From Podarcis muralis (taxonomy: Eukaryota): a stretch of 64,000 bases of DNA. This document shows, piece after piece, positions 1-64,000 of this stretch. Numbering within the stretch: position 1 is the first letter of the stretch; each line of letters starts with the position of its first letter. Position numbers and translations under genes: made by a program. Location of the stretch: the NCBI RefSeq assembly GCF_964188315.1, contig NC_135673.1:46500001-46564000 (forward strand). The letters run 5' to 3'. Under the pieces are notes generated by a model that saw only the letters and a program-made list of their open reading frames with translations, was not told where the DNA came from and did not search any database.

Positions 1-120
1 AGCAATTACTATGGACCAGATTTGATCATAAATCTTTATCCAACTCATCTAAATATTTTCTTTTCCTTACAATAACCATCCTGGCAGCCAGCAATATATA
101 TACACATACAGATAGATAGA

Positions 121-122
<2 letters not shown>

Positions 123-158
<36 letters not shown>
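123..158 (+). repeat. (AC)18 microsatellite
   Basis: Read directly from the sequence. Confidence 0.95.
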
Positions 159-160
<2 letters not shown>

Positions 161-513
161 AATTATTTATCCAAATAATCCAAAGTCTTCATTTGGTCCA
201 TCCCATATCCCCATGAAAGCTAATGAGGTACCAATTCACTACCTTTCCAAAAGCTGTCACTGAATGATATTCCCACCATAAGCAGAAATGCATGCCTTTA
301 TTTTTTTTTGCAGCAGAAGTACTTTGGAGAGAAATTGGGGCTTATGTACGGTAAGATCACTAGTGTACAATGCCACCTTAAAAATATCTTGAGAGTAGAT
401 TGTTGAATCCTTGCTGAAATTGATTTTTTAGGCCTCTTGTTCCATATTCTTTCCCATTTTATAGGCTCAACATCATAATCAGAATCCTTTTTCTAACATT
501 TTATAACCCTGTT

Positions 514-858
514 AAAGGGACCCCTGACCATTAGGTCCAGTCGTGGCCGACTCTGGGGTTGCGACGCTCATCTCGCTTTATTGGCTGAGGGAGCTGGCAT
601 ACAGCTTCCGGGTCACGTGGCCAGCATGACTAAGCCACTTCTGGCGAACCAGAGCAGCGCACGGAAACGCCGTTTACCTTCCCGCCGGAGCGGTACCTAT
701 TTATCTACTTGCACTTTGACGTGCTTTCGAACTGCTAGGTTGGCAGGAGCAGGGACCGAGCAACGGGAGCTCACCCTGTCGCGGGGATTCGAACTGCCAA
801 CCTTCTGATCAGCAAGTCCTAGGCTCTGTGGTTTGACCCACAGCGCCACCTGCGTCCC
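514..858 (-). mobile_element. Sauria SINE (tRNA-headed), near full length, in a NONO intron
   Basis: The reverse complement starts GGGACGCAGGTGGCGCTGTGGG with a B-box GGCAGTTCGAATCC and ends GGTCAGGGGTCCCTTT. Its 5' half is highly similar to the plus-strand copy at 11533. Confidence 0.9.
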
Positions 859-1864
859 ATAAACCTGTTAGATCATGTCTAATTTTGTTAATATTTTATA
901 AATGTGGATGATACGTCATTTTGCCTTAAATTTATTTGCAAAATCTGGTGTTTAAACTTTATTAAACAGCAAGTTAAAAGAAAGAACTAATTCAGTTTAC
1001 TATAGAGAACATACCTGCCCAAGTTCAAACCAGGAGTGAATATTTAATGTTTATGCAGTTGTACTGTTCATGCTTTATTTTAATGCTTCTAAATTATAAG
1101 GTTTTGATTAAATAAAATTACTGTAACAAGTACTTAAGACTAGGCCTTCTTCCTTCACTGAATTAGCCATTTTATTTTTTTACTTTTGTATTTTTTAAAC
1201 AACTGATTTAAAAAATACAGAATATAAACCAGCTCATCATTGCCCTCCCACCTTGATATATTCCTTTGACACATTATGTATGATTGAAGATCAAGAGTTT
1301 GCACATCTCCTCTTCCTCAGTTCTAGAAATACCAGTCTGGAAGCACAGACTGAGAACATTAACAGGTCAGCTCTGCCAGCATTGTAAGTTCAAAAGTCTA
1401 TGGACAGCAGCCACCAAGAAAGCTCTCAAGAGCTTCTTCATCTCTATGTGCACAGCTGGAAGTTCCATGTGCGAAACTCAGCTAGAACTGAGCAGCTAGG
1501 GATTCTGGAGCTACTTGGGAATCAACTAGCATAATCCATTAAGCTTGCATGCCATAATGGATCACTTCCCTAGGGAAGACATTCTGCTTTCTGCCAGTGA
1601 AACACAGGCCCCCCTGTAAGCAACTGGTTTTCTCACAATCCCCATAAAATTCCAGGACCAGAGGCATTAAGTATGATTCTGTAAGTCCTAACTCAGAAAC
1701 ATCATGAAAGAGTCTGCTTCCACAAAACAAAGTGCCACATGCAGCATTCACAGTGCACACAATATGGAACCATGCACTGGCCATTCAAGCCCACGTGGCT
1801 AGCATTAAAAGCAGCACTACTTTCGCCAAGCCATAGGAATCCTTAGCACACTATAGCCACTCAC

Positions 1865-3707
1865 CAGCCTGATAAAGCCAAAGCCTTTGTCCTTATGAAT
1901 GAAGACTTCTCCAGCCTTCCCATATTTTTCAAAGAGCTTCCTCATCTCTTCTTCTGTGATATCAGGGGGCAGGTTCCCCACAAATAGGCGACTTCTCTGT
2001 GTGAAGGTCTTTTCGCCAGGTTTTCGGAAATTCTTCATGTCAATTGTCAGGCCTTCATCTGAGGGGAATAAGGTACAGAATCGCTCTACAAAATTGGGGG
2101 AACAAACGCTGAGTGTTAACACATTGAAGAGCACAAAGGTCAGAACATTCACCAAGTCTCCCAACACACATCCAGTCTTAACTATTTTAGCAGCAACTGC
2201 AGGTCAACACAAGTCGGAGGCCCTGGGAGTCGGAGTCAGCCCCATAGCAGCCTTTGCCCTGCGCAGATGAAAGATATGGCCCATTGACTGAAAATGCAAA
2301 GCCACCTGCAGGACAGCCAGAGCACTGCAAATGCTGGAAGGATAGGTCCAAAACAAAGATTTTTAGCAGCACTTACATGACAGTGCTGGAAGGAAGCTTT
2401 CTAGCACACAGCAGCAGATGGGAGAGTGGGGCTCCAAATACAGCCTGCAAATTTACAATCTGGAGGAAGCAACTCAAGATACAGTCAAATAGCAATGCCA
2501 GTTAGAACACATTACCCATTGTCTTAAAAGACTGATCAGAATCAAAGCCCAACACCAGTCTTTCTGGGTGTTTGAAGGAGGCCACATATTGCTGTGATAG
2601 AAAAAGGACTCGAGCATTAAGAGGTGAGAAAGTGCTCAGTAGCCAGAGGAACTGCAGCAAATGAAGAAGCAAGCATCCAAGTCCAGTTGTAGAAAGAAAG
2701 CCATAGTGTTCATTAAGTGCAGAAAGAAGCAAACCATCTTAGAAAGCAACCCAATCAGCCACAGAAGCATAAGCTAAGCCATGTCTCCATCCACCATTTA
2801 GCTATACCTATAATCTACAAAGCCCTGAACTCCTAGCAATTTAAAAATAATCATGCATTCTTAGGCCACTAGCAACCAAATCATTAAGTTATGCCAGCTT
2901 AGTTTGCAAGTCACATTAAAGTATAAGCAATCCTCATGTGCTGAAGGGATTTGCTGTTAATGCTAATATTGGGAAAGGGGGCGATACACCCTTTAAGAGT
3001 CAATCCAACAGTAACCTCTGGTGACCTGAGGCAGACATGTTAAGCACCTATCTAAAGTCGCAAGAAATCACACCAGATCTGGTTGAAAAATTCCCACCTC
3101 ATATATGCTTTCTGTGTCACTGAGCTTGTTCTCACCAGCCTAAGACTTTCAAACCAAGCTGTGATTCAATCATGCAACTGACCAACAGTAGTTTTGAAAA
3201 CAGTAGCTTCTGCAAGTACACAATGAACAGAATATTTTTGGAGCACACAGTGGTGACCAGGTCCAAAGGAAGACTAATACCTTGCACTATCTATAGGAGA
3301 TCTAACCATATGACTATGACATCTCCAAAGACACCAAAATGACTTGTATGGGTTTGTTCCACTGGCCACTCACAATCAGTTTGTGTGTAATTCCCTGGAG
3401 CCAGAGGGTCACTTCACACTTTATAAACAAGTAAAGGTGAAATAAAGTGCAATCACAAGCCTCCCATGTGGAAGAGAATTGGAACAGGTGCTGTGTTTTT
3501 CAAACTGTATCCCAAATGAAGTGCTGCAAGAAAGGACACCACCTCCAGTGTGGATGTTACCCAAGGAAGCTGCCACTCACTTTGGTTGTTGGCCTGCTGT
3601 CCATTAGCTGGGGGAGGTTGTTGTTGCTGCTGTTGCTGTTGGTGCTGATGCTGCTTCCTCGGAGTGTGGTTTTGCTTCTCCATAGCGAAGCCCTTGTTGC
3701 CCTGCAT
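1865..3707 (-). CDS. NONO: NONO/p54nrb (DBHS family), N-terminal part. Coding exons 3707-3581 (127 nt) and 2058-1865 (194 nt); the gene continues beyond the left edge.
   Basis: Spliced translation [23 protein letters not shown]8[77 protein letters not shown] matches the recalled NONO N-terminus and RRM1. Acceptor AG at 3717-3716, donor GTGAGT after 3581 (phase 1, A+AT=Asn), acceptor AG at 2060-2059, donor GTGAGT after 1865. Confidence 0.97.
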
Positions 3708-4069
3708 CTTCAAAGCTGGGAGGGGAAAAATAATTAAATATAAGTACAATGAACCCACAACCACAGTGTCAGAGCACACATTTTTCTTCCCACAAGATCA
3801 GGGGTTCAAATACCAGCACCTTCTGTTACAAATGATCTTTCCTGATGGAGTTGGAGGTGGGGGACTGTGTGTCTGGTACTTTGGAGAGCTGCTAACAAAT
3901 CCAATCCAGTGGGTGGCAGCTTTGTTAGCTCACAAATGGAAGAAGCCTCAAAGCTCAGGGCAGAATATGTGCTTTGCTTGCAGAGGGGTCCACTTTTACT
4001 CCTTGGCTTCACCAGCTGAGAACTGCTCTCAAGTCATAGGGCTAGAAAGAGACTATGGGAAGTCACTAA

Positions 4070-6600
4070 TAAATAGTATTAATAATAAATTATTTATACC
4101 CCGCCCATCTGGCTGGGTTCCCCCAGCCACTTTGGGCGACTCCCAACAGAATATTAAAAACACGGTAAAACATCAAACATTAAAAACTTCCCTAAACAGG
4201 ACTGCCTCAGGTGTCTTCTAAAAGTCTGATAGATGTTTATTTCCTTGATATCTGATGGGAGGGCATTCCACAGGGCAGGTGCCACTACCGAGAAGGCCCT
4301 CTGCCTGGTTCTCTGTAATTTCACTTCTTGCAGTGAGGGAACCGCCAGAAGGCCATCGGAGCTGGACCTCAGTGTCCGGGCTGACCAATGGGGCTGGAGA
4401 TGCTCCTTCTGGTATACTGGGCTGAGGCCGTTTAAGGCTTTAAAGGTCAGCACCAACACTTTGAATTGTGCTCAGAAACATACTGGGAGCCAATGTAGGT
4501 CTTTCACGACCAATGTTATATGCTCTTGGCAGCCACTCCCAGTCACCAGTCTAGCTGCCACATTCTAGATTAGTTGTAGTTTCCGGGTCACCTACAAAGG
4601 CAGCCCCACATAGAGCGCATTACAGTAGTCCAAGCAGGAAATAACCAGAGCATGCACCACTCTGGTGAGACAGTCTGTGGGCAGGTAGGGTCCCAGCCTG
4701 CATACCAGATGGAGCTGGTAGACAGCTGCCCTGGACACAGAATTGAACTGTGCCCCCACAGACAGCTGTGAGTCCAAAATGACTCCCAGGCTATGCACCT
4801 GGTCCTTCAGAGGCACAGTTACCCCATTCAGGACTAGGAGTCCTCCACAACTTTCCACCCCGTCCCCCAAAAACAGTACTTCTGTCTTGTCAGGATTCAA
4901 CCTCAATCTGTTAGCTGCCATCCATGCTCCAACTGCCTCCAGACACTCACACAGGACATTCACTACCTTCACTGGTTCTGATTTAAAAGAGAGGTAGAGC
5001 TGGGTATCATCCGCATACTGATGAACACCCAGCCCAAACCCCCCGATGATCCCTTCCAGTGGCTTCATATAGATATTAAAAAGCATGGGGGAGAGGATGG
5101 AACCCTGAGGCACCCCACAAGTGAGAGCCCACTCATCCCCCAACACCACTTTCTGGACACAGCCCAGGAGGTAGGAGCGGAGCCACTGTATAATAGTGCC
5201 CCCAGCTCCTCTAGACGGTTCAGAAGCATGCCATGGGTGATGATGTCAAAGGCCACTGAGAGATCCAGAAGAACTAGGAGACAGCTCATTGACCAGCATG
5301 ACCAAAGCAGCTTCAGTCCCATGATGAGGCCTGAATCCTGACTGGTAGGGACCCAAATGATTCGCATCCTCCAGGCGTGCCTGGAGTTGTTCAGCAACCA
5401 CCCGCTCAATCACCTTGCCCTAGCATGGAAGATTTGAGACTGGGTGATATTTGGCCATATTGGCTAGGCCCAAAGATGGTTTTATAAGAAGCGGTTTAAT
5501 AACTGCCTCTTTCAGCGGGTCTGGGAAGGCTCCCTCACAGAGGGAAAAATTCACCACCCCACAGAGCCCATTGCCCAGCCCTTCCCGGCTCACTTTTATG
5601 AGCCAGGATGGGCAAGGATCAAGGAGATAGGTGGTCAGTTTCACTCATCCAAGCAGCCTGTCCACATCCTTGGAGGTAACAGATTGGAGTTGATCCCATG
5701 CAACTTGACTAGACAGGAGTCTAGCACTCTCCCGCCCCAGCCCTGCTTCCACAGTGGAATCTACCTCTTTCTGAATCTGAGCGACTTTATCTGCAAAAAA
5801 CTTTGCATAATCATTGCATGAGATCTTGGGGACCTTACCAGGCCCCAATGGCGAAGGTGGTTCCGTTAGACTGTGAACCACCTGAGTCTCCTGCTGCTGT
5901 TTTCTGCAGATGCAATAGAGGCGGTGAAGAAGGTCCCCTTCGCCGATGCTATCGCCACTTGGTAGGCTCAATGCTGATCTCTAACCCGTGTTCGGTCTGA
6001 TTCAGAATGAGTTTTCCGCTACCAGCATTCTAGCCGCCTCAGCGATTATTTCATCGCCCTCAGCTCTGGAGAAAACCACGAGGCTGTCTGGGCTCCATGC
6101 AATCGGAAGGAGGGAGCTTCACAGTCAATAGCCCTGGTTAACTCTGCACCAGGGAATCAGCTGGAAGGCCATCAACATGGGATAAAATATCCCCTATCAC
6201 TCTCTGGAAACCATTTGGATCCATTAAGTAGCAGGGGCGGACTGTCCGAATTGGTCCCATCCAGCACCGAGCTAAGCAGGCCAACAGCTGCAGTCCAGAG
6301 AGCAGAAAACAGCAGCTTGGGTTGACTGGCCATATCTCAAGCAGGTCCAAAGTCACCTGTGTGGCACACAAGAAGAGCCCTGCTGGACCAGCATCCTATC
6401 TCTTTGCAGTGGAGAACGTGATACCTCTGGGAAGCTCACAGGGCAACAACCCTCTCCCACCATTGTTCCCCAGCAACTGGCATCCAATAGGCATGTTGCC
6501 TCTGGTCCTGGAAATCATACACAGCTCATTATTGCTAACGACCAATGCCACATATCTCCTCCTTTGCGAGTTTTCCCATTCCTCATCTGAAGCCACCTAC
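4070..6600 (-). mobile_element. L2-clade LINE, degraded ORF2 (endonuclease remnant plus RT), in the NONO 5' intron
   Basis: Broken ORFs with RT motifs GVPQGSILSPMLFNIYM and HQYADDTQLYLSF (4592-5149), LLDLSVAFDII (5065-5409) and YHPVSNLP (5420-5644). AT-rich (AAT)-type tail near 4070-4095. The 5' boundary is uncertain. Confidence 0.9.
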
Positions 6601-6899
6601 CTCAACAACCGCCATAACATCTTAATGCCAGCCAAGTTCAGAGTTTCACTATACAGATGTGTGAATATGTCTTTCCTTTTGCTGAATTGTTTCACTGGGT
6701 GCTGCTAGGCCAGGCAACTTTTGCCAAAGCGATTCCCCTGCAGGTGATTTCGAGCTACAACCACCCTCAGGTGTACTGACTCGCCTCCACGGGAGCAGCT
6801 GCCCGGAAACACTCAGGGGGGGCTCCAGGCTGACAAAGGCAGCGCTAGCAACACGAAGGAGCCAACAAACAAAAAGCCCTGCTCTGTCAGGCATCCCCC

Positions 6900-8320
6900 A
6901 GAAAGCCCTGGACCTGGCCGAGGTCCCCTACTCCCCACACCGCCGCGCGCAAACAGCAACCATCCAGCAAGCTGGCTCCTTCATAAACACGCGGCCTCCG
7001 ATTCCGGGAGGCGATGCCACTACTCCGCGGAAGCCTCAGGACGGGTCGCTAAACAAAGCCCCAAAATACATAATGAAAACAAGCAGCAGGCAAACCAATA
7101 GCCCTCCCCCTTCAATATACACACACTCCGCCCCACCTTACTAGTGTACTACTACCGCCGAAAGCTTTCCCGCCGGCCCCACCCGCCCCGAGAACCCAGA
7201 AAAGGCAGCGGACAGCCTGGCCCCACCACGGATCTCGCCCCCTCCTTCTCGCCGCAGCTTCCGCGGTCCAAAACCGGAGGCTGCCTCCCTTCGCCGCGCA
7301 CGAGACTTCGCCGCCGGACCTCCGTTCCTCGGAACCGGTCCCTCGGGTACTTGCCCGGCAATCGGGACAGGGAGGAGGCAGCGCCGACTTCTTCCAAACC
7401 CCTGAAGAGAGAGAGGTGGACGGGGCGAGAAGAGGGGCGAGGGGTCTTTTGGGGTGGGGGGGCTCCCAGACCAGGCGTGAGGGGGAGGTAGGCCGCGCAT
7501 GCGCTCGCTCGCTCACTCACTCACTCGGTCGCTCGCTCGCTCCTGCCTTGCCCGCGGCTGCTTCTTCCTTCACCTCAGGCGGCGGCGAAGAGGCCCAGCG
7601 GCACTACAGAAGCCCCGGCCTAGATTTGCCCGCCTTTGCTGGCAGGTGCCTTTCTTCTCCTCCGCCCCCGCCTCGTCCCTCAGCCGGACCCCGGCTCGCA
7701 AATGCCGCGCCTGCTTGCTCGCCGGCCGGCCAGCCAGGCAGCCTCGGCCTCCTCACCTCAGGAAAAGCCGCTGAGAGGAACGAGGGAGGAGGAAGAGGAG
7801 GGGGGTCCGCCAAAAAGAAGCGGGGGGAGGGGAAAAGGCGCGCGCGGCCGGAAACCGTTCACCCGTGCTTGCTGCGCTCGTCCCGCCTTCCGCCGCCGAA
7901 CTGATTGGCCGACGGGGCTCCGGCGGGCTTGCGCTGAGTGGCCGCTGGTGACGCCGGTCGGTGGCGTTCGCCTGGGCGGGGGCGGGCTCTCGCGCGTCCT
8001 ATTGGCCGCGCTCATCGCCCCCCCGCAGCCCGCGCAAACAGCAGCCAATGGCGGGCTGAGGAGCGTTTTAGGTCCCCCCCCCTCTCTGTGCCTCTTTCCC
8101 ACAGCAAGGTTTGGGTGAGAGGCGAGAAAGGGACAAAGGGGGCAGGAAAAGGGGAGGCGGTGGGTGGCTGGAAATGAGGAGCGAGCGTCGTGACGGCGCC
8201 GCGGGGCCCTGCGCAGGCGCGGTAGAAAAAGGCGCTGTTCCTTAAAGCAGCAGTACCGCGGATTTGGGTCCGTCTGCAGGGGGCGTTGGAGCGCGCTCTG
8301 GCGTTAAAGTCCCTGCCTTT
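6900..8320 (-). promoter_or_regulatory. CpG island / NONO promoter
   Basis: Very GC- and CpG-rich. CCAAT motifs near 7905, 8001 and 8045; GC boxes (GGGCGG ~7975-7985); ETS-like CCGGAA ~7848; perfect NRF1 palindrome GCGCATGCGC at 7495-7504. Confidence 0.85.
7757..7860 (-). other. NONO: Probable non-coding first exon of NONO
   Basis: Lies in the CpG island with a strong donor CCTGAG|GTGAGG (GT at 7756-7755) and a pyrimidine-rich start, downstream of CCAAT/GC boxes. The TSS position is approximate. Confidence 0.6.
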
Positions 8321-8599
8321 CAAGCATGTTCAAATACGTACTGTGCATAAGCGTGGGCGGGTGGAACTCTTGTCCACATGATGCCCAGGAGCAGCTGCAA
8401 AAATGTGCTGGGTTTGGCAATAGGATTGTGCGCACCGATCCTGTGCATTATTTTTTTCCACTTAAGAGGGAGGTAAGTGCGGTTTAAAAACTCAAAAATG
8501 CATAAAATAGTAGCAAGCAAAACAGTACCTCCGTCCAATAATGGTTTTGGGAAGGTGGTTTACAGCCCAATATTCATTGCATCTATATCCCACTTTTTC

Positions 8600-8780
8600 C
8601 TCCAAGGATATCATGGTGGCTCACACCACTCTCAATTAATCCCAACAGCAACCCTGTGAGGTAGGTTAGACTGAGTGGCCCAAGGTCATACCCAATGAGC
8701 TTTATGTTCAAGTGGGAATTCAGACCCTGGTCTCCCAGGTCCTGGTCCGTCACTCTAACCACTACACCGCCCAGTCTCCC
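8600..8780 (-). mobile_element. tRNA-derived (CORE/MIR-like) SINE
   Basis: Reverse complement of the head and body seen at 22607-22830 (TGGTTAGAGTG...CCAGGGT(T/C)TGAATTCCC...CTAACCTACCTCACAGGGTTGCTGT). Confidence 0.75.
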
Positions 8781-11532
8781 CTAGAACATAACAATGTATG
8801 CCTATACTTACCATCATATATAATACAAAAATTGGAACAGTTGCATAAATTCAGTTATAATAAAAAGGAATGCTTAATTCAATATGGATGGATGGATTCA
8901 GCTAACCTGGTGCGCCAGCAGAGAGCAGTTCAAGGGCTCCTGCATGACACGTTTTCCCACCTTAAAGTAATAATGCGTAAAATGCAGCAAGTGTTTCCTT
9001 GGAAGTAAGGCATGTGTTCAGCCTGGCCTATTTCCAAGTTATTGTTTGGGATTGCTACTGTACACTAGGGCATGTTTTTCACAAATCTCAAAATACGTTG
9101 TAGTAGGGAAGTTACTACAAAGTACGGTATAAACAGAAACAAAGGCATAGTAGAAACAAAAGCAAAAGTGACTGTACAGTAATAGTTCTGTTGGGAGAGC
9201 ATGGTGCTGATAACACCAAGGATGCAGATTCAGTCCCCCTACGGAACAGCTGCATATTCCTGCATTTTTAGGGGGTAGGACTAAATGATCCTCAGGGTCC
9301 CTTCCAACTCTGCTATTTTATGCGTCTATGATTCTTTGCTTTGATAGACAGCCTATATGTGAAGAGGGGAGTCTGCTTACCTAGAGATTATTGAGAAAAT
9401 GCCAAGAATGTTTGTGCTGGGAAAACTCGACCTTGTACTTCTGCCTGACAATTATTCAGCTCTGATAATGCAGGCCGGCTTTTCCTCTGATAATGTGAGT
9501 TACTTTCTACACATGTGTAAAGCTAAGGTGAGGGAACGTCTGTGTAATGTTTAGGCCTGTGAATCCCACTTTTGTGGGTTCCCTAGTGGCTGTTGTTGTT
9601 GAGACCAAATAAAGCAGTCTCAAACATCACAACTGGTGTGGCTGATTGAAGAAAACCCAACCTGGGAAAAAGCCTAATTGAATACAGTGGGCTTACTTCT
9701 GAGTAGACACCTAGAGGCTTGCATAATAAATTAATATGCACATCTACTGATGTGATGAGGTGAGAAATGCAGATAATGAGTTTTCAGGAGGGAAGAAGAG
9801 GAGACAAGCTGCACTGGATTGGGAGTCTGCGGGTGGGAAGTGTGGGAAAAATCCATGAAGGCACAATTTTTATTGGACTTTTATGTTGTTACTGTAGCAC
9901 TGTGCAATAATACAAGCTTCTAGGTTAAGCTGAACTCTTCAGCAGGCCCAAGGGGAAAATAACATTTTGTGTATGTATACAATAATACTGTACTGCAATC
10001 CTGTGCATAGTTACTGTACTTGGAATTTGCCTTATTGATCTGCCTTATTTCCAGGGATCTGTGCTTAGGGGCACACTGCACAACTCACTAAGGATTTCAG
10101 TATTTTAGTGGCTTCAGAATATGGGATACCTTCCAATCCCCTCCCCATTACACTAGAAAATACACTGAATTGTTACAAGCTAAAAACCGGAGTAAGAGCA
10201 TCTGTAGCCATCATTTTTACAAGTACTTAAGATTGTGCTGTTGTCTCATTCTGCTTGATAAGCTTTAGTGTAATATTAAGCTTGTGTATGCTTCCCCCCA
10301 AAAAAATGTCTATAAAAGGTATGTATGTATGTATGCATGTATGTATGTATGTATTTATGTATTCATTCATTCATTTCCCTATTGGTTGGTTGGTTGTAAG
10401 ATGCTTTCCATTGCCTTGGATAAGATAAACTCACCAACTAATAATAATAATAATAATAATACTAAAAATAATAATAGGTTGCTGGGGCTCGCTCTCTTCT
10501 CAACTTCGTGACAGCCAGCACTTCTGAAGGAGAAGGGACAGGCATAATTTGAACCCAGGGCCACCAATGCTAGGTGGAAGTAACCAGCCAGTTGGATTCC
10601 AGCAGGGCTTTGCAGGACGTGGCCTTACCTCTCCACCCCAGTTTGCAAAGAATAGCCAGACCCCCTCCAGCGAGTCATTCATTATGTTAAATATGCCCAT
10701 GGATAGTGTATTTGCCTCGATCATTGTACTGGCCCCCGTTGGAAGATGCAATACCTGGGCTCCCAACACTTTTATTGCTAAAGGCTTGGATGCATAGGTC
10801 AGTGGGATACACGAGCAGCCAGGTGACAAGCATTCAGATGGACAGGTGCAGCACAGGCTAAGCACATGGTGAGGTGTCAAGAAGCCCCCAGCACTTGACA
10901 TTTCCCCAAAGTCCCTTTCTGAAGATCACAGTTGTTTACGTGGTGGTTGTTCTGAGCCACAGGACCGGGAAAGCAAGCTGGCACCCCTTTCAGCAGATCT
11001 GTTTTCACCAGAGCAGCCTCTGTATCCTTGGTGATGGAGGCAGGCTCCACAAGGCCAGCTCACTGCCTGCTTTGTCCCCAGGCACCTTCCTGGAGGGGGA
11101 AGGCTCTTAGCCAGTCATGTACATCTGCTGTAACCCAGTGTTTGGGGTGTCCAGTAGCACTGAGGTGGGCTACTCCCATGACTGTCCACTTGGCCCCTCC
11201 CCTAGACGTGGATCAGTGTCTTCCAGCTCGCTTGGAGAATTTGCAGCGACCACTTGTTATACACATTAGCAACTTAACATACATATGAAATTCCCCTTAA
11301 CATACATATGTAATTATGCTTCCTTTCCCCACAGATGTGCAAACACAAAGAATTGTTCAATAAATCTGTATACCGAGTATGTGAGTGCATGTGACAGAGT
11401 GATGAAGATTGATAACTGTATAAATATACAATCAACTCAATATTCAAAAATCTGGCCATCCTTTTGGTTACCAAATATCATTCCATCCTATTTTCCTATA
11501 CAAATTAATTATAGGTTAGTACCAATCAAAGC

Positions 11533-11888
11533 GGGACGCGGGTGGCGCTGTGGGTAAAAGCCTCAGCACCTAGGGCTTGCCGATCGAAAGGTCGGCGGTT
11601 CGAATCCCTGCGGCGGGGTGCTCTCCCGTTGCTCGGTCCCAGCGCCTGCCAACCTAGCAGTTCGAAAGCACTCTTAAGTGCAAGTAGATAAATAGGGACC
11701 GCTTACTAGCGGGAAGGTAAACGGCGTTTCCGTGTGCTGCTCGCCAGATGCAGCTTGTCACACTGGCCACGTGACCCGGAAGTGTCTCCGGACAGCGCTG
11801 GCCCCCGGCCTCTAGAGTGAGATGGGCGCACAACCCTAGAGTCTGTCAAGACTGGCCCGTACGGGCAGGGATACCTTTACCTTTACCT
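11533..11888 (+). mobile_element. Sauria SINE, full length, with a 13-bp target-site duplication
   Basis: Starts GGGACGCGGGTGGCGCTGTGGG, has B-box GGCGGTTCGAATCC and ends in (ACCTTT)n. TACCAATCAAAGC occurs at 11520-11532 and 11889-11901. Confidence 0.93.
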
Positions 11889-12949
11889 TACCAATCAAAG
11901 CATCACATATAATCAAGCAGATTACAATGATAACATATATATAACTTGATCCCTGGGATCCAGTCCCTCCCAGTTTCATTCTCATCCCAGTCCTCCTCCC
12001 TCTCTGGCCAGTCCTACCAAGAGGTCTCTACAGGACTCATGATATTACCCCCTTGTCCAGGTGTCCCCTGCAAGTCTCCCTCTCTCTGCAGGGCACAAGC
12101 CTGGGTAGTGTGTCTGGAGGTCCTGGGCTGCCCAGATGACAAGACCCCCCCCTTTCGCCCTCGATTATGAGGTCCAAAGGAAAGCAGAGCAAGATGTTTG
12201 ACACCAGCTGGGCTGTAGGAGTTGCCAGAAGGAGGCCTACAAGGCGCCATCCAATCCGCCTTAGGGACTCCAGATTTCTGTAGCTTTACTCCTTGGCCTT
12301 TTCTTCTCCTGAATATATCCCACAAGACAGTGGAGGTTTAGGGTCAGAGTTTTTATTCTCCAAGATCTTCTACCTTCCCAGATGGTTGAGCCCCATCCAC
12401 CCCTCACTTCCCTCTACATGCAGAAACTGCCTTCTTGACCACTGGGCCTGCTATTGGACTTGTCCGTTCACTCAGCTGGAGCCTGTCTTCGCTTGCAGGG
12501 TTAGTCCCTAGCTCACCAAGGGCTTGAGACCCATTGGCTCCCCTCACCTGGTTTAGCCAGCAATCAAAGCTACTCCAAGGGTGTGGCCGCTGTTGCATGC
12601 TGACAACTTATCAGAGCCCCAGAGCTGAGTGCAGGGGGGGGGGGGACCAAAGGTGGACAAACTACCCTGGAAGCAGTACGATGTGTCCCCCACCAGAGAT
12701 ACTGCCCCTGCCCTAACACTCCATACACCCCACACAACTCCTAAGACTTGAGCTTCTCTGGATAGCAACCATAAAATGAAGAGTTGTCTGCACATCGTCC
12801 GGCAGCTGCCATAACTTGTATTGTATTTGGGCCCATAGCCCTTCCAATGAATTATTTTTATTGTTAAGATTTATTAATTTTACCTGCTCATCACCCCAAG
12901 GCCGGTTACAACAGTTGAAACACAATGCTATGTTTAAAACAACTTAAAA

Positions 12950-13757
12950 TCACAAGAATAAATTGGCTGGTTGGTTGGCATCTGTCTATCTCAGGAGACA
13001 ATGTAAGAGTGCCCCATTGGGATTGAAGTCCAATTGTTGCCCAGCCCCAAGAGGTACCTTTCAAAGGTGCCTGATGTGAACTGAGGTCCATTGTCTGAGA
13101 CGAGGACATCAGGACACCTATGAGTTGCAAACAGGTTCCGCAACACCCGAATGACGGCTTTAGTAGTGGTGGAGGGCATCAGGGCCACCTCCAGCCATTT
13201 GGAATAGGCGTCCACCACTACCATAAAGGTCCAGCCATGAAAAGGGCCGGCAAGATCGATGTGCACCTTCGACCAGGGTGCCTTGAGCATCTCCCAGGTG
13301 TTACCCTTAGCTGCTGGCGGTGCAGGTCTTGACTCTTGGCATGCTTGATAGGAGGCAACCCACAAAGTGATGGCATAATCCATGTTAGGCCACCAGATGT
13401 AACACTGAGCCAACGCCTTCATTTTGATGATCCCCGGGTGGCCGATGTGCAGAGCCTTGAGGACGCATTGGCGGAGTCTTTGGGGAACCACGACTCAGTC
13501 TCCCCACAGTAGGCAGCCACGATGAACCGAGAGCTCGTGCTGTCTGGTTGCAAACAGCTGGAACTCTGGTGCAAAAGACCCTTCCGGCCACCCCTTCCAC
13601 ACCCAGTTGAGTACATGTTTGATGGTGCAGTCCTGGGCAGATGCAGAGGCTATATAGGCGGCCGATACTGGTGCTGCTGGGAGGAAGGCCGCCATTTCCT
13701 GATGACCCCAGGACCACGGTACCTTCGTGCTGAGGAGGCAGTGTAGAGGCTTGGTTA
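12950..13757 (-). mobile_element. Ty3/Gypsy pol remnant (end of RNase H, integrase zinc-binding region and DDE core)
   Basis: LHIGHPGIIKMKAL...WWPNMD...C, WSKVHIDLAGP, VVVDAYSKWLEV and LVSDNGPQFTS in 12991-13491. VLNWVWKGWP...LLWGD in 13495-13695. KPLHCLL near 13750. Frameshifted. Confidence 0.9.
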
Positions 13758-14100
13758 GCGTTGCGCCTTGAACTCCTCATTGTCATCTACGATAACCGGT
13801 GGCAATTCACCCAGATGGAGAGGGACTGCACGTGGCAATAGTGAATGACAGAAGGCAGGGAGCACTTCATACGGGCAGAAGAAGCTGGAGCTCATATGCC
13901 ACCAGATTGACTTGAGCCTCCACTGGGAAAGGTTTGACCCTGCATGCATCTAATTTGCAGCAGGGTGGGGGACAAGTGCTCAAAGTGCCCCATGTTCCTC
14001 AAGTGCAAAGTGCCTTTAATCAGGTACCCTCAGGCTTAGCCCCTCTCCCAAATTCTGTGTCCCTACTCGAGGGGCTCATGAGACAGTGTGCAGGAGAGGA
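13758..14100 (-). mobile_element. Fragment of a chromovirus-type Gypsy integrase C-terminus (GPY/F domain and start of chromodomain)
   Basis: Manual translation gives PCCKLDACRVKPFPVEAQVNLVAYELQLLLP*, then LPAFCHSLLP...PPVIVDDNEEF. This resembles the KLD-RF-GPF...VAY-L-LP...HPVFH-SLL...PPP-IVD-EEE pattern. Confidence 0.6.
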
Positions 14101-14393
14101 AGAAGTGAAGCAAACTGAGGGTAGATCATCTTCAGTTTTATTTTCTGCTGCTGTGCAGTTGCCCAAGAGTTACATCCCCTGCTCTTTCAGAACAGTGTAG
14201 GTGGGGCTGGCAGGTGAGTCTGGGTCTGATTTCTGAGGATTGGACCCTCCCCACTGACTTCCATTGTGTGCTTTGATCTACAGCATCCTTCTTTGCTGGT
14301 GGAATTTACACCAGGTGACCAAGCTGAACAGGCATAGGAGACAGTTCCCTAACTCCCAGCCACTCTGGGCGGCTTCCAACACACATAAAAACG

Positions 14394-14497
14394 TTGGCCA
14401 AACTGCGGGAGGCAGTGGAAGACAGGAGTGCCTGGCGTGCTCTGATCCATGGGGTCACAAAGAGTCAAACACGACTAAACGACTAAACAACAACAAA
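14394..14497 (+). mobile_element. RTE-BovB LINE 3' end fragment
   Basis: CCAAACTGCGGGAGGCAGTGGAAGACAGGAGTGCCTGGCGTGCTC...CACGACTAAACGACTAAACAACAACAA is the reverse complement of the tail at 16251-16370. Confidence 0.88.
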
Positions 14498-14633
14498 TGT
14501 CAAACATTAATGATAACAGCCTGATCCAATACAAAAAAACTCACAATGTTTTTAAAATACAGTAAACAACTTATATCAAAACAAAAAAAATTCCTTCCAG
14601 TAGCACCTTAAAGACCAACTAAGTTAGTTCTTG

Positions 14634-14671
14634 GTATGAGCTTTCGTGTGCATGCACACTTCTTCAGATAC
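14634..14671 (-). ncRNA. Minimal type-I hammerhead ribozyme motif (minus-strand copy)
   Basis: Exact reverse complement of 14674-14711. Confidence 0.72.
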
Positions 14672-14673
14672 GA

Positions 14674-14711
14674 GTATCTGAAGAAGTGTGCATGCACACG
14701 AAAGCTCATAC
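14674..14711 (+). ncRNA. Minimal type-I hammerhead ribozyme motif (plus-strand copy)
   Basis: GTAT-CTGAAGA-A-GTGTGC-AT-GCACAC-GAAA-GCTC-ATAC: helix I GUAU/AUAC, CUGANGA core, 6-bp helix II, GAAA, palindromic AGCU helix III, and a UC cleavage site predicted after 14707. Confidence 0.72.
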
Positions 14712-15939
14712 CAAGAACTAACTTAGTTGGTCTTTAAGGTGCTACTGGAAGGAATTTTTTTTGTTTTGACTATGGCAGACCAACACGGCTACCCATCTGT
14801 AACTGAACTTATATCAAATTAATCAATATTCAATAATACATCTGATAGTAAGCAGTAAAATTAAATAGCTGCAAATAATACTTAAACAGTTTACACTTAT
14901 CAATTGCAATAAAGAATTACTAAACTATAATCAATAAAAATAATGGTAAGTCATAAACCAGGAAACATACAAAATCATGTAAAAATATCAAATTGAGAAG
15001 CAAGGGCATGTGCTTTTCATATCATATGCCCTTGGGGTGGGGGGGGGGGCAGGATGTTTCACAGCTATTGGCAAACTGCCCCCCTACAGAATATGGGCCT
15101 CCTGCCTGCCCCTGTACTGCTGCCAGCCCTGCCACCACAATTGACTCGCCCACAGGTACACCTACACTGCTGCCACAAAACCCCACACTTACACTAAGTA
15201 GAAATACTGCACGCAACACTAATATCTCACAAAACAAATGAAACTGATCTGTAGAAAACACAACTTGTAAAAAAAGAGACAATGCATGTATTTTTGTAAA
15301 TGACAAAATCTTTAATAAAAATATTTTTTTTAAAAAACAATCTGCCGCCTGAGGCAAGTTGTGTAACCTTGCCCCCGCGAAAGTGCCGGCCTTGCTTAAG
15401 ACCCACCATACTCGGCTCACTCAGCTCGGCACCAGCTAATTTGGGATGAAGAAGTCACACCGACGTATCTCTTTGGCTGAGAGGTGACTAGGGACTTAAC
15501 CTGGCCAAATCTGTCTGAGCTGGGCATCTGCCACATCCCAACTCACTCATCCCTGTGGATAGAGGGTTAGGATTGCACCCTTAGGCCCCAGATACCTGAG
15601 AGACTGCCTCTTTTGCTACAGACCCTCTCAGCTGTTAATATTGGCAAAGGGGCCTTAGGGTAGTTCTGCTGCAGGACATTCTCTGCAGCAGTCCCAAAGT
15701 TGCGGAACTCCTTCCCCACAGGGGTGTGTCTGGAACTGGCACTGCAATTTTAATTGTATGCTGAAGACGTACTGCTTTTCCTTGGCCTTTGGCGCTTGAG
15801 ATATATTTTTCAGGAGGCACCCTGTTCTTGCGATGGTAATTTGTTTTAAATTAGTGGGGTTTTCCCCAAGTTGCATTTTAAATTGTTGTGACCTGCCCTG
15901 GGACCGTATGGTGGCAGCTAGTAATAAATCAAATTAATA

Positions 15940-16140
15940 AAATTTGATTTATTAGGATAAACTTCCTGACAGCAAGAGCTGTTTGGCAGTGGAACAGACT
16001 CTCATGAGACTCCTTCTTTGGAGTTTTTAAAGCAGAGGTTGAATGGCCTTGGATGCTTTAGCTGAGATTCCTGCAATGCTGGGGGTTGGACTAGATGACC
16101 TTTGGGTCCCTTCCAACTCTAAAATTCTATAATTCTAATA
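15940..16140 (+). mobile_element. CR1 LINE 3' end
   Basis: Contains GGGGGTTGGACTAGATGACC..GGTCCCTTCCAACTCT followed by an (ATTCTAT)-type tail. Confidence 0.85.
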
Positions 16141-16250
16141 ATATACTCACCATCATCTTTGTATGTGTGCAACGAAAGGTAGCAACCGACCTACTATCAA
16201 AATAGCCGCTTCACTTCTCCGAATCGGTTCCTAAGGCAAGATTGTCCTGT

Positions 16251-17205
16251 GTGTTGTTGTTGTTGTTTAGTTGTTTAGTCGTGTCTGACTCTTCTTGACC
16301 CCCTGGACCAGAGCACGCCAGGCACTCCTGTCTTCCACTGCCTCCCGCAGTTTGGTCAAACTCATGCTGGTAGTTTCGAGACACTATCCAACCATCTCGT
16401 GCTCTGTCGTCCCCTTCTCCTTGTGCCCTCCATCTTTCCCAACATCAGGGTCTTTTCCAGGGAGTCTTCTCTTCTCATGAGGTGGCCAAAGTATTGGAGG
16501 CTCAGCTTCAGGATCTGTCCTTCCAGTGAGCACTCAGGGCTGATTTCCTTCAGAATGGATAGGTCTGATCTTCTTGCAGTCCATGGGACTCTCACGAGTT
16601 TCCTCCAGCACCAGAATTCAAAAGCATCAATTTTTTGGCGATCAGCCTTCTTTATGGTCCAGCTCTCACTTCCATACATCACTACTGGGAAAACCATAGC
16701 TTTTACTATACGGACCTTTGTTGGCAAGGTGATGTCTCTGCTTTTTAAGATGCTGTCTAGGTTTGTCATTGCTTTTCTCCCAAGAAGCAGGCGTCTTTTA
16801 ATTTCATGACTGCTGTCACCATCTGCAGTGATCATGGAGCCCAAGAAAGTAAAATCTCTCACTGCCTCCATTTCTTCCCCTTCTATTTGCCAGGAGGTGA
16901 TGGGACCAGTGGCCATGATCTTCGTTTTTTTTGATGTTGAGCTTCAGACCATATTTTGCGCTCTCCTCTTTCACCCTCATTAAAAGGTTCTTTAATTCCT
17001 CCTCACTTTCTGCCATCAAGGTTGTGTCATCTGCATATCTGAGGTTGTTGATATTCCTGCCGGCAATTTTAATTCCGACTTGGGATTCATCCAGCCCAGC
17101 CTTTCGCATGATGAATTCTGCATATAAGTTAAATAAGCAGGGAGACAATATACAGCCTCGCCGTACTCCTTTCCCAATTTTGAACCAATCAGTTGTTCCA
17201 TATCC
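16251..17205 (-). mobile_element. RTE-BovB LINE, 5'-truncated (~955 bp), with a 12-bp TSD
   Basis: RT motifs SPCLFNLYAE and NINNLRYADDTTL (16816-17148); C-terminal EIKRRLLLGRKAMTNLDSILKSRDITLPTKVRIVKAMVFPVVMYG...LQYFGHLMRREDSLEKTLMLGK (16362-16916); (CAA)n tail. AGATTGTCCTGT occurs at 16239-16250 and 17206-17217. Confidence 0.95.
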
Positions 17206-17459
17206 AGATTGTCCTGTCTGGGCACCAAATCAGGTTCAGCAATGGCAGTTGCTTTGAGTGGGAGAGCCCAGAAGGGGTCCCCTCCTCTTGGCTCCCTTGC
17301 TTCAGCCCAGGATACATGTGTGCCAGTCTGACATGTGTTTCCCTCCCTCAGTAGCCAAAAATGCCATCCCTTTTCCAAATTTCTGCCCGGGAAATGCAAC
17401 ATTTTGCCTTCTGCTGACTTGCAGACTCTGCTGGGACCTAATTTATTGCACCTTTCCCC

Positions 17460-17630
17460 CCATGGAGATCAAGGTGATGTGCATGGTTCACCCCTCATCT
17501 ACACCCCACAACAAACCTGTGGTCAGGCTGAAAGGCAGTGACTGGCTGGCCTAAGGTCACCCAGTCAGCTTCATGGCTGAGTTGGGATTTGAACCCTGAT
17601 CTCCCAGGTCCTAGTCTAACACTCTAACCT
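17460..17630 (-). mobile_element. tRNA-derived (CORE/MIR-like) SINE
   Basis: Same family as 8600-8780 and 22607-22830. Confidence 0.7.
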
Positions 17631-17644
17631 TGTGGTTCGCAAAC

Positions 17645-18830
17645 TTCTTTTCTTGACTGCATCAACAGATGTATAGTGTCTAGATCAAGGGAAGTAACAG
17701 TACCACTCTATTCTACCTTGGTGTCATGAACTGGCAGGACAGTGGGAAGAGGATCCTGGTGCGGCGTGTAACCATGACTGGGACCCACTGGGGCAAGCTG
17801 GGGATGGGAATGGAGAAGTTGGGGTCATGGGAAGTACACACAATGTACACACAGTACATTGTGCAGGGACCAGAAGATCAGGACCCTTCATCAGAGCCAG
17901 AGACGCCCCTGTCTCCACAATCAAAGCGGGCTCTGAGACACAGGGAGCAGTGGGAGGTTACGCTCCGGGAGGCTGAGGCAGGCAAGAGCTTTCCTCAGCT
18001 ATAGTAGGCTCAGAACAGGTGAGGGTCACCTACCTCATCCAGCCCAGATGCTGCAATCAACATGCAAGGTATAAAAGGGAAGTGGAGCTGAGCTTCTGGG
18101 TCTGCTCCGCTGCTGATGTTGATGGACCTTGGCTTGGATGCTCCGGGACCTCTACAGCGCTGTGCTTTGGGTTTGACTCTGGACTGTGTTTCCTGACTGC
18201 TGGACTTTGGACTTCGCTTACGTGGATTGACCCTCAGACTGTGTTTCCTGACTGTTAAACTTTGGACTTTACACACTGTACATGCCAGCGGGACTTGCTG
18301 CCAGGTAGGCTGAGGGTACAGGACATTTGGTCAGACCACACCTGGAATACTGTGTCAAGCTCTGGAGACCACAATTTAAGGATGTTGACAAGCTGGAATG
18401 TGTGCACAGGAGGACAACCAAGATGATTGTTGGTCTGGAAACCAATCCTTATGAGGAACAGTTGATGGAGCTGGGCATGTTTAGCCTGGAAAAGAGACAG
18501 CAGATAGGATAGCCATCTTCAAATATCTAAAAGAATGTCACATGGAAGATGGAGCAAACTTATTTTCTCCTGTTCCATAGAGTACGCCCCGAACCAATGG
18601 CTTCAAGGTACAAGAAAAATTCTGACTAAACACCAGGAAGAATTTTTTGGCAATAAGAACTGTTTGACAGTGGAATGTACTTCCCTAGGAGGTGGAGGAC
18701 TCTTCTTCCTTGGAGGTTTTTAAGCAGAGGTTGGGTGGCCATCTGTCAAGGATGCTTTAGCTGAGATTCCTGCATTGCAGGGGGGTTGGACTAGATGACG
18801 TTTGGAGTCCCTTCCAACCGAAAAATTCTG
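17645..18830 (+). mobile_element. CR1 LINE 3' portion, split by a solo LTR
   Basis: AGGGAAGTAACAGTACCACTCTATTCTACCTTGG (ends 17721) continues as TCAGACCACACCTGGAATACTG (from 18331). ORF remnant [11 protein letters not shown]...DVDKLE.V.RR.TKMI.GLE...[16 protein letters not shown]1 3' motif at 18780-18830. Confidence 0.9.
17722..18325 (+). mobile_element. Solo LTR (604 bp, TG...CA) inserted in CR1
   Basis: Begins TGTCATG and ends GGACA, flanked by CTTGG/TTTGG (5-bp TSD with one mismatch). TATAAAA at 18070-18076. Confidence 0.75.
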
Positions 18831-18929
18831 TGCTTCTCCTGCCACACCAGTGTGGCGCCCCACAGCTCTAACCACTACACCACACTAGCTCTCAAACAGG
18901 ATACAGATTAAAACTAAGTCAGTCTAATG

Positions 18930-19171
18930 CAGGGGTCAGCAAACTTTTCCAGCAAGGGGCCAGTCCACTGTCCCTCAGACCTTGTGGGGGGCCGGACTAT
19001 ATTTTGAAAAAAATAATGAACGAATTCCTATGCCCCACAAATAACCCAGAGATGCATTTTAAATAAAAGCACACATTCTACTCATGTAAAAACACACTGA
19101 CTGTATGCGGGCCGGATTGAGAAGGCGATTGGGCCGGATTCGGCTCCTGGGCCTTAGTTTGCCTACCCATG
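18930..19171 (+). mobile_element. hAT-type MITE with an 8-bp TSD
   Basis: Ends are CAGGGGTCAGCAAACT and AGTTTGCCTACCCATG. GTCTAATG occurs at 18922-18929 and 19172-19179. Confidence 0.9.
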
Positions 19172-22100
19172 GTCTAATGAACTTTCCCAGCCTGCTCTGG
19201 AGACGTTGGGGATTGAACCTGGGACCTTCTCATGCAAAGCACATGCTCTACTGCCCAGCTATGGCTCTACTCGCACCCACTTTCTGCTTGATAACCTTGT
19301 GATGCTGGGGAATCTCTTACTGGACCCAAAGGCTGCATTCTTTTCTGGGCAGCCTTCCAAGGGCCACATGCCAGTGGCAGGCAGGGTCAGAGGTAAACAT
19401 GAGTGGAGCCATGAGTTATTGTTATTTTCTTCTGAACAGGATGGTTTTTATTCACCCAACTCTCTGGTCTTTTGTTATGACAAGCCAAAAGCATTATTAG
19501 CATCAATGACACCCGCCAGTCAGGCCAAGACATGCAGGGTGCGAAGCAGGAGCCATAGAGGAGTGTGGCCTGGGAAGAGGTCCAAGGGTCATGGAGCGAG
19601 GCCTGAATGGCCACATTTGGCCCCTGGACCTCCTCACTCCTGGCCTCCTTTATCCTATTTAACTGATCCCACCCTTGTAAATGATGCTCCTACTTTCCCA
19701 GCCTGCCCCATCTCACTCACCCACCCTCTAGGCATCACACAACAGTACAGGTGGTCTGTTTGGGAACATCCAGGGAGATATTGCTGCTTGCAGGTGCAGA
19801 TTCCAAAATGCGGCACCAACAAGGGCCACACATAGTAAAATGCCCCTCCATGGGTCTCTTCCATGCCTTGGGCCTTCATTCCTATTGTTGACAGGAATGT
19901 TATTGCAACACCATGACAAGCAATTGCTATTCTACTTTTTCCATTGGTTTCCCCCTCACTTTCCTTTCTGCAAAAAGCTAAGGAGTTTGAAAATGGTTCT
20001 TGAAGCAGGTTTGTTGCGCAGAAGTGTCCAATCCATTTCAACTGTGCGATGTGACTTTCTACGTATGCCACTGAACCTCAAGTGAAAAACAGAACCATTC
20101 TGGAAGTGCCCGTGGTGGGGTGGTGGGGTGGAGGGTTGGCCTCTACAGTGCCAGGACTCTGTTTAATGCAGGTATGTTAAATTTTCTCCAGGCCTCTTGA
20201 GAACCCCCTCTCCCCTCCCCCGGCAACCGTTTTAGCAGAGCCGTGGGCTTGCCAGAGCTCTAACAAGGCCTCACTGCAATTCAAAAGGCAGTTTGCGTAG
20301 CTCTGGAATGTTGCCGCCAAGAATCCACAGTGCCATTTTTCCATGTTTGTTGCAGCATTTCCCCACATCTGTGCATCTGCGCATGCTGCAACCAGGAGCC
20401 TGCTCCCTTTCCAGTGTGCGTTGGAGGCTGGCGGTTGAAAACAAACCTCTCCGGAGAAAGCAGCAGCAGGAAATGCACGCCTGGAGGCCATCGCAACAGG
20501 AGGCAGGAGAGGCCCCAGCAAGGAGAAAACCTGGAAGCAGAGGGGAGGGGTGTTGAGGAATGCATGGGAGGCGGGGGTGGAGGTGGGGGGTAGAGACAGC
20601 CATTGTGGAGCTTTCAGTTCTGCGTGCTTGTGGCATTTCTCCTCTCTCCTTCTCCCCGCTGCAGCCCCTTGAGGATAGGTAGCATGCCGCTCTCATGTAT
20701 CCTGCACCCAGAATTGTGAAAGCTGCAGCAGGGAGCAAGAGGCACACTTCTGGAGGGGTGTGTGTGGAGGTGAAGCGCCTGCTGGTGAAAAATGATGTGC
20801 ACGTGCAAGTGATTTGTGTTGTGTGCACCCTTGGTCTGGCTGCTGCTGTTTAAACAGAGGCAGGATTCTGTTGCAAGCAAGAGTTGGCCCCTGGCCATGT
20901 GGTCCTTCCTACACCAGGAAAAGGAGTCTTCCCAGCTCCGCGGAGACACCTTGAACCCTCTGGCGTGCCACGTTTGAAACAATTCTGTCCTCCACAGCGT
21001 CATAACATCCTCTGGAGCGGCTGCCAAGTCCTTTCGGCAGGCAAATCCCATCTGGCTTGTGTGCATGAGATAGCTTGGAAATGGGCGTAGCCAACTTGGA
21101 GAGCAGGACTCCCACCCAGTACCTTAGACTAGTCCTGTTAAAGGGTGCGTGAATGCCAAAGAGTCTGCTCAAAGAGTCATACAGGGATGTCCAGCAGGGC
21201 CCCTGCAGGGTGCTCTCTTAAGGTACCTGATTCTCATGAGAACGGAACAGAGCAGCAGGCAGCCTTTACTCACCAAGAGCTGTAAAAAAATATGGGGCAG
21301 ATAGCAAGCTGCAGAGAGGTGGGTTTTGAACTCTGAACTTGCAATAAATCCTTTTGGTACTTACATTTGCTGAGCAACCGATGCACATTATTTATCAGCT
21401 GCACATTGCAAAAGGATATTGCATCCAATTTCTAAGCATATGGGGTGCTGGCGATGCCTTGTGGGACCTGCTCATGTTTGCGCTCCAACCCCGCCCCCCC
21501 CCCATTAAGCTGAGGGTGCCTCTTAAGACATGCAATTGTGAATTGTGGGAGAAGACTTATCAGTCAAGCAAGCTGTTGCAGAAGGAAGCATATCTGGCTT
21601 TTGCCCCGTATGTCGAGTAAGCAGCATAGGTTGAAAACAACCAAAGTAGCAGTGATTGAAAGAAATCTGTCAAAAAAAGAAGAAAAGAAGAGAAGAGTTT
21701 GGACTTGATATCCTGCCTTTCACTCCCCTTCAGGAGTCTCAAAGCGGCTCACAATCTCCTTTCCCTTCCTCCCCCACAACAAACACTCTGTGAGGGGAGT
21801 GGGGCTGAGAGACTTCAAAGAAGTGTGACTGGCCCAAGGTCACCCAGCAGCTGCAGGTGGAGGAGCGGAGACGTGAACCCGGTTCCCCAGTTCCCCCCCA
21901 AAAACAGTTCCCCGGTTCCCCAAAAGCGAAAGCCAGACTCCTGCACAGCCCAGGTCTATGGTACAAGTAAGATGGTTGCATACCTTACCTCAGAAGGCCT
22001 TACAAACAACCCTGTATTACATATGAACTGCTGAGATAATAGTGGCATAGAATCACAGAACTGTAGAGTTGGAAGGGACCACGGGGGTCATCCAGCCCAA

Positions 22101-22337
22101 CCCCCTGGAATGCAGGAATCTTTTGCCCAAAGTGTTGCAAGAGTCTCCCCTAACATGGTGCCCTCCACATGTTTTGAATTATAACTCCTCCTAGTCCCAG
22201 CCACTTCTCGTCCAAAACCTCTGGAGGGCAGCAGGTTGGCAAAGTCTGTTCTATGTATTTACCCAGAAGCAAGTCCAAGGGGGCTTAATCCTAGTGTGTA
22301 TAGGATTGCAGACTTTTACAGATGCTTTCATCTAGTT

Positions 22338-22586
22338 CATGGGTAGGCAAACTAAGGCCCGGGGGGGCGGATCTGGCCCAATAGCCTTCTCAATCCAGCC
22401 CGCGGACGGTCCGGGAATCAGCGCGTTTTTACATGAGTAGAATGTGTCCTTTTATTTAAAATGCACCTCTGGGTTATTTGTGGGGCATAGGAATTCGTTC
22501 TCCCCCCCCCAAATATAATCTGCCCCCCCCCAAGGTCTGAGGGACAGTGGACCGCCCCCCCCGCTGAAAAAGTTTGCTGACCCCTG
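22338..22586 (-). mobile_element. hAT-type MITE, same family as 18930-19171
   Basis: Runs CATGGGTAGGCAAACT...AGTTTGCTGACCCCTG; the internal sequence is the reverse complement of the 18930 copy. No intact TSD. Confidence 0.88.
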
Positions 22587-22606
22587 TTGATGTCAATGCA
22601 AATATG

Positions 22607-22830
22607 CAGCGGTGTGGTGCAGTGGTTAGAGTGCGGGACTAGAACCTGGGAGGCCAGGGTTCAAATCCCCACTCAGCCACGAAACCCACTGGATGACCTT
22701 GGGCCAGTCAGTATCTCTCAGCCTAACCTACCTCACAGGGTTGTTGTGAAGGTAAAATAGACTGGGGGAGAAGTGTATATGCCACCTTGAGAAAAAGTGA
22801 GATATATAAGTGTGATAATAAAATAAAATA
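22607..22830 (+). mobile_element. tRNA-derived (CORE/MIR-like) SINE
   Basis: A-box TGGTGCAGTGG, B-box GGTTCAAATCC, AT-rich tail. Further degraded copies at ~21730-21870(-), 23280-23480(-), 33260-33420(-), 34960-35100(+) and 58990-59200(+). Confidence 0.8.
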
Positions 22831-23499
22831 ACGATTTAATTGCAGATTAAGTTTCCAGGATGGACTTGCCCATTCCCTTCTGCAAAGAAGGTTGAAAGCA
22901 TTGTGAGGACGCCAGAAATGATCAGAGGCATAGCATGAGCCACAGCTCAGTGGCAGAACATCTGCTTTGCATGTGGAAGGTCCCATATTTAATCCTTGGC
23001 ATCTCCCAGTAAGACGGGAAATGTCCCTGCCAGTCAGTTTAGACAATACTGAGCTAAATAGATCAATGGCTGTAGAAAGTTTAGCTGGGTCTTAAAGTAA
23101 GGGTCACTGGAATAAAAAAGCATCTGTTGGGAAGATTAGGAAGACAGTATGGCAATGCAATTTTCTCCATCTTGAAAATATACATTACAGTAATTACAAC
23201 AGGGCCATATATTGGCATTGAACAGGCAGCAGCTTTAGAACGAACAAAAAAAGGAGGGGTATTAAAAATTTGCAATTATACCCTGTCTTTTGTGCAAGAA
23301 GCTTAATGTGGCACCATAGTTCTCTCCCCCCTGCCCTCCCCACTTTTACTCTCACAACAATGCTGTGACTTAGGTTAGGTTGAGATAAGTTGACTGGCCC
23401 AAGGTCAGTCACTGCAGAATAAAGATCTGAAAACGAGTTTTCCCAGGCCCTAGAACCAAAACTCTTAACTACTACCTCTCTCTTCCAAAGTACAGTTAG

Positions 23500-23876
23500 G
23501 TTGAAGAATTTTAGGTGGTGTGATCCTGCGGGACTTGACATCCTTCCGCAGGGCCTGCAAGATAGAGCTGTTCCGCCTGGCCTTCCCCCCTCCATGGGAC
23601 CCTCTTTGCCCTTTTATCAGCTCATGTGGGACCAACATGGACAGCTGGCCCTGATGAATACTTGAGGTTCCCGACCCCTAAGGTTGTAATTCGTGGGCAG
23701 TCATTTAAGTTTATCCTGATTCTAATTTTTAAGCTATATTATAATCAGTTGTTTGATTGTGTTTTAATGTATTTGATATTTGATGTTAGCCGCCCTGAGC
23801 CTGGTCTTGGCCAGGGAGTGCGGGGTATAAATAAAAAGTTGCTAACTTACTACTTACTTACTTGCTTACTTACTTA
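23500..23876 (+). mobile_element. L2-like LINE 3' end
   Basis: Ends GCCGCCCTGAGCC...GCGGGGTATAAATAAAAA followed by a (TACT)n tail. Similar short 3' fragments at ~15650-15940, 27640-27925, 48900-49130 and 50340-50620(-). Confidence 0.65.
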
Positions 23877-25022
23877 AATGAGAGGAAAATAATACAAAAC
23901 GAACAACCAGTGCTTATACACGTACAAGTTACCAATTGCTTTTATGTGAAATTATTAATACATAGGCAGTGGGTTTAACTGCAGGTTGGAAAGCTAGCGG
24001 TAATACTTGTAGGTATTAGACAAGCATGAAAATGGCTGCACACTTCTTGTATATGACCACAGCCAAATAGAAACTGATGAGGAATGTCAGGGAGCATCCA
24101 TCACTTTTACCGTTCTTCCCCAAGGAAAAGGACCTCAATCGAGTCTCCTTTTTAAAAGAGAGAGAGAGAGATTCCTGTGTATAACTAGGGTCAACGGGCT
24201 GTGTGTGGCTTCCTTTCCTACTGTCCTGACGGGTTGTGCCTGTTCTTGGAAAAGTGATGGGGCTGGGCTGGGGGGGTGTCGGAGTTCCTAGCCAGAAGTC
24301 CCACGGTATACTGTCAGTGCGACAGCCTTAGATAGCTTCAGCTGCATGTACACCATACATTTAATGTGTATGGCTTCTTCCAAAGAATATTGGGAACTGT
24401 AGTTTGTCAAGGATGCTGGGCTTTGTAGCTCTTTGCACGGTTGCCTGCAGATCCTAGGATTGGTTTTTTTTTGGGGGGTGGGGGAGCAAAGGTGCTTTAA
24501 ATGTGTGGTGTGTATGCAGCCTTCCTAATTGCTCACTTCACTCCTCTCCTGCTGGGTGGGCGCATGGCTGGTTCTAGGAAGGTGCCTGCACCTACCTAGC
24601 AATTGCCCCGTGTTGTTGTGGGTGGGGGCACACACTCTCCTAGCAGGCCAGTGCTCTAAAGCAGGCAACACCAGTCAGGGCTGGATATTCAGCTGACCTG
24701 ACCAAGTGAGGTAGTTACCACGGTATTAAGGACGTCCACCCCACCACAAGGGAGACCTACAGTGCAAAATGAAGAAGGCAGAGAAGCAGCCATGTCCTTT
24801 CCCCACTTAACTGATGTGAATGATGCACAAGAGTGCCCCTTGCATCTATAGGGCTTTGTTGAGAAATGGAATTCAGAACTTAAGGGGTGTTCACTGTAAA
24901 CACGACTAGGGGCATTTTCACAGACACTAAAATTGGTTCTTGCCCCCACCCAGCTGCATTGCCTGCACCCATAATTCAAATGCACCTCCTTTGTTTGGTT
25001 TGGGCTGGAAATGCACAACCTA

Positions 25023-25372
25023 CAGTGAGGGGGGAAAGTATTTGATCCCCTGCTAAATTTGCCCGTTTGCCCTCTGATGAAGAAATGACCAGTCCATAAT
25101 TTTAATGGTGGGTTTATTGAAGCTGGGAGAGACAGGGTTTTGCCAACAAGTACTAAGTCATCTTTTGCAAAGGGATCAAATACTTAATTTCACTCAGTAT
25201 AATGCACATCAATCTCTGACTTCTGTCTTCTGGTTTCTGGGGGTTTACCTGTTGTTATTCTGTCTCTCACAGCTACAGTAAACCTACCATTAAAATTATG
25301 GACAGGTCATTTCTTCATCAGAGGGCAAACGGCCAAATTTAGCAGGGGAGCAAATACTTTCCCCCTTCACTG
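25023..25372. mobile_element. Tc1/mariner-type non-autonomous element (350 bp) with ~113-bp TIRs
   Basis: TA|CAGTGAGGGGGGAAAGTATTTGATCCCCTGCTAAATTTG... (25023-25135) is the near-perfect reverse complement of 25260-25372. The left TA is present; the right flank reads AG. Confidence 0.88.
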
Positions 25373-26199
25373 AGCTTAGAGCTCCTTGCGGGGAAAGGTG
25401 GGGCACAATAAATGCATCAATAAATGCATCAATAAATGAATTAATAGTTTCAATTTTCTGGAAAACATCATGTCTCAAGGAGTGTGTGTGGACAATTCCT
25501 TGGGGGAGTCGTGGGTGGCAGGATACGATTGATATAAGAGACAAACCCCAGATGAAGGTAGTATGGGATTGAGATGAGACTTTTGAGGGGAGAGAGGCTT
25601 TTGTAGCCGAGAGGGAAATGGGGTGTGGGAGGGTGTGGGTTTTTTGTGTGTATGTTTTTGCACGTCTCTATCCTGGTATATGAAGCGGGGCCGGATTTCT
25701 CAGGACCGTGAGGTGGGGGGGGGGGGAGTGGGAATCAAAAATATACGCAAAGCAGAGCATGTTCCGAAGGGGCACGGACCGAATGCGCGTGGGGCATCCG
25801 TGGGGAGGAGGTAAGGATAACGCGGAGTTGGGGCTCCTGTCTTTTTGTTCCGGGGAAAGGGGGACCTGGTCTTGCTAGGTGCGCCCTCCCCTACACATCT
25901 GGGGTTGTTAGAGGGGGCATTTATGCAGGGGAGAAATATTGTGAACTTGGGGATCCTGGATCGTGCCTTTGGGTGGGTGGGGGTCTGGCTCCGCAGTGTT
26001 CCACCATGGGGCAGAGACCACCCCCAGGAGGGGAAATAAGAGGAACCTCCAGGGGAGGGCGCTCAGAGATACGGTCCGGATGGGGGGCGTTGCAAGGGGG
26101 CGGGCCCTTCCCTAAGGCGGGCGGGAGGATAAAAGGTGGAGGGGTCCTCTGGCGCCGGCTCCCCAGCACCCGTCCCTCCCTCCGTCCGTCCCGGAGGCG

Positions 26200-26320
26200 G
26201 TGCCCGTGCCTGCCCCACCCTGGACGCGCGCTCGCTCTCTCCGTCACTCGCCTCCCCGGGAGACGCTGCGGCGGGGCTGCTGGTGGCGAGCGGGGAGCCG
26301 CGCAACCTGCGGGAGAAGAG
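26200..26320 (+). other. ZMYM3: Candidate non-coding first exon 1a of ZMYM3
   Basis: Consensus donor GAG|GTGAGG at 26320/26321 inside the CpG island. The start is approximate. Confidence 0.5.
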
Positions 26321-26879
26321 GTGAGGGGGCGCCGGAGGACCCCGGAGGTGTTTGATGCGGCGGGTAGGAAGAAGGAAGAGGAGATTCAACAGGGGCAGCC
26401 CCACTTTCATGTGTGTGTGTCTGGTGGGGTGGGGTGGGGGGTGGCGGTGCTTGGGGAGGGGGCGATCTCTTTCCTCGCGACCCCTCCTTGGATTTCGGAG
26501 GTAACCGTTGTGCTTGTTGTCGTTGCTCGAGATGGGGGAGGCCGGAGGGACCCCTTCCCGTACCTTCCCTCCCCGACCCCCCAACCCGCACCAACCCCCG
26601 GCGCCGTTCCGCGTTTCTGCCGTTCCGCGTTTTCCATCTCGCCCCCCCGCTCCGGGCAGCCGTGTAACTCCGCGCCGGGTTTTGCGCGCCGCCAGGCCGG
26701 TCTCGCGAGCCCGGAGCCCCGCGCGGCCAATCGGGGCGCGGGGCCCAAGCGCCGGCGGCCAATCGGGGCGCCGCCCTGGCTCGCGCCGCGGCCAATCGCA
26801 GGCCTCCCCGGACCGTCCCCCCTCGCTCGGGCTGCGGCGCGCTGAGGGCTCCGAGCGGCGCCTCCATTTAAAGGGGCCG

Positions 26880-26999
26880 CAGCAGCCACCCGAACCTTGG
26901 GCGGGCTCCGAGTTAAAGGCAGGGCTGGCGGGCAGAGAGAGGGAGGGGAGCTCGGGGAGGCCGGCGGCGGCGAAGCTCGGGTCGGGGAAGCTGCGGCAG
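26880..26999 (+). other. ZMYM3: Candidate non-coding first exon 1b of ZMYM3
   Basis: Consensus donor CAG|GTGAGG at 26999/27000, downstream of the CCAAT cluster. The start is approximate. Confidence 0.6.
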
Positions 27000-29669
27000 G
27001 TGAGGGGGCGCCGGGCGGGGCGTGGGGGAGGGGGCGGCCATCGTGGGCTGGGGGAGGGGCGGCGGCGCGGGACCTCGTGACAAGGGGCGGGGCCTGGCTT
27101 GGTTAGGGGGGCCCGAACCCGCACTGGTGGGCGGGGCCTGTAGCGATTGGGCCGCGTCACGGGGTGGGATCCTGCAGGTACTTGCTGTTCATGGGAAGGA
27201 GCCAGGCCAAGTCTCACCTGGAGCCCTTGGAGGGAAAGGGAAAGCGAGGGAAGAGGGCACTAAAAGGAGGCGGGCCTGGGATTGGCCAGGCCTGCAGTGG
27301 TGAGGTCAGGATCCTGCAGGTACTTACTGGGCAAAGGGGAGGAGGTTGTGGTCGAAGCTGGTGGCAATCCTGGCCAAGTGTCTCCAGGGGTGGGTGGGAG
27401 GGTAGCCTAAGATCTGTGCAACAAGGCAGGTCCGGGATGCACCGAAAGGGTGGGATTCTGCGGGCACTTGCTCAAGGAGAGGAGCTTACTTGTGGGTAAG
27501 GCCATCAGGTTGCAGCAGCAGGCCCAGATGTGCTTGGCATGCCACTAGAGTGTGCCGTGAAATGCAGCGGTGGTATGCTTGTTAGGCTGCCTGTGAAGAT
27601 GGGTAGGAAACTTCAGCTGGTGCAAAATTCAGCAGTGACACGAGAACGGGCCTTTTGTGTGGTGGCTCCCTGATTATGGAATGCTCTCCCCAGGAAAACT
27701 TGCCTGGCACCTTCCTTACATATCTTTAGGTGCCAGGCAAAAGTGCTCCTCTTCTCCCAAGCTTTTGGCTAATTAAACAATCTATGGCTTTTAAAATGTG
27801 TTTGTTGGAAGGGGTATTGGTTTGCTTTATTTTATTGTGCATTTTGTGTTGTCATTTTTTATTTTATGTTGTGAAAAGCTATGTGATCTTTGGACGAAGG
27901 GCAGTACACAGATTTAATAAATAGTGATAATCATCATGAGGGATTCTGCAGGTACTCGCCTTGCAAGGAGAGTTCTACTGTTAGCAGGGATGGACTACAA
28001 GCTCAGTTCAGAGAATTGTAGACTTTGAGGTAGTTTTGTAGGCCACAGGGTAGCCGTTTTCCTGTCTAAGCCAACATTGGGGAATCTGTGCCCCTCCAAA
28101 TGTTGTTGACGGCAACTTACATGTGCCCCTGACAGCATATCCAGTGGTCAGGGACTTGTAGTCAAAAAATATCTGAGGAGTCATGTTGGCAACCTCAATT
28201 GTAGGCCCACCTATCTTAGCCTATTGCTCAAATTGGGGAAACCCTGGTCAGATCTCACCTGATATTTAGAGGACAGGATAGTGGTTTGCTCTGGGATGTA
28301 TTTACACTAGGGAATAGTCATTCATGTCTTTGCTGTGAAGGGGAGGAGCAAAACCCCTGAACTGGGACCAGTTCAAGCTATAGTAGCTGATTGGCTTAAA
28401 CCAAGGTATCTGGAAAGGACCATAGATTGCAGGTTTGGGTGTTGAACTGTACTAGGAGAAAGGATCCTGTAGGCACTTGTAGAAAACAGAGGCAGTAATT
28501 GGATTGAGCTGCACCAAGTCTGAAGGAGAGAGAATGGCTTAGAAGGTTTGGGGGGCAGCGGGGGGGGGGGGGGAAGAATCTTGGAGGTCTGAGCTGGGAC
28601 AAGGCAAGCATGACTAAGTTGTACTTGTGGAGGGAGGGGAGCTGGTCTGCAGAAAGGCAGATTTGGTTTGAGCTTGGAAAACATCAAATAGCATGCAGAT
28701 ATTTGCAGAGGAAAGGGGGAGTGATGGCTTGAACTGGACTAGTTTTTGTTTTGTCTAACATCAAACGCTGGATTGTGCTGTGAGGAGTGACCAAGGCTTG
28801 TGGGAGGTGTATGTCCCACAGCCCTTATCCTTGGGAAGAGCTTTTTTCAGTAGACAACATGCTTAGGTTTAGAGTAACCAAGGAAGGAATCCAACATGAA
28901 ATTGTTGAAGATTAAAGAGCAAATGGCTTCAGCTCTGTTAGCTGTTTTTATCGTACCACTGAAATACTGCTGCTTTGAACTTCTCTGAGATGCCTGTCTG
29001 AGGGAGAGCAGTTATTTTGAGTTCTTATGAGCAGGATGCAATCTAAACATTAAAAAGATGAGTTGCTTCCCTAAAACCCAGGGGTCTTGTTCTGGTGCAG
29101 ATTCTCTACAGCTTCCAACCCATTGGGTTTAATCCTGGCTCTGTGTGTAGGTTCACCAGCCAAATAGGAAGCCTGTAGAATGTGTGGCTTGGTTATTGCA
29201 TTTGGTCTTTTGTCCTCCCCACTGCCCCTCCAACTAAATGATTGGCAGCACCTGGCTTGATGTCAGCATTCAAAGTCCCAATGACCGAATATCAAATTGG
29301 ACTGTTGATTGGATTGGACCAAGGAACCTCTCTGCACCCTGCATTCTGATGTGGGTTCAAAGCTAGCGAAAGGCAAGAACTGTACATTAACACCCATTCT
29401 CTGCTCCAATGTTGGGATGGGACTTTTGTAATATTAGCTGTTCTACTTGATTTGGAGAATTAAACTGTGGCGTGGAAAGGTTCCAAAGGAGTTGCAGACA
29501 GAGGGAGAGGAGGTTTTGCTTGTGATGTATGCAGAAATAAGAAGCGTGGAAAAGCTGTTATATGTCCCCATGGGGGGAAGTAGTAGTGACTTGTGTTATT
29601 AGCCCATAGAGTGGGCTAGAAGACTGTGGTGGGTCCCTTCCTGACAGGGGTTAGAGCAAACAGTGAGGG

Positions 29670-29671
<2 letters not shown>

Positions 29672-29707
<36 letters not shown>
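29672..29707 (+). repeat. (GT)n microsatellite
   Basis: Read directly from the sequence. Confidence 0.95.
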
Positions 29708-29709
<2 letters not shown>

Positions 29710-31906
29710 CTCTGTGTAGAGCAATTATTAAGAGACATACATTTTCTCAAAGGATGGAATCTTGTTCCTAGGAGGTTTAAAAAGACTTGAGACCACTGAA
29801 TGCAGAGTTTCAGAAAATCTGACTAGGTGACCTTTGGGTCCCTTTTGTGTCTGTATATCAGCCATTCTTGCAATGCACTTAGTGCTCCTTGTGTGAGAGG
29901 CCCCTAGCTGAGAGAAAGAGGGGGGGGGGAATTCTCTTGCTACAATCTCCCACCATTCCCAGCCTCTTTACTTTCCTCCTAAAAGGGACATTTGCTTTTT
30001 TCCTAGATCAACACATAGCTTGTGTTTCACAGACTGTTCCTGGAAATAGATGCCCTGCAAACCTGTGTGTCCTCAACATCACCTGGCACACGCTGTTGGC
30101 TTGTTGTCTCAGAAGTGGCTTTGCTTTTTCCTTGTGGCTGGGTTTCCAGGGTGGGCCTCCGTGAGCAAGCCCAGAGAATTGCTAAGTGGGGCCACTTGAG
30201 TTGTATACTGACTGAGCAGGAGGCAGATCCACAGGAAGTTGTTTGTCTGTCTAGGACTTCAGAGCCTTCCCTAGGTTCAGATAGTCCACCTGTTCCCAGA
30301 CTAAGGAATAGCTGGTGTTGTAATTGCTCAAAACAGAGATCTTCACTTGGAGAAAGCTCATAAGGTCTGCTGCAGATTCAGTACATGTAATATATTGATA
30401 ACCCAGGCAACCTCTGTAAGGAAAATGCACCCGTTTTACAGATAGGGGAACTGCCCATTGCAGGTTGATCTTCAGTATAGTCACTGCCAACATGTTGTTT
30501 TCAGTGTCCTTTATAAAGCCGGCAGGTGTCCCCTCAGGATAGAACTTGCATATCTGCTAGTCCGGGCTTAGCCAACATCTTTTTGGACAGCTGCCCCAGC
30601 ATCCCTGACCATTGGTCATGCTGGCTGGGGCTGAAGGGAGTTGGAATCCAACAACAACTGGAGGGTCTCATATTGCCTGCCCCTGTTCTAGCTCATAGCT
30701 GATGTACCCACAGTGCTGTTCAAAGGAAACCAGGGTTAACTGAAAGGCGATGGGAGAGGTAGGAGCTTCCGATTTCTTGCAGATGTTTGCTTGCTAAAGA
30801 GCCTTTGTTAATTGTCCAAAGAAGCATTTGGGCTTTTTTATTTTTTCCTGAGTCCTACTAACACAGGTGCTGATTGGTTCACATCCAGCTCTGAAGTCTT
30901 CCATGAGGCTGTGGCTACCTTGCCTTTTTCAGATTTACATATTCGGATTTGTAGCCTTGTCTCTCCTATGCCTCAGAGGTAGCAACAGGATTTAGAAACA
31001 AGCAATCAAAATGCTTAATTGGATAGCTGCTGCTTCTTTTTTGACCCAGTCATTAGAAGTCCAGTGTTCCTGATCACCAAAAACCAAACCCAGATTTCTG
31101 TGAAAAAGGCTTTCTCAGGCGTGGGTTGCTGTAAAGCTGAAGAAGAATTCGGTCTGGGAGGAACAGCTTTTGCAAGGGCCCCTCTCTGCCTGGCTTAGCT
31201 GTGTAGAATTGTCTGGTGGTAACACTAAGGGGCTATTCTAGACTAACTGGATCCTAATGGTGCCTATCATCCTGAGAGCACCTTGCGTACTTGGAATGTG
31301 TATTGTCTGCTGATCTTTTTAATAAACGGAGCAAGTGACAGGTGCTGGTGGAAAAACATGACACTTCACTGAGACTTCAGGGTTGGTGTGGGGTAAGGTC
31401 AGGGACACAATTTCAAATTACAGTATACCTACTCATCACCTGATTCCTTCTTATTTTTTAAGATCTCCTCCAGCCAATAACTTTTGTGCGAACATAAATT
31501 TTCTGAACCCTGACTAGTTCAGAATTGAACTGAGTGTGAAAAGGCCTAGGTTGGTGTGGGGGGGGGGTTTAAGGATTATGTGTCTACTTCTCACAATGCT
31601 TAAAAGATCTTCTGTCTTCTGGACCACTTCCAACGGATTCCCAGTATTTGCCATGAATGAATCAGTTGAATTTGAAGTTAGAATTTTTTGGTTTGTGTTA
31701 GTTCTGGTTCACGAGGGGAGGCACCCTTCTGAGCCAGTTTTGGGGTCTGATTCAGTTTGGCTCCTTGTTGCTGGCAGCTGATCTCCAAGGCCTCGCACGG
31801 TTAGCTGCTCAGAAGAGCTACATCCCTTATATTCCCATATGTGCTTAAACTTGCTAACATTCTATAATCTCCCCTTTCTGCCTCCTTGTTTTAAGCCTTT
31901 TTCTGA

Positions 31907-34900
31907 ATGGAGTCGAATGAATTTCCTGGCTCCTTGGGGCCAATGTCACTGCCTGATAAGCCACTGATTGGAGACCTTCCTGCAGACATGGAGTATGGAG
32001 AGGATCTGCTAGCATCCCAAACAGCCTCCATCCCACAGGCTTCAGCTCAGCAGCCCCAAGAGATGGAGTGGGAAGCACCTAAGCAAGCAACTTCAGATGC
32101 AGACCTGGACCCGGGCTTGGTGAAAACAGCCGGATTGTCTGATCTGAGCAAATCCAACAGTCTGACCCTCAGCAAGTCTGGTGCTCTAGATGTTACAGAG
32201 AAGCCCAGTCTTCTCGGTAGCTTGAGCAACAATGACAACCTGGTGGACCTGGATAAGTCTGAGGACCTGGACAACGTGTACAAGACACGAGGTTCTGCAG
32301 ATCCGGAGGATGGACCTAGGGATCCCCCTGTGCCAGGAACCGAAGCCCTTGTGCCAGAAGCATGGAAAGAAGCATCAGCATCGAAAGTAGACTTCAAAAG
32401 CACAAAGGATGATGGAGAGGAGAGTGCAGCCTCCCTTCCCGACAGCCATGTGGTGAAGTCGCCTGACGTGGTGGAGATGAGCAGCACTTCCTCCTCACAA
32501 GAACCAACAGAATATTCCGAGAACTCACCGAAAATTCCGCGGCCGGTTAAGAAAGCCCGATTGAAAGCCCCAAAGAAAAGTGCTCCAGTGCAGAAGGAGG
32601 AAGTGGCGACATCTACAGATGAGGGGAAGGAGCCTGTTCTCAACAGTACTCCAGCTCCTGAGCCCATGAAAGAGGGTGTGACTGAGGCTGAGAAAGACAG
32701 CAGTGTCAGCCAGAAGGACCCTGCTGAGCCCAAAGCACAAGAGGCTGAACAATCGCTCCAACCTCCAGGTGGGTAAGCAGGAAGGAGGGCTCTCCCTAGA
32801 GCATTGCCCCAGCCCCACTTTTGCTTCTGCTCTGAAGCCAAGCGTGGGGAGGGGTGCCAGGAGCTGCTCCCACTGTTCTTCTCTTGGGTAAAAAGCTGTT
32901 GCAACTCGTTTCTGTTTATAACTAGCCAAACCTAGAGAATGTGATACCTGGCCAATCAGGAGATACAAAAGAGTAAATAAAATCAACTATATATAATGTT
33001 GATTATTTTGTTGTTGCTGTATATAAATCTTTGCTTATCTAAATTAATGAAATTATGTTCATTTAGTACCTTTATTTATTCTTTTGCATCTTTTGTAAAT
33101 AGCCCCTGCTTTGACTTTGCTCGGCAAACAACAAATTAGAGGTTATGTTATGTTATGTTAATATTTTATTTATCATTTTCAACAAATTAGATGTCTGGCC
33201 ATTCTCCTGTTCCTTGCAAGATTATACGATTACAATTCACATTTATACTCCATTGTTCTCCTCCTTCATTTCATCCTCACAACAACGTGCCATAGTAATT
33301 TAGGCTGAGAGACTGTGACTGACTCCAAGGTCACCCAGCGTGCTTCATTGCTGAGTGGGGGATTTGAACCCTGGTCTCTCAGGTCCTAGTCCAACACTCA
33401 GACCACTACATCACACTGGCTCCTTTCCTTTCTTCCCCAGCTTCTTCCCCAGACAGAGCTAGAGAGCTTGGTCAGCTGTCTGAATGTTGCGCCAGTTGTA
33501 AAGGTGTTTCTACTCTCTCTTCCTCTCACCAGCCACACACACCCATAGATGGTTCATTGATAGCTTTCAAGCAGCATCTTAACTCAGTGATGTTTTCGGC
33601 ATTAGTTTGTTCCATTCCTGACCCTCGTTAGAGTGTAAGACCATAAGAAGATCAGGCCAATGTCCCATCTAGTCCAGCATAGTGAATCCAGAGTGGCCGA
33701 CCAGATGCTCTAATGGGAAGCCTGCAAGCTAGCCATGAGCACAAGAGCTCTACCCACCTGTGAGTCCCAGAAACTGGCATTCAGAAGCATAATGCCTCTG
33801 ACAGTAGCTGTAACAGCTAGTACTAATTGATAATAGAATCATAGAATGGTAGAGTTGGAAGGGATCTCAAGGGTCGTCTAGTCCAACTTCTAGTCTCAAC
33901 ATGCAGTTCCCCCATCCAATTTGAAACCATACTGGACCCTGCTTAGCTTTGCAGATGTGCGAGCAGTTTTCCTGCTGCACCACTGTTCTCCCTGAATTTG
34001 TCCAGTCCTCTTCTAAAGCCACCTAGACTGGCAGCCTCACAGACAGCTTTGAGGTCTCTCTTGTGTTTCTCTTGCAGGGGAAGACCCTGGCGCAAAAGGG
34101 AGCGAGAAGCCAGTTGTGAAGGTAAGGGAGGAGGCAGCTGAAGCAGCCGCCACCCGGTTGAGTGTTTGTCTTTCCACTAAGACCCTCCTAACACTTTCCT
34201 CGATCCCCGATTTTTGTTTTTTGTTTTTTTGGCGTGGGGGAAATTATTGACATGTTCTGTTCATTTCAGGCTTAAAGTTTCTTGCACTGTACGTTTCCTT
34301 CCTCCTCCTCCTCCTTTGTGAGTGGGTGTGCATCACTAAACCAGTGTCCCCCAACCTGGTGCTCTCCAGTTGTTTCGGAATGTGATGTTCTGGGCTTGGT
34401 CAACAACATCTGTATGGCAGCAGGTTGCAGGAAGTTGGTTTAGACTGTGGACCTGTGGGCAGGGGTTACTCTCAACCATACCTGCCATTCTTAGGTGGTC
34501 AGTAAACAATTTCAGAGATGGGGGTTTCCCTGGGCTGCTTGCCATTGTCTGTTTAGATGGTTCCTTGGTTTGTTCCAGGAGCAGAAGAGAAGCGAGCGTG
34601 CCAGGAGGGCGGAAGTGTCTCGGCCTGAAACAGTGAACTCCTCTGAGAGCAGTAAGTTACCTCCTTGACTGTAAGAGGACCATGCTTTACATATGCTTTA
34701 CGTATTATAAGAAGCTGTGTTATTCCTGGTTAGACCCTTTCTTCATCTAACCTGTTGTTATCTACTGTAATGGGCAGCAGCTCTCCAGAGTTCAGGCAGA
34801 AGAGGGTCTTGATCAACACTTGCTTGCCTGGAATATTTTAAAACTAGGCGTACTGGAGCTTTCTGCATTCAAAGTGAGCACTCTGCCACAGAGGTGTGGC

Positions 34901-48600: not shown

Positions 48601-51600
48601 TCGCGGGACTCCATGAGCAGCCAGCCCAGCTGTACAGCCCTCAACTACTCCTATGGTGTGAACGCCTGGAAGAGCTGGGTGCAGGCCAAGTACGCTGGTG
48701 GCGAGACCAGCAAGGGCGACGAGCTGCGCTTTGGCCGTAAGTCTGCGCCACGCGGAGGGGCAGTTGCAGTTCTAGGAGATGGGGATGCTGGAGTCAGGGA
48801 GGGAGGAGGAGGAGGAGGAGGAGGAGAAGGAAGGTGTGCCCCCCCCCGGCACTCAGAGGGGGGTTTCTTGGCCGTTCCTCTACCCTCAGAGACTTGAGTT
48901 GGGAGGTTGTAGCCTCTAAGTTGTGGAACTCCCCACAGAGGTGCACTCCTGACACCTTTGTTGCACTGCATATAGCAAACGCCAAAGACGTACTCTTTGC
49001 CCTGGCTTTTGACGCCAGAGGTGCATATTTTAGGGCTTTCCTTTAGTTTTGTGGTTGTAAGTTTGTTTTAGGTTGCTTTTATTAGTTTCGTTTTAGTGCT
49101 ATAGCCCAACTTGGGGACCTTAATTGATGACGGTGATGATGATAATGATCACTCTGCTCTGTTGCTGTCCTGCAGCCAAACCCATGCGGATCAAAGAGGA
49201 CATTCTGGCCTGCACAGCGGCAGAACTGAATTACGGTCTGGCCCAGTTTGTGAAGGAGATCACTCGTCCCAATGGCGAGCGCTATGAGCCTGACAGCATC
49301 TATTACCTCTGCCTTGGCATACAGCAGGTAAGGAGACCCCCCCCCTCCCAAATCTTACCTTCTTTCCATATGCCCAGAAGCAATTGGACCAGCATCCTGC
49401 TGCCGATACACCTGTTGGCTGGCAAGAGAGCTTTCTCTGGGACTGACACATAAGGCTATTGTGTAGGAGGCCGTGATGCTTTTGAATACCTGTTGCTGGA
49501 AACCACAGGAGGGGAGAGTGCTCGAATGGGAGAAATTCATGGAGGAGAGAGCTATTGGTGGCTACTAACCACCGTGGCTCGGCTCTACCTTCACAGCGGG
49601 AGACAGGAATGCTTCTGAATACCAGCTGCTGGAAACCACAGCCGAGAGGGCTCCCGTGCTCTAATCCTGCTTCCTGGCTTCCCACAGGCATCTGGTTGGC
49701 CACTGTGAGAACAGGATGGCATTGGCCTGATCCAGCAGGCTCTTATTAGGTTCGCACGTTCTTACCAGCCTAGCAAGTGTTCTGTATGGAGCTGGGGGGA
49801 GGTAATGAGAGTGTGCATGGGAGAGAGCAGGTTTTGCAGTTTCCTACTTGAATTTGTGTTTCCCATCTCCCCCTTTCAGTACCTGCTGGAGAACAACCGC
49901 ATGGTGAACATCTTCACGGACCTCTATTACCTGACCTTTGTGCAGGAGCTCAACAGGTTGCTCAGCGGCTGGCAGCCCACCATCCTGCCCAATAGTACGT
50001 GCCTTGGGGGGGGGGGCAGAGGGAGGGAAATAAGAGAGGTGTTTTCCTCTTCCCTCGGCATCCTGGGAGAAGTTTCCAGATTCTGGGAAAGGGATATATA
50101 TCGGGCTGTCCAATTTTCAGCGGGTAGCACTAGAGCAGGGAATGGGCTCTTGCCTTCCTGCTTCACTTAGGGGCTTTTCTTGGGACACCCTCCCAGGCAC
50201 CTAATGGATCTTTTGAGGCTCTCATCTGGACTTAATGCTCATAGTCACTGTCAAGCAAAAGGGCCAAGTTCAGAGGCTTCCAGGTCAGGCTTTGGGCATT
50301 TATTTCTTGGTGTCCTCCCCCCACAACAATCACAGTTTGTGGAAGCAGGTTTAATATTTATTACCCACCCTTCACCCCAAGGTTACAGCATTAAAACACA
50401 ATATCGAAAGCAACTGGTAACCATAAACGTTAGGTAGGTCCTAAAACCACATGTCAGAAGCCCAGGGTAAAGAGGTGTCCCTTAGGCATTCTCCAAAAGC
50501 TGTATGATGAAGGCACCAGATGCACTTTTGTGGGGAGGGAGTTCCACAGGCTGCCACCCCTTAAGCCTCTGAGGGTGGAGGAACCACTGAGAGGACCTTC
50601 TCTGCCCATCTTAGCACCCAAGAGGGTCTGTGGTGCTTTGTGCATAGGATATCGACAGCTCTTGGTCTTTTCAGTGAACTGTTCATCAGTCTGTTTTTAT
50701 AGCCATCCCAGGAAGCAGGGCTGTTTTTCATCCTCTTTTCTTCATTCTTAATTTTGGCCCAAGAAGGCGATGGCCGAGCCAGGATTTGAACCCAAGCCCA
50801 ATCTTTTTGGTATAGCTGCCGAGCCAGCCCTTGCCAACTTGTCGCTCTCCAGATATTTTGGACTTGCTGGCGAGAGTTCCCAAACACCTGGAGGTCAACA
50901 GCTTAGGGAAGGAAAGAGTTCAAAAATTATTAGACCAGGTGTTGGAAACCTTTAGTCCTCCAGATGCTGCTGAACTACAACTCCCATCATCACTGACTAT
51001 TGGCAGATGGGAGTTGTAGTCAGAGAACCAAAGGTTCCCCATGCTTTTATGGAGCCAAAGAAGGCGAGCAAAGAAAGAATGCAGCAAACTTACAGAAAGA
51101 TGAGGAATGGTTGAGGAAGTTGGCAGTGTTTAGCCTGGAGAAGAGAAGACCAAGGGGAGATAAGATAGCCATCTTCAAATAACTGAAGGGCTGCCACACG
51201 GCAGATGGAGCAAGCTTGTTTTCTCCTTTTCTGGAGGGTAGGACCTGAACCAATGGGTTCACGTTACAAGAAAGGGGATTCCGGCTCAACATCAGGAAGA
51301 AACTTTGGGCACTAAGAGCTGTTTGACAGTGGAATGGACAGCCTCAGAAGGTGATGATGGCATCTCCTTCATTGGAACGGAGGTGGTCGTCTGTCATGGA
51401 TTATTTAGCTGTGATTCCTGCATTGCAGAGGGTTGGACTACATGGTGCCTTGGGAGCCTTTCAGTGCTATGGTTCTATTCAAGTTAAAAAAAAGATGGTC
51501 TGGAAGCCGTAAACCAATTTCCTCCAAACTGGTGCCATGTCCGGTTGTTTTAGATTCCCCCCAGCCTGTGTTGGCCGGGGCTGATTGGAGCTGGAGTCTG

Positions 51601-54491
51601 AAACATCTAGGGTGTCTGGGTTGGGGAGGGCTGCACTAAATGATAGGTTCATGCGTGTAGTGCAGAAAAAGAGCTAGAAAATATGCTGAAATGAATATAT
51701 GTATATAACAAACACTTCCCCTCTCCAAAGTAACAATTGATGGGTTTCTCGTACTGGTTTCTTGCCAGCCGTGTGCTCGATTGTGCGCACAGCAGAAAAC
51801 GAGCAACTGAGTTTATTATACTAAGGCCAGTTCTAAATGCGTCAGACCTGAGAAAAGGAGGGGGTCCCATAGCAACAGGCTACTTAGGTTTCCTGGTATT
51901 GCACCAGATGCAGCCTTCCTAGCCTCTTAGTGCAGCGCTCTTCAACCTGATGTTTTCTGTATCTTTTAATTAAAATATATGTATATATAAATAAGCCACA
52001 CCTTCAAACTGAACATCAAAAGGCAGTATGCAGCTTAAAAGCGCAGCAGTGTAATAATAAAAATATTAAGAATGTCAGATGTATCAATAAAAGCTCATGG
52101 TAAAGAATGTCAGGTTTGAAAGGCCCACCTGAGTAAAACAGTTTGCAGAAACAATGGCTTCAAGGTACAAGGAAGGACTTTCTGATAGCAAGATCTGTTT
52201 GACATGGAACGGTCTCTCTCAGGAGGCTGTGGGCTCTCCTTCCTTGAGGGTTTTTAAGCAGAGGTTGACTGGCCACCTGTCATGGATGCTTTAGCTGAGA
52301 TTCCTGCATTGCAGGGGGCTGGACTGGATGACCCTCAGGGTCCCTTCCAGTTCTGCAATTCTAAGATGCCTACAAGTTGAGCTTGGATGACTCTTGCCAA
52401 ACCTCTGTTCGCAAGGAGTTCCACAGGGCAGGGCCAAGGGAACCTCAGGAGCATGTTGGACCACCCAGAGTTTCCCATCAGAAGGCTTAAGTGATCCAGG
52501 TGGGGCATAAGACACCAGGGGCTTCATAAAGCCCAGTCAACTTGATCTGCAGCTCCCATGAGCCCTAGCCAGTGCATCAAAGCACAGTTCTTGGCTCTGT
52601 CTGTTGCCTTGTGGCTCACTATGCCTGTGACAGTGGTGGCTTCTCCTTTTGCAGACACCGTCTTCTCCCGCGTGGAAGAGGAGCACCTCTGGGAGTGCAA
52701 GCAGCTGGGCGTCTACTCCCCCTTCGTGCTCCTCAACACACTCATGTTCTTCAACACCAAGTTCTTTGGGCTGCAGACAGCTGAGGAGCACATGCAGCTC
52801 TCCTTCACCAACGTCGTGCGCCAGTCGCGCAAGTGCACCACAGCACGGGGCACCACCAAGGTGGTGAGCATCCGCTACTATGCTCCCGTGCGGCACCGGA
52901 AGGGGAGAGGTAGGGAATGCTTTCCGCCCACATCCATTTGCTGCCCATCTGTTTTGGGGGTGCCCCTGTCCTGACTGCACCTCCACACTCTCCCTGCAGA
53001 TGGCGGCCTGGGCAAGCGGAAGCGAGAGGAGGAAGCGCCTGTCTTGGAGCAGCGCGAGAACCGCATGAACCCCCTGCGCTGCCCGGTCAAGTTCTACGAG
53101 TTCTATCTCTCCAAATGGTGAGAGCCTTTTGCAGCAGCTGACTGCCAGAGGGTGCAGGGCTGCTGAATGCCAGCTGCTGGGAAACCGCAGGAGGGGTGAG
53201 GTGGCTCTTGTGCTCAGGCCTTGCTTGCGGGCTTTTTGCTAGGCGTCTGGTTGGCCACTGCGAGAACAGGGGGCCCTTGGCCCATTCCGACAACTAGGCC
53301 CATTTGATATTCAGTTGGTTCCTGAACGTTAGTTGGCTGGGCTCAGGGGTCCCCAGTATGATGGCAGTAGGCCATGGACCCCCGCAGAGGCTTTCCCTGG
53401 GGCTTGGAGGGTCGTCCCTGACCCCAGTTTTCCTCTGCGGATATTAAGCTTGGGGAGGTTGACTGTTGCTCACTCCTCCAAAACTTGCACCCTCCAGAAA
53501 GATTGCACCATCCTCTCCCTCCCCCCCCCCCGACACCCATTAGGCTTAAGAAAAAGAAAAGGCCCCCTTTTGAAGCCTAAATGCGTTGGTGGGAACGAAC
53601 TCCTAGTGGTGCAACAGTAAAGGTGCTAGCACATTTGCAAAGCTAAGCAGGGTCTGGTATGGTTTCAAATGGGATGGGGGACTGTGTGTTGGGAATCCTG
53701 CATTGTAGGGCATTGAGCTAGATGGTCCTCAGGGTCCCCTCCAACTCTACAATGCCTCGTTTCTGTGTGCACAGGGTCGCAGTGCGCAAGATTGCAGCTC
53801 ATGCATGGTGGTGCTCATGACAGTTTCTCTGCATTGCCTCAGTACTTGAAGGACCCAGAAAGCTTGGCTACACCCCCCCCCCCCCCCGTTTCGCTGTTAG
53901 GTAGATGCCGATGGCAGGGGGAGGCTAGTGCCGTTGCTGCCAGTGGTGGTGGTAGTCATATGCAGTGGTGTTTTACCCATTCATTTTTTTTAAACGGGCA
54001 ACAAGGGCGGTGGTGGCAGCAGGATGCAGCAGGCATTGAGGCAGCCATTGTGAAGATGGAGCAGGTGGTGTTGAAAGGTTTTGGCCAGAGCAGAAAGCCG
54101 CTGCTCTGCAGTCCTTGCTCCTCAGTGCAGCTTGGGGTCCCCTGTCTCTTGGTTCAGGGCTTATGTGCTGAACCTGAAGAGCGGGCAGTGGGGGACCAGG
54201 GAAGGGTGGGGTTCCCGCCTAGGCCAGGAGCCCCTTCTCTGGCCTCATTGCTTATCTCCTCTTGCCTTCCTTCCTTCCGGCTGCAGCCCTGAAAGCCTGC
54301 GAAACCGCAATGACGTCTTCTACCTGCAGCCTGAGAGGTCATGCATCGCCGAGTCGCCGCTGTGGTACTCCGTCATCCCCATGGACAAAAGCATGCTCGA
54401 GAGCATGCTCAACCGCGTCCTGGCTGTGCGCGAGATCTACGAGGAGCACAGCCGCGGAGGTGGAGGCGGCCTGGATGACGAAATGGACTGA
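31907..54491 (+). CDS. ZMYM3: Zinc finger MYM-type protein 3, complete, 24 coding exons, 4296 nt, ~1431 aa
   Basis: Exons: 31907-32768, 34078-34121, 34585(or 34579)-34651, 35396-35687, 35923-36100, 37314-37526, 37931-38081, 38915-39030, 40566-40652, 40970-41120, 41619-41791, 41914-42079, 43634-43698, 44011-44185, 44505(or 44508)-44620, 44728-44902, 45272-45418, 46160-46263, 48568-48736, 49176-49327, 49880-49994, 52655-52909, 53000-53117, 54287-54491. All introns are GT-AG and phases match. Tandem MYM fingers (CxxC...FCSxxC), PxP-rich LPIPVPIFVPVP, C-terminal DUF3504-like region (LLNTLMFFNTKFFG, NPLRCPVKFYEFYLSKCP). The first coding exon's acceptor is at 31894-31895. Confidence 0.97.
37704..37763 (+). 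repeat. Compound (GT)n-(AG)n microsatellite
   Basis: Read directly from the sequence. Confidence 0.95.
42602..42661 (+). repeat. (TTTC)15 microsatellite
   Basis: Read directly from the sequence. Confidence 0.95.
47164..47399 (+). mobile_element. hAT-type MITE (third copy), right TIR truncated
   Basis: CAGGGGTCAGCAAACT...GGGCCTTAGTTTGCC, colinear with 18930-19171. Confidence 0.85.
51090..51480 (+). mobile_element. CR1 LINE 3' fragment
   Basis: Encodes LRKLAVFSLEKRRPRGDKIAIFK and carries the CR1 3' UTR motif. Other CR1 tails at ~9280-9330, 22050-22120(-), 33835-33890(-), 38735-38800(-), 45870-45960(-), 52135-52365 and 53690-53750. Confidence 0.8.
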
Positions 54492-55364
54492 GCAGGTGGT
54501 GCCGGTCTTGCCAGAGGGAGATTGGGGGCCCCCAGCACTACTCCAGTCAGCTAGTGGGTGACTGTGGGGTGTGTGTGGCTTGCTGCCCCTTTCCTGCCTG
54601 GTTTGGTGGGCACATAGGGCTCTAGACACTCCCCACTAGGTGATCCCTTTCCCTCTGACGAGGAGCCACCCCCACCCTCCCCTCTCCTCCCACGCTGCCT
54701 AGGAGTGCCTGCTTGCCTGCCCCTTTCTCCTTGCTATGTGTTGGCTTGGGGGGAGTGCCACAGGTAGGCTCTTCGCCTGGGGAGGGAAGGGTGCAGGGCG
54801 TGTCTTCGCTGTTGCAGGAGAGCTGGGCTCTGGGGGTGCAGACCCTGTGCCTGGTTGTGCTAATTGGGGCGGGGTGAATGAATTGGCTCCTTGCCGTGCA
54901 CGTTCTCTTGCACGGGGTGGGGGGGTGGGGGCTTCTACAGTTCTCCCCTTGCCCAGTAGATGGCAGTCCTCCCTCCCCCCACCCATCCCCAACGGTTGAA
55001 CACTCTGTTCTCTCTCGTGTTGGGGGAGACTAGGCCCTAGCATTGCACCCTGAGCCTCCTTCTCCCCTGCTTCCTCGATGCTAGCTTGGCCGCCCACCCC
55101 ACCACGCCCACTGCCCCATGAGGCAGAGGCTGCTCAGCATCCCACCAACCCTTTCCTCACCCATCTGTGTGTGTTGCGTTGAACTCTGAGCTATGGCTGG
55201 TGCTGGTGCTGGTGCTGTCTGTTGAGCCTGTATATATTGTTCTGGCCCAGCCCCTGTCTGTGTCCTTGTTGCCAGTGAGCCAGTCTGCGGGTCTCGTCGT
55301 CGTAGTGATGCTCAGGGCATTAGGACCTGCCCTCCCCGCGTCTCTCTGGAAACCATTCATTTCA

Positions 55365-55370
55365 AATAAA
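55365..55370 (+). terminator. Polyadenylation signal of ZMYM3 (3' UTR ~54492-55390)
   Basis: First AATAAA downstream of the stop codon, followed by a U/C-rich tract. Confidence 0.7.
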
Positions 55371-56129
55371 GGCACAAAAACTTTGCCGACTTGTCTCTCT
55401 TCATCTCTTATTCCAGGGCTGTGGTCCTTGTCTCTGTGCCCCCAAAATGTGGTGATGCACGAGAACAGGGTTGGAGGCCCCATGTACCAGCGAGGTAATT
55501 TCCATTGGTGGGTGTGCATGTGGCAGCCAGCATGCCTTACCAACTTTTATGCCCCCAGGGGAAGACCTCCACCCCCTTCCCTGACTTGGCTGCTGTGGGT
55601 CCCATTGCATCCGCTCTCTGCTCCGACTGAGCCTGCCTTGAAGCGTGCTCTTTCCACTTCCTGGCCACTAAGGGGCAGCAGACACCAAGAGAATCTTCCA
55701 AAGTGCCTGGCCATTGTCCAGTGCTCTTCTCTGCTTGTGGCTTTGCAGCAGCTGCTCCCAAAAGTGGCTGAAGTCTCTGCTTCAGGCATTTGGGGCTGAT
55801 GCCTAGAAGAAGAGGGTCTCGAGACTTAGGACCAGCCTGGGACTCTCCCTCAGAGTCCCCCTTCTTCATTGGAAAGGGAGCTGTGAAGTCTCTGCTGCTT
55901 CTCCTAGCGTGGCAAAGTTGCTCTCTGATGAAAGGGCAGGCTTGGGAGGTAAAGGAGAGAGGCCTGAGGCTTCCTAATTCCTGAGCAGGTACAGGCTACC
56001 TTTCCTCCAGCCCAGGAATTCTCTGTCTGATCAGGCATTGGGGTAGGGATTTCGACTTGGTGGTGCATCTAATGCCCGTGGGAACACTTGGGTCTTGCTA
56101 TCCAGTGTGAGGTTAGCAAAGTCCCTTGG

Positions 56130-57068
56130 CTAAACAGCCAGGTCACTGGACCTCCACTTGTTGCTTGATTTGCTGGACTTGCTTCCTCGCTTCTGCCCTC
56201 CGCCCCAAGCGGGGCTCTCGCTCACTCCCTCCGTCCGTGGACTGGCTTTCTCTGCAGGCTGCAGAGAGGGGCTGCTGGGAGGCGTAGCACTGGGGCAGTG
56301 AAGCAGGCGGTGGCGGTGGCTGGCAGGCTCTCCTTCCGGCTGCCCTTCTGGGCTGAGCTTGGGCTCAGGGCCTTGCCTGCACTTAGTGGTGGCCACGTGG
56401 TACAGCTCCACCATGTTGAGCAGGAGGGAGAGGCAGGCGACGGCCAGCATGAAGAGGATGAAGATGGTTTTCTCGGTGGGCCGGGAGATGTAGCAGTTGA
56501 CCGTGTTGGGGCAGGGCCAGCGGCTGCAGGTGTAGAGGGGCTTCAACTCAAAGCCATACAGCACGTACTGGCCCAGGATGAAGCCCACCTCAAAGAGAGC
56601 CTTGAAGACAACATTGCAGAAGTACGTTCGCAAGATGGCCCCTTGCAGGCGGATCCTTCCGCAGGCGTCCCGCACAGGGGCTGTGCCAGGCCTGGGCTGA
56701 GCTGCTGGGCTGCTGCTGACCTCCACCTGAACCCCCGGGGAGGCCCCCAGCTCTTTCTCTTCCATGCGCACCAAGTGCAGGATGTGGCCCAGGTAGATGA
56801 GGCTGGGCGTGGAGACGAAGATGATCTGCAGCACCCAGAAGCGGATGTGGGAGATGGGGAAGGTCTGGTCGTAGCAGACGCTCTGGCAGCCGGGCTGCTT
56901 GGTGTCGCAGGAGAAGTTGGACTGCTCGTCCCCCCACACCTTCTCTGCTGCCGCCCCCAGGACGAGGATGCGGAAGATGAAGAGGACAGTGAGCCAGACT
57001 TTGCCCACCACCGTGGAGTGCTCCTGTGCGCTCTCCAGCAGCCTCCCAAGCAGGTGCCAGTCGCCCAT
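56130..57068 (-). CDS. Alpha-group connexin, GJA3-like (gja2/cx39.9-type by synteny), 312 aa, single coding exon
   Basis: Starts [50 protein letters not shown]1 C-x6-C-x3-C ([12 protein letters not shown]), E2 C-x4-C-x5-C ([12 protein letters not shown]), [10 protein letters not shown]-terminal ...RSSDLAV. Acceptor TTTCTTGCAG at 57090-57089, 20 nt before the ATG. Confidence 0.93.
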
Positions 57069-57399
57069 GGGTGCAAGGCGGGCTTGCCCTGCAAGAAAGG
57101 GAGGTTCAGACAATTGGGGTGGGGTGCTGGCACTGCTGCCTCTCTTCCCCTCCCTGCCAACGGGGAGAGAGGAGGGGCAGGACCTACCTGTGCCAAGCAG
57201 GCTGCCCTTTGATGTATGAGGAGTCATTGTGCTTTTGTTCTCGGGGTAGGGCCCATTGTGTGCATGTCCCTTGAAAAGCCAGGCATTTAACCGGATAAAT
57301 AGCTTAGTGCCCAGGAGTGGAGCTGAGCACCTGTTGCCTGCAAGGACAAGCCTTGGCCCCAAAGCACAGTTCTTCCCCTCAGATCTGGGCACAGCTGGG

Positions 57400-57615
57400 A
57401 GATGGCCAAGACCCTCTTTCTGCCCCTCCAGCCCTATGGTGTGGCCACAGCTCAGGGGCATAGCACCTGCTTGGCATGCAGAAGGCATGCAGTTTCCATC
57501 CCCAACATCTCCAGGTAGGACTGGGAACATCCCCTGCCCCAACCCTGGAGAGCTGCTGCCAGTCAGTGAGGACAATACTGATCTAAATGGAGTGGTGGTC
57601 CGACTTGGTTTATAA
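57400..57615 (+). mobile_element. tRNA-derived SINE (second family)
   Basis: GCTCAGGGGCATAGCACCTGCTTGGCATGCAGAAGG...CATCTCCAGGTAGGACTGGG...GCCAGTCAGTGAGGACAATACTG. Related copies at ~19190-19270(-), 22930-23080, 46420-46560 and 62820-62990(-). Confidence 0.65.
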
Positions 57616-60600
57616 GCAAGCTTCCTATGCTACACACCACCCCTAGCACCACCTGCGAAAAATAAGTAAATAGCGGACCAAGATTACTACCGGCCCAAGC
57701 TGGGGTTGTGCCCAAAGCAGCAAGTTCATAGAGCCAAGGTGGCTGCTGGGGGTGGGGTGGTAAGTCCTTCCAAAGTCAGACTCCACCCAGGTGCAGCAAC
57801 ACTCACCCTGTCTGCGTTCGGAGGTCCTGGCATCAAAACACTTCACATCCTGGCCAGCATCCCAGGTGTTGTCAGCTCCCTTGGGTGTCAGCAGCTCCTC
57901 CTTCGAGCCACCTCTGAGCGCCTGTCCGGCTGTCTCTTCCGCCGGTGACCACAATGGAGCAACGATCTCTTCCTGGTGTCTCTCCTCCCTGGGCTGGGGC
58001 TTTGTTGCCATTGGGGCTTTGCTGCTCATTGGCTGTTTTCATGACTGACCTCTGCAGCATCCACTGGGGGGTCACTTCCAACACTCTTATTTTTGGACAG
58101 CACACTTGGTTAATTATAGCCCCTCCTGCAGGGCGAGTGCGAAGGGTGAGTGGGGTTATATTTAGGCAGGAGCTCTCTGGTGAGAGGGACCTTGGAATGA
58201 CCTGCGGACGAGAGAGGCTATGCTCTGGGATGGTCGTTCTGCTTCCTCTAGTCAGTCACCACCTCATCACCCTCGGAAGCCGCAGCATTCCTCCCTCTTG
58301 TGTCTGTAGCAATGGTAGGGAGAAAGTCAACAAAGAGAAAGGGGAATATTTCCCCCCCGCATGTGCTGCTAAAACTTTGGACCACCCGGTGAAGCTGAAT
58401 GTTGGAAACCTTAACAGACAAAAGAAAGGACTTATTTATGGTGTTCCCACCTGGTGATGGCCACCTACCTGGGTGGCTTTAGAAGATTAGACAAAATCAT
58501 GGAGAACAAGGCTACTGGTGGTCACTGACCCTGATTCCTGTGTTCTCCCTCTGCTTTGGAGACAGTAAACGAAAACCAGTTGCTGGGAATCCCAAGCAGA
58601 GAGAATTGTGTTGTGCTCATTTCCCAAGTGTGGGTTTCCAAGAGACATCTCCTTGGCCAATTTGAGAACAGGATGCTGGACTAGATGGGCCCCTTTGGCC
58701 TGATCCAGGAACCAGCATCATCTTACATTCTGAATGTGACATTTTGGGGGATGCAGTGCCTCTTGTGCAGCTTCTTGCAACAAGCCAGTATGCTCCCAAC
58801 TCAAGAGAGCTGCTTCAGAAGTCAGGGAGAGTAGTGTGACAGGTTACCAACCTCCTTTGTGACCAACCTCCTTGCCCACATCCCAGTCCAGTGGTCACTG
58901 GAGCAGGTGGTACGCAGTGGCTTATGTTGGGGAAGGGAAATAAATATATCTTGCGTTCTTGCACAGTGCATTTTCCTGTGCAGTGTACAAGCCAGTATGT
59001 TGTGTGGTTTGAGTGCTGAACTAGGACCTTGGGAGGCCAGGGTTTGAATCTCCTCTGAAGCTCCCTAGGTGACATTGAACCACTCACTGCCTCTCAACCC
59101 TAACCCACCTCACAGGGTTGTTGTGGGGATTAATTGGGGGGGGGGGTAGCCATGTCATTGAGCTCTCTGAAGGAAAGGTGAGATGTAAATGCAATGCAAC
59201 CAATCAATAAAACCACTCAGTGTTTATCAGGGACCACTTGAGGTGAAGAGGAACAAAACATTTTCAAGGTGAGCACAGCACAAGGTTCATCTGCCATGTG
59301 GACCTTAGCAATTTACCCTGCACACTCACATACCAGTAAGATAAGCAGGTGGTGTCAGAAGGCTAGGCTTCACTTTATGCATTTTAAAGTAAAAAAATAA
59401 ATAAGTCAACTGCATCATACGGAGTCAGTTCTTTGGTCCATGTAGCTCAGTATTGACAACACTGGCTCGCCAGGGTTTGGGGTAGGGAGACAGTCCAAGC
59501 TCTGCCTCAAACCTGCCTTTTTGTTTTCAGTTTTCTAAAACTAGATACCTGGATCTGTTTATAAGCCAAGGTTAACTCATTTAAAAGTAGGAACATTTTA
59601 AAAATAATTGCAAGTGTGAGCTGGGGATTTTGGGGAGAGCAGTGCACGGACGGGAACAACCTGTCCTCGGGCAGCTTTTCCTCATCCAGGCTGAAAAACC
59701 TGCAGGAATTTCCCTCGGATCTTGTTCTTTGAAAGAAAAAAGGGTACTTGTGGATGAAGCACAGCTTCCAAACCTCCCCATCCACCTTACTCTGCAAATG
59801 TTTGACCTTCTTTGAATCGCAGCCCTGTCCCTCTGGCCTGAGCAGAGCAGCCTTCCTGTCAGCAATGTCCTTCATGCAGCAAGTTTTGATAGGCTATGCT
59901 CTTATCTTCACTGTTGGAGGCAGTATGCTCCGAAATCCCCACTGCTGGAAACTACAGGGAGGGAAAGGTTGCTGCTGGATCAGGTCCTGCTGGCAGGCTT
60001 CCCATCTGGTTGGCAACTCTGCCGGATTAGATGGGCCACCAACCTGATCCAGCAGGGCTGTCCTTAGGTTCTTCAGCCTCAAGTCTCCAGAGGTGGCTGT
60101 TCCCAGCCAGCTTAGCCAGTGGGCATCTTGGACACTCAAGGTTGAAGAACACCAGAATAGACTATGTAAGAGCCCTGCATGAAAACTTGCAGCAGTGTGG
60201 CCGTTGAGGATTAGTGCCCTTCCTGAGCTCCCGATGAGAAGCGGTTACTCAATGGTCAGTAGATGGGGCTATTCTCAATTTTGGGATGAAGCAGGGGCTT
60301 TCCCCTCTGGGCATGTTGCTCAGAGCCGTTCCCAACCCACTGGAGATTTGCCCTGCTCTTCTTGCATGGAGCTCCAGACCTTTGGTTGAATGAAAGAGCC
60401 GCCCTACCTTGTTAGGAAAGAGGCACAGCTCAGGGGTAGGTCCACCTGCCTTGCATTTGCCATATGTCCAGTTAAGAAGGATCAAGTAGTACGCAATAAG
60501 GAGGACCCTGCAGAACTACTGTCAGGAAGTGGAGAAAAGTCCTAGCTGGACAAAGAAGTCTGCCTTAGGATGCCAACTTCTGAAATATTGCTGGAATAAT

Positions 60601-61332
60601 GCCGGAAGGATTGCCCCAGTTGCCAGGAGGGGCTTAATTTGAGTGTATGGTTTCTACAACCTACTACTATTTGTAACACTCTGTGTGTTGGGGGGGGGGG
60701 ACACAGACAAACCCCCAGATGAAAAACAACTCTTGAGTCGAGAATTGCAAAACCAGCTTTAATACTGTGTGACTGCTTTGGCAAAATGAGGTGTAGCAGG
60801 TGATGAAAATAGCCTGGGAATGCCCCACCTCTCTGCCCCCAACCCAATCTTCTTTGAACCCTGGCTAAAGGAGAGCAGCAGTGATGATGCAGAGGTGGGG
60901 GTTGCTGGCTTCCCCCCCCCCCCAGTGGGAGGGCTCCCCATCCTTTAACCTCTGCCTGGCTAGCAAGTCAGGTAGTTGCAGTGAAAGCAGTGCCATTCTA
61001 CCTTTCTCTGTTGTGTTTAAAAGGCCCAAGAACACTCCCAATGCAGAAAGGAGGGGGCAGGAAAGAGGTGGCCCCCCCCTGGCCTGCATGGATTGCTGCT
61101 GCTGCAAACCTTTTCCTCCAAAGCACTAGCCAGGGCGGTGGAAACCAGCATGAAGTGCCGGCGAGAAACAGCAGGGAGAATTCAAAAGACGCAGACCAAT
61201 GTGCATGAGCTCTTGTCCCGCCTGCCGATGAATCCTGGGCCACAAATTTCCCTGGACCACACAGTATGGATACAAAGTGCTTCCAGGATGTAGGAAGCAC
61301 GTCAAATAATATAATATTCGGGTTTAGCATCT

Positions 61333-61338
61333 TTTATT
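61333..61338 (-). terminator. Probable polyadenylation signal of GJB1
   Basis: TTTATT on the plus strand (AATAAA on minus), ~510 nt past the stop codon. Confidence 0.6.
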
Positions 61339-61848
61339 TTTGCTTTCCTTTCTTTCTGGTGTAGGTTAGGGTGATAAAGAGCAGGAGGTGTTGGGAGGGC
61401 AAAAGGAAAAAGGGCCTGGCCAGACAAGGAAAAGGCACACAGGCCCCCCAATTCTGCAATATTTTGATCCCCAGAACGGGGCGCAGCAGGGGAGTCTTAG
61501 TGCCTACCCAATCATCCCTAGGCTGCCGAGGCCTAGTTAATCACAACCAGAGGCATATTCAACAGAGGATCTGCAGTGGGCAAATTGTGTGATTCTCGAT
61601 GTCAGAGGCCATCCTGTCCACAGGGACTGTGCCTGGAGGACATTATGTGGGCTAGCAGTAGGGAGAAAAAGGCCACGGCTGGTGGGGCATCTGGCAACGG
61701 GGAAATCGGAGGGAGCCCGGTATGAGGGCTTGACAGAGCGATGGTGATCTGACTTGGCAGGCCCACAGCCGCGGCCCCCCCTCTCCCCACCAGGCGTGCT
61801 GTGCTGTAACCAAGTTGTGAACACCCCCGCCCTCCGGTCCTGAGGCCC

Positions 61849-62685
61849 TTAGCAGGCTGAGCATCGGTCACTCTTCTCTTGTATCCCTGAGTTCCGCCGG
61901 AGAATGTCTTTGAGGGAGCCGTCCTGCTCCGTCAGCAGCTGGTTGATTTCGTTCTGCTTGTACTCAGAGAGCTTGTGGCCCAGGAAGGAGCCCTTCTTCG
62001 ACGAAGGGTTGTGGCTCTTGGATGCGCGGCGGGCGCAGGCCCTCACCAGCAGGAACACCACCTCCGTCAGGTTGAGGATGATGCAGATGCCCGAGGTGGC
62101 CAGCATGAAGACGGTGAAGACGGTCTTTTCGGTAGGGCGCGAGATGAAGCAGTCGACCGTGTTGGGGCAGGGGTACACGTCGCACTTGACCAGGCGGATC
62201 ATCTGGTACCCTGGGTAGATCATGTAGAAGATGTACATGAAGGTGCCTTCAAAGACGATGCGGAAGATCACGCTGCAGATGTACGTCCACCACAGGGACC
62301 CTGAGATGCGCATCTTGTGCTTCTTCACCTCCTCCAGGTGCTTGGGGTCTCCGTGGCCCGTCATGACCAAGAGCTTCTTCTCCTGATGCTGCTGGTATGC
62401 CACGTGCATGGCCACCAGCAAGGCCGGCGTGGTCACCAGGATGAGCTGTAGGGCCCACAGGCGGATGTGGGAGATGGGGAAGTAGTAGTCGTAGCAGACG
62501 TTCTTGCAGCCAGGCTGCTGCGTGTTGCAGGTGAAGGACGACTGCTCATCCCCCCAGACGCTCTCCGCGGCCACGACCAGCACCATGATGCGGAAGATGA
62601 ACACCACAGAGAGCCAGATGCGGCCAATGGCGGTGGAGTGGCGGTTTACACCGATCACCAGGGCATAGAAGCCTTCCCACTTCAT
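61849..62685 (-). CDS. GJB1: Gap junction beta-1 protein (connexin 32), 278 aa, single coding exon
   Basis: Starts [47 protein letters not shown], has intact Cys motifs, and ends [24 protein letters not shown]...SDRCSAC. Acceptor AG at 62699-62698, 12 nt before the ATG. Position next to ZMYM3 fits known synteny. Confidence 0.96.
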
Positions 62686-64000
62686 TCTTCCACACTCCTG
62701 CAAGGGAAGAGGTCAGAGCCGGGTCAGAGCAGGATGTAGGCAGGTGCAGGTTCCTCCTCCTCCTCCTCCACAACCACCACCACCGTGCTGCTGGTAGGTA
62801 TACAGGTGGATGCATAACACGAGTTATGCCATAGAGGTCTATCTAGTTCAGTATTGTCTACACAGGCTGGTAGCAGCTCTCCAGGGATTTAGGAAGGGGA
62901 CATTCCCAGCTCTACTTGGAGATGTAGGGGATGGAACCTGGGGCCTCCTGTGTACAAGGGAAAAGCTTTCCTACTGAGCTACGGCACTTGACAGAAGGAC
63001 TGAAAGTGTAGGCATTGCAGATTCTCCTAAGTAATATTTTTCAGAGAAAGGCCCATTTCCCTACCTCCGTTCTGCTAAGCAAGGCAGGCGTGTATCGACT
63101 GCTCCAAAGCCGTGCTGTTGCCAGACTTCTGAAATCAAGAGTCAATGCTCCTGTGCCCACATTTATCATTTTATTTTAGGGCCTCCTTTAGTTCAGCCTT
63201 TACCTGCAAGCACTGTGGCCGAAAAAAAGCCACATTTTAACAGTGGGCGGAGCTGCAGTGCCTGACACCCAGTTTGCACAACCCCTGTTTTCAAAAGAAA
63301 GACATGTTGAGTTTAGCCCCTGGACTTGGGTCTGATGGGAATTGCTCTGACCTGCACAGTCCAATGCCTTGAAAAACAAGTGTGAAAAAGGTAATGGTGC
63401 TACTCAACAATTTTTACTCAGCATAGACCCATTGGAAGGAATGAGCATGACTGAGGTCCATTTCTTTAAACAGGTCTACTCTGACCAAAACGTAGCTGAA
63501 TGCCACCCCAGGATCCTCCAAGGAAATGCCAAGTTGCAATCCAGACACATCACAACATTTCCAACACTGTTTCAACACATCCAGTTCTAGAAGGGAACAG
63601 AGGCAATGCCAATTCTGGCTGAGACTTCTTGTACAGGCACACGGAGGCTCAAGAAACAAGTCTGCAAACAGAAGGGCTTCTTGGGGCAACAGGCAGTCAC
63701 AGAGGAGACCACTTTCAACGGCTCCCTTTCTGCTGCTGCTGCTGCAAGGCAGTCTTCAACAACTTGGATCTCTCCAGTCTTGGGCCATGCTGGGCAGGGC
63801 TGATGGGAACTGTATGCCAAAACAGCTGGAGATCACCAGGGGTGAGAGATCTTTCCCCTGCCTGCTTTTGTTGGGGGCTACATTCCCTGGGAAGGCAGCA
63901 GAATCTTTCAGGGGCTGCATGGTGGCCATGAATGGGGCCAAAGGCAAACTGTTCATAGGGGGAAAGTTAGGACCAGAGGTGCCAGCTTGCAAGGGCAATG

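What the first reader, a model, noticed from the sequence alone, without database searches (positions are those of the whole stretch)
56130..57068. Intact extra alpha-connexin between ZMYM3 and GJB1: the ohnologue missing from the human X locus
Seen: an uninterrupted 312-aa GJA3-like ORF with all six extracellular cysteines and a DLAV C-terminus, in the same orientation as GJB1. Known: human Xq13 runs NONO-ZMYM3-GJB1 with no GJA gene, whereas the paralogous block at 13q12 runs PSPC1(-) ZMYM2(+) GJA3(-) GJB2(-), and 1p34 has SFPQ, ZMYM4, GJA4 and GJB3-5. The window has exactly the 13q12 order and strands. Inference: this is the whole-genome-duplication sister of GJA3 (gja2/cx39.9 lineage of fishes), retained in this lizard and lost in human. 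It has a short, divergent C-tail and its function in reptiles appears little studied.
Basis: partly seen in the sequence, partly recalled or inferred. Interest (0 to 1): 0.75.

Follow-up and report, generated by a model that had tools for sequence, protein, structure and literature searches.

The report
Lizard gja2 connexin gene, already described
This is an intact, selectively constrained gap-junction gene (gja2, the fish cx39.9 family) lying between ZMYM3 and GJB1 in the wall lizard; its presence in non-mammalian vertebrates, its absence from mammals and its linkage to gjb1 are already published, so it is real but ordinary.

Summary
Window 56130-57068 (-) is an uninterrupted 312-codon connexin ORF (Pfam Connexin, E 2e-95). 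It has both three-cysteine loop motifs, four hydrophobic segments and a DLAV end. It lies between a ZMYM gene (+) and GJB1 (-), with NONO (-) further left.

The interpretation also holds. In a 40-protein ML tree the protein falls in a clade (100/99) with sauropsid, amphibian, lungfish and ray-finned "gja2/cx39.9" proteins. That clade is separate from the GJA3 clade of a mammal plus teleosts (99/96). Forcing the tetrapod sequences together with mammalian GJA3 is rejected (AU p 4e-7). dN/dS is 0.13-0.19 among squamates. The gene order GJB1, gja2, then a convergent ZMYM gene recurs in Rhineura, Sceloporus and goose; gja2 and the ZMYM gene are also neighbours in a turtle and in gar.

It is not new. 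Mikalsen et al. 2020 named cx39.9/"gja3-like" gja2. Mikalsen et al. 2021 state that fishes and non-mammalian tetrapods except crocodiles have it, that it is GJA3-related, and that gja2-gjb1, gja3-gjb8 and gja4-gjb3 are linked pairs. Kojima and Jurka 2011 drew the ZMYM2/3/4 ohnologous blocks with GJA, GJB and NONO/PSPC1/SFPQ genes.

Verdict: a correct reading of an already known gene; low interest.

The parts
56130..57068 (-). gja2 coding sequence (312 codons plus stop), all within exon 2
   Evidence: 100% identical to the C-terminal 312 residues of NCBI Podarcis muralis model P0001
57069..57088 (-). 5' leader within exon 2; exon 2 starts at 57088, just after the acceptor AG at 57090-57089
   Evidence: sequence read, compared with the junction ...RRQG|[10 protein letters not shown] of model P0001
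57089..57806 (-). intron (718 nt) with donor GTGAGT at 57806-57801, a polypyrimidine tract and an AG acceptor
   Evidence: the two-exon layout with an upstream leader exon is usual for connexin genes (general knowledge)
57807..58029 (-). exon 1, whose 5' end is unknown. It holds an in-frame ATG at 58029 that the NCBI model uses to add 81 residues; this is probably 5'UTR
   Evidence: The extension is not conserved: the P. raffonei model reads this exon in another frame, and the Rhineura, Sceloporus, turtle, goose and gar products start MGDW
61849..62685 (-). GJB1 (Cx32) coding sequence, 278 aa plus stop, the upstream neighbour on the same strand
31907..54491 (+). ZMYM-type gene (ZMYM3 by position), convergent with gja2; its stop at 54489-54491 is 1.6 kb from the gja2 stop
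   Evidence: zf-FCS and TRASH_ZMYM4 exons, DUF3504 exons, stop position, and a 1433-aa called product
1865..2065 (-). NONO RRM1 exon; the gene runs off the left end of the window

Best explanation
This is the Podarcis muralis orthologue of gja2 (zebrafish cx39.9), an alpha-type connexin.

Inferred from the family: six subunits would form a hemichannel, and two hemichannels would dock through the cysteine-stabilised extracellular loops into a gap-junction channel that couples neighbouring cells electrically and metabolically. The conserved C-terminal D-L-x-V/I end is the kind of motif through which other alpha connexins bind the scaffold protein ZO-1; this step is inferred from my own knowledge of that family.

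By orthology with zebrafish the most likely site of action is developing skeletal muscle, which is inferred and not tested in any reptile.

The gene is one of three or more ancient copies of a GJA-GJB pair that sit next to ZMYM and DBHS paralogues: gja2-GJB1 with ZMYM3/NONO, GJA3-GJB2/6 with ZMYM2/PSPC1, and GJA4-GJB3/4/5 with ZMYM4/SFPQ. It arose before bony vertebrates diverged, was kept in most non-mammalian lineages, and was lost in mammals.

Shown here: the intact ORF, family membership, the orthogroup, the local gene order and purifying selection. Inferred: channel activity, the tissue, and a whole-genome-duplication origin.
For: - The ORF is intact and matches Pfam Connexin at E 2e-95.
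- The cysteine motifs and four transmembrane segments are present.
- The best solved relatives are GJA3 (395 bits), then GJA8 (330) and GJA1 (284).
- The best database hits are squamate, turtle, bird, tuatara, amphibian and lungfish 'GJA3-like' proteins and fish 'gap junction protein alpha 2' or 'connexin 39.9'.
- The gja2 clade has 99 SH-aLRT support in a 91-row tree and 100/99 in a careful 40-row tree. Branching within it largely follows the species tree (lungfish groups with the ray-finned fishes). The GJA3 clade (Marmota plus teleosts) is separate at 99/96.
- The AU test rejects tetrapod gja2 plus mammalian GJA3 as one clade, with a log-likelihood difference of 101 and p 4e-7.
- dN/dS is 0.19 for Podarcis-Rhineura and 0.18 for Podarcis-Sceloporus. 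The core (residues 1-235) gives 0.13-0.14 and the tail 0.22-0.26.
- 59 of 70 orthologues end in DLx[VIL].
- The gene order is conserved in five other species.
- Literature: PMC7066803, PMC7914757 and PMC3212892 for evolution; PMC9073686 and 10.1101/2023.12.20.572619 for zebrafish muscle expression and loss of coupling in mutants.
Against:
- No canonical AATAAA or ATTAAA lies on the minus strand within 1.7 kb downstream of the stop.
- The sauropsid tail is about 50 residues shorter than in fish and amphibians and evolves faster, so regulation may differ from that of zebrafish Cx39.9.
- In my tree gja2, GJA3 and GJA4 form one group (85/97), but the order among them is unresolved.
Confidence: 0.93

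Rival explanations
1. It is a recent, lineage-specific duplicate of GJA3 in lizards or sauropsids that landed next to GJB1.
For: NCBI names most tetrapod members 'gap junction alpha-3 protein-like', and GJA3 is the best solved relative.
Against: The clade includes lungfish and ray-finned fish gja2/cx39.9 and is separate from a GJA3 clade that itself holds a mammal and teleosts. The AU test gives p 4e-7 against a union with mammalian GJA3. The same position next to a ZMYM gene is found in gar. Mikalsen 2021 recovered gja2 as an orthogroup with 14 of 14 methods.
Confidence: 0.01
2. It is an unexpressed relic: an ORF that is still open but on its way to becoming a pseudogene, as happened in mammals and crocodilians.
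For: There is no RNA evidence here and no canonical polyA signal nearby. The tail is short and fast-evolving. The family is known to be lost in some amniotes (PMC7914757).
Against: dN/dS is 0.13-0.19 across squamate divergences with dS of 0.4-0.65. The ORF is intact in 13 of 13 squamate, 4 of 4 turtle and 14 of 14 bird models, with conserved ends. Canonical splice sites flank an upstream exon used by the NCBI gene model.
Confidence: 0.03
3. The gene is gja2, but the gja2-GJB1 block arose by a regional (segmental) duplication of a GJA-GJB pair and not by whole-genome duplication, so 'ohnologue' is the wrong word.
For: Mikalsen 2021 (PMC7914757, section 3.4) argues that, if no genome duplication followed the cyclostome-gnathostome split, regional duplications must explain the gjb1-gja2, gjb8-gja3 and gja4-gjb3.2 pairs. 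Lamprey sequences do not sort one-to-one into gja2 and GJA3 in my trees.
Against: The duplicated unit also includes the ZMYM and DBHS (NONO/PSPC1/SFPQ) genes, in the same order and on the same strands (and my own knowledge of the human maps). ZMYM2/3/4 are listed as 2R ohnologues, and the three blocks with GJA and GJB genes are drawn as ohnologous in PMC3212892, Figure 7B.
Confidence: 0.2

Closest known systems
gja2 / connexin 39.9 (zebrafish cx39.9; 'gap junction protein, alpha 2' of fishes)
   Same: Same orthogroup. 55-78% identity over the aligned part, which covers 75-100% of the query. Same neighbours, gjb1 and a ZMYM gene (PMC7066803 Table 2; PMC7914757). Same MGDW start and D-L-x-V/I end.
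   Different: The lizard protein has 312 aa against about 356 in fishes and amphibians, because of deletions in the C-terminal tail. Muscle expression and coupling are shown only in zebrafish.
GJA3 (Cx46), the lens fibre connexin
   Same: It is the closest solved structure (395 bits over residues 1-265) and is reported as the sister orthogroup (PMC7914757 Table S1). It has an analogous position next to a ZMYM gene and a GJB gene.
   Different: It forms a separate clade (99/96) and the AU test rejects a union. GJA3 has a much longer tail (416-443 aa in the mammalian cluster) and is present in mammals.
GJA4 (Cx37)
   Same: It is the third alpha connexin of the triplicated ZMYM/DBHS/GJA/GJB block, and it groups with gja2 and GJA3 in one clade with 85/97 support.
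   Different: It is more distant in sequence. It lies in the ZMYM4/SFPQ block, and its endothelial expression is my own knowledge of the family.

Membership tests
Connexin (Pfam PF00029) | Match to the family profile above the curated cut-off | tested here: met
   319 bits against a cut-off of 31.3, E 2e-95, profile positions 1-223 of 225
Connexin (Pfam PF00029) | Four transmembrane segments and three cysteines in each extracellular loop (C-x6-C-x3-C and C-x4-C-x5-C) | tested here: met
   C54/61/65 and C181/186/192; hydrophobic segments around residues 18-46, 75-100, 153-171 and 197-226
Connexin (Pfam PF00029) | Forms hexameric hemichannels and intercellular channels | not testable with these tools
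   Inferred from 395-bit similarity to solved Cx46 channels
gja2 / cx39.9 orthogroup | Falls in one supported clade with fish gja2/cx39.9, apart from GJA3, GJA4, GJA5 and GJA8 | tested here: met
   100/99 support and 99; AU test p 4e-7 against the GJA3 union
gja2 / cx39.9 orthogroup | Chromosomal linkage to gjb1 (PMC7914757; PMC7066803 Table 2) | tested here: met
   GJB1 lies 4.8 kb upstream on the same strand in the window. The same order is found in Rhineura, Sceloporus and goose
gja2 / cx39.9 orthogroup | Expression in developing skeletal muscle and a role in muscle-cell coupling, as in zebrafish | not tested
Known only for zebrafish (PMC9073686; 10.1101/2023.12.20.572619)
2R ohnologue of GJA3 | Lies in a block whose other genes are paralogues of the genes flanking GJA3, in the same order and on the same strands | tested here: met
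   NONO(-), ZMYM(+), gja2(-), GJB1(-). The human 13q12 and 1p34 maps come from my own knowledge and from PMC3212892 Figure 7B
2R ohnologue of GJA3 | The duplication dates to the vertebrate genome duplications and not to a segmental event | tested here: inconclusive
   The split predates bony vertebrates, but lamprey sequences are unresolved and PMC7914757 leaves both scenarios open

The most novel reading that the evidence does not exclude
gja2 may have been lost repeatedly in amniotes. Beyond the published losses in mammals and crocodilians, it may also be missing from snakes, since no snake appears among the 120 best hits although 20 other squamates do. The retained sauropsid copy, with its tail shortened by about 50 residues, may have taken on a role different from the embryonic-muscle coupling seen in zebrafish. 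The zebrafish literature still calls the gene 'teleost-specific', so an amniote model such as chick or lizard for muscle gap junctions has been overlooked.
Probability: 0.2. Interest if true: 0.35.

Novelty: already known. Interest (0 to 1): 0.12.

Why it matters
It matters little for discovery, because the gene family, its distribution, its loss in mammals and its linkage to gjb1 are all published. There are two practical points. First, NCBI labels this gene 'Cx32.2-like' in Podarcis and 'GJA3-like' or even 'GJA3' elsewhere (Pogona), and its Podarcis model carries a doubtful 81-residue N-terminal extension, so the annotation should read gja2, 312 aa. Second, a recent zebrafish muscle preprint calls gja2 'teleost-specific', whereas birds, turtles and lizards keep it under purifying selection. 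Its role in muscle coupling could therefore be tested in chick or lizard embryos.

Tried and rejected
- **RNA evidence.** Later work on the ORF was local or used other parts of the window.
- **L001 as an independent copy.** L001 proved to be the same assembly as the window (100% over 17,871 bp), so it is not independent support.
- **The one mammalian hit.** P0029 (fin whale, 521 aa) is a fused GJB-GJA4 model ending ...KKQYV, not a mammalian gja2.
- **ZMYM3 versus ZMYM2/4.** This was not tested directly.
- **A lizard GJA3 for the tree.** I ran no further search on this, because the GJA3 clade already spans a mammal and teleosts.
- **Snakes.** I did not follow up their absence from the hit list.

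Full report
**Observation**

The minus strand of window 56130-57068 holds an uninterrupted reading frame of 312 codons plus a stop. It starts [26 protein letters not shown] and ends SSDLAV. It matches Pfam Connexin (PF00029) over almost the whole profile (319 bits, E 2e-95). It has the two cysteine triplets of the extracellular loops (C54-x6-C61-x3-C65 and C181-x4-C186-x5-C192) and four hydrophobic segments.

**Source of the window**

The protein is 100% identical to the last 312 residues of an NCBI model from Podarcis muralis, P0001, which is named 'gap junction Cx32.2 protein-like'. The window is identical over 17.9 kb to GCA_964188315.1 OZ076968.1. L001 is therefore the same assembly and is not independent support.

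**Gene structure**

- The NCBI model has 393 residues because it starts at an ATG at 58029 in an upstream exon.
- That exon ends at 57807 with a consensus donor (GTGAGT at 57806-57801).
- It is joined to an acceptor (AG at 57090-57089), so exon 2 begins at 57088, 20 nt before the MGDW start codon.
- The 81-residue extension is not conserved. The sister species' model (P. raffonei, P0002) reads the exon in a different frame. The Rhineura, Sceloporus, turtle, goose and gar products all begin MGDW.
- A leader exon followed by a single coding exon is the usual connexin layout (general knowledge).
- I therefore take 312 aa as the real product and the extension as an annotation artefact.

**Surroundings**

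- *GJB1.* About 4.8 kb upstream on the same strand lies a 278-aa connexin ORF (61849-62685). It scores 513 bits against solved GJB1 and 353 against GJB2.
- *ZMYM gene.* On the + strand, convergent with gja2, is a ZMYM-type gene. It has zf-FCS/TRASH exons at 35.4-41.8 kb, DUF3504 exons at 52.5-54.5 kb and a stop at 54489-54491, only 1.6 kb from the gja2 stop.
- *NONO.* At the left edge, the exon at 1865-2065 (-) is NONO (139 bits, against PSPC1 103 and SFPQ 93).

That the ZMYM gene is ZMYM3 follows from its neighbours; I did not test it against ZMYM2 or ZMYM4.

**Orthology**

The 120 best database hits fall into two naming groups:

- squamate, turtle, tuatara, bird, amphibian and lungfish proteins, mostly named 'GJA3-like';
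- ray-finned fish proteins named 'gap junction protein, alpha 2' or 'connexin 39.9'.

The only mammalian entry, P0029, is a fused GJB-GJA4 model.

I took representatives of the whole alpha family from the exhaustive search and named key ones by cluster look-up.

- *Quick tree, 91 rows.* The window protein falls in a gja2 clade with 99 SH-aLRT support.
- *Careful tree, 40 rows.* The gja2 clade has 100/99 support.
  - Its internal branching largely follows the species tree: Podarcis with Rhineura, then Sceloporus, gecko and tuatara, with turtle and birds completing the sauropsid clade and the amphibians around it. The lungfish groups with the ray-finned fishes and not with the tetrapods.
  - The GJA3 clade (Marmota GJA3 plus teleost gja3) is separate at 99/96.
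  - gja2, GJA3 and GJA4 together form a group (85/97) that excludes GJA5, GJA8 and GJA1/10. This fits three copies of one ancestral gene.
- *AU test.* Holding the eleven tetrapod sequences together with mammalian GJA3 costs 101 log-likelihood units (p 4e-7).

**Selection**

Nei-Gojobori estimates on codon alignments made from the fetched loci:

| Comparison | dN/dS, whole | dN/dS, core (1-235) | dN/dS, tail (236-312) | dS, whole |
|---|---|---|---|---|
| Podarcis-Rhineura | 0.19 | 0.14 | 0.26 | 0.40 |
| Podarcis-Sceloporus | 0.18 | 0.13 | 0.22 | 0.65 |

The last twenty or so residues ([20 protein letters not shown]) can be traced to gar (RRPSRSSKHSNNKTRLDDLKI). The gene is under clear purifying selection.

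**Conserved gene order**

| Species | Arrangement found |
|---|---|
| Rhineura | GJB1-like connexin, gja2, then a convergent ZMYM gene of about 1430 aa |
| Sceloporus | same |
| Goose | same, plus a neuroligin-like carboxylesterase-fold gene beyond GJB1 |
| Turtle | gja2 and the ZMYM gene are neighbours; GJB1 is not within 10 kb |
| Gar | gja2 and the ZMYM gene are neighbours; GJB1 is not within 10 kb |

**Mechanism**

By family membership the product should form hexameric hemichannels and docked intercellular channels. Its closest solved relatives are Cx46 and Cx50. The D-L-x-V/I end resembles the ZO-1-binding ends of other alpha connexins (my own knowledge; not tested).

In zebrafish, gja2/Cx39.9 is expressed in developing skeletal muscle, and mutants lose coupling among muscle cells and show weaker slow-muscle contraction (PMC9073686; 10.1101/2023.12.20.572619). 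That is the best guess for the lizard, but it is inference only.

**Expression**

I could not test it. 

**What is already known**

- Mikalsen et al. 2020 (PMC7066803) proposed the name gja2 for cx39.9/'gja3-like' and tabulated cx39.9 and gjb1 on the same chromosomes in teleosts.
  - It recovers gja2, and gja2+GJA3, with 14 of 14 methods.
  - It includes lizards.
  - It notes the tightly linked pairs gjb1-gja2, gjb8-gja3 and gja4-gjb3.2.
  - It discusses genome versus regional duplication.
- Kojima and Jurka 2011 (PMC3212892, Figure 7B) drew the ZMYM2, ZMYM3 and ZMYM4 synteny blocks with GJA, GJB and SFPQ/NONO/PSPC1 genes as ohnologous.

It is correct but not new.

**Verdict**

What remains open is reptile expression and function, the true 5' and 3' ends of the transcript, whole-genome versus segmental origin, and a possible further loss in snakes.

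Noticed in passing
window 57807-58029 (-): NCBI's Podarcis muralis model (393 aa, named 'Cx32.2 protein-like') adds 81 N-terminal residues from an in-frame ATG in the leader exon. The extension is not conserved, even in P. raffonei, and would sit in front of the pore-lining N-terminal helix. It is probably an annotation artefact, and the name is also wrong (the gene is gja2).
   Followed up: partly
one search hit list (no window coordinates): No snake appears among the 120 best hits, although 20 other squamates, including the limbless Rhineura, do. No crocodilian appears either, which agrees with the published loss. This could mean loss or strong divergence of gja2 in snakes, or only that snakes score below the list cut-off.
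   Followed up: no
window 54489-56130: ZMYM3 and gja2 are convergent, with only 1.6 kb between their stop codons. The one canonical polyA signal in between is on the + strand (AATAAA at 55365). None lies on the minus strand between 56129 and 54400, so the gja2 3' end is undefined and the two 3'UTRs may overlap.
   Followed up: partly
bioRxiv 10.1101/2023.12.20.572619: This zebrafish muscle preprint calls gja2/Cx39.9 a 'teleost-specific connexin'. That conflicts with Mikalsen 2021 and with the sauropsid, amphibian and lungfish orthologues found here.
   Followed up: yes
window 14568-14818: An earlier first-reader note reports a 194-bp palindrome with two hammerhead ribozyme cores here. An Rfam scan of 14000-15400 at gathering threshold found no family. 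I did not look further.
   Followed up: partly
window 4592-5149 (-), 12991-13491 (-), 16362-16916 (-): There are fragments of mobile elements in the NONO-ZMYM3 interval. Pfam identifies a reverse-transcriptase piece (RVT_1) and an integrase piece (Integrase_H2C2 plus rve). A third ORF has no Pfam hit. I described them only.
   Followed up: partly
window 6000-8000 and 26000-28000: Two GC-rich stretches (GC 0.60 and 0.64) look like the CpG-island promoters of NONO (-) and ZMYM3 (+). This is inferred from position only.
   Followed up: no
L005 1-1251 (goose): Beyond GJB1 in goose lies a 934-aa carboxylesterase-fold gene, probably a neuroligin, consistent with an NLGN3-GJB1 neighbourhood (the gene name is from my own knowledge).
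   Followed up: no
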